DNA from: Spartobacteria bacterium
GTDB taxonomy: Bacteria; Verrucomicrobiota; Kiritimatiellia; RZYC01
Assembly (NCBI GenBank): GCA_009929845.1
Contig: RZZM01000020.1
Span: 1-28,442 of the forward strand
Reading direction: 5' to 3'
DNA: 28,442 bases
This document shows positions 1 through 28,442 of this stretch, piece after piece. The notes under the pieces are model-generated. The model worked only from the letters and a program-made list of their open reading frames with translations. It had not been told where the DNA came from and did not search any database. The position numbers and the translations under genes are program-made. How positions within the stretch are numbered: position 1 is the stretch's first letter; the number at the start of each line of letters is the position of its first letter.

Positions 1-227
1 GTCGCATTGGTTGCCATTATGAGAAGGCTTATAATTGCCGCCAATTCAGCTGTGAAAAATCCTGATTTTGCACTTGCTGTTTAACACTGTTGCTCCCGCT
101 TGAGTGTCCGTTTTATTTTCCAAACGCCGTATCGATTCGGAGTCGGATGAATCAAAAAATAATCACCGCGATTACTTGCGAATCAATGAAATTCTCGTTC
201 TGCGGCTAATGTTTCGAGGTAAGGAGT

Positions 228-1463
228 TCAGATTTTGGCGAATGGAAGTGTCATAGATGGTTCCAGCAACACGATATCTGCTTCTGTGAGACCGGCCGCG
301 AGAAATGTTTCCTGCCAGGATTGTGCAATGCGCTTCTGCATCGCCGTTGTCAGGTTTTTGGCCTGTGCGGAAGTGAGATTGAAGACTGGAGCTACTGAGC
401 AAAGGTTGCTCAGTTTTGCCAATCGGCCTTGAGGTCCGATTCCCATGGCCAGAGAAAATTCTGTGCCGACGCCGGATCTCGTCAATGCAGGTACAACATC
501 ATATAAGGGCGACAACGATAACCCATCCTGTTCCATCAGAAAACCATGATTCCGTGGATGATCGTCGGTGTTGCGCACTAGAATATTAAACGCAATTCGC
601 GAAAAGAGTTCGTGAAGATCTGTATCTGGCTGTTTTGAGTGTCGTCGTATGCGGTCGGCTATGGTGCGGTAGGACCAGCGCTCTCTATCTCGTTCATCCC
701 ATTCAGCAAGACTTAATGCACTCATAAAACCAAGGCGACTCCAGCTACCCGAAATACTTGTCCGGTCAAAACGGCGAACGAGAAGCGCGTCCCTGGTTCC
801 AATGGTTAAGAGACGCAGCTCAGGAACAATCAACCCGCATTCTCTGGCTAATGTCATGGTGGCATATTCTACACGAGGGATATTGATTCCGTCATTGCGG
901 GAGGGGAACTTCGCTAACCATAGCTCATCGTCCATTTCCAGCGTGCATTTGGGTCGAGCACCGCCCAGGCTGCTGCCCTGTTCAAGGAGTACACGAATCT
1001 GTTCATCAACAGGGTGCCCCTGTTCAAGTTCTTCGGATGCCTTTAGCAGGTTGTCAATATCCTGAAATTGAGGGGGACTGAATGTTGGTTCTGGATCTTC
1101 AGGGGAAAAGCGAAAGTCAAGGTTCCCAACCCGTGTGGCATTGGCTTCCTGAAGGTAATCAATTTCTGTGATAGCTTCAATTGGACAGTGTAAGCGGGAC
1201 GCTATTACCAGGCGTCCCCAGTAATCCGGTGAGGCATCTCGAAAGGCCCCGTAGAGGCCCCCGTTGGAGGTTGCCGGCAGAAAGGGACCACCCAGTGGTA
1301 GCGCGGCACAATCAACCGCAAGCGCATTATGACGTTCAAGGTATCTGTGTCCGTATTGGAATGAACCGATACCTGACTGGGTGTCATAGTCGAATTTTCC
1401 GGCCGGAACGGCTTCAATAGACTCAGGTAAATAACAGAAAACAATAAGACTTGTAATCGACAT
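228..1463 (-). CDS. hipA: HipA-family serine/threonine kinase toxin (type II toxin-antitoxin)
   Basis: 411-aa ORF. Translation shows HipA hallmarks: phosphate-binding-type loop LGGARPKCTL, catalytic-loop-like NTDDHPRNHGFL (DxHxK/R-N), and LSPLYDVV (Mg-binding Asp region). The start shares one nucleotide with the stop of the upstream HTH gene (TGATG). Confidence 0.85.
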   Translation of the reverse strand: MSITSLIVFCYLPESIEAVPAGKFDYDTQSGIGSFQYGHRYLERHNALAVDCAALPLGGPFLPATSNGGLYGAFRDASPDYWGRLVIASRLHCPIEAITEIDYLQEANATRVGNLDFRFSPEDPEPTFSPPQFQDIDNLLKASEELEQGHPVDEQIRVLLEQGSSLGGARPKCTLEMDDELWLAKFPSRNDGINIPRVEYATMTLARECGLIVPELRLLTIGTRDALLVRRFDRTSISGSWSRLGFMSALSLAEWDERDRERWSYRTIADRIRRHSKQPDTDLHELFSRIAFNILVRNTDDHPRNHGFLMEQDGLSLSPLYDVVPALTRSGVGTEFSLAMGIGPQGRLAKLSNLCSVAPVFNLTSAQAKNLTTAMQKRIAQSWQETFLAAGLTEADIVLLEPSMTLPFAKI

Positions 1464-1789
1464 CAGAAATCAAGCTCCTTCTCTTTTTCTTGATGTACAT
1501 GTTTTGGTTGGCGTTTTTTCTCTAAATAAATGCCTGTTTTATCTGCTTCCGGAGCGGCCAACCCTTCCAGTGTTTTCCATAAGTCAAGCACCCACATACA
1601 GCTTAGAAATATCCCCAGGGCAACACCGGTAGAACCTTGCTCTAATCGAGAAATTGTGCGCCGTTCAACCCCGGTACGGGTTGCCAGCTCCTCTTTGCTC
1701 CATCGCCGCCGTACGCGAGCGGTCTGTATGCGTTCACCAAGGATACGAAGTTGCTTGTTAACTTCCTCTGGATATTTATAATGTCCCAT
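1463..1789 (-). CDS. hipB: HipB-like XRE-family helix-turn-helix antitoxin
   Basis: 108-aa ORF with an HTH segment KEELATRTGVERRTISRLEQG. It lies immediately upstream of hipA and is translationally coupled to it. An AT-rich promoter region sits upstream. Confidence 0.75.
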   Translation of the reverse strand: MGHYKYPEEVNKQLRILGERIQTARVRRRWSKEELATRTGVERRTISRLEQGSTGVALGIFLSCMWVLDLWKTLEGLAAPEADKTGIYLEKKRQPKHVHQEKEKELDF

Positions 1790-1819
1790 ATTTATGCCTT
1801 ATTTCACATTTTTGGAATA

Positions 1820-1847
1820 AATATAGTACAATATATGAAACTTGCAA
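1820..1847 (-). promoter_or_regulatory. candidate sigma70-like promoter for hipBA (TTGCAA-N16-TATATT read on minus strand)
   Basis: On the minus strand, a -35-like TTGCAA (plus 1842-1847) and a -10-like TATATT (plus 1820-1825) are separated by 16 nt. They lie about 25 nt upstream of the hipB ATG in an AT-rich island. This was found by eye and has not been scored. Confidence 0.3.
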
Positions 1848-2005
1848 GTTTTACTTACTCGAATCTGTCATTTCGCCAACAACAGCCAGGATGCCCAGGA
1901 GTTTGGTGTCTTCGCCAAGTGTAACGTTAACTTCCGCGAGGTAAGCCTCCGAGCCGATTGCGGGCGCATTGGTCAGAAGAAACGCCCCCGTGATTCGCCT
2001 CCCGG

Positions 2006-3379
2006 TCATTGGAGCCCTTCGATTTTTCCTGCGCCCTTGACGATGAACCAGACGAGCAGAAAGACCATGACGATCATGGCGGAAACGAACAGCATCTTTG
2101 TCCACTGTCCACCGAGATGCCGTCCGGACTTGAACTTCGGATTGCGCTCTTGTTCGCCCAGCGCATACCGGGTGGTCTGGATCGTCGGAACCGACTTCAC
2201 AACGGCGCTCACGTCATACATCGGGGCGCGGATTTCCTCGCCGCCATAAAGCACCGTGTAGCGCGCCAGTGGGTCGGGCAGGAAGACCACCTCGTAGACC
2301 AGTCCGGTGGCGATGACGCTATCGATCGCGAGTGAGGCGTTGTCCTGGTTAAAGACGGTGACCCTGTACTGCGCGAACCGCCGTTCACCATTCAGCGCCG
2401 CGGTAAGGTTGTCGTCTCTGAGATTTCCGATTTCGAATTTGTGGAGCGTGGTATCGGCCAGATTGCGCCATTCAGGTTTCGGCCCGCCCGGCGCGCCCTC
2501 GATGCGGAAACGGCGGCTGAAATTGCGGCTCGGTGTATCGAAACTGAAAGAGACCAGGGGCTGGCGATCGCTTTGAAAGGTCCAGATGGTCGCCTGCCGT
2601 TTCTCATCCGGCGCCATCGTCAATGCGCCGATCTCGCAGGCCGTGCGGAATGGCTCATCCGGTCGCGCGACAATCTTCTTCGCCTTAAGTTCGATATCTT
2701 CGATATGGATCGATTCATCCCGCATCCGGCGCCGCTCGACCTCACTGAATATCTGCCCCTCCCGCTTATCCGTGGTCACTTCAAAATCGTCCGCCGATTT
2801 TTGCTCGGTGAAGTTCGCGATATCGATCCGGAAGAACTCGAAATCCTGCCTGGGAATCTCGATCCGCGTATTTCTTACGTTGATGAAGCGCGAGTAGTCG
2901 TATATTTCCACATCGCGCACGATCTCGACCCATTGCCCGGGGCTGTGTCCGCCGTACACGGAAACAAACTTCTCGAAATTCCGATTCCCGGTCTTGAGCA
3001 GGAGCGCCTCCGGCGCCTTTTCCCCCTCGCCTTTCTGTACGAGGATGCCGGCGATATTGTCGTCGTCCCGTTCAAAGTCGAGTATCCTGGATGAAATGGC
3101 CGATTCGACTATCTGTGTAACCGTGTGAACCTTCTTTCTTAAATAGAACGGCACTTCAGCCCCGTTTTCATCGATCAGGCGGACATTCGCATAGGACCCG
3201 TCGGTCGATGCATACATATCATTATCCAGCAGAAACGAGCCGACTTCCCCCACGGTTACGTCGGGCACTTGCAGTTCCTTCTGATACGGAAACCGCCTGA
3301 CATCGATACGCGCATACGCCATCGTGGTAAAAGCCGTCACCATCAGTCCGACAAAAAAGATACGTTTCAGACGGCTCAT
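2006..3379 (-). CDS. DUF3999-like exported/membrane-anchored protein (conserved partner of DUF2339)
   Basis: The in-frame ATG at 3379 gives 457 aa. The N-terminus MSRLKRIFFVGLMVTAFTTMAYA looks like a signal peptide, and the C-terminus has a TM helix MLFVSAMIVMVFLLVWFIV. The ATG overlaps the TGA of the upstream gene (ATGA coupling). The longer ORF-track start at 3598 runs into the upstream gene and is rejected. The family assignment comes from recalled architecture and neighbourhood, not from a search. Confidence 0.5.
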   Translation of the reverse strand: MSRLKRIFFVGLMVTAFTTMAYARIDVRRFPYQKELQVPDVTVGEVGSFLLDNDMYASTDGSYANVRLIDENGAEVPFYLRKKVHTVTQIVESAISSRILDFERDDDNIAGILVQKGEGEKAPEALLLKTGNRNFEKFVSVYGGHSPGQWVEIVRDVEIYDYSRFINVRNTRIEIPRQDFEFFRIDIANFTEQKSADDFEVTTDKREGQIFSEVERRRMRDESIHIEDIELKAKKIVARPDEPFRTACEIGALTMAPDEKRQATIWTFQSDRQPLVSFSFDTPSRNFSRRFRIEGAPGGPKPEWRNLADTTLHKFEIGNLRDDNLTAALNGERRFAQYRVTVFNQDNASLAIDSVIATGLVYEVVFLPDPLARYTVLYGGEEIRAPMYDVSAVVKSVPTIQTTRYALGEQERNPKFKSGRHLGGQWTKMLFVSAMIVMVFLLVWFIVKGAGKIEGLQ

Positions 3380-5787
3380 GAGTCCTCCTCCCGCGCAAAT
3401 TTCGGCGCCGCTTTCAGATAGGCGAACGCGCCTATCAGGAGTGCCACGCCAACGATCAGGAAGGCCACAACACGGTAGATGGCTAGCGTTCCCTCCAGGT
3501 CCACCAGGAACACCTTGCCGACTACAATGGCGAAAAGCGCCAGTCCCGCAAGTCGCAGGGGGCGCAGGTTCTTCCCTATGCCGCCTCCGACAAAGCAAAC
3601 GGCAAACAGCGCCCAGAGTACCGAGATCCCTCCCGCCTGGAACGCCGGAAGTTTCCAGTACAGGAAGGCATTCAGTTCCAGCGTGCTGTAGGCGAAGAGC
3701 ATGAACAATCCGCCATAGCCATAGAGAGGCGCCATGGCTTCACCCTCTTCACGGCGTCGGAGCAGATGCCAGGCCAGCAGGAGCATGAAGAGAACGACGC
3801 CGAAATCGAGCAGTCGGGCCATGACATACGCGGCCCCGTATTCGATGAGCAACACGCCATGCGCATTCGGCTGCCACGAATACAGGTCGATGAGGAATAT
3901 CTTGAGCGCCGCGAATCCGAGAAAGAAGCTGGCCGCCATCATGTTCAACCAATCATCCGTATGGATGTAGCGCATCAGGAAATAGGCCCCCATGGCGCAC
4001 CAGACGACCGTGAGCATCGGAAGGCGCCACGCCATGTGGAACTTGAAGAAGGCATTAACCTCCAACTGGAGATATACAAAAAGGATGATGATGCCGGCCC
4101 AGTAGAAGATGGCCCGGAGCAGACTCGGCCGACCGACAACGGCGTCTTCCTCCGTTTTCGCTTCCGTCAGCCTCCGCCGCTTCTCCAGAAAGAACGCGCA
4201 GAATACGGAGGCAATGCTCATCCCGAAGGTCCACAACCGGTCAGACATTTGCGAAAGATAAACCTTGTAGGTTCCCACCCCACCTGATCGTGGATTCGGG
4301 AAGTTGCGGTACATATCAATGGTAGCCAGTTTGAAAAACACGACCCCATAGAGGAAATACGACAGACTGCGCAGGAAAGGACTGCCCAACTTCCCGCTCA
4401 ACCAGAGGAATAAAAACGCCAACAGCGCCCAACTCATGGTGAGCGACTCTTTTTCCAATACCAGCGGCATCGTCAACGAGGTATAGAAGCCGGCCAGCGC
4501 AACCAGCGCGATCAGCAGGGTCCGATCCCCGCGTTTCGCCTTAAGAAACGCGAAGACATGAGCGATGAAGAACACCGCCAGCGCGGTGGTGAGTATGGAC
4601 GGCCACGGACGCCCGTGCGTATAACGGATCACGCCATAGGCCAACAGAGAGAAGATGAACGCATTGGCGACAAGATAAATGATCTCGAGGATCGTGACCT
4701 TCTCATCACGCGCCACGTTGTACCAGTACACGATGGACGTGTGCAGGGCGAACAGGAGCGACATCAGCGTGATGACGACAGGAAAGTCCGTCTTCTCGAA
4801 ACCAAACAGCGAGGCACAAATCATCAGCCACGTCAGCGCGAAGCCCAGATAATTCAAAAGGCGCCACGGTTTGAAATGCGAGAGGGCAAGAATGCCCCCG
4901 CCGAGTATAAAGAGGTAGGAATAGAGCACGAGGAAGTTTGCTTCGCCTGTGCTCAGCAGAATAGGGGTGCTGAAACCGCCAATGATGCCAAGGATCGCGA
5001 TCAACATGGAATCCGTGCGCACGGCCAGCAAACCTGCCGTAATCGTGATAAGGATCATCATCACAAAAGCCGACCAGATGGGGATCAGTTCGAACTGCGG
5101 CCCCGCCGCATACATGCTGTAGTAGAGGATAGCCAGGCCGCCTCCGATGAAGCCTTGCCCCATCAGGTGATACTTCTTCCCCAGCAGGCGATAGCCCCAT
5201 ATCAAGAGCCCCACACCCGCGATAATCGCCATACCGGTCCGTCCCATCGGCCCGATCAGATCACGCTCGATCGACCATTTGAGAAAATAGGCGACACACG
5301 CCACGATGACAATAATGCCGGCGCGAAGCAGCCATGTGCTCGCCACCGCGAACTCGACGCTGACGCCTTCCTTTCGGTACTCATCACCCACCAGAATCCA
5401 CTCCCAAATCCGCCCGAGAATTCCCGCGACCTTCGAAGGTTCCCGCGGCGCTTTTGCTGTGGATATTGCGGGTGCGGACGCGCGGGCCGTTTCCACATGG
5501 GGCTTCGGTTGAGTCGGGAGCGGCGGTGGCGCGACCACAGAAGGTCGCGCCGACTCATCCGACTTCATCGGCGCCGGCTCCTGCCAGACCTCCTTCATCT
5601 CTTCCCGCTCAGCGGCCGGGGATGGTTCTGCCGCTCTCGGGGTTGGCTGTGAAGCTATGATCTTCTTCAACTGATAGTTGAGCGATTTTTGATCGTTCTG
5701 CATCTCGTTGATCCGGCGCGCAATAGAAGAGAGCTGCAGCAGGGTAATGATCGCCAGCACCAACAGTATCGCGAGAAAGAGTTCCAT
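3376..5787 (-). CDS. DUF2339-like large polytopic membrane protein
   Basis: 803 aa. The N-terminus has a hydrophobic helix, a coiled-coil-like segment and a Pro-rich linker (PPPLPTQPKP), followed by more than 15 hydrophobic TM-like segments. GAGG lies 6 nt upstream of the ATG. The stop overlaps the start of the downstream DUF3999-like gene. Confidence 0.55.
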   Translation of the reverse strand: MELFLAILLVLAIITLLQLSSIARRINEMQNDQKSLNYQLKKIIASQPTPRAAEPSPAAEREEMKEVWQEPAPMKSDESARPSVVAPPPLPTQPKPHVETARASAPAISTAKAPREPSKVAGILGRIWEWILVGDEYRKEGVSVEFAVASTWLLRAGIIVIVACVAYFLKWSIERDLIGPMGRTGMAIIAGVGLLIWGYRLLGKKYHLMGQGFIGGGLAILYYSMYAAGPQFELIPIWSAFVMMILITITAGLLAVRTDSMLIAILGIIGGFSTPILLSTGEANFLVLYSYLFILGGGILALSHFKPWRLLNYLGFALTWLMICASLFGFEKTDFPVVITLMSLLFALHTSIVYWYNVARDEKVTILEIIYLVANAFIFSLLAYGVIRYTHGRPWPSILTTALAVFFIAHVFAFLKAKRGDRTLLIALVALAGFYTSLTMPLVLEKESLTMSWALLAFLFLWLSGKLGSPFLRSLSYFLYGVVFFKLATIDMYRNFPNPRSGGVGTYKVYLSQMSDRLWTFGMSIASVFCAFFLEKRRRLTEAKTEEDAVVGRPSLLRAIFYWAGIIILFVYLQLEVNAFFKFHMAWRLPMLTVVWCAMGAYFLMRYIHTDDWLNMMAASFFLGFAALKIFLIDLYSWQPNAHGVLLIEYGAAYVMARLLDFGVVLFMLLLAWHLLRRREEGEAMAPLYGYGGLFMLFAYSTLELNAFLYWKLPAFQAGGISVLWALFAVCFVGGGIGKNLRPLRLAGLALFAIVVGKVFLVDLEGTLAIYRVVAFLIVGVALLIGAFAYLKAAPKFAREEDS

Positions 5788-6092
5788 GTCCGACCTCGTT
5801 AATTGACGAGAAATCGCTTTTCAGGCAGCACGGGTACCCACTCGTTGATACTGGTCTGAAATAGTGTCTTCACGGGTAGAAGGTAGCGGAGTGAGAGGGA
5901 ACGGGTCAAGAAAACTCCGGGTAAACGGGAAAGTGAATTCTACGTTCTGACGACCTGCTTCGTTGGTCCTGGGTGTACCCGCGCTGTTTGAAAAGCGATG
6001 GCACCAAGTGAGAGGGAAAACCCTCTCTTTCATCCCCGCGTCTTTCTCCTAATATTGAACACAACAGAAGGAAGCAGGCGCAAACTTTTATT

Positions 6093-9017
6093 TTGGAAAC
6101 GCCCGTCCGTCAAACGACGGAAAGCATATACACGCTCTGTTTTGAGAATGCCACGACGGGGCTCACTGTGCGCGCATCCGCCAACGTGTACACCAATGGG
6201 CGCAGCCATAACGCCAACTATGACTATAACTTCAGCACCTACGTGCTGGACAGCGATTGGTCGGAAGAGATGTATCGCGACACCAACTTCACCGCTTCAT
6301 GTACGATCATCAGCAACGAGGCGCAACTGGCGCAGTTCGCCTGGCTGGTGAACAGCAGTAATACATTCGCGGGACAAACCATCACCCTGGTTGCGAATCT
6401 GAATGTTTCCGCCCATTACTGGATACCGGTCGGCGCCCCTTTAGCGCGTTTTAACGGGGCCTTCGATGGCGGCAGCCATACCATACACGGAATCGTTATT
6501 GCGGCCCCCGATGCGGATTATCAGGGGCTGTTTGGCTATGCGCATGGCGGAAGCATTCGCGACCTGACATTAGCAAATGTCGATATTGCCGGGCGGGACT
6601 ATGTTGGCGGCATGTGCGGTTTCTCGTGCGCGCGGCTGAACGGCATTTCGTCGGGGGGCTCCATCACAGGAAGAACGTATGTGGGTGGATTGGTCGGCAG
6701 GGCAGAAAGCAATATGGCGAATTGCGCAAACAGCAGTGTCGTTCAAGGGGGCGCCGCCGTGGGCGGCATCGTTGGCGAGATGACGGGGTCTCTGGAGGGC
6801 TGCGCCAATTCCGGGGCTGTCACCAGCGGGTGGAATGGAGGGGGACTTGCATCCGTCATGTTTGGCGGCGTTATTCAAAACTGCACCAACAGCGGAATAG
6901 TGAGCGGGAACTACATCGGCGGCATCGTCGGCGACCTGTCAGCGACCGGCATGGTTCAGCATTGCGTGAACAGCGGAACCCTTCAGGGTAGCGGCGCCTA
7001 CAGTGTGGCCGGGGGCATCGGGGTATCGGTGAAAGGCGATGTTCAGAACTGCGTCAACAGCGGAGCGATCAGCGGAAACAGCGCAGCGGGTATGGTCGCC
7101 TGGCCCGAGGGAACCATACAGGACTGCGTCAATAGCGGCGCAATCAGCGGGGTGCTCGATGAAGCCGAGCACTACAGCCATGCCGGAAGCATCGCGGCAG
7201 ATGTCTGGGATGGAACGATACAAAATTGCGCCAACAGTGGCCCCGTCAGCGGTGGCCATACCAACAGCCTGGTTGGCGGCATCGTGGGGTGGAACGAGCC
7301 CGTCTACGACGATGGGGAGGACTATTACCCTGGCGGAACGATTCAGAACTGCGCCAATAGTGGCGCCGTCAGTGGCTTGGGCCTACTGGGCGGACTGGTG
7401 GGAAAGAACGGCGGCACGATCTCCAACAGCTACTGGAAGCAAACCGGAATGGCGCCTTTTACGCTCGGCGCAACAGGCCAGAATGACGGCATCGTGACAA
7501 ACGCCCAGTCCTTTGCCGCGGCGCCCGGCACCCTGACCGCGCCTGTTGCAGCAGGCCATACAACAACCGACAAGCTCTCGGCGGCCTTGAACGCCTGGAT
7601 GCTCGAAGCTCGCCTCGCAGACACAGCGGCCTTGCGGCGCTGGACCGTCGGATCGGCCAGCGTCTATCCGACACTCATCGACAGCTTCTGGTCGGACGAA
7701 GGCAACTACACGACCAACTGGTACACGGCAGCGGAAACCAACTTCACCATCGGAACGCCGGAAGAACTGGCGGGACTTGCCGTCCTGGTGAATACGGGCA
7801 TCGACGACTTTGGCACAAAGCAGGTTACTCTTTCGGCGGACATTGAGCTGGGCAACCGCGAGTGGACCCCGGTTGGCTCTATGACTGGCGCATTCGGGGG
7901 GGATTTCAACGGCAATGGCAAAAAGGTATCCGGGGTCTATGTGGATACACCGAACGGGGAATTCGTGGGCCTATTTGGTGCGGTGGCTCACGGTCATGTC
8001 TTTAATCTCGCGATTCAGGACATCGATATTTCCGGCGTTTATGCCGGAGGTGTGGCCGGCGTTTCTTTTTTCGCGCAACTCATCAATAACTCGGTCTCCG
8101 GTTATATCGCCGGCGACTTCGCAGGCGGCGGGATCGTCGGCGTCTATGGCGCGGAAGCCACGGGCCTTGGTTTCATAGGCAACTGCTGGAGTGATGCCCT
8201 TGTTTCCGGCGATGTTTGCGCGGGAGGACTCTCGGGCTGCGACGGATGGATGGGCGAAAATACACCGGTAGGGTTCTTCAGCTATTGGAAGAACACGGGC
8301 GCAGCCCCCTACAATCTGCCCGGTGACGGAGGAAGCGGAGTTAACTCGTTCTGTTACTGTTTTGAGGAGCCCCCGGGGTTGCTGGACAGCGCTGGATCGC
8401 CGGCCCTGTCGGAATCTCTGAACAACTTCGTCATGAACGATCTCTACCCGGAACTATCCAGAGAACTGTACGGATGGACGGCAGGGTCCACCTCCAGCTA
8501 TCCCGTAATGATCCCGCTCATCCAAATCGATGGCGCCTACATCCCGCCGCAGACACTGGATGACAGCTTCATGGCCGGCATGGACCTGGCGGGGGTGGAT
8601 GCCACGGTATCTATCTTTACCAACGCGCATCCGGGTACCGATACGGCTTCTTTCGAGGCCCTGATGGAGCAAGCCGAAATGATGGGCGTTACATTTTACG
8701 AGCTGTCGGTGGACAATGCGGTTTTGGATTTTGAACCCACACTGGTCGTCACAGCCACCGACCCGTTCGCCTGGACGCTGGATTTTGCGGTCGGCAACGG
8801 CATCGATGAAACCGCGGTTGCGGCGATGAACCGCCTGGCGGCATCGAGATCCAAAACGTCAAGCGTTTTTCAATTTGATCTGTTGAGTGATGGCGAGACG
8901 CCCCTCCCTACCCTGGCTGAATATCACACCAACGGGACCGCCACGGTCTCCTTCACACCCGTTGCCCCGAACGACGTCATGGTTTTCAAGATGAAACTCA
9001 GCCATGAAAACGAGTAA
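6093..9017 (+). CDS. large GLUG-motif repeat protein (surface protein / adhesin-like), 974 aa
   Basis: Two copies of the module [LA.LVN.....G.T..L.A......W.P.G....F.G.FDG.GH.I.G] are present. Each copy is followed by many repeats of the form (I/V)QNC(A/V)NSG.(V/I)SG and G.VGGIVG, which is typical of GLUG-domain proteins. The first in-frame start is TTG at 6093. No N-terminal signal peptide is visible, so the true start is uncertain. Confidence 0.65.
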   Translation: METPVRQTTESIYTLCFENATTGLTVRASANVYTNGRSHNANYDYNFSTYVLDSDWSEEMYRDTNFTASCTIISNEAQLAQFAWLVNSSNTFAGQTITLVANLNVSAHYWIPVGAPLARFNGAFDGGSHTIHGIVIAAPDADYQGLFGYAHGGSIRDLTLANVDIAGRDYVGGMCGFSCARLNGISSGGSITGRTYVGGLVGRAESNMANCANSSVVQGGAAVGGIVGEMTGSLEGCANSGAVTSGWNGGGLASVMFGGVIQNCTNSGIVSGNYIGGIVGDLSATGMVQHCVNSGTLQGSGAYSVAGGIGVSVKGDVQNCVNSGAISGNSAAGMVAWPEGTIQDCVNSGAISGVLDEAEHYSHAGSIAADVWDGTIQNCANSGPVSGGHTNSLVGGIVGWNEPVYDDGEDYYPGGTIQNCANSGAVSGLGLLGGLVGKNGGTISNSYWKQTGMAPFTLGATGQNDGIVTNAQSFAAAPGTLTAPVAAGHTTTDKLSAALNAWMLEARLADTAALRRWTVGSASVYPTLIDSFWSDEGNYTTNWYTAAETNFTIGTPEELAGLAVLVNTGIDDFGTKQVTLSADIELGNREWTPVGSMTGAFGGDFNGNGKKVSGVYVDTPNGEFVGLFGAVAHGHVFNLAIQDIDISGVYAGGVAGVSFFAQLINNSVSGYIAGDFAGGGIVGVYGAEATGLGFIGNCWSDALVSGDVCAGGLSGCDGWMGENTPVGFFSYWKNTGAAPYNLPGDGGSGVNSFCYCFEEPPGLLDSAGSPALSESLNNFVMNDLYPELSRELYGWTAGSTSSYPVMIPLIQIDGAYIPPQTLDDSFMAGMDLAGVDATVSIFTNAHPGTDTASFEALMEQAEMMGVTFYELSVDNAVLDFEPTLVVTATDPFAWTLDFAVGNGIDETAVAAMNRLAASRSKTSSVFQFDLLSDGETPLPTLAEYHTNGTATVSFTPVAPNDVMVFKMKLSHENE

Positions 9018-9169
9018 TACGGATCATCATCCGCCAGATAGGCCATGATGGCGGCTTTCCGGGGATGCGCGTGTATCCATTCGCGCATGTCGAAAAGCCT
9101 TTTTTAGGCTTCTCTATCCCCAGCAATCATGCAAAAAATATAAAAAATCGTTACTGTCGGAGCAGGTAG

Positions 9170-9499
9170 ATGGCTGAATACGCAGAATGGACTCGTAAAG
9201 GTGCAACGCTGAGCGATATGACGGCCCAGAAGGAATTCGGTGTGAGCCGGGATTTTATTATAAAGGGCATCACATCTGGCAAACTTGAATACCGTGAAAG
9301 CTCAATATGGGGAAATCCATATTTGCGGCTCTTGCGAAGTCAGCTTGAGCGCTATATCGCTGAAGAGCTTGGTTCTTCCTGTGTGGAAACAGGAAAGAGG
9401 CAGACAGAATTGCGCAAGATCAAGAAGGAGATTTCTCTTCTGACAAAAAAACTGAAGGAACTTCAGATACGTAAATCAGAAATTGAAGCAATGATATAA
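9170..9499 (+). CDS. hypothetical small protein (109 aa) with C-terminal coiled coil, low-GC
   Basis: ATG with GGAG about 10 nt upstream. The C-terminus is a Lys/Glu-rich heptad-like segment (KIKKEISLLTKKLKELQIRKSEIEAMI). GC is about 45 percent against about 60-65 percent in the neighbouring genes. No family was recognised. Confidence 0.4.
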   Translation: MAEYAEWTRKGATLSDMTAQKEFGVSRDFIIKGITSGKLEYRESSIWGNPYLRLLRSQLERYIAEELGSSCVETGKRQTELRKIKKEISLLTKKLKELQIRKSEIEAMI

Positions 9500-9616
9500 C
9501 TACTGGAATTTCCAGGGACAGAGAAGGTGGTCTGAAGTTTCCGGGTGGCGCGCGAGATGGCATCACGCGTACGGAGGTTCCGCTAACGCTCCACCTCCGC
9601 CGGTGATACTGACGTT

Positions 9617-9655
9617 GGTCTCTTTGGTGCGGTGGCTCACGGTCGTGTCTTTAAT
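9617..9655 (+). repeat. remnant copy of an internal segment of the GLUG gene (matches 7968-8006)
   Basis: ggtctctttggtgcggtggctcacggtcgtgtctttaat matches ggcctatttggtgcggtggctcacggtcatgtctttaat with 3 mismatches in 39 nt. It would encode GLFGAVAHGRVFN followed by a stop. Confidence 0.6.
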
Positions 9656-9936
9656 TGAGAGGTTACATCGACCGTCTTTAGATTTTCCGATACAAGCCCC
9701 GCTTCAATATTGGGGCAACATGATTGATATATAGGGAAAACTCAGTAATCAAAATACCGTTCAGCAATCCACAAGTTCTGAAATTCGAATCATCTTTCGG
9801 TGGAGGGTCATTGCCTGGCATGCCGTAATAGATGAAGGCAGGTCCTCTATGACCGGGTTAACCGGGAAGCTTTCTGTTGAACTGGAAAACCCGATGGCTC
9901 ATCCAGATCAACACAGACAGAAAGAAACCCAAAAAA

Positions 9937-14442
<4,506 letters not shown>

Positions 14443-14607
14443 GTAGTTGTGTTTTTCGTCATAACCCCTATCCTACCCTTGATCCAGATTTTTTTTCAAT
14501 ACCTTTCGTGAGCACCTTCAAAACTTCACCCGCAAGGGGTCCTGGTATTTTTCCGCGCTGTCCCCCGGTCTTCTTTGGGTAGGATTGAGCACGGGTACAG
14601 GCCGTTC

Positions 14608-14712
14608 GTGAAACCTGAAACTGGAAATCTGAGACCTGAAACTGGAGACCTGAGACTTGAAACTGGAAACCTGAGACCTGAAACTTGAGACCTGAAACTT
14701 GAGACCTGAAAC
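14608..14712. repeat. 15 consecutive heptanucleotide tandem repeats, consensus YTGRRAC (CTGAAAC / CTGAGAC / TGGAAAC)
   Basis: Read directly: gtgaaac ctgaaac tggaaat ctgagac ctgaaac tggagac ctgagac ttgaaac tggaaac ctgagac ctgaaac ttgagac ctgaaac ttgagac ctgaaac. A 21-nt periodicity is also apparent. The array lies in the divergent intergenic region between the kinase gene and the CARF gene. Confidence 0.9.
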
Positions 14713-14790
14713 GCGCACCCTGCAACTGTTCTCCCTAACCACCTGCATATCTGCTTGCCTGCCCGCGCGCTATCCTGCTATGGTGTGACC

Positions 14791-15891
14791 ATGAAGCAAT
14801 TTGACACCATACTGCATCTCGCGAACGATACGGCGCTGCCCGATTATTTGATGATTAAACAGTTTGACTGTCCGCGGCACATCATGGCGGTCTCCCACGA
14901 CACCGAACCGGCCTTCAACCTTTTGCAGGGTGTGCTTGGCAAGGAGGGTTGCCACACGGAGAAACTGAATATTCCCGTGGACGATGTGAACACCTGTCGG
15001 CGCCGGCTGGAGAAGGTGGTGACCAGCCTGCCTGAAGGGCGGCACGCCGTCAATCTTACCGGCGGTTCCCGCGTCATGTTTGCCGCCCTTTTTGAGATCG
15101 CCCGGCGCCACGGGCTGCCCGCCGTGCTCCTCGATACCAAAGCAAAGGCCATGCACTGGCTGGATGAGGAGGGCCTCAGCGAACCGCTGCGTCCGGTATT
15201 CCGCGAGGCAACAGGGTTTATCCGCCTGGCCGGCTATGATGTGGACGCCGAGGCGCCAGCCGAACACCTGCGAGTGGCGAACGAACGCCGCGATGCCGCC
15301 ATGGCCTGCTGGCAATATCGCGACCACATCGGCATCTGGAGCAAATCCCTGCGCAACCAAGCCGCGAAACCCGGCCTGCCGTTCCGCGACGGCCCCCGGA
15401 AAATCAAGGGCGTGGAGGTCTCCGCCGTGCTCAAAAAAGAGTCGGACGGCAGCAAGGGCATCCTGCACATCGGCGAGCACGCCTTTACGCTCAAACCCTG
15501 GAAAGACCTGGCTTCATTCATCGCGGGGGGCTGGTACAGGGATGCCGTGCTGGCCAACCTCATGACCCTCAAACACAAGGGCGTCATTCTCGATGTGGCC
15601 CTCGGCGTCAACCCTTCCCCGTCGGCCAAAAACCCGAAGGGACATCTGCCCGCCATGGATATCCTTTATACCGACGGGATCAACCTGACTGTCGTGGATT
15701 GTTACCTGCGATGGAGCGACAACCGGGTCATCCGCCAGGTGGTCCGGCAGGTCCGGCAACTGGCCGGTGATTTTGGCCGCGGCATCCTGGCCGTCGCCTA
15801 TGAAAACGAAAAAGCCCCCCCGAAGAGCGGCCCCACCGTAACCATCCTTTCCGGTCCCGCCGCCGTCTCCCACCCGGAGCACTTTCTCTGA
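14791..15891 (+). CDS. CARF-domain protein with C-terminal DUF1887 / Card1-Can2-like nuclease-fold region (VC1899-like), 366 aa
   Basis: N-terminal Rossmann-like region with the CARF signature VNLTGGSRVMFAALFEIA (h-N-h-T-G-G-S/T-K/R). The C-terminal half has GGWYRDAVLANL (cf. the GxWxExxV helix of PD-(D/E)xK nucleases) followed by ILDVALGV and AMDILYTDG strands. No canonical ExK is visible. Alternative starts are TTG at 14755 and GTG at 14785. No strong SD. The family call rests on motif recognition only. Confidence 0.5.
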   Translation: MKQFDTILHLANDTALPDYLMIKQFDCPRHIMAVSHDTEPAFNLLQGVLGKEGCHTEKLNIPVDDVNTCRRRLEKVVTSLPEGRHAVNLTGGSRVMFAALFEIARRHGLPAVLLDTKAKAMHWLDEEGLSEPLRPVFREATGFIRLAGYDVDAEAPAEHLRVANERRDAAMACWQYRDHIGIWSKSLRNQAAKPGLPFRDGPRKIKGVEVSAVLKKESDGSKGILHIGEHAFTLKPWKDLASFIAGGWYRDAVLANLMTLKHKGVILDVALGVNPSPSAKNPKGHLPAMDILYTDGINLTVVDCYLRWSDNRVIRQVVRQVRQLAGDFGRGILAVAYENEKAPPKSGPTVTILSGPAAVSHPEHFL

Positions 15892-16132
15892 CCCCGGTTT
15901 TCTGCCAAGACCTTTAAGTTCATCCGAAGCGCCTTGCTTTCCAAAATTATTTTCGTTTTTCCCTTGCCGGAAATGCGGGGACGGGGTACGCTGTAGATGG
16001 TAAGTCGGCTGTGGCAGCAGGCAATGACGTCTTGAGCCGAGCAGTCGAAATGGCGATGAGAAGGCTTTAAGAGAGACTTCGTCGCTGGTTATTCCGGCTT
16101 AAAAACCGGAAGCGAAAAGAAAGGAAAGTATC

Positions 16133-16816
16133 ATGGGTCTCATTCAACGTTTAAAGCGGATCACCTCCGCGCGCATTGAGTCATTTCTCAGTTCTGTCGA
16201 GGATCCGGAGGTATTGTTTCCTCAGTTAGTCAGGGAAATGGAAGACCAGGTTCGGGCGGCCACCGAAGCGGAGGCCAAGGCCAAGGCGGCGGTCAAGCAC
16301 GCGCAACGCGATGTGGATCAACTCCGGGAGAAGATCGAGTACTACGGTATCGGGGCGAAGAAGGCGATTGACGGCGGCGACGAGGGCATGGCGAGGGAAG
16401 CCATCAGCGCGCAGTTGAATGTCGAGGAAGCGCTGGAGCGGAAGCAGGCGGTCCTGGAACGGGCGGATGACGTGTATGAAGACGCGCGCAGCGCCCGCGA
16501 ACGTATTCAACGCCAGTTGGAAGAATTGCGCGCCAAGAAGGATGAAATCCTCACACGCGCCCGCGTGGCGAAAAACCAGCTCGAGATTCAACGGACGGTC
16601 AGCGGACCGGTCACGTCGTCGGGCAGCATCCTGGACGCGATCGAGCGGCTGGAGAGCCGGATCGAGGAACAGGAAGCGGAGCTGGAGATTCAGCAAGCGG
16701 CGTCGGGGGATGTGGACGCATCCCTGGACGAGCGGCTGGACGCGATGGCGGACACAACCGCCGTGGATGAACGCCTGGCCGCGTTGAAGCGCAAAATTGC
16801 TGAAGACAAGCAATAA
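16133..16816 (+). CDS. pspA: PspA/IM30 (Vipp1) family protein, paralogue 1 (227 aa)
   Basis: N-terminal amphipathic helix MGLIQRLKRITSARIESFLSSVEDPE is characteristic of PspA/IM30. The protein is a long coiled coil. AGGAAAG lies 7 nt upstream of the ATG. Confidence 0.9.
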   Translation: MGLIQRLKRITSARIESFLSSVEDPEVLFPQLVREMEDQVRAATEAEAKAKAAVKHAQRDVDQLREKIEYYGIGAKKAIDGGDEGMAREAISAQLNVEEALERKQAVLERADDVYEDARSARERIQRQLEELRAKKDEILTRARVAKNQLEIQRTVSGPVTSSGSILDAIERLESRIEEQEAELEIQQAASGDVDASLDERLDAMADTTAVDERLAALKRKIAEDKQ

Positions 16817-16921
16817 CCAGGCAGATTGGTCAGCGGGGGGATGGGCCCATGTTGTACCGGGCTCCTTCTCCCTGCCGGGAATGCATCCGTACGACGCTTA
16901 ACAACGGAAAGGTGGGATACC

Positions 16922-17593
16922 ATGTCTATTTTTGAACGCATACGAAGAATTACACTCGCCAACATCAACAGCCTGCTCGACAAGGCCGAGGACCCGGAAA
17001 CCATGCTCACGCAGAAGATCACCGAGCTGGAAGAGACCGTGCAGGAGGCCAAGGAGGCGCTGGCCGGATTCTCCGTTTCCTTTCGCAGGTCGGAAAATGA
17101 ATTCAACGCGCTGCGGCAGAAACGGGATGAATGGAAAGAACATGCCGTCCATGCCCTCAAAAACAATGATGAAGCGCAGGCGACAAAGGCGCTGCAGGAG
17201 AAGGTGAAAATCGAGCAGCGACTGGAGCGGCTGGAGCCCTCGCTGCGCGAGAGCCGGCATACCTTCGAGCAGTTGAAGGAGCAGTTGACACGTCTGCACG
17301 ATCAACTCAACGCAGCCCGGAATAAAATGGCGGAATTGAAATCCCGCCAACGTTCGGCAGCCGCGCAGCAGGCCTTCGGACGGAGCGTGGACCAGATGGC
17401 GGCCTCGGGGGTGCGGGGCGACGAATTCAACCAGATGGAAGACCAGGTCGCGCAGACCGAATCCCTCGTGGAAATCGAACGGGAAATGCGCGGCGATATC
17501 CTCACGGAACAGGATATGGAGGCCATGACACGCGACATGAAGGTCTCCAACGAACTCGAGGCCCTGAAAAAAGAGCTGGGCAGGCAGGAGTAA
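16922..17593 (+). CDS. pspA: PspA/IM30 family protein, paralogue 2 (223 aa)
   Basis: MSIFERIRRITLANINSLLDKAEDPE N-terminus. AGGTGG SD about 8 nt upstream of the ATG at 16922. The ORF-track start at 16826 lacks an RBS and would add a non-PspA leader. Confidence 0.9.
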   Translation: MSIFERIRRITLANINSLLDKAEDPETMLTQKITELEETVQEAKEALAGFSVSFRRSENEFNALRQKRDEWKEHAVHALKNNDEAQATKALQEKVKIEQRLERLEPSLRESRHTFEQLKEQLTRLHDQLNAARNKMAELKSRQRSAAAQQAFGRSVDQMAASGVRGDEFNQMEDQVAQTESLVEIEREMRGDILTEQDMEAMTRDMKVSNELEALKKELGRQE

Positions 17594-17598
17594 CGATT

Positions 17599-18246
17599 GT
17601 GGGTTTAACGGCCAGGCTCAAGCAGGTGACCAAGGCGCGTGTCGAGGCGTTTCTCGACCGGGCCGAGGACCCCGCGACCGTGTTCCCGCGGCTCGTGAAC
17701 GAGCTGGGCGCCCAGATTCAGGCCCTGAAACACGCGGAGGCCAAGGCGATGTCGGCAGTAAAATCCGCCCAACGAAAACTGGATGAAGTTTCCGGCCGGG
17801 AGGCCCGCCTGGAAAAAGGCGCTGAACTGGCGCTGAAGCTGGGTGATGAGCAGACGGCCCGGGAGGCCCTGACGGTGCAGGTGAAACTTGCCGGCGTGAA
17901 AACCGAACGGGCCCGGGCAGTCGAACAGGCCGAAAAAGACCATGAAGAGGCCCTGCGCACGCGACTGCGCATGGAGGCCTTGTTGGAGGACCTGAAATCA
18001 CGCGCGGGTGAGTATGCCTGCGAGGTTGATTTCACCCGGGCGTTGCCTCATAATCGCCGTCAACAGCGCACACAGGTGTCGCTGCTTGACGCGGTTGCGC
18101 GCATGGAAGGGCGCCTCGATGAGGTCGATGAAGGCTATACGCAGCGCATGGCGCAAAGCGGGCTTACGCTGGAACGGAAGCTTCGGCTGATGGAACGGCA
18201 GCGGATTGTCGAGCAGCGTCTTCAGGCGTTGAAACAGGGTTGTTGA
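17599..18246 (+). CDS. pspA: PspA/IM30 family protein, paralogue 3 (215 aa), GTG start
   Basis: MGLTARLKQVTKARVEAFLDRAEDP N-terminus. GTG start with AGGAG 8 nt upstream, overlapping the stop of paralogue 2 (5-nt gap). Confidence 0.85.
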   Translation: MGLTARLKQVTKARVEAFLDRAEDPATVFPRLVNELGAQIQALKHAEAKAMSAVKSAQRKLDEVSGREARLEKGAELALKLGDEQTAREALTVQVKLAGVKTERARAVEQAEKDHEEALRTRLRMEALLEDLKSRAGEYACEVDFTRALPHNRRQQRTQVSLLDAVARMEGRLDEVDEGYTQRMAQSGLTLERKLRLMERQRIVEQRLQALKQGC

Positions 18247-18293
18247 GTGGTTGGGTTTACCTGCCGGAAGCCGGCAGTAAGGAGTGTAGAGGT

Positions 18294-18965
18294 ATGGAAG
18301 CATTAACAGACTTTTTGTCGGCCTGTGTGGCTATGATCAATCTGCCGTATACGATTCTTTTCCTGGCGATGATCATGTATTGGGTGGCGGTCATTGTCGG
18401 CGCCATGGACCTGGATCTACTGGAGTTTGATATTCCGGTGGATGCGGATGTGGGGTCGGCGCTGGATGCGGATGTGGATGGCGATGTCGATATCGCGGGG
18501 GATGGGTTTCTCCGGTCCCTGCTGCAGTATCTTAATGTTGGCGAAGTGCCGGTTACCATCATTCTGAGTATCTTCATTATCAGTTTATGGGCAATCGCCA
18601 TCGTCGCGAATTATTATCTGAATCCCATGCGGTCGGTGCTGCTGTCGTTTGCGATTTTTGTGCCCAATGTGATTATCAGCATACACATGGCGAAATTCTT
18701 CACCATGCCGCTGGTCAAGGTGTTCAAATCATTGAATGAGGGCGCGGAAGACCCGGGCAGGGATTTGAGCGGGAAAGTGTGTGTGGTGAAGACAAGTGAA
18801 GCAAACGGGACATTTGGCCAGGCGGAGATCAAGACAAAGGGGGTCCCGGTCCTGGTGAATGTGCGGACAGACAACGGCGAGGTTTTGAAAAAAGGAACGG
18901 AAGCCGTGGTGGTGGAAAAGGCAGACAAGGGTGTATATATCATAAGCAAACTGGACTTGGAATAA
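18294..18965 (+). CDS. NfeD-like (YqiJ-like) membrane protein with C-terminal OB-fold beta domain
   Basis: 223 aa from the ATG at 18294 (AGGAG 8 nt upstream). Three or four TM segments (ILFLAMIMYWVAVIVGA, VTIILSIFIISLWAIAIV, LLSFAIFVPNVIISI) with an acidic loop DADVGSALDADVDGDVD. The C-terminal soluble domain is GKVCVVKTSEANGTFGQAEIKTKGVPVLVNVRTDNGEVLKKGTEAVVVEK. It is positioned directly upstream of a flotillin gene, as in yqiJK-type pairs. Confidence 0.7.
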   Translation: MEALTDFLSACVAMINLPYTILFLAMIMYWVAVIVGAMDLDLLEFDIPVDADVGSALDADVDGDVDIAGDGFLRSLLQYLNVGEVPVTIILSIFIISLWAIAIVANYYLNPMRSVLLSFAIFVPNVIISIHMAKFFTMPLVKVFKSLNEGAEDPGRDLSGKVCVVKTSEANGTFGQAEIKTKGVPVLVNVRTDNGEVLKKGTEAVVVEKADKGVYIISKLDLE

Positions 18966-18991
18966 ACACATAAAAAAGAAGGAGGCAGATC

Positions 18992-20974
18992 ATGGTGGCA
19001 GGTATTGTAGGACTGATTGTTATTGGCGTGTTATTTGTATTGGTGATGGGGATGCTGGCGATGCTGGTGAAATGCTATCACAAGGTGCATCAGGGCTCCG
19101 CCATTATTCGAAACGGGTGGGGCGGGCGAAAGGTGTCGTTCGCCGGTATCTTTGTGCTGCCGATCATTCATCATCGCGAATTGATGGATATTTCGGTGAA
19201 GCGTATCGAGATCGACCGCACCGGCTCGGAAGGGCTCGTGTGCCAGGATAATATGCGCGCCGACGTGAAGGTGGCCTTCTTTGTGCGCGTCAATGAGACC
19301 GCCGAAGATGTGCTGCGCGTCGCGCAGTCGTTGGGTTGCGAGCGCGGTTCAAGCCCGCAGGCGCTCATCGAGTTCTTCGATGCGAAGTTTTCTGAAGCAT
19401 TAAAGACGGTCGGCAAAAAATTCGACTTTGTAGAGCTGTATACCAATCGCGATACGTTTAAGGAAGAAATCCTGAAGGTGATCGGCACGGACCTGAACGG
19501 CTACGTGCTGGACGACGCCGCCATCGACTATCTGGAACAGACCAATCTGGACAAGATGGACCCGAATAACATCCTGGACGCGGAAGGCATCAAGAAGATT
19601 GTGGACTTGACGGCCAAACAGGCGGTATTGGCCAACAACATAGCCCGCGAAAAAGAAAAGACCATCAAGAAGCAGGATGTCGAAGCGCGCGAGGCCATTC
19701 TTCAGCTCGAACGTCAGCAGGTGGATGCGGAACAGAAGCAGGGCCGTGAGATTGCGGAAGTGACGGCGCGCGAACAGGCGGAAGCCAAAAAGGTGGAAGC
19801 GGAAGAGCTGTTGAAATCGGAACGGGCGCGTATCGCCACGGCGGAAGAGGTGGCCATTGCGGAAGAAAACAAGGACCGCCAGATCATCGTCGCCAAAAAG
19901 AGCAAAGAACGTACGGAGGCGGTCGAGCAGGAACGTGTCATTAAAGACCGCGATCTGGAGGCCACGGAACGCGAACGGGTGGTCACCCTCGCGCAGATAG
20001 AAAAAGAAAAGGCCGTCGAGGTCGAGAAGAAGAACATGCAGGAAGTGGTGCGTGAACGTGTCGCGGTGGAGCGTACGGTGGTCGAGGAAGAGGAAAAGAT
20101 CAAAGATACCCATGAATTCGCCACCGCCGACCGTTCCAAGCAAGTAGCCATTACCAAGGCCCAGGAGGACGCCGAACAAATACTGATCAAACAGACCAAG
20201 GCGGCTGAAGCACAGCGCGATGCCTCCAAATTTGGCGCCGAGCAGGTGGTCATCGAGGCCCAGGCCCAGCGAGACGCCTCCGAAAGGGAAGCGGAAGCGC
20301 GCAAGATACTGGCGGACGCGAAGGCCGAGGAAGAAGCGGTCATCGGCGTCGGCGAGGCCCGTGCGCTTGAAGCCAAGGCCACCGCTACGGAGCAGTTCGG
20401 CCTGGCGGAAGCCCGGGTCATCGAGAAGAAGGCCAACGCCGACGCCAACGGCATCCGCGACAAGGCCGAGGCGATGAAGCTCTTTGATTCCGTCGGCAAG
20501 GAACACGAAGAATTCAAGCTGCGGCTGAACAAGGACCTCGAGATCGAACTGGCGGCCATTCGCGTGGAACAGGAAATCGCCAAGGAACAATCCGCCATCG
20601 TGGGCGAGGCGCTCAAGAGCGCCCACATCGATATCGTCGGCGGGGAATCAGAATTCTTTGACAAGATTGTCAACGCGGTCACGCGCGGGAAAGTGGTGGA
20701 CCGCATTGTGGACAACAGCCGGGTGCTGACGGACATTACCGACACCTTCTTCAGCGGGGACGCGGCGCAGTTCAAGGAGCAGCTTGCCCGGTTTGTTTCG
20801 CAGTTCGGCATGGGTAGCGAGGATGTCAAAAACCTGACCCTCTCGGCCCTGCTGGCGAAAATGACCGCCCAGACGGACAACGAGCGGACTCAGGCCCTTC
20901 TGGAAAAGGCCGCCCAGGCCGCCGCCAAGCTGGGGCTGTCGGACAAGCTGGCCTCCAGCATCCTGAAGAAATAG
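18992..20974 (+). CDS. flotillin-like SPFH/band-7 family protein (YqiK/FloT-like), 660 aa
   Basis: N-terminal TM helix MVAGIVGLIVIGVLFVLVMGMLAMLV, then an SPFH-type domain, then a long Glu/Ala-rich coiled coil typical of flotillins (EA-repeat region aa about 230-500). Strong GAAGGAGG SD. Confidence 0.85.
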   Translation: MVAGIVGLIVIGVLFVLVMGMLAMLVKCYHKVHQGSAIIRNGWGGRKVSFAGIFVLPIIHHRELMDISVKRIEIDRTGSEGLVCQDNMRADVKVAFFVRVNETAEDVLRVAQSLGCERGSSPQALIEFFDAKFSEALKTVGKKFDFVELYTNRDTFKEEILKVIGTDLNGYVLDDAAIDYLEQTNLDKMDPNNILDAEGIKKIVDLTAKQAVLANNIAREKEKTIKKQDVEAREAILQLERQQVDAEQKQGREIAEVTAREQAEAKKVEAEELLKSERARIATAEEVAIAEENKDRQIIVAKKSKERTEAVEQERVIKDRDLEATERERVVTLAQIEKEKAVEVEKKNMQEVVRERVAVERTVVEEEEKIKDTHEFATADRSKQVAITKAQEDAEQILIKQTKAAEAQRDASKFGAEQVVIEAQAQRDASEREAEARKILADAKAEEEAVIGVGEARALEAKATATEQFGLAEARVIEKKANADANGIRDKAEAMKLFDSVGKEHEEFKLRLNKDLEIELAAIRVEQEIAKEQSAIVGEALKSAHIDIVGGESEFFDKIVNAVTRGKVVDRIVDNSRVLTDITDTFFSGDAAQFKEQLARFVSQFGMGSEDVKNLTLSALLAKMTAQTDNERTQALLEKAAQAAAKLGLSDKLASSILKK

Positions 20975-21022
20975 GGTGATAGACGCGTGGGACCGCAGTC
21001 ACATCTAAAGAACAGAGATACG

Positions 21023-21048
21023 GAAGGGGCGCGGGCGCGTCCCTTCCG
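21023..21048 (+). other. GC-rich stem-loop in the flotillin/AAA+ intergenic spacer
   Basis: ggaaggggcgcg gg cgcgtcccttcc forms an 11-12 bp stem (one G-U) with no following U-tract, 20 nt before the ATG at 21069. Confidence 0.4.
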
Positions 21049-21068
21049 GAAACTACCGGGGTCGTCGT

Positions 21069-24000
21069 ATGGCTGAGCAATCAAAAAAGAATCCTGAACA
21101 GGCGATTGATACGCCGGAGCATGAAAAAACACAATTGGATGCGGGCGCGTATGAGATTATTCGCAAACGCCTGGCCGGGCATGGCCAGGCGCTGGGGGCG
21201 CGCCTGGAGCAACTCGACGCGGAGCGCAAACGGGTTTTCGGGTCCATTGAGACCAGCCTGGTCAACACGGTAAAAATCCCAACCGAGAACAACTGCATCC
21301 CCCGCGACATGATGGCCCTGGGGGAGGTGGTGCTCTTCGGCTACAATGTGCATATCGGATTGCGCAGCGAGGTCTACCTGAATGATGTTTTCGCGGTGTA
21401 CACCTTCGCGGATAACGCCTTCCAGTCGCGTTCGCTGGACGTGATTGCCGATGAGCGCTTCGAGGCCGATTTCAAGGACCTCTATCGCTACTACAAGAAA
21501 ACGCGGTTCGCGAAATTTGCGCGCATAGGCGCGTACATGTACATGGTATTCCAGATTGGCAGCGACGATCGGGATATTAAGGCGTTCAAGTGGCATGTCG
21601 ATGACGCCGGGACGCTGACCTATGTGGACAACCGGTCTGACCACGAGGTGAAATTTCCGCCGCAACACGAGTTTACCTGGGTGCGCACCCACCGGGATAT
21701 GCAGCGCGACGGGGTGAATCCGCATGTCTCCATCAATGATGTGATTTTCGTGGAAACCGTCGGCGGCGACCTCACCGTCAAGATTGAGGACAACACCGAC
21801 ACCGGCGAAGGCATCTACAGCGAGCCCGTGGATGATCCGGACCAGGTGCTGGATGACGCGGATATTTTTTATGCTGACCTGGGCAGTTTGATTCTGCTGA
21901 AGATACGCCCTTATCAGGAGCAGCGCTACCGCTATCTCGTGTACAGCCGCAAGATGCAGCAGGTCACCCGCATCGATACCATCGAGGATTCCTGCGTGCT
22001 GCTGCCCAACGAACACGGCATTATCTTCTCCAATGGCTACTATCTCCAGAGCGGCGAGCACAAGGAATATGAAAGCGACCTGCTCAACATGCTCTTTGAA
22101 AAAAAGGTGGCCTCGCCCAACGGCGAGGATGTGCTGTATGTCTTTTACAACCAGGCCAGCGGAACCTATGAGCTGCTCTCGTATAATGTGATTCGCCAGC
22201 GCATCGAAACGCCTATGGTCTGCCACGGTTATTGCCTGTTCGACAACGGGAAACTGATCTATTTCAAGGCCGGGGACAATCCCGTCAAGACCCATACGGT
22301 CCAGATTTGGCAGACCCCGTACATCGAGGATGAGCACGAAATCAATGCCGACAAAAATTCGTATCTTTTCAAGATCGGCAACAGCGATATTGTTCGTTGC
22401 ATGGCCGCCTGCCGGGCGGTCATCAACCTGGCGAACCGCGAGGATTCCTACGAAAACCTGTACCTCGACCTGGTCAAGCAGACGACGGAGACGATGGATA
22501 CCTTCTTCTGGCTCGATCATGCGGAGGTTTTCAACCTCAAGGAATGCATGGTGGGCATCCATGACGCCGCCTCGGCGGCGATGGATGAATTCGAGAAGGT
22601 CCTGAACCTGAAAAAGAACAGCCGTGAGCAGGTCGCCGCCGTGGCCGAAAAATGCAAAAAGATATTGGCGGCCGCGCAGACGGCGCACTTCAAGGTGATT
22701 GATGAATTCGTCACCCTGTTGAGCGAAATGCGGACCCTTCGCGGCGAGATCATCGCGTTGCGGGATCTGCGGTACGTGGATGAGGCGCGCCTGGAAGAAC
22801 TTGAAGAGGCGGTCACTTCAGAAACCGAAAAGGTTGCGCGTCACTGCGTGGAATTTTTGCTTAAACCCGAGGCCCTTCATCCCTACCAGGAGCGCGTTGC
22901 GGAGATTCAGCAGCAGGTGGCCAAGGTCGGCAAAGTGGCCGACGCCAAAAAGATTGATGAAGCGGTGGCGTCCGCCGCCGGTGAGCTGGAAATGCTGATT
23001 GATGTGGTCAGCAACCTGAACATCGAAGATGCCACGCAGCGAACGGATATCATCGACGGGATTTCCGCCATTTTTTCCTCGTTGAACCGCGTGCGCAGCG
23101 CCCTCAAGAACCGCATGAAAGAGCTGGCCTCGGTGGAAGGCATTGCCGAATTTGCCTCGCGGGTCAAACTGCTGGACCAGGCGGTTATCAATTACCTGGA
23201 TGTATGCGATAGCGCCGATAAGTGCGAAGAATACCTGGGCAAGGTGATGCTCCAGCTCGAAGAACTGGAGGGGGCCTTTGCCGATTATGATGAATTTGTC
23301 GAACAGTTGGCCGAAAAACGCGAGGAGATCTACAACACGTTTGAAACGCGCCGCCTGAAGCTGGTGGAGGAGCGCAACCGCCGAACGGATACCCTCATGC
23401 GCAGCGCCGAGCGTATGCTCAAGGGCATCCGGACACGCGCGGAAGGCATGGACAGCAACGAGGCCATTCACGCCTATTTTGCGTCGGACCTGATGGTGGA
23501 CAAAGTGCGCAATGTCATCCGGCAGTTGACGGAACTCAATGACACGGTCAAGGCCGGGGATATCCAGGCCCAACTGAAGACGATCCGGGAAAACGCGGTT
23601 CGGCAGTTGAAGGATAAACAGGAACTCTTCCTGGACGGCCAGAATGTCATTGCCTTTGGCCGCCACCATTTCTCCGTCAACACACAGACGCTGGATTTGA
23701 CCACCGTACTGCGCGGCGAGGCGATGTACCTGCATCTGACCGGAACGGATTTCTTTGAAGAGATCACGGAGGACACCTTCCTGGCGACCCGCGACGCGTG
23801 GCGGCAGGATGTGGTTTCGGAAACCGCGGCGGTCTACCGGGGCGAATACCTGGCGTACCTTTTATTCCAGGCCGCGCAGGCGGTCGGCGCCGATCCGTCC
23901 CTGGCGGCGTTGGCGGCGTTTTCGGAGGAGGAGAGCCTGGCCTATGTGCGCGGGTACATGGGCCCACGATTCAGCGAGGGCTACATCAAGGGCGTGACGG

Positions 24001-26339
24001 ACGGGGACGCGGTGAAGATACTGCAGGCGGTCCTGTCCCTGCATACAAGCCTGGGGTTGCTGCGGTTCCGCGCGAAGGCCCGCGCCCTGGCCGTGGTGTT
24101 CTGGCGGCAATGCCCGGAGGACGGGGACAGACAACTGCTGCTGGGCAAGCTCTCGGGCTTCGGCAAACTGTTGCGTGTGTTCCCGGAGGAGCCGCGCCAA
24201 CGCGAGTATATTATCGAGCTGACCGAACGAATATCCGCCTTTGCAAAACGGTACAATACCCTGTTTGATGAGGAGGACGCGCGGGAAGCCGGCGAGTATC
24301 TTTTTGCGGTGCTGACCGGGGACGGACAGCATCCAGTCAGCCGGGAAGCCGCCGATATCCATACGGGCTTCATCGGCATGCTGAAAAAAGCGAATGCCGA
24401 AAAGGAATTTCGGCAGGCCCGCGAAGAGGTGGCCGACGATCCATGTTCAGCCTACTCGGTCATTCGTGACTGGGTGGAGGCCTTTTTGAACCAGGATGCC
24501 GGGGCGTGCGACCCGGGGTATCGCGATGAAGCGGCCGCCCTGTTTTTTTCCGGTGACTATGATGTCAAGCGGGTGATTGATGTGCCCGCCCGGCGCGACC
24601 TGGCGGATATGGCCGGGGAACACCCCCTGATCGCAAAGGGGCTTTACGTGTTCAACTATCATGATTTCATGAGGCGGTTGCATCATCATCAGACCGTCGT
24701 TGTGCCGATGTACGAACAATACCAGGACATGAAGAAGGCCTGGCTCGTGCGTGAACGCGAGGCCATGCGACTGGCTGAATTCATGCCGCGGGTGTTGACC
24801 TCCTTTGTGCGCAACCAGTTGTTGGACCGGGTCTATCTTCCGTTGGTGGGGGACAATCTGGCCAAACAGATTGGCGTGGTCGGCGAGGAAACCCGAACCG
24901 ATCGTATGGGGCTGCTCATGCTGATTTCACCGCCGGGCTACGGCAAAACAACACTGATGGAATATATCGCCAACCGGCTGGGGCTGGTCTTCATGAAAAT
25001 CAACGGTCCGGCCATCGGATGCCATGTGACCTCCCTGGATCCGGAGGAAGCGCCAAATGCCGCCGCGCGCGAGGAATTGAAGAAGCTGAACCTGTCCCTT
25101 GAGATGGGGGATAACGTGATGCTGTATGTCGATGATATCCAGCATTGCAATCCGGAGTTTTTGCAGAAATTTATTTCGTTGTGCGACGCACAGCGGAAGA
25201 TCGAGGGCGTGTACAAGGGCCGTTCCAGCACCTATGACCTGCGCGGGAAGACTGTGGCCGTGGTGATGGCCGGCAACCCTTACACGGAGAGCGGCGAAAT
25301 GTTCAAGGTCCCGGACATGCTGGCCAACCGCGCCGACACCTACAACCTGGGCGATATCATCGGCGACAATGCGGACGCCTTCAAGCTCAGCTACATTGAA
25401 AATGCGCTGACCTCTAATCCGGTGACCAACCGCCTGGCGGCCCGCAGCCGGGATGACATCTACGCCATGATCCGGCTGGCGGAAACCGGGTCCAGGGAAG
25501 GCATCGATTTCGAGGGCAATTATACCGTCGAGGAAACCAACGAGTATGCCTCCGTCATCAAAAAGATATTGCGCATACGCGATGTCGTGCTGACCATGAA
25601 CATGGCCTATATCCATTCCGCCGCTCAGGCGGATGAATTCAGGACGGAGCCGGCGTTCAAACTGCAGGGGTCCTACCGCAACATGAACCGCATGGCCGAA
25701 AAGGTGCAGGCCATCATGAATGACCGTGAACTTGAAACCATGATCTTTTCGCACTATGAAAATGAAGCGCAAACCCTGACCACCGGCGCGGAAGCGAATC
25801 TACTGAAATTCAAAGAGCTGTTGAATATCATGAGCGAGGAGGAAAAGGCCCGCTGGGCGGATATCAAGCGCACCTTTGGACGCAACCAGTTATTCCGCGG
25901 TGTGGAAGGGGACGACAAACTCGGGCAGGTCATTGTGCAGTTGAGCACCTTCCGCGAAGGACTGGAGGATATCGGCAAAGCCCTCTCCGGGTTGGCCGAA
26001 CCGCGCAAGGGCATTACTTCGCTGGATGGGGTGGTCGAAACGCGGCTGGCGCCCGAAACCCTCCAGGCGTTGTCATCCGCATTCGGCGGCCTTAGGGAGT
26101 CTGTCGCCGGGATGAAAGAGGAACTGTCGCGAGCCGCGGAGCAAAAACCGGGCATTGATCCGGAACTCATAAAAATGCTCGAACAACAATTTTCCCGGAT
26201 GCAGGGATGGCTGGACCCCAAGGAAGTCGCCCTGAAAGGCACGATTGAGGAAGTGGAAATACTGCGGCACCGCATGAAAGATGCCGCGGAGAACTATCAC
26301 TATCTGCTTGAGCAGCTTGGACGGGGCGGAGTACGCTAA
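21069..26339 (+). CDS. very large (1756 aa) multidomain protein with a single MoxR/AAA_5-like AAA+ ATPase module and long coiled coils
   Basis: Walker A LISPPGYGKTT (about nt 24930-24953). Walker B VMLYVDDIQH (about nt 25116-25145). Sensor-1 and downstream motif VAVVMAGNPYTESGEMFKVPDMLANRAD resemble the MoxR/AAA_5 pattern NP...G...LPxAxxDRF. The N-terminal roughly 470 aa is beta-rich with unknown fold. aa about 480-1000 is predicted coiled coil. No TM segments. Confidence 0.8.
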   Translation: MAEQSKKNPEQAIDTPEHEKTQLDAGAYEIIRKRLAGHGQALGARLEQLDAERKRVFGSIETSLVNTVKIPTENNCIPRDMMALGEVVLFGYNVHIGLRSEVYLNDVFAVYTFADNAFQSRSLDVIADERFEADFKDLYRYYKKTRFAKFARIGAYMYMVFQIGSDDRDIKAFKWHVDDAGTLTYVDNRSDHEVKFPPQHEFTWVRTHRDMQRDGVNPHVSINDVIFVETVGGDLTVKIEDNTDTGEGIYSEPVDDPDQVLDDADIFYADLGSLILLKIRPYQEQRYRYLVYSRKMQQVTRIDTIEDSCVLLPNEHGIIFSNGYYLQSGEHKEYESDLLNMLFEKKVASPNGEDVLYVFYNQASGTYELLSYNVIRQRIETPMVCHGYCLFDNGKLIYFKAGDNPVKTHTVQIWQTPYIEDEHEINADKNSYLFKIGNSDIVRCMAACRAVINLANREDSYENLYLDLVKQTTETMDTFFWLDHAEVFNLKECMVGIHDAASAAMDEFEKVLNLKKNSREQVAAVAEKCKKILAAAQTAHFKVIDEFVTLLSEMRTLRGEIIALRDLRYVDEARLEELEEAVTSETEKVARHCVEFLLKPEALHPYQERVAEIQQQVAKVGKVADAKKIDEAVASAAGELEMLIDVVSNLNIEDATQRTDIIDGISAIFSSLNRVRSALKNRMKELASVEGIAEFASRVKLLDQAVINYLDVCDSADKCEEYLGKVMLQLEELEGAFADYDEFVEQLAEKREEIYNTFETRRLKLVEERNRRTDTLMRSAERMLKGIRTRAEGMDSNEAIHAYFASDLMVDKVRNVIRQLTELNDTVKAGDIQAQLKTIRENAVRQLKDKQELFLDGQNVIAFGRHHFSVNTQTLDLTTVLRGEAMYLHLTGTDFFEEITEDTFLATRDAWRQDVVSETAAVYRGEYLAYLLFQAAQAVGADPSLAALAAFSEEESLAYVRGYMGPRFSEGYIKGVTDGDAVKILQAVLSLHTSLGLLRFRAKARALAVVFWRQCPEDGDRQLLLGKLSGFGKLLRVFPEEPRQREYIIELTERISAFAKRYNTLFDEEDAREAGEYLFAVLTGDGQHPVSREAADIHTGFIGMLKKANAEKEFRQAREEVADDPCSAYSVIRDWVEAFLNQDAGACDPGYRDEAAALFFSGDYDVKRVIDVPARRDLADMAGEHPLIAKGLYVFNYHDFMRRLHHHQTVVVPMYEQYQDMKKAWLVREREAMRLAEFMPRVLTSFVRNQLLDRVYLPLVGDNLAKQIGVVGEETRTDRMGLLMLISPPGYGKTTLMEYIANRLGLVFMKINGPAIGCHVTSLDPEEAPNAAAREELKKLNLSLEMGDNVMLYVDDIQHCNPEFLQKFISLCDAQRKIEGVYKGRSSTYDLRGKTVAVVMAGNPYTESGEMFKVPDMLANRADTYNLGDIIGDNADAFKLSYIENALTSNPVTNRLAARSRDDIYAMIRLAETGSREGIDFEGNYTVEETNEYASVIKKILRIRDVVLTMNMAYIHSAAQADEFRTEPAFKLQGSYRNMNRMAEKVQAIMNDRELETMIFSHYENEAQTLTTGAEANLLKFKELLNIMSEEEKARWADIKRTFGRNQLFRGVEGDDKLGQVIVQLSTFREGLEDIGKALSGLAEPRKGITSLDGVVETRLAPETLQALSSAFGGLRESVAGMKEELSRAAEQKPGIDPELIKMLEQQFSRMQGWLDPKEVALKGTIEEVEILRHRMKDAAENYHYLLEQLGRGGVR

Positions 26340-26369
26340 CAAATCCAGCATTCCTTACCTCAAGCGGTT

Positions 26370-26425
26370 AAGAGGCTCGTTGTTCAGGCTTCAGCCTGCC
26401 GCGCACGGCGAGCCGCGCATGTTTC
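26370..26425 (+). repeat. repeat family copy A (about 56 nt, direct)
   Basis: aagaggctcgttgttcaggcttcagcctgccgcgcacggcgagccgcgcatgtttc. It contains a palindromic core caggcttcagcctg. Confidence 0.8.
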
Positions 26426-26584
26426 ACGCTGAAAATGCCGAAAAACGTCCGATTTTCAGTAAAAAATGCCGAAATTTTTCCGAAAATGGCCCATTTTTGC
26501 GCTAAAAACAGTAAAAATTGCCGTTTTTGGCCTATTTTTGTTGGATTTTTGTCGTTTTGCACTGTTGCGCGCACGCGTACTCGG

Positions 26585-26627
26585 CATGTGGCTCGCCGCG
26601 CGTGGCAGGCTGAAGCCTGAACAACGA
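26585..26627 (-). repeat. repeat family copy B (inverted, partial)
   Basis: catgtggctcgccgcgcgtggcaggctgaagcctgaacaacga is an approximate reverse complement of copy A, with a 24-nt exact core ggcaggctgaagcctgaacaacga. Confidence 0.7.
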
Positions 26628-26721
26628 ACGGGCAGGCTGACGCCTGGACAAGACATCGTTTCGCCGGGTTGTGACCGTGGTGAAATCCGTTGGTTATCCT
26701 ATCCGTCCGGAGGCTATTCGG

Positions 26722-26777
26722 AAGAGGCTCGTTGTACAGGCTTCAGCCTGCAGCGCACGGCGAGCCGCGCATGTTTC
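26722..26777 (+). repeat. repeat family copy C (about 56 nt, direct, about 95 percent identical to A)
   Basis: aagaggctcgttgtacaggcttcagcctgcagcgcacggcgagccgcgcatgtttc. Like copy A, it is followed by an AT-rich stretch rich in gccgaaaa and ccgaaaat words. Confidence 0.8.
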
Positions 26778-27046
26778 GTGAAAAAAACGCCGGAAAACGG
26801 CCGATTTCTGTTACAAATGCCCAAAAATTTGCCGAAAATTCGGCTATTTTGATCAAAAACGCCAATTTTTTCGTTTTTTCTGTGTTTGAACGGCGATTTT
26901 CTCGTTCTCTGTCCCCGTTCCTTGCGCTCCTGAATTTTTTTGTTTTAGCGCATATTTTCTTCCATACCCCGGGGTTAAAGATGTTAGCCCAGGGTTGACG
27001 CGACAAGCGCCTACCCTGGGTCCCGGATCACCCACGAGTACATCAA

Positions 27047-27126
27047 CCCCAACGTGGGTTGAAGATGCCCTCGCACACAGGCGCCGCACAGGGCATTTCA
27101 CACGCAGGCATCTTCAACCGTTGGGG
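27047..27126. other. long imperfect stem-loop (about 21-bp stem, 2-nt bulge, 37-nt loop)
   Basis: ccccaacgtgggttgaagatgcc ... ggcatcttcaaccgttgggg. Confidence 0.6.
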
Positions 27127-27135
27127 TAGGTGGTA

Positions 27136-27170
27136 GATTTCTTTACCACCCGCTTCGCTGGACTCCAGCG
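27136..27170. other. perfect 17-bp GC-rich hairpin
   Basis: ccacccgcttcgctgga c tccagcgaagcgggtgg. No clear U-tract follows on either strand. Confidence 0.7.
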
Positions 27171-27261
27171 AAGCGGGTGGTTGAATTCCGCGGAGCCTTT
27201 GTATGAATGGAGATATGACTCGATAAAAATCTCGCCTCCAGGAGTACATGTTGCGCGGTAA

Positions 27262-27297
27262 ATCTGGAGGGCGGCTACTTCGTAGAGCCCTCCAGAT
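27262..27297. other. two-tier hairpin with an inner CUAC-UUCG-GUAG tetraloop stem
   Basis: atctggaggg cgg ctac ttcg gtag ag ccctccagat. Confidence 0.6.
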
Positions 27298-27338
27298 TCG
27301 CCACGCGACAAGTAACATTAGTATCAGCGAAAACCCGC

Positions 27339-27397
27339 TCAAACCAACAGCCTAACCACCTACCACCTAACCACCTAACCACCTACCACCTAACCAT
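27339..27397. repeat. imperfect tandem array of CCTAACCA / CCTACCA units (about 7 units)
   Basis: aaccaacag cctaacca cctacca cctaacca cctaacca cctacca cctaacca tc. Confidence 0.85.
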
Positions 27398-27455
27398 CTG
27401 TGAAGTAGATTGATTCTGTTGTTTTTTATACATGGCGTTCAGGAGTTAGGTATGA

Positions 27456-28442
27456 TCACTCCGGGCCCATGGTCCTGACCTGATAGAATCGCAGGCCGGC
27501 ATTATCGACGCTGTCTGTATAGACGTTATCCGGCGGTGTGGCCACGATGTTGCTTTGCAGCGTTTCAAATCCCCAGGCAAGATTCGTGGACACGTAAATG
27601 TCATATTGCCGGTTACTCACGCTCGACCATTGGATTATAAATTCATCCCCGGCGTCCAGATACGGGGTGAAACAACGGAAACAGGAATCCCCGTCCGTCG
27701 GACTGGTGCCCGCCAGGTATTCACTATGGTCCGAGGCGCCATCGCCATCCCAGTCGCCGTGCGCCGAGAGGGTGACCAGACTCGAGAAATAGCGGCGTTC
27801 CCATTCATCGGGAATGCCGTCGCCATCCGAATCAAGCAGTGGCAGGGCGACGTTAAGTCCGTCCAGATTCACAAAGTTGAATTCATAGTTACCACTGGCC
27901 TCAAGGGTGCCCGAGGCCGCCGCGCCCAGGTAATTGCCGGAGATGTAACGGTCCTGGCCGTTGGTACTCGAGTTGACGATCAAACCTGAAAGCGCGCAGT
28001 TGGTAATGTCGGCAATGCCGTTGGTGGCATAGATGGCCGACCACGGGATGGCGGCTTCCCAACGGTTGACGAGCCGGTCCCCGTCCAGGTCGGCGCTCCC
28101 GGTGGCCGCCGTGCCTGAGCCGTCGAACTGAGACAGGCGGGCGTTCGTGACGGCCTCGAAGTTGGCATGCATGCCCTGCGAGACGTAGAAGATGCCCTGG
28201 CCGAAGTCGTAGCCGTCGCCCAGCTCGAAATTCGGATAGTGGCCGTCGCCCCATTCATCCCCAAGGACAATGGCCATGCAAATCTTCGGCGAAAAACTCA
28301 CATTATGCAGGTACTCCAGTCCCTGTGGATTTCCGGATACATTCCACAGGTTTTCCTGGGCGGCCCAATCAGGATAGGTATTGGCATGCAGGAAAATGAT
28401 CATGGCGTTATTGCTGCCGACCATGTCGCAGCCGTTGGCCCC
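27456..28442 (-). CDS. 3' portion of a gene for a secreted protein with calcium-binding DxDxDG (thrombospondin-type-3-like) repeats; 5' end outside window
   Basis: The ORF is open to the window edge. Motifs DSDGDGIPDEWE and DWDGDGASDHSEYLAGTSPTDGD. Composition is Gly/Asn/Asp-rich. Stop at 27456-27458. Confidence 0.6.
   Translation of the reverse strand, partial: GANGCDMVGSNNAMIIFLHANTYPDWAAQENLWNVSGNPQGLEYLHNVSFSPKICMAIVLGDEWGDGHYPNFELGDGYDFGQGIFYVSQGMHANFEAVTNARLSQFDGSGTAATGSADLDGDRLVNRWEAAIPWSAIYATNGIADITNCALSGLIVNSSTNGQDRYISGNYLGAAASGTLEASGNYEFNFVNLDGLNVALPLLDSDGDGIPDEWERRYFSSLVTLSAHGDWDGDGASDHSEYLAGTSPTDGDSCFRCFTPYLDAGDEFIIQWSSVSNRQYDIYVSTNLAWGFETLQSNIVATPPDNVYTDSVDNAGLRFYQVRTMGPE

What the first reader, a model, noticed from the sequence alone, without database searches (positions are those of the whole stretch)
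14608..14712. Array of 15 tandem heptanucleotide repeats (YTGRRAC) in a divergent promoter region
A perfect-register 7-nt tandem array 105 bp long lies between the divergently transcribed hybrid sensor kinase and the CARF-protein gene. It ends about 80 bp before the CARF ATG. A superimposed 21-bp periodicity (two helical turns) would place recurring sites on one DNA face, which fits cooperative binding of a regulator. Heptanucleotide tracts are also classic slipped-strand-mispairing substrates, so the array could mediate phase-variable expression of either flanking gene. Both would be unusual in this type of genome.
Basis: seen in the sequence. Interest (0 to 1): 0.55.

Follow-up and report, generated by a model that had tools for sequence, protein, structure and literature searches.

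The report
Interrupted heptanucleotide microsatellite between divergent promoters
The 105-bp array is real, but it is best read as an ordinary slippage-made 7-base microsatellite of a CTGAAAC-type family found in many bacterial phyla, and nothing tested supports a dedicated regulator-docking site or a proven phase-variation switch.

Summary
Observation confirmed. Window 14608-14712 holds 15 gap-free heptamers. The consensus is YKGARAC (core CTGAAAC), with 14/21/42-nt super-periods.

The array lies between a hybrid sensor kinase (- strand) and a Can2/Card1-like CARF-nuclease gene (+ strand). It ends 78 nt before that gene's ATG.

The contig is a Verrucomicrobiota MAG labelled 'Spartobacteria bacterium'.

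- **Not a conserved control element.** Three orthologous CARF-nuclease genes share a gap-free -35/18 nt/-10/6 nt/ATG block, which looks like a leaderless promoter. The array ends 42 nt upstream of that -35 and is absent from the two orthologues.
- **No regulon signature.** No second copy of even a two-unit motif occurs elsewhere in the 28 kb.
- **Widespread family.** Arrays of this family occur in at least 120 genome loci across more than 10 phyla. That count includes five Verrucomicrobiota, whose intergenic DNA is packed with period-7 repeats of many sequences.
- **Composition-driven variation.** The variable unit positions track genomic G+C.

Best reading: an interrupted long simple-sequence repeat made by strand slippage. 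At most it tunes promoter spacing.

Regulator docking is unsupported. Phase variation is untested and made less likely by the interruptions. "Unusual for this genome" is contradicted.

By-product: shorter arrays of this family often sit, sense-oriented, directly before start codons.

The parts
14608..14712 (+). Array of 15 in-register heptamers, consensus YKGARAC (core CTGAAAC). The + strand is the A-rich 'forward' strand, with TGA recurring in all three frames. The - strand is open in all frames.
   Evidence: As a single strand it is almost structure-free: MFE -8.3 kcal/mol against a background of -30.2 +/- 7.5 and GC-matched windows of -21.9 +/- 4.7.
14747..14793 (+). Conserved promoter block of the CARF-nuclease gene. 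ATCTGC precedes the -35 TTGCCT (14755-14760). An 18-nt spacer leads to the -10 TATGGT (14779-14784), followed by 6 nt and the ATG at 14791. The layout implies a leaderless or near-leaderless mRNA.
   Evidence: Gap-free alignment with two orthologous upstream regions (A2). The consensus scan calls the equivalent sites in L003 (TTGATA-18-TATGCT) and L002 (TTGATT-18-TATACT), each ending 6 nt before the ATG. The window's own site scores 8/12, just under the scan threshold. Function is inferred, not shown.
14791..15891 (+). Can2/Card1-like CARF + PD-(D/E)xK nuclease gene (NCBI NCC50152.1, 'DUF1887 family protein'). It is the gene that the A-rich strand of the array faces.
9937..14442 (-). Hybrid sensor histidine kinase (dCache_3, PAS, GAF, HisKA, HATPase_c, 2x receiver, Hpt), transcribed away from the array.
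14470..14499 (-). The only sigma-70-like site found for the kinase (TTGAAA-18-TAGGAT). It overlaps a T8/A8 run at 14489-14496. The array starts 108 nt upstream of this -35.
   Evidence: This is a consensus match only.
14734..14744 (+). Single copy of CCTAACCACCT, the unit of the contig's second tandem array. It lies between the heptamer array and the -35.
   Evidence: 5 matches against 0.2 expected; 4 of them are in the second array. One search shows no wider similarity.
27351..27396 (+). Second short-unit tandem array (CCTAACCA / CCTACCA, about 6 copies), downstream of the 3' end of a - strand ORF and not in a promoter region.

Best explanation
The feature is an interrupted heptanucleotide microsatellite, a 'long simple sequence repeat': 15 head-to-tail copies of YKGARAC.

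**How it most likely arose (inferred).** A short CTGAAAC-type seed expanded by slipped-strand mispairing. Later slippage in 14-, 21- and 42-nt registers copied blocks that had already acquired substitutions, which produced the super-periods. The substitutions are confined to positions 1, 2 and 5. At positions 2 and 5 they follow the G+C pressure of the genome.

**Where it sits.** It occupies the 348-bp spacer between two divergently transcribed genes. It ends 42 nt upstream of the conserved -35 of the CARF-nuclease gene and starts 108 nt upstream of the only promoter-like site for the kinase. It is therefore most likely not part of either mRNA. It is also not a conserved part of either gene's control region.

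**Why it is tolerated there (inferred).** The A-rich strand carries TGA in all three frames and is almost structure-free. Such arrays can persist only outside coding DNA and do little harm in a spacer.

**Likely effect.** Any effect on expression would be generic and length-dependent: changed distance and helical phase between the two promoters, changing by 7 bp (about 240 degrees) per unit gained or lost. Sequence-specific docking of a regulator is not needed to explain anything seen.

**Shown:** the array, its register and periodicities; the family's distribution; its absence from orthologous promoters; the conserved promoter block.

**Inferred:** slippage origin, non-transcription, and weak or absent function.
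For: 1. The tract is gap-free with nested 7/14/21/42-nt periodicities.
2. The family is widespread. By my count of the record titles these are about 41 Bacteroidota, 32 Acidobacteriota, 11 Desulfobacterota/Myxococcota, 5 Verrucomicrobiota, 5 Planctomycetota and others. IMG/VR viral contigs gave 93 further stretches. Six metagenome contigs carry the window's own 28-mer at unrelated loci.
3. These genomes have a general 7-nt bias. In the 885 kb of loci, TRF finds 317 period-7 arrays against at most 41 for any other period. About 143 of the 317 belong to roughly 107 heptamer families outside the queried one.
4. Verrucomicrobial loci L007, L075, L119 (Chthoniobacter) and L124 each carry 3-10 period-7/8 arrays of several sequence families, and L031 carries two of the queried family. 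The window has a second 7/8-nt array.
5. G at unit positions 2 and 5 rises from 4% in loci below 40% G+C to 35-44% above 60% (Spearman rho 0.33 and 0.37, p<1e-6). The window's values (0.20 and 0.40, at 56% G+C) fit that trend.
6. The array is absent upstream of the orthologues in L002 and L003, while the -35/-10/ATG block is conserved gap-free.
7. There is no dimer of the motif elsewhere in the window. Single heptamers number 40 against 29.6 +/- 5.2 expected.
8. Long arrays of this family (7 or more units) are mostly not next to gene starts and often end contigs. The Logan assembly of the same sample breaks inside this array, at window position 14683.
9. There is no Rfam match, no stable fold and no inverted-repeat partner.
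Against: - The same core heptamer recurs across very distant phyla. Short arrays show a clear orientation bias towards downstream start codons, so the family as a whole is probably not purely neutral.
- Here the A-rich strand does face the CARF-nuclease gene, as in the functional-looking cases.
- The transcription start sites are predicted, not measured. An upstream promoter that transcribes the array cannot be excluded.
- Invariance of G3, A4 and A6 over 15 units could reflect selection, although block duplication makes the number of independent events small.
- No population data exist for this locus, so hypervariability and its consequences are unknown.
Confidence: 0.6

Rival explanations
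1. RNA-level leader or insulator element. The array is transcribed from an unrecognised upstream promoter as part of a long 5' leader of the CARF-nuclease gene. There its A-rich, structure-free, all-frames-stop sequence acts like the start-codon-proximal heptamer repeats seen elsewhere, as a ribosome standby or translation-reset site, or as a site for a single-strand-binding regulator.
For: - The A-rich strand is the sense strand for the CARF-nuclease gene.
- In other genomes, arrays of this family are followed within 30 nt by a start codon plus an ORF of at least 100 codons: 30 of 120 arrays in the forward orientation against 8 in the reverse.
- IMG/VR contigs reproduce this: 29 against 12 of 92 arrays.
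- The N-termini look genuine, for example IlvC-, HemA-, TrpA-, L24-, RpoN- and Frr-like.
- Viral contig L182 has 12-14-unit arrays before consecutive co-oriented genes.
- The array is exceptionally unstructured.
- The pattern is analogous to the TAACTGA repeats of Beggiatoaceae (PMC4679880).
Against: - The array ends 78 nt from the ATG, not within a few nt.
- A promoter block conserved in three orthologues lies between the array and the ATG and implies a leaderless transcript.
- The orthologues lack the array.
- No convincing + strand promoter lies upstream of the array.
- Long arrays and the verrucomicrobial arrays are mostly not start-proximal.
Confidence: 0.15
2. Copy-number-tunable (phase-variable) promoter spacer. 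Slippage changes the unit number, and with it the distance and helical phase between the two divergent promoters, or between an upstream site and a promoter. This gives heritable, reversible changes in expression of the kinase or the nuclease.
For: - Heptameric tracts can do this. (ATCTTTC)n upstream of H. influenzae hmw1A/2A ranges from 11 to 63 copies and tunes expression (PMC12721329).
- The last 35 nt of the array are a perfect 14-nt repeat of 2.5 copies.
- The array lies between two divergent genes.
Against: - The tract is interrupted: no two adjacent units are identical and identity at lag 7 is only 0.70. From general knowledge of microsatellites, interruptions lower slippage rates.
- It lies outside both predicted promoters and outside any ORF.
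- There is no hairpin partner of the hmw type.
- The flanking genes are not surface or restriction-modification genes.
- Related genomes carry such arrays in very many intergenic regions, including non-promoter ones.
- No polymorphism data could be obtained.
Confidence: 0.12
3. Cooperative regulator-binding array. A DNA-binding protein recognises the heptamer, or a 21-bp composite of it, and polymerises along one face of the DNA to control one or both flanking genes.
For: - G3, A4, A6 and C7 are invariant or nearly so.
- There is a 21-nt super-period: TGG-type units fall at 14622, 14643 and 14664.
- The location is upstream of two promoters.
- TGAAAC resembles half-sites used by some winged-helix response regulators (own knowledge, not tested).
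Against: - The motif is not found at any other intergenic region of the window.
- It is not conserved at orthologous promoters.
- No DNA-binding response regulator is encoded in the window.
- A contiguous 7-bp spacing puts successive sites on different helix faces.
- The same arrays occur between convergent genes, inside operons and in phage contigs across more than 10 phyla. A locus-specific operator would not be expected to do that.
- The variable positions track genomic G+C.
Confidence: 0.07
4. Assembly artefact. The array, or the join across it, is a mis-assembly. Two unrelated loci that each end in a similar array may have been merged, or the unit number collapsed or expanded. In that case the 'divergent promoter' context or the copy number would not be real.
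For: - Arrays of this family frequently terminate contigs.
- The independent Logan assembly of the same run breaks inside the array at window 14683. Its contig on the kinase side is only 1.7 kb and does not reach the array.
- Contiguity therefore rests on the MAG assembly alone.
Against: - The unit order is heterogeneous enough to give unique k-mers at the k values used by metagenome assemblers.
- The Logan break coincides with the perfect 14-nt repeat, as expected for k=31.
- G+C content is similar on both sides.
- The 30 nt of array present in the Logan contig are identical to the window.
Confidence: 0.05

Closest known systems
Long simple sequence repeats with 5-11-nt units, heptanucleotide class (Mrazek et al. 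2007, as summarised in PMC4679880; also PMC4060949, PMC4692102)
   Same: Head-to-tail tandem copies of a 7-nt unit, far longer than chance, lying in non-coding DNA of a free-living bacterium. Heptamers are the dominant unit length, and polymerase slippage is the proposed origin.
   Different: Verrucomicrobiota and this CTGAAAC-type unit are not mentioned in the papers I could read. This tract is interrupted and has higher-order periods.
TAACTGA direct repeats of marine Beggiatoaceae, some Cyanobacteria and Bacteroidetes (MacGregor 2015, PMC4679880)
   Same: An intergenic heptamer array with stop codons in all three frames on the 'forward' strand and an open reverse strand, little RNA structure and a patchy cross-phylum distribution. 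In the wider YKGARAC family the forward strand points at a nearby start codon, often with no obvious Shine-Dalgarno motif (not systematically counted).
   Different: The heptamer is different (CTGAAAC is not a rotation of TAACTGA). There are 15 copies rather than 2-6. In the window the array is 78 nt from the ATG, with a promoter in between.
Cyanobacterial STRR (short tandemly repeated repetitive) heptanucleotide sequences (Mazel et al. 1990; own knowledge, paper not read here)
   Same: Tandemly amplified heptanucleotides of several sequence families dispersed through the intergenic DNA of a genome, with function unknown.
   Different: Different phylum and units. Dispersal within this MAG could not be measured and is seen only in related verrucomicrobial loci.
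Haemophilus influenzae hmw1A/hmw2A (ATCTTTC)n phase-variable tract (PMC12721329, PMC8262952)
   Same: A heptanucleotide tandem tract upstream of a gene, with 11-63 copies there and 15 here. It is the proven example that such tracts can tune expression.
   Different: The hmw tract is perfect, is transcribed in the 5'UTR, pairs with a G-rich partner to form an RNase III-cleaved hairpin, and its polymorphism is documented. Here the tract is interrupted, has no partner, is probably untranscribed, and has no polymorphism data.
Heptameric direct-repeat operators of SARP-type regulators (PMC5930380, title and abstract only)
   Same: Direct repeats of a 7-nt motif in a promoter region.
   Different: From my own knowledge, those repeats are few and spaced about one helical turn apart next to the -35. 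Here 15 contiguous units begin 42 nt upstream of the -35, and no cognate regulator gene is present.

Membership tests
Bacterial long simple sequence repeat (heptanucleotide microsatellite) | Uninterrupted head-to-tail register of a unit of 1-11 nt | tested here: met
   15 units of 7 nt with 0% indels.
Bacterial long simple sequence repeat (heptanucleotide microsatellite) | Length beyond chance expectation for the sequence | tested here: met
   7 two-unit matches against 0.07 expected; 0 of 100 shuffles reach 7. TRF scores up to 160.
Bacterial long simple sequence repeat (heptanucleotide microsatellite) | Non-coding location for units whose length is not a multiple of 3 | tested here: met
   The array lies between ORFs 9937-14442 (-) and 14791-15891 (+). 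TGA closes all three + frames. The 85-aa - strand ORF through the array is not in the collection searched, which holds the other NCBI-annotated proteins of this contig.
Phase-variation (contingency-locus) repeat | Tract placed where unit number changes expression: inside an ORF, between -35 and -10, or in the 5'UTR | tested here: not met
   The array lies upstream of both predicted promoters. The promoters are predictions.
Phase-variation (contingency-locus) repeat | Perfect or near-perfect repeats that confer high slippage rates | tested here: not met
   No two adjacent units are identical and lag-7 identity is 0.70. Only a 2.5-copy perfect 14-mer at the 3' end.
Phase-variation (contingency-locus) repeat | Observed unit-number polymorphism between strains or within populations | not testable with these tools
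   No second occurrence of the locus was found: CARF-gene homologues are at most 63% identical, kinase homologues at most 55%, and the flank 26-mer is absent from JGI metagenomes.
Regulator operator or iteron array | Motif recurs at other promoters of the same genome (regulon) | tested here: not met
   No dimer occurs outside the array in the 28 kb. Single heptamers number 40 against 29.6 +/- 5.2 expected. Only this contig of the genome was available.
Regulator operator or iteron array | Sites conserved at orthologous promoters | tested here: not met
   L002 and L003 keep the -35/-10/ATG block but have no array.
Regulator operator or iteron array | Spacing in phase with the DNA helix | tested here: inconclusive
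   The 7-bp unit is out of phase. A 21/42-nt super-period exists (lag 21: 0.83; lag 42: 0.86), but block duplication explains it equally well.
Regulator operator or iteron array | Cognate DNA-binding regulator encoded nearby | tested here: not met
   The only helix-turn-helix protein in the window is the XRE partner of HipA at 1463-1789. The kinase has receiver and Hpt domains but no output domain.
TAACTGA-type start-codon-proximal heptamer repeats (MacGregor 2015) | Unit TAACTGA | tested here: not met
   The unit is CTGAAAC-type. The paper's main text contains neither GAAAC nor GTTTC.
TAACTGA-type start-codon-proximal heptamer repeats (MacGregor 2015) | Forward strand closes all three reading frames and reverse strand is open | tested here: met
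   TGA occurs in 12 of the 15 units, shifting one frame per unit. A - strand ORF runs through the array.
TAACTGA-type start-codon-proximal heptamer repeats (MacGregor 2015) | Forward orientation, a few to tens of nt upstream of a start codon, usually without a ribosome-binding site | tested here: not met
   The orientation is forward towards the CARF-nuclease gene, but the array is 78 nt away with a conserved promoter in between. Other members of the YKGARAC family do meet this feature.
Cyanobacterial STRR | Heptanucleotide arrays of several families dispersed through one genome | tested here: inconclusive
   This 28-kb contig has two short-unit arrays. Related verrucomicrobial loci hold 2-10 per 4.5-8 kb.
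Cyanobacterial STRR | Cyanobacterial host | tested here: not met
   The contig's proteins are deposited as 'Spartobacteria bacterium', phylum Verrucomicrobiota.

The most novel reading that the evidence does not exclude
CTGAAAC-type (YKGARAC) heptamer arrays would be a cross-phylum cis-acting element read on the sense strand of the downstream gene. The 15-unit array here would then be an expanded, copy-number-tunable version that controls a stand-alone Can2-like CARF nuclease. That would extend the unexplained TAACTGA phenomenon of giant sulfur bacteria to Bacteroidota, Acidobacteriota, Verrucomicrobiota, Desulfobacterota and their phages.
Probability: 0.12. Interest if true: 0.65.

Novelty: new member of a known kind. 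Interest (0 to 1): 0.33.

Why it matters
**For this locus, little.** It warns annotators that a conspicuous repeat in a promoter region need not be an operator. It also shows that such arrays break short-read assemblies.

**Wider value lies in the by-product.**
- One heptamer core (CTGAAAC and G+C-shifted variants) recurs as tandem arrays in many phyla and in viral contigs.
- Period 7 outnumbers every other repeat period in those loci.
- Short arrays are preferentially sense-oriented directly before start codons.

If confirmed with proper gene calls and transcript data, this would give a testable handle on two open questions. One is why heptanucleotide repeats are the favoured bacterial microsatellite. 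The other is whether they serve as Shine-Dalgarno-independent translation leaders. Tractable Flavobacterium species carry them.

Tried and rejected
- **Known RNA family.** Rfam at E<=1 over 14200-15000 found nothing.
- **Structured RNA or DNA.** MFE is -8.3 (z -0.2) on the + strand and -8.0 (z +0.7) on the - strand. Rejected.
- **hmw-like hairpin partner, or transposon or MITE ends.** No inverted repeat involves the array.
- **Coding repeat on the - strand** (ORF 14468-14725, 85 aa). It has a TTG start, is not in the collection that holds the other NCBI-annotated proteins of this contig, and a frame would not survive changes in unit number. Rejected.
- **Strain comparison.** All attempts failed.
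  - The CARF-nuclease protein has only 4 homologues, at most 63% identical and in non-syntenic contexts.
  - The kinase has no close orthologue.
  - The right-flank 26-mer is absent from JGI metagenomes.
  - Two 43-aa 'cluster mates' of the CARF protein were unrelated clustering artefacts.
- **Independent assembly across the array.** The Logan contigs stop inside it or do not reach it.
- **Literature by sequence.** No paper in the library contains CTGAAAC or TTGAAAC dimers in a bacterial context. The hits are yeast primers and one mammalian (CHO-cell) paper.
- **Gene calling by GC3 in the verrucomicrobial loci.** Too noisy for exact start distances. All class-level orientation statistics therefore rest on a crude rule: ATG/GTG followed by an open frame of at least 100 codons.
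- **Array as a sigma-70 promoter.** By my own reading of the sequence, not a tool result, TTGAAA resembles a -35, but the positions 16-18 nt downstream match TATAAT at only 2-3 of 6 bases. Rejected as unlikely.
- **AlphaFold model of the CARF protein.** It was poor (pLDDT 55). It was used only because its top fold hits agree with the sequence evidence.
Full report
**1. The observation**

The sequence at 14608-14712 consists of 15 heptamers in perfect register: GTGAAAC CTGAAAC TGGAAAT CTGAGAC CTGAAAC TGGAGAC CTGAGAC TTGAAAC TGGAAAC CTGAGAC CTGAAAC TTGAGAC CTGAAAC TTGAGAC CTGAAAC. Tandem Repeats Finder reports the tract with 0% indels under periods 14, 21 and 42, with scores of 117-160.

A two-unit pattern with up to one mismatch occurs 7 times in the 28,442-bp window, always inside the tract. 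The shuffle expectation is 0.07.

G3, A4 and A6 are invariant and C7 is present in 14 of 15 units. Variation is limited to position 1 (C8/T6/G1), position 2 (T12/G3) and position 5 (A9/G6).

Identity between the tract and itself is 0.70 at lag 7, 0.78 at lag 14, 0.83 at lag 21 and 0.86 at lag 42. At lags 10 and 11 it is 0.02-0.03.

**2. The surroundings**

The window is an entire contig of a GenBank metagenome-assembled genome labelled 'Spartobacteria bacterium' (Verrucomicrobiota). It carries proteins NCC50145-NCC50159.

Left of the array, on the - strand, is a 1501-aa hybrid sensor kinase (dCache_3, PAS, GAF, HisKA, HATPase_c, two receivers, Hpt). Its first possible ATG is at 14442, 165 nt from the array.

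Right of the array, on the + strand, is a 366-aa protein starting at 14791. Pfam and PDB sequence searches give only weak CARF hits. The stronger evidence is:
- PADLOC's CARF4--CARF_PDDEXK model matches at E=1e-37.
- NCBI names it a DUF1887 family protein.
- A low-confidence AlphaFold model (pLDDT 55) finds Can2 (7bdv, 8bao), VC1899 (1xmx) and Can1 (6sce) as its top fold matches.

The 'CARF protein' label is therefore correct. The gene encodes a Can2/Card1-like nuclease, and no cas genes are in the window.

Downstream follow three PspA/IM30 genes, a YqiJ-like membrane protein, a protein NCBI calls flotillin, and a 1756-aa DUF3686/DUF7902/AAA ATPase.

**3. Where the promoters are**

The CARF-nuclease protein has only four homologues among 5.8 billion clustered proteins. 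Their contigs are not syntenic with the window.

Even so, the 50 nt upstream of the start codon align without a gap in the window and in two homologous loci, L002 and L003:
- an invariant ATCTGCTTG
- 18 nt later, TATGGT / TATACT / TATGCT
- 6 nt later, the ATG (A2)

The consensus scan independently calls TTGATA-18-TATGCT in L003 and TTGATT-18-TATACT in L002, each ending 6 nt before the ATG. The window's TTGCCT-18-TATGGT scores 8 of 12, just under the scan's cut-off.

A -10 element ending 6 nt before the start codon implies a leaderless or nearly leaderless mRNA. This is an inference from conservation and from the standard sigma-70 promoter geometry.

The array ends 42 nt upstream of this -35, and L002 and L003 have no array at all.

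For the kinase, the only promoter-like site is TTGAAA-18-TAGGAT on the - strand at 14499-14470. The array starts 108 nt upstream of its -35.

On present evidence the array lies in the untranscribed spacer between two divergent promoters. It is not a conserved component of either.

**4. Is the motif used elsewhere on the contig?**

It is not. No other dimer of the unit exists, apart from one at 9530 with one mismatch. Single heptamers are only mildly above a first-order Markov expectation: 40 against 29.6 +/- 5.2.

No DNA-binding response regulator is encoded in the window. There is no Rfam match and no inverted-repeat partner.

There is also no meaningful fold on either strand. The tract is among the least structured 105-nt stretches of the contig:
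- array MFE: -8.3 kcal/mol
- background windows: -30.2 +/- 7.5
- GC-matched windows: -21.9 +/- 4.7

**5. Related sequences elsewhere**

By record title (my count) they break down as follows.

| Group | Loci |
|---|---|
| Bacteroidota (24 are Flavobacteriaceae, mostly Flavobacterium) | about 41 |
| Acidobacteriota (many Pyrinomonadaceae) | 32 |
| Desulfobacterota / Myxococcota (includes Desulfonema magnum) | 11 |
| Verrucomicrobiota | 5 |
| Planctomycetota | 5 |
| Other phyla (Proteobacteria 10, Actinomycetota 6, Chloroflexota 3, others 7) | the remaining 26 |

IMG/VR viral contigs gave 93 further stretches. Six metagenome contigs contain the window's own 28-mer, CTGAGACCTGAAACTTGAGACCTGAAAC, at loci unrelated to the window.

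Across the 885 kb of genome loci plus the window, TRF finds 317 period-7 arrays against at most 41 for any other period. About 174 belong to the queried family and about 143 to roughly 107 other heptamer families. These genomes therefore have a general bias towards 7-nt repeats. This matches the survey by Mrazek and colleagues as summarised in PMC4679880.

The verrucomicrobial loci make the point most clearly:
- L007 holds nine period-7/8/9 arrays in 8 kb, including a roughly 19-unit CGGAGAC/CTGAGAC tract that aligns to the window's array at 79% identity.
- L075 (Lacunisphaera) holds 10 period-7 arrays of seven families.
- L124 holds seven.
- L119 (Chthoniobacter, the same class as the window's label) holds three in 4.5 kb.

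The window itself has a second 7/8-nt array at 27351-27396, near the 3' end of an ORF.

**6. Why the units vary**

Across 213 loci, the frequency of G at unit positions 2 and 5 rises with local G+C. It is 4% below 40% G+C and 35-44% above 60% (Spearman rho 0.33 and 0.37, p<1e-6). The window, at 56% G+C, has 0.20 and 0.40.

The K and R positions are thus where compositional pressure acts on a CTGAAAC core. Nothing here calls for alternating binding specificities.

No two adjacent units are identical, but that is only marginally unexpected (P=0.10 by permutation). Together with the nested periods, this is the picture of an old, interrupted microsatellite remodelled by block duplication.

**7. 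A family-level pattern that bears on the rivals**

I used a crude gene criterion: an ATG or GTG followed by at least 100 open codons. By that rule, arrays are followed within 30 nt by a gene start on the A-rich ('forward') strand in 30 of 120 cases, against 8 on the other strand. The viral contigs reproduce this, with 29 against 12 of 92.

The N-termini look genuine, for example IlvC-, HemA-, TrpA-, L24-, RpoN-, Frr- and ArsC-like sequences. The spacers often show no obvious Shine-Dalgarno motif, although I did not count this systematically. In viral contig L182, 12-14-unit arrays precede consecutive co-oriented genes.

This mirrors what MacGregor described for TAACTGA repeats: forward strand with stops in all frames, a position directly before start codons, and a patchy cross-phylum distribution (PMC4679880). 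That paper's main text contains neither GAAAC nor GTTTC, and I found no paper containing dimers of the present unit in a bacterial context.

The family as a whole is therefore unlikely to be purely neutral. However, long arrays (7 or more units) and the verrucomicrobial arrays are mostly not start-proximal. They occur in every kind of intergenic context, including between convergent genes and at contig ends.

In the window the forward strand does face the CARF-nuclease gene, but at 78 nt and with the conserved promoter in between.

**8. Verdict on mechanism**

Most likely (about 0.6), the tract is a slippage-generated, interrupted heptanucleotide microsatellite. It is tolerated in a non-transcribed promoter spacer and has at most a generic, length-dependent influence on the two promoters.

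| Rival | Confidence | Main point |
|---|---|---|
| RNA-level leader or insulator for the CARF-nuclease gene | 0.15 | Needs an unrecognised upstream promoter |
| Copy-number-tunable promoter spacer, as in H. influenzae hmw (PMC12721329) | 0.12 | Tract is interrupted, lies outside the promoters and has no hairpin partner |
| Cooperative regulator-binding array | 0.07 | No positive evidence |
| Assembly artefact | 0.05 | Logan assembly of the same run breaks inside the tract at its perfect 14-nt repeat; no second assembly spans it |

**9. Limits**

- Only one 28-kb contig of the genome was available.
- The genome scan was truncated, and its loci were selected for containing an array.
- Gene calls in other loci are heuristic.
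- Promoters are predicted.
- No population or transcript data exist for this locus.

Noticed in passing
L005-L124 (genomes), L128-L220 (IMG/VR), L221-L226 (metagenomes): CTGAAAC-type (YKGARAC) heptamer arrays occur in many phyla and in viral contigs. Short arrays are preferentially oriented with the A-rich strand as sense strand and end within 30 nt of a start codon (30 vs 8 of 120; 29 vs 12 of 92). The spacers often show no obvious Shine-Dalgarno motif, though this was not counted systematically. This resembles the TAACTGA phenomenon, with a different heptamer that I did not find described.
   Followed up: partly
L007 1279-6552; L075 4609-7469; L124 2095-6414; L119 2889-4251: Verrucomicrobial intergenic regions are packed with period-7 (some period-8) tandem arrays of many unrelated sequences, roughly one per 0.7-1.5 kb and sometimes three abutting. 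Across all fetched loci, period 7 outnumbers every other period (317 against at most 41).
   Followed up: partly
window 14747-14793; L002 6081-6127; L003 62-108: The Can2-like gene and two orthologues (62-63% identical) in non-syntenic contexts share a gap-free ATCTGC-TTGnnn-18 nt-TATnnT-6 nt-ATG block. This suggests a conserved promoter giving a leaderless mRNA. The extra invariant ATCTGC just upstream of the -35 is unexplained.
   Followed up: partly
window 14791-15891: A stand-alone Can2/Card1-like CARF + PD-(D/E)xK nuclease with no cas genes on the contig. The protein family is very rare, with 4 homologues among 5.8 billion clustered proteins.
   Followed up: partly
window 14734-14744 and 27351-27396: The 11-mer CCTAACCACCT is the unit of a second tandem array (CCTAACCA/CCTACCA, about 6 copies). 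It also occurs once between the heptamer array and the -35 of the Can2-like gene. No wider similarity exists between the two regions.
   Followed up: partly
window 14489-14496: A T8 run (A8 on the - strand) is the longest homopolymer on the contig. It overlaps the -35 and spacer of the only promoter-like site for the hybrid kinase. A homopolymer there is a more classical slippage substrate for changing promoter spacing than the heptamer array.
   Followed up: no
window 16133-26339: A co-directional cluster of three PspA/IM30 paralogues, a YqiJ-N-like membrane protein, a 660-aa protein NCBI calls flotillin (no Pfam hit here) and a 1756-aa DUF3686/DUF7902/AAA ATPase. It looks like a membrane-stress or remodelling module.
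   Followed up: no
window 228-1789: A HipA-family toxin gene (228-1463, -) is preceded by an XRE-family helix-turn-helix gene (1463-1789, -). This region has lower G+C (47-50%) than the rest of the contig.
   Followed up: no
window 9937-14442: The best homologues of the hybrid kinase (43-55% identity over part of its length) come from Desulfobacterales and Chromatiaceae (Thiocystis, Marichromatium), not from Verrucomicrobiota. The taxonomic label of the MAG was taken from the record and not verified independently.
   Followed up: no
L001 1-30 (= window 14683-14712): The Logan assembly of run SRR8327731 starts its contig inside the array, at the perfect 14-nt repeat. Many long arrays in other genomes also sit at contig ends, so these arrays are systematic breakpoints of short-read assemblies.
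   Followed up: yes
L031 4268-4355; L045 3247-3432; L097 3936-4014; L024 7612-7747: Pairs of arrays of the same family in opposite orientation lie about 25-160 nt apart. In some cases each seems to point outward towards a divergent gene. In L031 the two arms could form a long hairpin.
   Followed up: no

Follow-up and report, generated by a model that had tools for sequence, protein, structure and literature searches.

A stand-alone member of the Can2 family with a probably inactivated nuclease domain, located away from CRISPR genes in a Spartobacteria bacterium

CARF effectors are usually read as a sensor plus a toxic enzyme. A non-enzymatic output is found in Csa3, a transcription factor with a CARF domain and an HTH, in which the binding of cOA leads to nucleic-acid binding. 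The closest described relatives of the protein analyzed here are Can2 and Card1 (7bdv, 8q3y, 6wxw); Can2 is an ancillary nuclease of type III CRISPR systems, made of a CARF domain and a PD-(D/E)xK domain. In TbrCan2, replacement of Glu304, Asp343 or Lys369 by Ala abolishes DNase activity, and the E341A variant is catalytically inactive (PMC10783487). VC1899 from Vibrio cholerae (1xmx), the founding DUF1887 protein, is an orphan outside CRISPR loci that has kept its nuclease active-site residues and lost its cA4-binding residues; it carries an Arg at the position of Can2 Lys99 and is unresponsive to cA4 (PMC7969007). Can1 (6sce) retains, in a structural role, a PD-(D/E)xK-fold domain that has no canonical active-site residues (PMC7969007).

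The gene described here was found in a 28,442-nt window, i.e., the whole stretch of DNA analyzed, from contig RZZM01000020.1 of a Spartobacteria bacterium MAG (GCA_009929845.1). It occupies positions 14791-15891 of the + strand, from the ATG at 14791 to the TGA at 15889-15891, and the start of this open reading frame agrees with the N-termini of aligned homologues. The product, of 366 residues, matches exactly the deposited protein NCC50152.1, which GenBank names 'DUF1887 family protein'. A sequence-only reading of the window had proposed a CARF protein akin to Can2 and Card1 with a non-canonical nuclease motif, i.e., either a variant nuclease or a dead signalling protein. With moderate confidence, we consider the gene to encode a stand-alone, catalytically inactive descendant of Can2.

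Profile comparisons and structure prediction agree with the proposed family. Placement required PADLOC profiles because Pfam and NCBIfam yielded nothing above threshold for the window protein: the Pfam family CARF_Card1 scored E=0.028, its 14.9 bits falling short of the 24.6 required; Csa3_N matched the CARF domain weakly (E=0.027); Card1_endonuc had no match at all, although it does match the active sister proteins; and HTH families gave none. The PADLOC profile CARF4--CARF_PDDEXK, by contrast, matched residues 2-340 with E=1.2e-37, and a profile built from 97 homologues matched Can2 (7bdv) at 5e-53, Card1 at 1.6e-33 and VC1899 at 1e-31. By profile and by tree, the window protein is nearer to CRISPR-linked Can2 than to VC1899. 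An AF2 model computed from a 97-sequence alignment, which superseded a poor earlier run with 5 sequences (pLDDT 55), reached a pLDDT of 96.2; this alignment is dominated by active Can2 proteins, and the model is therefore blind to structural changes specific to the group of proteins discussed below. Its top matches in the PDB by Foldseek were Can2 7bdv, over the full length (E=3e-19, TM 0.73), and VC1899 (E=2.7e-18). The CARF domain of Csa3 was also among the matches, and Crn1 (Sso2081) matched weakly and in the CARF domain only (E about 3e-5). The model thus shows the window protein with the full predicted two-domain fold of Can2, CARF plus PD-(D/E)xK, and architecture and fold are shared with Can2 and Card1 over the whole length.

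Three parts can be delimited. The Rossmann-like CARF domain comprises residues 1 to about 135 (14791-15195, + strand; aligned to Can2 12-141) and was recognized alike by PADLOC, the family profile, the model and Foldseek. It includes the Gly-rich loop NLTGGSRVM (residues 88-96, with N88 and R94; 15052-15078). A middle helical/beta-hairpin module follows at residues 136 to about 235 (15196-15495, + strand), delimited from invariant alignment columns, residues specific to the window protein and its close relatives, and the model; in Can2 and VC1899 its counterpart has been described as an additional motif (PMC7969007). The C-terminal part (15496-15888, + strand) has the PD-(D/E)xK fold with an apparently disabled active site, as judged from the model topology and from column statistics against 91 homologues. 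In the model, a helix (240-262), three strands (268-273, 289-294, 299-305), a second helix (311-328) and a last strand (329-335) give the topology alpha-beta-beta-beta-alpha-beta. The GGxK/R loop, the GxW helix (GGWYRDAVL, residues 246-254; 15526-15552), the Asp of ExD and the TDG motif are common to the window protein and Can2/Card1.

The catalytic residues are a different matter, since in the window protein the Glu residues of the helix and of ExD, and both the Glu and the Lys of ExK, are replaced. R250 (15538-15540) stands at the position of the helix Glu and A288 at that of the ExD Glu; D290 (15658-15660), the Asp of the sequence MDILY, is kept; and the strand expected to carry ExK reads V-V-D303-C-Y305 (D303-C-Y305, 15697-15705), so that ExK is absent. 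These substitutions are not confined to the window protein. Together with five close relatives (P0001-P0005), it forms a clade of six known sequences, in which only the Asp is retained among the residues E(helix)...ExD...ExK. In the six members, position 250 is R/K/K/R/R/Q, position 288 is A/S/A/S/H/H, position 303 is D/K/N/G/N/Q and position 305 is Y/R/R/R/N/L, with Asp 290 present in all. Outside the clade, conservation among 91 aligned homologues is 100% for the helix Glu, both ExK residues and the ExD Asp, and 91% for the ExD Glu. The residues mutated in TbrCan2 are the equivalents of these catalytic positions, and of the four tested in this way the clade has lost three, namely the helix Glu, the first ExD Glu and the ExK Lys; it has lost the ExK Glu as well.

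An alternative is that the protein is a ligand-activated nuclease with a non-canonical active site, acting as a stand-alone defense effector. Some PD-(D/E)xK enzymes, such as BamHI and BglII, tolerate a replaced Lys; the window protein has an Asp at the ExK Glu position; and four acidic residues, D251, D268, D290 and D295 (the Asp of TDG), are invariant across the clade and may form a rebuilt, non-canonical metal site. However, in TbrCan2 a single mutation at any of the three missing residues is enough to inactivate the enzyme or to remove its DNase activity, and Card1_endonuc, as noted, is silent on this protein while matching its active sisters. Furthermore, the ExK positions vary within the clade and are invariant in the 91 homologues outside it. 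This variation favors 'catalytically dead' over 'variant nuclease', and we regard an active nuclease as very unlikely. The window protein thus appears to be catalytically inactive, and of the two possibilities raised from the sequence, the evidence is much more in line with a dead signalling protein than with a variant nuclease, the replacements being different from one clade member to another. VC1899 presents the converse case: in the window clade the nuclease residues are gone and part of the CARF pocket is kept. Can1 differs in another respect, in that its dead domain shares the polypeptide with a second nuclease domain, which is active, whereas the sole nuclease-fold domain of the window protein is apparently dead.

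The clade is small. A word-indexed protein search returned only four close homologues, profile search included, and scans of genome, metagenome and viral contigs with the clade alignment added none. Matches on plasmids were discarded as members, as they are ordinary DUF1887 proteins at 23-26% identity. In a neighbor-joining tree the clade is monophyletic, on a stem that is the fourth longest among 95 internal branches, and its sister group consists of intact Can2 genes, namely P0006, P0007, P0009 and P0010, all of which have kept ExK. P0006 is located within a cmr2-cmr3-cmr5-RAMP-cas1 locus and P0010 near a Cas_NE0113 gene; these two sister neighborhoods were the ones checked, and both are type III CRISPR or CARF settings. 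As for the clade itself, there is no cas gene or CRISPR array in any of the five neighborhoods that could be read (the 28-kb contig and four other loci). These comparisons show the apparent loss of catalysis as one event in a single ancestor of the clade, and they show that the clade departed from CRISPR loci.

It could be argued that the protein has no function left and is decaying after the loss of a CRISPR locus. Catalytic residues have been lost, some ligand contacts are eroded, and six sequences among some 15 billion proteins are few. Nevertheless, the open reading frame is intact and full-length in every member with a complete sequence, even though identity falls to 31%, and dozens of invariant residues are specific to the clade. 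For P0001 versus P0002, dN/dS is 0.21 at a dS of 0.70; by region it is lowest in the CARF domain (0.14), followed by the middle module (0.16) and the nuclease-like domain (0.21). The pairwise ratios show all three parts apparently under purifying selection since the loss of catalysis, and a decaying relic is, in our view, highly improbable. The preferred reading, an inactive descendant of Can2, thus concerns a protein whose enzymatic half seems disabled and which is still under selection away from CRISPR loci.

What the CARF domain of this clade might bind is less clear-cut. The sequence-only reading had suggested a cyclic-oligoadenylate sensor; this holds insofar as the Gly-rich loop survives in the clade (GG-S/T/N-R), and is weakened insofar as several positions that contact cA4 in Can2 are changed or variable. 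The equivalents of Can2 S19, T42, K99 and Y118 in the window protein are N12, S35, R94 and L113. The T-to-S and K-to-R changes are conservative, the latter being found in 6/6 members. The Tyr, which contacts cA4 in Can2 and is 100% conserved outside the clade, is L/Y/Y/Y/L/F across it, i.e., Leu in the window protein and P0004, and Tyr in P0001-P0003. At the S19 equivalent the clade has N/C/P/D/C, and at the S121 equivalent T/P/T/P/V/N. The pocket of the clade is, on this alignment, apparently eroded in part. Because several contact positions are variable, ligand binding may be lost, and the CARF domain could be kept for dimerization alone.

If binding persists, one possibility is that the protein acts as a cOA sponge or buffer, i.e., that a dead Can2 sequesters cA4 or another cOA from a type III CRISPR system elsewhere in the genome, and so damps or times its toxic effectors. 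The Gly-rich loop, the hydroxyl equivalent to T42 and the conservative Arg would fit this proposal, as would the CARF domain being the most constrained part of the protein and the nearest active relatives being embedded in CRISPR loci; and because the nuclease output is gone, binding is what remains. However, no cas gene accompanies any of the five clade loci, the cA4-contacting Tyr is Leu in two members including the window protein, and VC1899, whose residue at this Lys position is likewise Arg, is insensitive to cA4 (PMC7969007). Moreover, purifying selection also acts on the middle module and on the nuclease-like domain, neither of which a sponge would need. We therefore consider a sponge unlikely. 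A viral anti-CRISPR version of it was dropped on the grounds that tblastn of phage sequences gave no copy of the clade and the viral contigs had none either; the window protein is therefore not an evident anti-CRISPR.

A further proposal builds on the reading of the protein as an inactive Can2 descendant. Within the clade, the best-conserved part is the middle module, with the motifs AAMACWQY, WSKSLR, PFRDGPR and SAVLKK. In the mechanism that we infer, the clade protein would still dimerize via its CARF domains, and the remodeled pocket with its GG-S/T/N-R loop would bind a nucleotide-type ligand, perhaps no longer cA4. Ligand binding would then lead to a non-enzymatic output, namely the ligand-dependent binding, but not cleavage, of nucleic acid, on a surface formed by the old active-site cleft, now neutral or basic and free of metal, and by the highly conserved basic middle module. 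On this view, the protein would serve in sensing or regulation and not as an effector nuclease. Jointly, these particulars are a tentative proposal, less likely than not, and rather less probable than the catalytic inactivity on which they build. Csa3 offers a parallel, given the weak Csa3_N match, the Foldseek match to its CARF domain and its non-enzymatic CARF output. It differs in that the window protein has no HTH, that its output domain would be a dead restriction-endonuclease fold, and that DNA binding is here only conjectural. A transcription factor of the Csa3 type was rejected because HTH families are absent from the Pfam and NCBIfam matches and the C-terminal half is fully covered by the nuclease fold of Can2.

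More broadly, the Can2 lineage might have been exapted outside CRISPR immunity in Verrucomicrobia-like bacteria, either as a sensor or regulator that lacks catalysis and binds nucleic acid under the control of a ligand, or as a cOA buffer; we regard this as possible but somewhat doubtful. Were it true, this would be, to our knowledge, the first dead-nuclease Can2 kept for a CRISPR-independent role. If a nucleotide ligand is still bound, parts of immune signaling would have been recycled to housekeeping regulation, or to the buffering of cOA signals, and the window protein would provide a natural, catalytically dead scaffold in which to study CARF-to-nuclease allostery. The case also advises caution, in that not every match to DUF1887 or to CARF-PD-DExK profiles is a defense nuclease.

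The genomic setting offers no partner for the protein. The four other clade members with a readable context lie in four unrelated neighborhoods, and the five readable neighborhoods have no gene in common. In the window, as had been claimed from the sequence, no cas gene, CRISPR or cyclase was found: ten other large open reading frames gave no cas, cyclase or known defense-profile match, bar a weak HipA-like one, no CRISPR-like repeat array was present, and an Rfam scan was empty. The hybrid histidine kinase and the second and third pspA copies were checked against Pfam alone. The CARF gene is an orphan within its 28-kb contig. The weak HipA-like match is to a candidate defense family.

Downstream of the CARF gene, on the same strand and across a spacer of 241 bp (15892-16132), lie three PspA_IM30 genes, a YqiJ_N (NfeD-like) gene and a gene for a 1756-residue protein with DUF3686, DUF7902 and AAA domains; the literature search retrieved no paper on DUF3686. 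The sequence-only reading had correctly named the pspA and AAA+ genes, but its flotillin is not borne out, as the 660-residue open reading frame showed no Band_7 or Flot match in Pfam, NCBIfam or PDB sequences. It had further suggested that the CARF protein delivers a second-messenger input to this membrane-remodeling cluster. A CARF protein acting on membranes, Cam1, has reportedly been described, and the stretch separating the CARF gene from pspA showed no terminator, so that read-through co-transcription is possible in this single genome. On the other hand, pspA is present in 0/4 of the other clade loci, and a CARF gene in 0/3 of the related PspA clusters examined (L006, L007 and L009/L010). 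In the closest cluster, L006, whose PspA1 is 91% identical in amino acids with a DNA identity of about 76%, blastn homology to the window begins only at 15950, 59 nt past the CARF stop codon, and tblastn found no remnant of a CARF gene. A scan of genome contigs with PspA2 added just the distant loci L004 and L005 (27-28%).

The region 15950-16132 (+ strand), as delimited by blastn and alignment to L006, is the conserved leader and promoter region of pspA; the PspA cluster has its upstream limit here, and the region lies outside the CARF unit. Identity exceeds 90% across roughly the final 100 nt, and this leader, which is pspA's own, includes a promoter-like TTGCCG-17-TACGCT. No sigma54 promoter was found upstream of either pspA or the CARF gene, and the predicted fold of the leader was non-significant (z=-0.95). 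Judged by these alignments, the CARF gene most probably adjoins the PspA genes by chance and is no part of their cluster. The tempting CARF-PspA 'system' was removed as unsupported, and a signaling input of this kind is hardly probable; a narrower form of the exaptation proposal, in which read-through transcription would wire the CARF protein to the PspA/AAA+ membrane module in this genome, is weaker than that proposal itself.

Upstream, the CARF gene and the divergently oriented hybrid histidine kinase gene are separated by 348 bp, and this intergenic region contains 15 imperfect heptamers, (T/G)GA(A/G)AC(C/T), at 14609-14713 (no strand assigned; TRF and a repeat finder), which also repeat at a higher order, every 21 or 42 nt. 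The array noted ahead of the gene is thus real, though less of a specific feature than it had seemed. We rejected it as a CARF operator, since it is missing upstream of the other clade genes and such arrays are widespread in these contigs: comparable short-period arrays are present at other sites of the window and are scattered in the intergenic DNA of related contigs.

The window protein is a Can2/Card1/DUF1887-fold protein, as indicated by its profile matches, its AlphaFold2 model and the PDB matches of that model. Its ORF runs on the + strand from an ATG at 14791 to a stop codon at 15889-15891 (366 aa), a start that fits those of all full-length homologues (N-terminal MKQ/KF/YDTI...) and that of the deposited NCC50152.1, 'MAG: DUF1887 family protein [Spartobacteria bacterium]'. 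The PADLOC profile CARF4--CARF_PDDEXK matched residues 2-340 (E=1.2e-37); among the curated Pfam and NCBIfam models, CARF_Card1 (Pfam) fell under its cut-off (E=0.028) and Card1_endonuc gave no match. When 1.84 billion cluster representatives were searched exhaustively with HMMER, 381 relatives came up, and a family profile made from 97 of these matched Can2 (7bdv, 5e-53; 8bao, 1.3e-32), Card1 (1.6e-33) and VC1899 (1.1e-31). The AlphaFold2 model built from the 97-sequence alignment is confident (pLDDT 96.2, pTM 0.92), and its top PDB matches are Can2 7bdv (E=3e-19, TM 0.73), then VC1899. The sequence-only reading of this gene as a CARF and Can2/Card1-like protein is thus borne out by profile and fold alike, and the motifs it quoted are all present, namely NLTGGSRVM (residues 88-96), GGWYRDAVL (246-254) and the Asp of MDILY (D290), with V-V-D303-C-Y305 in the strand where ExK is expected.

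That reading also proposed a non-canonical nuclease motif. In an alignment of the window protein with 96 homologues, we compared the columns of the six-member clade (the window protein and P0001-P0005, the latter 50-63% identical to it for P0001-P0004 and 31% for P0005) with those of the 91 aligned homologues outside the clade. Five columns, at positions 250, 288, 290, 303 and 305, lie at the catalytic places of a PD-(D/E)xK nuclease in the model (helix 240-262, strands 289-294 and 299-305), and only Asp290 is kept. The helix Glu of GGWFE (250) is E in 91/91 outside the clade and, in the order window protein, P0001-P0005, R/K/K/R/R/Q within it; the ExD Glu (288) is E in 83/91 versus A/S/A/S/H/H; the ExD Asp (290) is D in 91/91 and in 6/6 clade members; the ExK Glu (303) is E in 91/91 versus D/K/N/G/N/Q; and the ExK Lys (305) is K in 91/91 versus Y/R/R/R/N/L. 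N-terminal fragments and one misaligned partial sequence aside, the clade alone lacks ExK among the 152 proteins that the searches returned.

In TbrCan2, DNase activity is abolished by Ala mutation of Glu304, Asp343 or Lys369, and the E341A mutant has no catalytic activity (PMC10783487); the active site of TsuCan2 comprises Glu276 and Asp278 (PMC7969007). Once the TbrCan2 residues are placed on the window protein, by motif order rather than by superposing the structures directly, three positions shown by experiment to be essential turn out to be lost. Because these positions are gone and their replacements differ from one clade member to another, a re-engineered catalytic site appears unlikely from the alignment. 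The invariance within the clade of four acidic residues, D251, D268, D290 and D295, is a caveat to this reading, and it is what a non-canonical nuclease could draw upon; we nevertheless regard such an enzyme as quite improbable.

The six sequences are monophyletic in a neighbour-joining tree, in which only three of the 95 internal branches are longer than their stem. All four members of their sister group (P0006, P0007, P0009 and P0010) retain ExK. P0006 closes a cmr2(cas10)-cmr3-RAMP-cmr5-RAMP operon adjoining cas1, a Cas_NE0113 CARF gene is found near P0010, and both P0006 and P0010 carry the Pfam Card1_endonuc domain. Given this context of the sister genes, the clade is derived from a bona fide CRISPR-associated Can2. 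The family is very rare: four close homologues turned up in 5.8 billion clusters, and no further ones in 185,579 species-representative genomes, a metagenome contig set, and viral or phage collections.

Could such a rare protein be a decaying relic? The loss of the active site might suggest so. For P0001 versus P0002, the only pair with unsaturated dS (0.70), overall dN/dS is 0.21, with 0.14 for the CARF domain, 0.16 for the middle module and 0.21 for the nuclease-like domain; the C-terminal tail alone is relaxed (0.65). These substitution ratios argue that the clade is not a pseudogene lineage, and decay is very hard to credit. Many residues are invariant in the clade yet different in other homologues, which points to new constraints; they cluster in the CARF strands and the basic middle module (motifs AAMACWQY, WSKSLR, PFRDGPR and SAVLKK).

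Whether the protein senses a cyclic oligoadenylate (cOA), as had been argued from NLTGGSRVM, is less certain. The clade keeps the Gly-rich loop, and no part of the protein is more constrained than the CARF domain, but the positions that would contact cA4 are partly eroded. The contacts in Can2 are S19, D20, H21, T42, K99, Y118 and S121, with S19, T42, K99 and Y118 also common to Can1 (PMC7969007); the window protein has N12, D13, T14, S35, R94, L113 and T116. Relative to the 91 homologues outside the clade, position 12 (G in 92%) is variable in the clade, 14 (Q in 91%) is T or H, 93 (T in 99%) is S/N/T, 94 (K in 99%) is R in 6/6, and 113 (Y in 100%) is L/Y/Y/Y/L/F. An Arg at the Lys99 position is also seen in VC1899, which gives no response to cA4 (PMC7969007). 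A sponge or buffer of cOA for a type III system encoded elsewhere would suit the conserved loop and the inactive nuclease domain and sits poorly with the eroded contacts; we consider it unlikely, if less so than the other alternatives.

A further proposal was that the gene feeds into the PspA cluster downstream, and this we could not support. The CARF gene does lie on the same strand, 241 bp before the first of three PspA_IM30 (Pfam) genes, and since no terminator-like hairpin was seen between them, read-through into pspA could occur in the window genome. However, the four other clade members whose surroundings could be read lie in four unrelated neighbourhoods (Tex/Fic/MCP; ECF sigma/anti-sigma/histidine kinase; ferredoxin and aldehyde:ferredoxin oxidoreductase; an ECF sigma/DUF4139 region), which hold no pspA, no cas gene and no gene in common. 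The closest PspA cluster, L006 (PspA1 91% identical at the amino-acid level), was recovered from the metagenome that also yielded P0001 and P0003, and its nucleotide homology with the window starts at 15950, i.e., 59 nt past the CARF stop codon. Before that point, L006 has ExbB/ExbD genes, repeat arrays and a small ORF, with no CARF remnant by tblastn; the CARF gene is also absent from the more distant clusters L007 and L009/L010. A pspA 5' leader of ~180 nt is conserved between the window (15950-16132) and L006 (9816-10000), with identity above 90% over its last ~100 nt, compared with ~76% for the pspA coding sequence. It contains a promoter-like TTGCCG-17-TACGCT and no sigma54 site, and the RNA fold predicted for it lacks significance (z=-0.95). 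With this leader, pspA appears to have a control region of its own, perhaps a conserved cis-regulatory element of the window's PspA cluster. Thus, a role as PspA input is highly improbable.

Within this cluster, the three pspA genes are accompanied by a YqiJ_N/NfeD-like membrane protein and, as last gene, a 1756-aa protein (21069-26339, +) with DUF3686, DUF7902 and a C-terminal AAA+ domain. Its match to DUF3686 ('ATPase involved in DNA repair') has E=1.6e-186; no paper was found for DUF3686 by full-text literature search. In L009/L010 its place is taken by a 1368-aa protein without Pfam match. The 660-aa ORF at 18992-20974 (+), first labelled a flotillin, gave no significant match to Band_7/Flot or any other family when searched against Pfam, NCBIfam, PADLOC and PDB sequences; it may encode a strongly diverged SPFH protein, or a protein of another kind. 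In L007, a Band_7+Flot protein follows the pspA genes at a comparable position.

ECF sigma genes lie near two of the five clade CARF genes (L002 1097-3015, with a zf-HC2 anti-sigma gene; L011 6371-6946 and 11983-12603). This recalls the CalpL-CalpT-CalpS pathway from cOA to sigma factor; as ECF sigma genes are abundant in these phyla, the proximity may be coincidence.

The window thus encodes a stand-alone, selectively maintained Can2-fold protein that lacks the canonical active site and in none of the available contexts is linked to Psp or CRISPR genes. We propose that it would dimerise via CARF, as its relatives do, and bind a nucleotide-type ligand in its remodelled pocket. Its output would be non-enzymatic, most plausibly ligand-modulated nucleic-acid binding by the former active-site cleft, whose acidic residues are now neutral or basic, together with the conserved basic middle module. 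This module faces the substrate channel in Can2 and VC1899 (PMC7969007). Since architecture and fold are those of Can2/Card1/DUF1887 and the catalytic motif and CRISPR association are lacking, we class the protein with that family as an inactivated variant rather than as a Can2 nuclease. Of the closest analogues, VC1899 is likewise an orphan, but with the losses reversed; Can1 has a dead nuclease-like domain of its own, and in functional terms Csa3 is a non-enzymatic CARF regulator. The DUF1887 label was already in GenBank; what is new is that the whole clade has lost the active site while purifying selection continued, and that it has left the CRISPR loci, though inactivated CARF4 members may already be on record in the CARF classification literature.

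As first described, the window holds no cas gene or cyclase in its ten other large ORFs by PADLOC (by Pfam only for the hybrid kinase and the second and third pspA) and no CRISPR-like array, and an Rfam scan was empty. The sole other defence- or stress-related match in the contig is a toxin-antitoxin-like kinase with a HipA_C domain (228-1463, -; E=1e-48; weak PADLOC PDC-M03A matches). A 974-aa ORF (6093-9017, +), which probably encodes a repetitive surface or adhesin-like protein, has periodic coding repeats, with 34-nt cores 75-123 nt apart at 6874-7375, and a weak GLUG motif. A 138-nt direct repeat (26370-26507 and 26722-26859, 78% identity) overlaps both ends of a 128-aa ORF (26466-26852) without family match.

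The heptanucleotide array noted upstream of the CARF gene is real, its 15 units (14609-14713) being imperfect, and lies in the 348-bp divergent region between the hybrid histidine kinase gene (start 14442, -) and the CARF gene. Similar imperfect tandem arrays, with units of 7-14 nt, are common between genes in these contigs: elsewhere in the window (27351-27396), in L006 (five places, one of them between pspA1 and pspA2; 4655-4730, 8671-8900 and 10714-11027) and in L011 (19854-19894). No array precedes the clade genes of L001, L003 and L011, the upstream region of L002 lying beyond its contig. We read the array as a lineage-wide intergenic repeat type, not a feature of the CARF gene. L006 has two pairs of arrays of GACTAAGTGT-type units in inverted orientation, one of which forms a ~400-bp insertion between pspA1 and pspA2 that is missing from the window, suggesting a small mobile or recombinogenic repeat element.

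Follow-up and report, generated by a model that had tools for sequence, protein, structure and literature searches.

Six co-directional genes on a 28,442-nucleotide contig from a Spartobacteria bacterium (RZZM01000020.1; the whole stretch is called the window here) on balance probably constitute one conserved operon for a flotillin-centered membrane maintenance or remodeling machine. The cluster is the less common, three-PspA form of an arrangement already known from computational work. Comparative genomics revealed an operon composed of CesT/Tir, one YjfJ-type PspA, flotillin, YqiJ, and a propeller-AAA+ protein (Ravi et al. 2024, mSystems; PMC11237479), and a system of this kind had therefore already been described, although the sequence-only reading had suggested that it may be uncharacterized. 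The window shares with this operon a YqiJ-type protein, a TM-band-7-flotillin, and a propeller/coiled-coil AAA+ protein. It differs in the absence of a CesT/Tir gene, in its three PspAs rather than one, and in the affinities of those PspAs, which group with neither YjfJ nor the PspAs of Bacteroidota. Furthermore, the three-PspA form is at home in Kiritimatiellota and Phycisphaerae, whereas the operon of Ravi et al. was confirmed in Bacteroidota loci such as L048, in which CesT_Tir_1 (E=7e-56) lies just 5′ of PspA. Domain identities, gene order and linkage, the divergence of the paralogues, and the conservation of ATPase motifs are established by the analyses that follow.

The six open reading frames occupy the + strand from 16133 to 26339 and are separated by intergenic gaps of 105, 5, 47, 26, and 94 bp. 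These coordinates and gaps agree exactly with those given earlier. When an independent gene caller was applied to the identical public contig Logan SRR8327731_12484, the same six products were obtained (227, 223, 215, 223, 660, and 1756 aa). The genes and the domains of the largest product are as follows.

16133..16816, + strand: PspA/IM30 paralogue 1 (PspA1), 227 aa, of the 'position-1' lineage (PF04012, 106 bits)
16922..17593, + strand: PspA/IM30 paralogue 2 (PspA2), 223 aa, of the 'position-2' lineage (PF04012, 127 bits)
17599..18246, + strand: PspA/IM30 paralogue 3 (PspA3), 215 aa, GTG start, the most diverged (PF04012, 42.7 bits)
18294..18965, + strand: YqiJ/YuaF-type (NfeD-like) multi-pass inner-membrane protein, 223 aa (YqiJ_N, PF21001)
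18992..20974, + strand: long YqiK-like flotillin, 660 aa (BLASTP and hhalign against E. coli YqiK)
21069..26339, + strand: giant ATPase, 1756 aa, labeled 'DNA repair ATPase' or 'MoxR-like ATPase' in databases
21192..22508, + strand: DUF3686 domain, residues 42-480 of the giant protein
22869..23123, + strand: DUF7902, residues 601-685 of the giant protein
24876..25703, + strand: MoxR-like AAA+ module, residues about 1270-1545 of the giant protein

Shine-Dalgarno-like AGGA or GGAG motifs precede genes 1 to 5, in keeping with the earlier statement that ribosome-binding sites are mostly good. The start of PspA2, an ATG at 16922, carries the Shine-Dalgarno motif AAGGTGG and agrees with the independent gene call. 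Gene 6 has no obvious Shine-Dalgarno motif upstream, an observation that counts against a single machine. No terminator-like site scored in any intergenic gap within the cluster, and a sigma-70 promoter scan did not exceed the site count of shuffled sequence and placed no site 5′ of gene 1. At 105 bp, the spacer that follows PspA1 is long; its counterpart in some relatives contains a strong hairpin that could mark the end of a transcript. Because no gap exceeds 105 bp, there is no room for further genes within the cluster. Canonical Psp and Lia partners had been described as missing, and indeed no matches to PspB, PspC, PspF, LiaI, LiaF, or LiaH were found in the cluster or its scanned neighbors.

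The family assignments made from sequence alone survived profile-HMM searches for five of the six proteins; the exception is the flotillin, which has no Band_7 match yet is clearly homologous to E. coli YqiK. Gene 4 matches YqiJ_N (PF21001) at 25.5 bits, against a cutoff of 23, and aligns with E. coli YqiJ over 167 aa (BLASTP, E=1e-5). It has no match to the Pfam model of the NfeD C-terminal OB fold (PF01957), and its Pontiella orthologue has a weak match to the NfeD C-terminal region (E=0.0016) that falls below the cutoff. The gene 5 product gave no sequence match in Pfam, NCBIfam, or the PDB, with Band_7 absent even at E<=1. Band_7 matches only three of 22 orthologues (best E=2.5e-12), and a profile built from these 22 found only a weak match to QmcA in the PDB (E=0.012). 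Direct comparison with E. coli YqiK therefore decided the assignment: BLASTP aligns 438 aa at 29% identity (E=2e-46), and hhalign aligns 415 columns (columns 15-444) with probability 100. The protein consists of an N-terminal transmembrane helix, an SPFH domain, a coiled coil rich in Glu, Ala, and Lys, and, on the C-terminal side, a conserved region of ~215 aa. It is 107 aa longer than YqiK, and since only residues 13-442 align, YqiK has no aligned counterpart to this C-terminal region. Genes 4 and 5 thus resemble E. coli yqiJK and B. subtilis yuaFG, being homologous to YqiJ and YqiK with the same order and a short gap, although the E. coli locus has neither a PspA nor a giant ATPase gene adjacent.

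Gene neighborhoods were counted in 61 genome loci with enough DNA upstream of the ATPase gene, drawn from Kiritimatiellota, Planctomycetota, Verrucomicrobiota, Bacteroidota, Desulfobacterota, Clostridia, and Omnitrophota. A flotillin gene lies upstream on the same strand in 58 of these loci and a YqiJ-like gene in 54, in each case immediately 5′ of the flotillin gene. Across several phyla, the triad of YqiJ-like protein, YqiK-like flotillin, and giant DUF3686 ATPase thus keeps its gene order. Only 22 of the 61 loci carry an upstream PspA gene, ~60% of ATPase loci have no adjacent PspA gene, and the ATPase gene can stand alone (L084) or in a triad without PspA (L081). The PspA link is therefore lineage-specific. 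Where the three-PspA extension occurs, it recurs in Pontiella desulfatans, in Sedimentisphaerales, and in many metagenome contigs. L087 and L088 reproduce the gene order of the window exactly; so does the cultured Pontiella desulfatans F1, apart from an integrase-like insertion. A variant order, PspA-PspA-YqiJ-Flot-AAA-PspA, is found in Sedimentisphaerales (L086) and also in L111 and L121. In Phycisphaerae-type loci (L086, L017, L059, L121), the ATPase gene is followed after 17 to 33 bp by the third PspA gene; in L111 the distance is 154 bp. In a metagenome scan for which the query was an alignment of position-1 PspAs, a second PspA gene follows every position-1 PspA gene that has enough downstream DNA. 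Two further loci (L090, L105) combine a PspA triplet with a small membrane protein and a canonical Band_7 (SPFH) protein, and have no ATPase gene.

This arrangement is far beyond chance, as the same order recurs in many unrelated contigs. Such conservation indicates a functional system rather than an accident. Because the flotillin pair is nearly constant at ATPase loci, PspA triplets occur with an SPFH protein but no ATPase, and most ATPase loci have no PspA, the pair appears to be the hub, to which the PspAs and the ATPase would be add-on modules.

The three PspA paralogues are anciently diverged, and the position-2 lineage is distinct and well supported. All three exceed the PF04012 (PspA_IM30) gathering score of 33.9 bits, with 106, 127, and 42.7 bits. 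In sequence alignments, each paralogue matches solved PDB Vipp1/PspA chains over nearly its full length (residues 1-222 of PspA1, 1-218 of PspA2, and 1-212 of PspA3), a stretch that runs from helix alpha0 to alpha5. For PspA1, residues 1-222/223 align with solved Vipp1/PspA chains at E=1e-17; the corresponding matches reach E=5e-22 for PspA2 and, at best, E=5.5e-8 for PspA3. PspA1 is 47-54% identical to the first-position PspAs of L086-L090 versus 29% and 36% to its own neighbors. More generally, same-position identity across loci is 40-54% for the window's PspA1 and PspA2, compared with 21-36% between the window paralogues. PspA2 shares a clade (bootstrap 100%) with the PspAs at the second position in L086, L089, and L090 and with the one PspA that Kiritimatiellota B12222 has. 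The nearest public relatives of PspA3 are just 45% identical, and the tree leaves it undecided between the position-1 and position-3 groups. That PspA3 is not confidently a position-3 member also counts against a common machine. The match between gene position and paralogue lineage is clear for position 2 and no more than loose for positions 1 and 3. Each PspA had been credited with an N-terminal amphipathic helix. All three show the helix pattern, but PspA3 has a low computed hydrophobic moment (0.17), whereas the other two paralogues reach 0.38 and 0.44 and E. coli PspA reaches 0.42. The tandem triplet is unusual, as had been supposed: PspA duplications occur in below 10% of lineages according to a 2025 review (PMC7619361).

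In the giant protein, the DUF3686 region combines a long N-terminal helix with an all-beta domain that comes next and resembles a propeller, and DUF7902 sits within a stretch of helical bundles and coiled coils. Structure prediction covered residues 1-720 and the part of the protein beyond residue 1180, since PDB profile matches had not sufficed for classification: a sequence profile of the protein matched the P-loops of p97 and RuvB and nothing else. The AAA+ motifs comprise Walker A (GYGKT, 1290-1294), Walker B (D1355-D1356), sensor 1 (N1403), R1421, and GSYRN (1534-1538). The family shows no variation in Walker A, the Walker B aspartate, sensor 1, or the arginine, so the ATPase is likely active. 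The second acidic residue of Walker B is Asp rather than Glu family-wide, and turnover may therefore be slow or regulatory. The AAA+ core contains a pre-sensor-1 beta-hairpin, and its closest fold is that of MoxR members. MoxR proteins are typically about 250-500 aa with VWA-domain adaptors as partners, and the characterized MoxR-type ATPases are maturation factors paired with such partners. By comparison with family members such as CbbQ, NorQ, and RavA, the window protein is far larger and carries its own propeller-like and helical domains. Neither it nor the other five cluster proteins match a VWA domain, a difference from characterized MoxR-type ATPases that also counts against the machine model. 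The family is large: more than 5,600 90%-identity clusters match the giant ATPase at E<=1e-10, and a search with the N-terminal domain alone finds 728 50%-identity representatives, with full-length members among the matches listed mostly 1600-1900 aa.

The machine that we favor would be built around a triad present in many phyla: a membrane protein of the YqiJ/NfeD type, a long SPFH flotillin resembling YqiK, and a giant cytoplasmic ATPase that combines a propeller-like N-terminal domain with long helical arms and a MoxR-type AAA+ ring module. The three PspA/IM30 paralogues have been added to this core in some members of the PVC group (Planctomycetota, Verrucomicrobiota, and relatives), represented here by Kiritimatiellota and Phycisphaerae. 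All physical interactions among the products, as well as their physiological role, are what we infer from these data. The flotillin and its membrane partner could form a membrane-anchored oligomeric platform that recruits PspA polymers to stressed or curved membrane, much as YdjI does for B. subtilis PspA. The three paralogues would be non-redundant, and might form composite polymers or assemble in sequence. The ATPase might bind the platform through its N-terminal domains and use ATP to build, reshape, or recycle the structures that SPFH and PspA proteins form. The B. subtilis pspA-ydjGHI operon (samGHI) likewise encodes PspA with an SPFH protein and membrane proteins, and there PspA depends on YdjI to reach the membrane (Scholz et al. 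2021; PMC8581546). Further experimental precedent for SPFH proteins recruiting PspA comes from a preprint (Baur et al. 2026). However, YdjI is a soluble SPFH protein that is itself recruited by YdjG and YdjH, and the B. subtilis operon encodes just one PspA and lacks an ATPase gene.

The sequence-only reading assigned the leading role differently, with the giant AAA+ protein as a motor devoted to disassembling or recycling a PspA heteropolymer of three subunits. The system would then be a functional counterpart, in bacteria, of ESCRT-III plus Vps4, and the flotillin/NfeD pair would be no more than an anchor. This is conceivable but doubtful. PspA and Vipp1 belong to the ESCRT-III superfamily, the ancient, order-keeping paralogues are what would be expected of subunits with distinct roles, and the Phycisphaerae-type loci place PspA genes on both sides of the ATPase gene. 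Like archaeal and eukaryotic ESCRT-III plus Vps4 systems, including the CdvB paralogues and CdvC, the window encodes several members of the ESCRT-III/PspA superfamily beside an AAA+ ATPase, and some archaea also show a contextual link to SPFH proteins. However, the near-constant partners of the ATPase are the flotillin and the YqiJ-like protein rather than an upstream PspA, and PspA triplets occur with another SPFH protein and no ATPase, so the gene neighborhoods do not bear out the claim of a specific PspA disassembly motor. The comparison with Vps4 is an analogy at best, because the ATPase is MoxR-like and outside the classical Vps4 clade; neither an N-terminal MIT domain nor a classical-clade core without the pre-sensor-1 insert was found, and the PspAs are bacterial PspA/IM30 rather than Snf7 proteins. 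A bolder proposal, which we consider unlikely, is that an ESCRT-like machine arose independently in some PVC-group bacteria (Kiritimatiellota, Phycisphaerae), in which an ordered composite polymer of three specialized PspAs on a flotillin/NfeD platform is remodeled or recycled by the giant MoxR-type ATPase. If true, this ATPase would be a non-homologous counterpart of Vps4. The PVC group is noted for elaborate membrane organization.

It is quite unlikely that the cluster is merely two or three adjacent units (a PspA stress regulon, a yqiJK pair, and an unrelated ATPase) that share no common machine. The modules do occur separately, and the hairpin found in the post-PspA1 spacer of some relatives could stop a transcript. 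Nevertheless, order and short gaps recur in Kiritimatiellota, Phycisphaerae, and many metagenome contigs, the remaining gaps are 5 to 94 bp with no scoring terminator-like sites, and the dependence of PspA on an SPFH protein is experimentally documented in B. subtilis (PMC8581546). A membrane-acting anti-phage or abortive-infection system is very unlikely, even though PspA takes its name from phage shock, a HipA/HipB-like pair lies within the window, and the gene directly 5′ of the cluster encodes a CARF plus PD-(D/E)xK effector nuclease. PADLOC returned only coiled-coil noise for the six proteins, the CARF gene adjoins the cluster in no other locus, and the triad occurs in many phyla with housekeeping-type neighbors that vary by locus. 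The same 378-aa upstream gene was also considered as a regulator and rejected, being a CARF nuclease gene whose adjacency is not conserved. Scarcely credible is the literal reading of the database label, by which the giant protein is a DNA repair ATPase with nothing membrane-related about it. It draws on the Pfam description of DUF3686, NCBI product names, and weak Walker-A-level RuvB matches. Against it, the RuvB similarity does not extend beyond ~45 residues surrounding the P-loop, domain searches detected neither a DNA-binding nor a nuclease domain, and the gene is nearly always 3′ of two membrane-protein genes. Furthermore, full-text searches for DUF3686, and for 'DNA repair ATPase' together with flotillin, found no papers and thus none backing the label, which is very probably wrong.

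Instead, this widespread family of 1600-1900-aa proteins is almost certainly a partner of bacterial flotillins. A 2025 review (PMC7619361) lists as open questions whether PspA-type proteins ever form multi-paralogue composite polymers and what regulates their assembly, there being no Vps4-like ATPase known in bacteria. With three old PspA paralogues in conserved order, firmly linked to both an ATPase and an SPFH scaffold, the cluster offers a natural test case for both composite PspA polymers and assembly control, and it also occurs in a cultured organism, Pontiella desulfatans F1.

The six plus-strand open reading frames of the cluster are separated by gaps of 105, 5, 47, 26 and 94 bp, exactly as the sequence-only reading had listed them, and an independent gene caller returned the same six products (227, 223, 215, 223, 660 and 1756 aa) from an identical public contig (Logan SRR8327731_12484). 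The mostly good Shine-Dalgarno sequences claimed for these genes were recovered for genes 1-5, which carry AGGA/GGAG-type ribosome-binding motifs, and not for gene 6, which has no obvious one. No terminator-like sites were scored in the intergenic gaps, and the base composition of the cluster is the same as that of its flanks. A sigma-70 scan gave no more sites than shuffled sequence, and therefore no promoter is claimed. The longest gap is consistently the spacer 3' of the first PspA gene (window 16817-16921; L094:4089-4179 in Pontiella desulfatans; L086:1798-1895 and L088:4014-4080 in two related loci). This spacer can form a strong hairpin in Pontiella (z = -4.3), L086 (z = -3.7) and L088 (z = -2.35), and in the window it holds a GC-rich stem-loop that is not better than shuffled sequence (z = -0.45). 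Such a hairpin could terminate transcription in part or stabilise the mRNA, and in this way set the stoichiometry of PspA1.

Profile searches matched five of the six proteins to families, as had been expected from the sequence, and left gene 5 unmatched. For this one gene the failure of family HMMs, which the sequence-only reading had named as a refuting outcome, thus formally occurred. PspA1, PspA2 and PspA3 all pass the PspA_IM30 gathering score of 33.9 (106, 127 and 42.7 bits, respectively), and solved Vipp1/PspA chains align with each over essentially the whole length. The N-terminal amphipathic helix attributed to all three is present as a pattern in each, but the third is poorly amphipathic by a crude calculation of the hydrophobic moment (0.17, vs 0.38 for PspA1, 0.44 for PspA2 and 0.42 for E. 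coli PspA). Gene 4 clears the YqiJ_N cutoff narrowly (25.5 vs 23) and aligns with E. coli YqiJ at E=1e-5. Gene 5 found no match in any profile library searched nor by PDB sequence search, and only 3 of 22 of its orthologues reach Pfam Band_7. Direct alignment nevertheless shows clear homology to YqiK, a flotillin of E. coli (BLASTP E=2e-46, 29% identity over 438 residues; hhalign probability 100), and the profile failure is a matter of HMM sensitivity, not of the identity of the protein.

Gene 6 carries DUF3686 (620 bits, residues 42-480) and DUF7902 (residues 601-685), and its AAA/AAA_5 matches around residue 1283 are marginal. Across 16 ATPase homologues the Walker A GYGKT, D1355, N1403, R1421 and the GSYRN motif are invariant, and the second acidic Walker B position is Asp (D1356) throughout. 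The family comprises >5,600 90%-identity clusters at E<=1e-10; its N-terminal domain matches 728 50%-identity representatives, and the full-length ones listed are mostly 1600-1900 aa. Source databases label these proteins 'DNA repair ATPase' or 'MoxR-like ATPase', and text searches (DUF3686; 'DNA repair ATPase' with flotillin) found no paper on the family. Precomputed Pfam lists give some members, such as the homologues P0022 and P0116, extra HEAT-type or ankyrin repeat domains. Were these repeats N-terminal, that end of the ATPase would be a variable adaptor.

Gene neighbourhoods were surveyed in 80 loci from species-representative genomes, each encoding an ATPase homologue at 44-55% identity, that span Kiritimatiellota, Planctomycetota, Verrucomicrobiota, Bacteroidota, Desulfobacterota, Clostridia and Omnitrophota. 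For annotation, phmmer and HMMs derived from the window proteins were run on mechanically called ORFs, and counts were taken from the 61 loci with >3.2 kb of upstream DNA. Since the 80 are the best of 565 confirmed matches, the following proportions hold for relatives of the window ATPase rather than for the whole family: a long flotillin gene lies upstream on the same strand in 58 of 61 loci, a YqiJ-like gene in 54, and a PspA gene in 22, each time as one copy. These single-PspA loci are mostly from Bacteroidota, and their PspA groups with E. coli YjfJ. In L048, the locus where this was checked, a CesT_Tir_1 gene lies 5' of the PspA gene, and the Bacteroidota arrangement is the operon described by Ravi et al. 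(2024). The ATPase gene also occurs with the flotillin pair only (L081) and by itself (L084).

PVC-type clusters repeatedly have as neighbour a gene for a CII-like HTH protein (Pfam Phage_CP76, E=3.7e-9 in L001), sometimes with a 4-nt overlap with the first PspA gene. This protein is a candidate dedicated regulator, and the window holds no copy of its gene.

Positions of the CII-like HTH gene
L001:6164-6679, same strand, directly 5' of the first PspA
L089:9504-10004, same strand, directly 5' of the first PspA
L113:1277-1831, same strand, directly 5' of the first PspA
L081:6675-7163, opposite strand; likewise in L031, L032, L049 and L070

Contigs with two or three PspA genes were reached via homologues of the third window PspA.

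Gene orders reached in this way (Flot, long flotillin; AAA, giant DUF3686 ATPase)
L088: six-gene order identical to the window
L087: window order, with the middle PspA very diverged
L086 (Sedimentisphaerales): PspA-PspA-YqiJ-Flot-AAA-PspA
L089: two PspAs
Pontiella desulfatans F1 (cultured Kiritimatiellota isolate): PspA x3, YqiJ, 407-aa integrase-like insert, Flot, AAA

The Pontiella locus lies at CAAHFG010000001.1:188031-213121. The 407-aa gene that separates its YqiJ-like gene from its flotillin gene (L094:6588-7811) matches the integrase core (rve) weakly. It probably represents an inserted IS element, which might have polar effects on downstream gene expression in the cultured strain.

Scanning metagenomes with aligned position-1 PspAs, those encoded first in the triplet, yielded 29 loci, and a second PspA gene follows 3' in every one with enough downstream DNA. 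These loci fall into three classes.

Classes of metagenome loci
Class A: PspA x3 without the giant ATPase, followed in some loci by a small membrane protein and a canonical Band_7 protein (full form, L090 and L105; triplet, L096 to L100 and L104)
Class B: PspA-PspA-YqiJ-Flot-AAA-PspA (L086, L111, L121 and partial copies)
Class C: the window's own gene order

In L096, the only other class A locus checked, there is no Band_7 gene within about 5 kb downstream. The class A canonical flotillin has no more than remote similarity to gene 5 (E=2e-4), and therefore the PspA triplet partners two different SPFH subfamilies. Of these, it is the long YqiK-like one that the ATPase accompanies.

The three window PspAs are only 21-36% identical to each other. 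Compared with PspAs of the same position in other loci, the first is 47-54% identical and the second 40-42%; position-3 and downstream copies from all loci are 29-53% identical among themselves. A neighbour-joining tree with bootstrap values was built from distances over 224 columns and is not decisive. In it, position-2 PspAs form their own clades (100% bootstrap), position-1 and position-3 PspAs join E. coli PspA in one clade (98% support), and the third window PspA may belong to either the position-1 or the position-3 group. What the tree does show is an old triplication whose gene order has been retained.

Other features of the window were recorded as follows.

228-1789 (-): HipA-like kinase (HipA_C, E=1e-48) adjoining a small HTH_31/HTH_3 protein; looks like a HipBA-type toxin-antitoxin pair
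3376-5787 (-): 803-aa DUF2339 membrane protein (237 bits)
9937-14442 (-): 1501 aa, with PAS/GAF-like regions, two receiver domains and an Hpt domain as read from the sequence; reads like a putative hybrid sensor kinase
14755-15891 (+), probable start 14791, just 5' of the cluster: CARF domain fused to a PD-(D/E)xK nuclease (PADLOC CARF4--CARF_PDDEXK, E=1.2e-37; weak match to Can2 7bdv); looks like a putative stand-alone cyclic-oligonucleotide-sensing effector
26370-26860, directly 3' of the ATPase gene: a 138-nt unit present twice in direct orientation, at 78% identity and 352 nt apart, with inverted 38-nt arms, 89-95% complementary, at 26377-26414, 26590-26627 and 26729-26766; may be a small repeat element
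26466-26852: 128-aa ORF with no family match; probably spurious

In the other surveyed loci the CARF gene is not conserved beside the cluster, and neither are the 1501-aa and 803-aa genes.

The nearest counterpart in the literature is the CesT/Tir-PspA-flotillin-YqiJ-AAA+ operon, which was defined by computation (Ravi et al. 2024, PMC11237479). The window has its three non-PspA components, but lacks CesT/Tir, carries three PspAs of other lineages and has another taxonomic home. Cyanobacteria are the only group for which Ravi et al. mention PspA dyads and triads encoded side by side, and Popp et al. (2022) reported that PspA occurs in Acidobacteriota together with band 7, FloT and NfeD. The cluster is thus rated as a variant within a kind of operon that is already known, purely from computation.

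What all variants have in common is the flotillin pair, to which PspA genes and ATPase gene are attached independently of each other, and a flotillin-centred machine is therefore ranked first among the explanations. In such a machine, an SPFH/NfeD platform would recruit PspA polymers, and the ATPase would remodel this platform together with any assembly that it carries. Experimental precedent for the proposed recruitment step comes from B. subtilis, in which the SPFH protein YdjI is required for PspA localisation to the membrane (PMC8581546); a 2026 preprint concurs. The sequence-only reading had suggested, more narrowly, that the ATPase could be the motor that disassembles or remodels a PspA heteropolymer, by comparison with ESCRT-III. 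This is possible for PVC lineages, in which 17-33 bp separate a PspA gene from the ATPase gene, but it leaves the majority of ATPase loci unexplained and cannot rest on Vps4 homology. Readings of the cluster in terms of defence, of DNA repair or of chance adjacency are weakly supported.

According to reviews, bacteria appear to lack a Vps4-like ATPase, and <10% of lineages have the PspA duplications that composite polymers require (PMC7619361); only archaea and eukaryotes are described as having ESCRT systems in which ESCRT-III and Vps4 occur together. The cluster makes the questions of composite polymers and of their regulation by an ATPase testable in a cultured organism.

Follow-up and report, generated by a model that had tools for sequence, protein, structure and literature searches.

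A giant DUF3686-family AAA+ protein, a probable ATP-driven partner of membrane scaffolds built from flotillin and PspA

Reviews of bacterial ESCRT-III proteins describe a Vps4-like ATPase as apparently absent from bacteria and the regulation of PspA/Vipp1 polymers as an open question (PMC7619361). Links between SPFH proteins, ESCRT-III and AAA ATPases exist in archaea, in some of which SPFH proteins join such loci (PMC10936438), and Bacillus subtilis PspA is reported to require an SPFH protein for its recruitment to the membrane (PMC8581546). The nearest published description is that of Ravi et al. [quoted passage not shown] The ATPase described below belongs to the same family, the Dokdonia protein being matched by its description and its operon. 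The operon association was thus already published in 2024 (PMC11237479) and is not new; the present analysis adds the ATPase class, domain models, quantified synteny and a three-PspA variant of the operon.

We analysed a window of 28,442 nucleotides, the whole of the stretch examined, from a contig of a Spartobacteria bacterium. In this window, three PspA genes, a YqiJ gene and a flotillin gene precede the gene for a giant ATPase, an order also found in Pontiella (the three-PspA arrangement in Pontiella desulfatans). The features of the operon are as follows.

16133–16816, forward strand: PspA/IM30 paralogue 1, 227 aa, first gene of the operon (Pfam PspA_IM30, E = 2.7e-30)
16826–17593, forward strand: PspA/IM30 paralogue 2, 255 aa from a TTG start (Pfam PspA_IM30, E = 1.6e-36)
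17599–18246, forward strand: PspA/IM30 paralogue 3, 215 aa (Pfam PspA_IM30, E = 6.3e-11)
18240–18965, forward strand: YqiJ/YuaF (short NfeD)-like membrane protein (Pfam YqiJ_N, E = 1.9e-5; BLASTP against Escherichia coli YqiJ, E = 1e-5)
18992–20974, forward strand: flotillin (YqiK-type SPFH protein), 660 aa (BLASTP against E. coli YqiK)
21021–21048, forward strand: 12-bp G+C-rich hairpin in the flotillin–ATPase spacer, without a U tract (sequence; centroid fold)
21069–26339, forward strand: DUF3686–DUF7902–AAA+ protein (NCBI name ‘DNA repair ATPase’), ORF of 1,756 aa, ATG start

Compared with the operons of Ravi et al., the window lacks a CesT/Tir gene and has three tandem PspA paralogues, as Pontiella does. 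The public gene calls start the second PspA paralogue at 16922 (223 aa) and place the YqiJ-like gene at 18294–18965 (223 aa). An earlier note on this DNA had read the ATPase as a 1,756-aa ORF at 21069–26339, and this reading was confirmed, with an ATG start and a first methionine (M1) that is invariant in aligned homologues. Its description of the protein as free of transmembrane helices also stands, the maximum Kyte–Doolittle mean over 19 residues being 1.18. Immediately upstream of the operon lies a gene for a Can2/Card1-like CARF nuclease. Promoter and terminator scans at the operon boundaries returned nothing convincing, and a search for sigma-54 promoters gave fewer matches than expected by chance, none of them upstream of the operon.

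The gene before the ATPase encodes a true flotillin, as had been claimed: direct BLASTP aligned it to E. coli YqiK at 29% identity over 438 aa (E = 2e-46), while Pfam, NCBIfam and PDB sequence searches missed it. It comprises an N-terminal transmembrane helix, an SPFH domain, a helical region rich in E, A and K, and a C-terminal region, of which aa 481–570 match the SPFH domain in conservation when flotillins linked to the ATPase are compared. The 94-bp spacer (20975–21068) that separates the two genes does contain the G+C-rich hairpin noted earlier. Because it lacks a U tract, this hairpin is not a canonical terminator; it was absent from the terminator-like list of the terminator scan, and the fold of the whole spacer is not exceptional (z = -1.48).

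AlphaFold2 (AF2) models of the ATPase (pLDDT of 85 and 81, with aa 520–860 outside the modelled parts) predict an N-terminal helix, then a beta domain resembling a propeller of approximately seven blades, a helical stalk, a middle domain that is all-alpha, a single AAA+ module and finally a tail of helices, which map to the window as follows.

21117–21239, forward strand: N-terminal helix, aa 17–57, packed against helices 432–519
21255–22313, forward strand: beta-rich domain, aa 63–415, about seven four-stranded sheets, propeller-like, the core of DUF3686
22362–23648, forward strand: helical stalk region, aa 432–860, containing DUF7902 (AF2 helices 432–519; heptad scan)
23649–24788, forward strand: middle region, aa 861–1240
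24816–25409, forward strand: AAA+ alpha/beta core, aa 1250–1447
25419–25928, forward strand: lid and post-lid helices, aa 1451–1620 (AF2 model)
25929–26336, forward strand: poorly conserved helical C-terminal tail, aa 1621–1756 (pLDDT about 36–68)

The modelled N-terminal part is beta-rich, in agreement with the earlier note. The remainder of the protein, said there to match no recognisable family, is in fact covered in part by Pfam: DUF3686 (PF12458) spans aa 42–480 (E = 1.6e-186; 620.7 bits against a cut-off of 25; profile positions 2–448 of 448) and DUF7902 (PF25472) spans aa 601–685 (E = 6e-29; 100.5 bits against a cut-off of 26). The coiled coil of about 500 aa held up in part. A helical region is present, but it extends over roughly aa 432–860 (about 430 aa), and in a crude scan only about half of it is heptad-like (aa 496–546, 606–637, 707–792 and 807–853); its Pro/Gly content is low. 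In the model, its first part (helices 432–519) bundles with the N-terminal helix. The stalk is thus predicted to be helical with heptad-like segments, aa 520–860 being read from the sequence, and a continuous coiled coil is only putative. The stretch between the stalk and the ATPase, left unassigned before, is predicted to be structured across aa 861–1240, with a small beta unit (861–898), an all-alpha domain (about 924–1161), a beta pair and a long helix (1197–1233), some 12 helices in all. A Foldseek search with the C-terminal model gave no match for the middle domain. At the other end of the protein, the tail has 10–32% identity to homologues and a heptad-like segment at aa 1719–1752.

The ATPase motifs reported earlier are real, and none of them varies between Actinomycetota and the PVC group. 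Walker A (GYGKTT) lies at aa 1290–1295 (nt 24936–24953), Walker B (LYVDDIQH) at aa 1352–1359 (nt 25122–25145), and the MAGNP...PDMLANRAD segment at aa 1400–1423, with sensor 1 at N1403 (nt 25266–25280) and an arginine at R1421 (nt 25311–25337). A candidate sensor-2 motif, QGSYRNMNR (aa 1533–1541; nt 25665–25691), is likewise invariant, so that GYGKTT, YVDDIQHCNPEFLQKF, MAGNP(x)10PDMLANR and QGSYRNMNR were all unchanged in the homologues compared. The Walker, sensor and Arg-finger motifs stand in a sequence context of MoxR type. The AAA core is 67–82% identical among Streptomyces, Pseudomonas, Bacteroidota, Clostridia and the window protein. A pre-sensor-1 beta-hairpin is present in the AF2 model (strands aa 1377–1382 and 1385–1390, between helix 3 and strand 4) and its residues are invariant. 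The loop between beta2 and helix 2 (aa 1313–1330; 18 residues, also invariant) contains a short helix and no evident hairpin in the model. The Pfam AAA_5 match is marginal (22.7 bits against a cut-off of 22; aa 1283–1406; profile positions 2–125 of 139), and the solved structures closest to the module are the MoxR ATPases CbbQ and NorQ, followed by dynein and midasin. PDB sequence searches with the whole protein or with a profile of the AAA region returned only a similarity of about 35 residues, around Walker A and beta2, to p97, Cdc48 and RuvB, which is uninformative for class. Judged from its motifs and predicted fold, the module is of the MoxR/dynein class, with intact motifs and one copy per chain. 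Walker B reads DD where DE is usual, which may make hydrolysis slow or give it a regulatory role.

These features bear directly on the database name. Both Pfam, which describes DUF3686 as an ‘ATPase involved in DNA repair’, and NCBI (‘DNA repair ATPase’) would make the protein a repair enzyme, for example a coiled-coil ATPase like SMC or Rad50, and these inherited names are all that speaks for it. Unlike SMC, Rad50 and RecN, the protein has no ABC head split between its termini by a coiled coil; its N-terminus is propeller-like, and its nucleotide-binding domain is a single MoxR/dynein-class AAA+ module. Pfam found no SMC_N or AAA_23-type match, no DNA-binding domain and no nuclease domain, and the only P-loop is that of the C-terminal module. 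Moreover, membrane-scaffold genes adjoin about 95% of the loci and repair genes are not conserved nearby. Literature searches on the DUF3686 (PF12458) family, and on its ‘DNA repair ATPase’ name combined with flotillin, returned no papers, and none was found that ties the family to repair. With no experimental backing in the literature searched and no supporting domain or neighbouring gene, the name is probably misleading, and we regard a role in DNA repair as very improbable.

The resemblance to MoxR ATPases has clear limits. Sequence identity to CbbQ (6l1q) and NorQ (9qh4) is only 12–15%, and the window protein, with its N-terminal extension of 1,240 aa, has about six times their size; its Walker B is DD, and the helix-2 insert hairpin is not evident in its model. 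Stand-alone MoxR/AAA_5 ATPases have about 250–500 aa, whereas here the AAA+ module occupies aa 1250–1620 of a 1,756-aa chain. Unlike dynein and midasin, in which six AAA modules are concatenated, the protein carries a single module per chain, and it lacks both a MIDAS and a microtubule-binding domain. Members of the MoxR class typically work via VWA partners and not by polymer threading. No VWA/MIDAS partner comparable to CbbO or NorD was found among the operon genes, and none is conserved across 80 related loci.

We then considered the neighbourhoods of related genes. The 80 loci analysed represent the closest relatives (47–55% identity). Of 64 species loci, 61 have a gene for a YqiK-type flotillin as the same-strand neighbour directly upstream, a figure of 95% that is biased to one part of the family, while the remaining 3 of the 64 have no flotillin nearby (for example, L019). 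The linkage is also kept in distant homologues with 35–40% identity, on the Pseudomonas plasmid pQBR103 and a Streptomyces plasmid (L083 and L084). The flotillin–ATPase gap is often about 100 bp, and in two Clostridia loci the genes overlap by 4 bp. A YqiJ/NfeD-like gene is found upstream in 55 of 64 loci. PspA, by comparison, adjoins the ATPase in about a third of loci (17 of 61 carry it upstream and 4 of 68 downstream) and in varying orders: with CesT/Tir in Bacteroidota (flavobacterial and Hymenobacter loci carry CesT_Tir_1 and PspA in the operon), in three copies in Pontiella and the window, and downstream in Phycisphaerae. The earlier note had named PspA or flotillin as constant neighbours to look for; flotillin largely bears this out and PspA does not. 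Since PspA adjoins only about a third of loci, it appears to be an accessory partner and flotillin the core one. Besides flotillin, YqiJ, PspA and CesT/Tir, no other neighbour is conserved across the 80 loci. In one relative, a Schlafen/AlbA_2 ATPase gene lies directly downstream.

This synteny fits equally well a machine directed at clients, in which flotillin and YqiJ would serve as a platform and the ATPase would extract, unfold or chaperone client membrane proteins of the microdomain rather than act on flotillin or PspA polymers. Comparable cases would be FtsH within HflK/C, or the maturation of a complex by a MoxR chaperone. The closest solved structures, CbbQ and NorQ, are of MoxR chaperones that remodel client complexes; Ravi et al. 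proposed a chaperone-like assembly role (PMC11237479); and staphylococcal flotillin microdomains are reported to confine and stabilise unfolded proteins (PMC11222466). The pairing of an SPFH-family scaffold with an AAA+ machine also recalls FtsH with HflK/C (PMC12330512). Unlike FtsH, however, the window ATPase has no transmembrane anchor and no M41 peptidase match in Pfam, and unlike HflK/C, its SPFH partner is a YqiK-type flotillin. The bulk of YqiK-type flotillin is cytoplasmic, and the HflK/C cage is periplasmic. The lack of a protease domain and of a VWA adaptor, the failure to find a conserved client gene in the neighbourhoods of the 80 loci, and the recurrent, independent recruitment of PspA genes, which favours a function at the level of the scaffold, weigh against a client-directed machine, and we consider it rather unlikely.

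The family is large and widely spread. A word-index search returned 5,656 homologues as representatives of 90%-identity clusters, under the NCBI name ‘DNA repair ATPase’; the best 120 of these share 52–100% identity and align over 91% or more of the length. The homology is full-length and colinear: proteins of Pontiella, Gimesia, Symmachiella and Sulfidibacter are 52–60% identical over 91–100% of the length, and those of Pseudomonas, Streptomyces, Deinococcus, Proteus and Vibrio are 35–41% identical over at least 84%. In a collection of species genomes, the family was confirmed in at least 568 of 600 candidate stretches when an alignment was used as query, a single-protein query giving no confirmed locus. 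A search among representatives with aa 1151–1756 gave 990 clusters (390 at E ≤ 1e-30), essentially all of the DUF3686 family, and no informative relatives of other architecture. Pseudomonas aeruginosa PA3728 is probably a further candidate homologue, judged from its listing as an ‘ATPase’ beside the bac PspA–flotillin cluster. The earlier note had allowed that the protein might turn out to belong to a well-characterised family; the DUF3686/DUF7902 family proved large and annotated, and our literature searches found no experimental work on any of its ATPases.

Experimentally tractable hosts include Pseudomonas fluorescens SBW25 (plasmid pQBR103), Proteus mirabilis, Vibrio campbellii and Streptomyces, and family members are carried by megaplasmids, namely pQBR103 and plasmids of Streptomyces, Deinococcus and Hymenobacter. 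This megaplasmid carriage, together with a patchy distribution across phyla at unusually high identity, suggests horizontal transfer. The same pattern is what one might expect of a mobile flotillin–ATPase stress or anti-phage system, in which the ATPase would be a sensor or effector triggering membrane protection or abortive infection. PspA was originally discovered as a protein induced by phage, and both the CARF nuclease gene next to the window operon and the Schlafen/AlbA_2 gene in the one relative would fit. PADLOC, however, gave no significant match for the ATPase, flotillin or YqiJ, and the defence-like neighbours vary from locus to locus, with none conserved across the 80 loci, which makes a defence module distinctly improbable.

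Taken together, the giant ATPase probably serves flotillin and PspA membrane scaffolds as their ATP-driven partner. Our best explanation, which we consider about as likely to be right as wrong, is that it remodels flotillin (and PspA) assemblies by means of ATP. The ATPase would be the soluble subunit of a conserved three-gene membrane module with the YqiJ/NfeD-like protein and the YqiK-type flotillin, to which the window lineage would have added three PspA (bacterial ESCRT-III) genes upstream. We infer that the AAA+ modules oligomerise into a ring, while the head and stalk may dock onto the cytoplasmic flotillin assembly, possibly through the conserved C-terminal region of flotillin. ATP hydrolysis would then remodel this assembly by opening, disassembling or recycling it and, where PspA is present, PspA polymers recruited to the same membrane patch may be remodelled as well. 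The conserved family architecture, the intact motifs, the tight synteny with flotillin and the published association support a flotillin remodeller. It is weakened by the lack of PspA in about two thirds of loci and of nearby flotillin in the 3 loci mentioned above, and the usual reliance of the MoxR class on VWA partners counts against it because VWA genes are absent, as does the DD form of Walker B. The propeller, which is very strongly conserved, could also bind something besides flotillin. The earlier suggestion of a scaffold or motor engaging lattices is likewise something we only infer, physical contact being putative.

The proposed action would be akin to that of Vps4 on ESCRT-III, or of the AAA+ partners of other SPFH cages, with an unrelated class of ATPase. 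As with Vps4/CdvC, the AAA+ ATPase is encoded beside genes of the ESCRT-III superfamily (PspA), although family-wide in only about a third of loci; unlike Vps4/CdvC, it has neither an N-terminal MIT domain nor a classical-clade AAA cassette. A bolder, and on balance doubtful, possibility is that the family is the bacterial functional counterpart of Vps4, a MoxR/dynein-class ring, docked through its propeller and stalk onto flotillin cages, that disassembles or recycles flotillin and PspA/ESCRT-III polymers in membrane repair. If this were true, bacteria would have evolved a machine combining SPFH, ESCRT-III and AAA+ proteins around a class of ATPase to which Vps4 is unrelated. The DUF3686 family is a concrete candidate for the energy-consuming component of PspA/Vipp1 and flotillin remodelling.

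The 1,756-residue ATPase is encoded by an open reading frame at 21069..26339 (+), and the earlier note's observation of this giant gene proved essentially correct. The motifs it had reported are all present: GYGKTT occupies aa 1290-1295, LYVDDIQH aa 1352-1359 and the MoxR-type segment MAGNP...PDMLANRAD aa 1400-1423. As also described, transmembrane (TM) helices are absent (the 19-residue Kyte-Doolittle mean peaks at 1.18, below TM level), and a 94-bp spacer separates the end of the flotillin gene (20974) from the ATPase start (21069). The GC-rich hairpin within this spacer is 12 bp, G+C-rich and at 21021-21048; it is followed by no U tract, was not among the hits of a terminator scan, and the folding of the full spacer is no stronger than usual (z = -1.48).

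No family had been recognised outside the ATPase motifs, a view overturned by Pfam: DUF3686 (PF12458) covers aa 42-480 (E = 1.6e-186), DUF7902 (PF25472) covers aa 601-685 (E = 6e-29), and AAA_5 covers aa 1283-1406, barely exceeding its gathering score. NCBIfam and PADLOC returned nothing for the ATPase beyond weak P-loop matches. The protein thus belongs to a family that databases already annotate; the family has also been described in print. A word-indexed search yielded 5,656 homologues. Among the top 120, identity is 52-100% across at least 91% of the length, and homologues that bear a name are labelled 'DNA repair ATPase', 'MoxR-like ATPase' or hypothetical. PF12458 itself carries the Pfam description 'ATPase involved in DNA repair', although we consider a true DNA-repair role extremely improbable. 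Within a species-genome collection, the family was present in at least 568 of 600 candidate stretches examined, with Planctomycetota, Verrucomicrobiota, Kiritimatiellota, Bacteroidota, Desulfobacterota, Clostridia and Omnitrophota among the matches listed; homologues with 35-41% identity occur in Pseudomonas, Proteus, Vibrio, Halomonas, Streptomyces, Nonomuraea and Deinococcus. When aa 1151-1756 were searched against 1.8 billion cluster representatives, the matches were essentially only the protein's own family, and the ATPase module thus represents a distinct lineage.

The predicted architecture shows a binding-type head on a stalk together with a single intact AAA+ module. The stalk (aa 432-860) has heptad-like segments and is low in Pro/Gly. 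Structure models cover it as far as aa 519, and it may form a coiled coil, though not necessarily an unbroken one. The AlphaFold2 (AF2) model of aa 860-1756 (pLDDT 81) contains, in order:

First element: small beta unit
About aa 924-1161: all-alpha domain
Between the all-alpha domain and the AAA+ core: long helix
aa 1250-1447: AAA+ alpha/beta core, including a pre-sensor-1 hairpin
C-terminal of the core: lid with the motif QGSYRNMNR
C-terminal end: helical tail, low confidence

On the basis of this anatomy, the MoxR/AAA_5-like assignment stands, with the caveats that Walker B is an invariant DD, the helix-2 insert hairpin is not evident in the model, there is no VWA partner and the module follows a 1240-aa extension. 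Between phyla, identity is 67-82% in the AAA core and 42-56% in the beta-rich, propeller-like domain (aa 63-415), falling to 29-53% in the stalk and middle region (aa 861-1240) and 10-32% in the tail. Sequence conservation indicates extreme purifying selection on the nucleotide site, post-beta2 loop and pre-sensor-1 hairpin.

In the window, the ATPase gene closes the following operon order:

16133-16816: PspA, first
16826-17593: PspA, second
17599-18246: PspA, third
18240-18965: YqiJ_N-domain membrane protein (E = 1e-5 against E. coli YqiJ)
18992-20974 (+): flotillin, 660 aa
21069-26339 (+): ATPase, last named gene

The 660-aa protein escapes the profile libraries, with no Pfam Band_7/Flot or NCBIfam match. 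It is nonetheless a flotillin, with 29% identity to E. coli YqiK over 438 aligned residues (E = 2e-46) and an N-terminal TM helix; its nearest relative, from a Kiritimatiellota genome, is 68% identical. Across the ATPase-linked flotillins (window and L002-L081), the same models miss proteins whose YqiK homology is clear. Their median length is 695 aa compared with 553 for YqiK, and a C-terminal region (window aa 481-570), which falls outside the part alignable with YqiK, equals the SPFH domain in conservation. These proteins may form a distinct flotillin subfamily.

Directly 5' of this operon lies a 366-aa gene (14791-15891, +) without Pfam or NCBIfam matches, which hit PADLOC CARF4--CARF_PDDEXK (E = 1.2e-37) and, weakly, Can2 in the PDB (7bdv, E = 0.044). 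The product is apparently an orphan effector nuclease of the cyclic-oligoadenylate type, resembling Can2/Card1; no cas genes were seen within the window. Divergent from these genes is a 1501-aa hybrid histidine kinase (9937-14442, -; dCache_3, PAS, GAF, PAS, HisKA, HATPase_c, two receiver domains and Hpt), which could regulate the psp-flotillin operon. A HipA-like kinase (228-1463, -; HipA_C E = 1e-48) and the adjoining small HTH protein (1463-1789, -) make up a toxin-antitoxin pair of HipBA type, where GC content drops to 0.48 from about 0.57 elsewhere. A 974-aa ORF (6093-9017, +) matched nothing in Pfam, NCBIfam or PADLOC and adjoins a DUF2339 membrane protein (3376-5787) on the opposite strand.

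We then compared 80 related species loci, using tblastn and iterative HMM searches on all ORFs and restricting upstream flotillin and YqiJ counts to the 64 loci whose sequence reached 3 kb or more upstream. A flotillin homologue was found on the same strand directly 5' of the ATPase in 61/64 loci and a YqiJ homologue in 55/64, while L019, L024 and L038 had neither nearby. Flotillin-ATPase gaps are short, with a 4-bp gene overlap in two Clostridia loci; gaps of 0.6-0.9 kb in Bacteroidota loci are due to insertion of a DUF559-type gene, such as the restriction-endonuclease-like gene of Hymenobacter metallilatus (L034 9344-9901, E = 1.2e-33), which recurs in similar Bacteroidota loci. Gene order thus shows a near-obligate, apparently co-transcriptional linkage of the ATPase to flotillin and YqiJ. 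The association with PspA is weaker (upstream in 17/61 loci, downstream in 4/68), and PspA genes were recruited repeatedly and independently. Pontiella desulfatans shares the three-PspA arrangement; together with the 68% flotillin identity, this makes Kiritimatiellota the probable phylum of origin of the window. All-against-all clustering revealed no further widely conserved neighbour except an ORF family of about 141 aa, 5' of PspA in 15 loci, whose 155-aa Hymenobacter counterpart is a CesT_Tir_1 protein.

Distant homologues retain the flotillin/SPFH-ATPase pairing. A Streptomyces plasmid has the order hypothetical-flotillin-'DNA repair ATPase', while the P. fluorescens SBW25 megaplasmid pQBR103 (L083 1-13190) carries a ten-gene cluster, YjfI-PspA-rhomboid-YjfK-YjfL-YjfM-YjfC-(hypothetical)-SPFH-'DNA repair ATPase', in which a yjfIJKLMC-type PspA/polyamine operon with a rhomboid protease is fused to the hypothetical-SPFH-ATPase genes, uniting two operon classes kept separate by Ravi et al. 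(PMC11237479). In P0003, a relative at 60% identity, a gap of 1 bp separates the ATPase gene from a Schlafen/AlbA_2 and HATPase_c_4 gene and then an 882-aa gene of no known family (L085/L086 15335-19212); no PspA lies near the ATPase there. Occurrence on plasmids and defence-like neighbours that vary by locus (in the window, the Can2-like CARF nuclease gene 5' of the operon) would suit a mobile defence or stress module, but PADLOC gave no significant hit for the ATPase, flotillin or YqiJ and conserved defence neighbours are lacking, making this reading very unlikely.

Ravi et al. 2024 (PMC11237479) described operons uniting CesT/Tir-PspA with flotillin, a 'Betapropeller+Coiled-coil+AAA-ATPase' and a YqiJ/YuaF protein, and more widespread abbreviated flotillin-YqiJ(-ATPase) operons; their ATPase is the DUF3686 family described here. 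The literature searched yielded no mention of DUF3686 or PF12458, no link between 'DNA repair ATPase' and flotillin, and no experimental study of the family. SPFH-ESCRT links have been reported in archaea and B. subtilis (Makarova et al. 2024, PMC10936438). In P. aeruginosa, the bac cluster (YjfI-like, PspA-like, short NfeD and SPFH) has biofilm and virulence phenotypes, and its neighbour PA3728, listed as 'ATPase' and a putative member of the family, is mutated recurrently among cystic fibrosis isolates.

The earlier note's reading of a scaffold or motor engaging PspA or flotillin lattices is reasonable, with quantified support for flotillin and less for PspA. We give about an even chance to a model in which the ATPase forms rings that would dock onto the cytoplasmic flotillin assembly and use ATP to remodel it, along with associated PspA polymers. 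A client-directed chaperone or extractase, for which flotillin would serve as a platform, is a less likely but appreciable alternative. A 2025 review (PMC7619361) noted that a Vps4-like ATPase is seemingly missing from bacteria. The DUF3686 family offers a strong candidate, and one that can be tested, for the ATP-driven part still missing from the bacterial flotillin/ESCRT-III membrane machinery.
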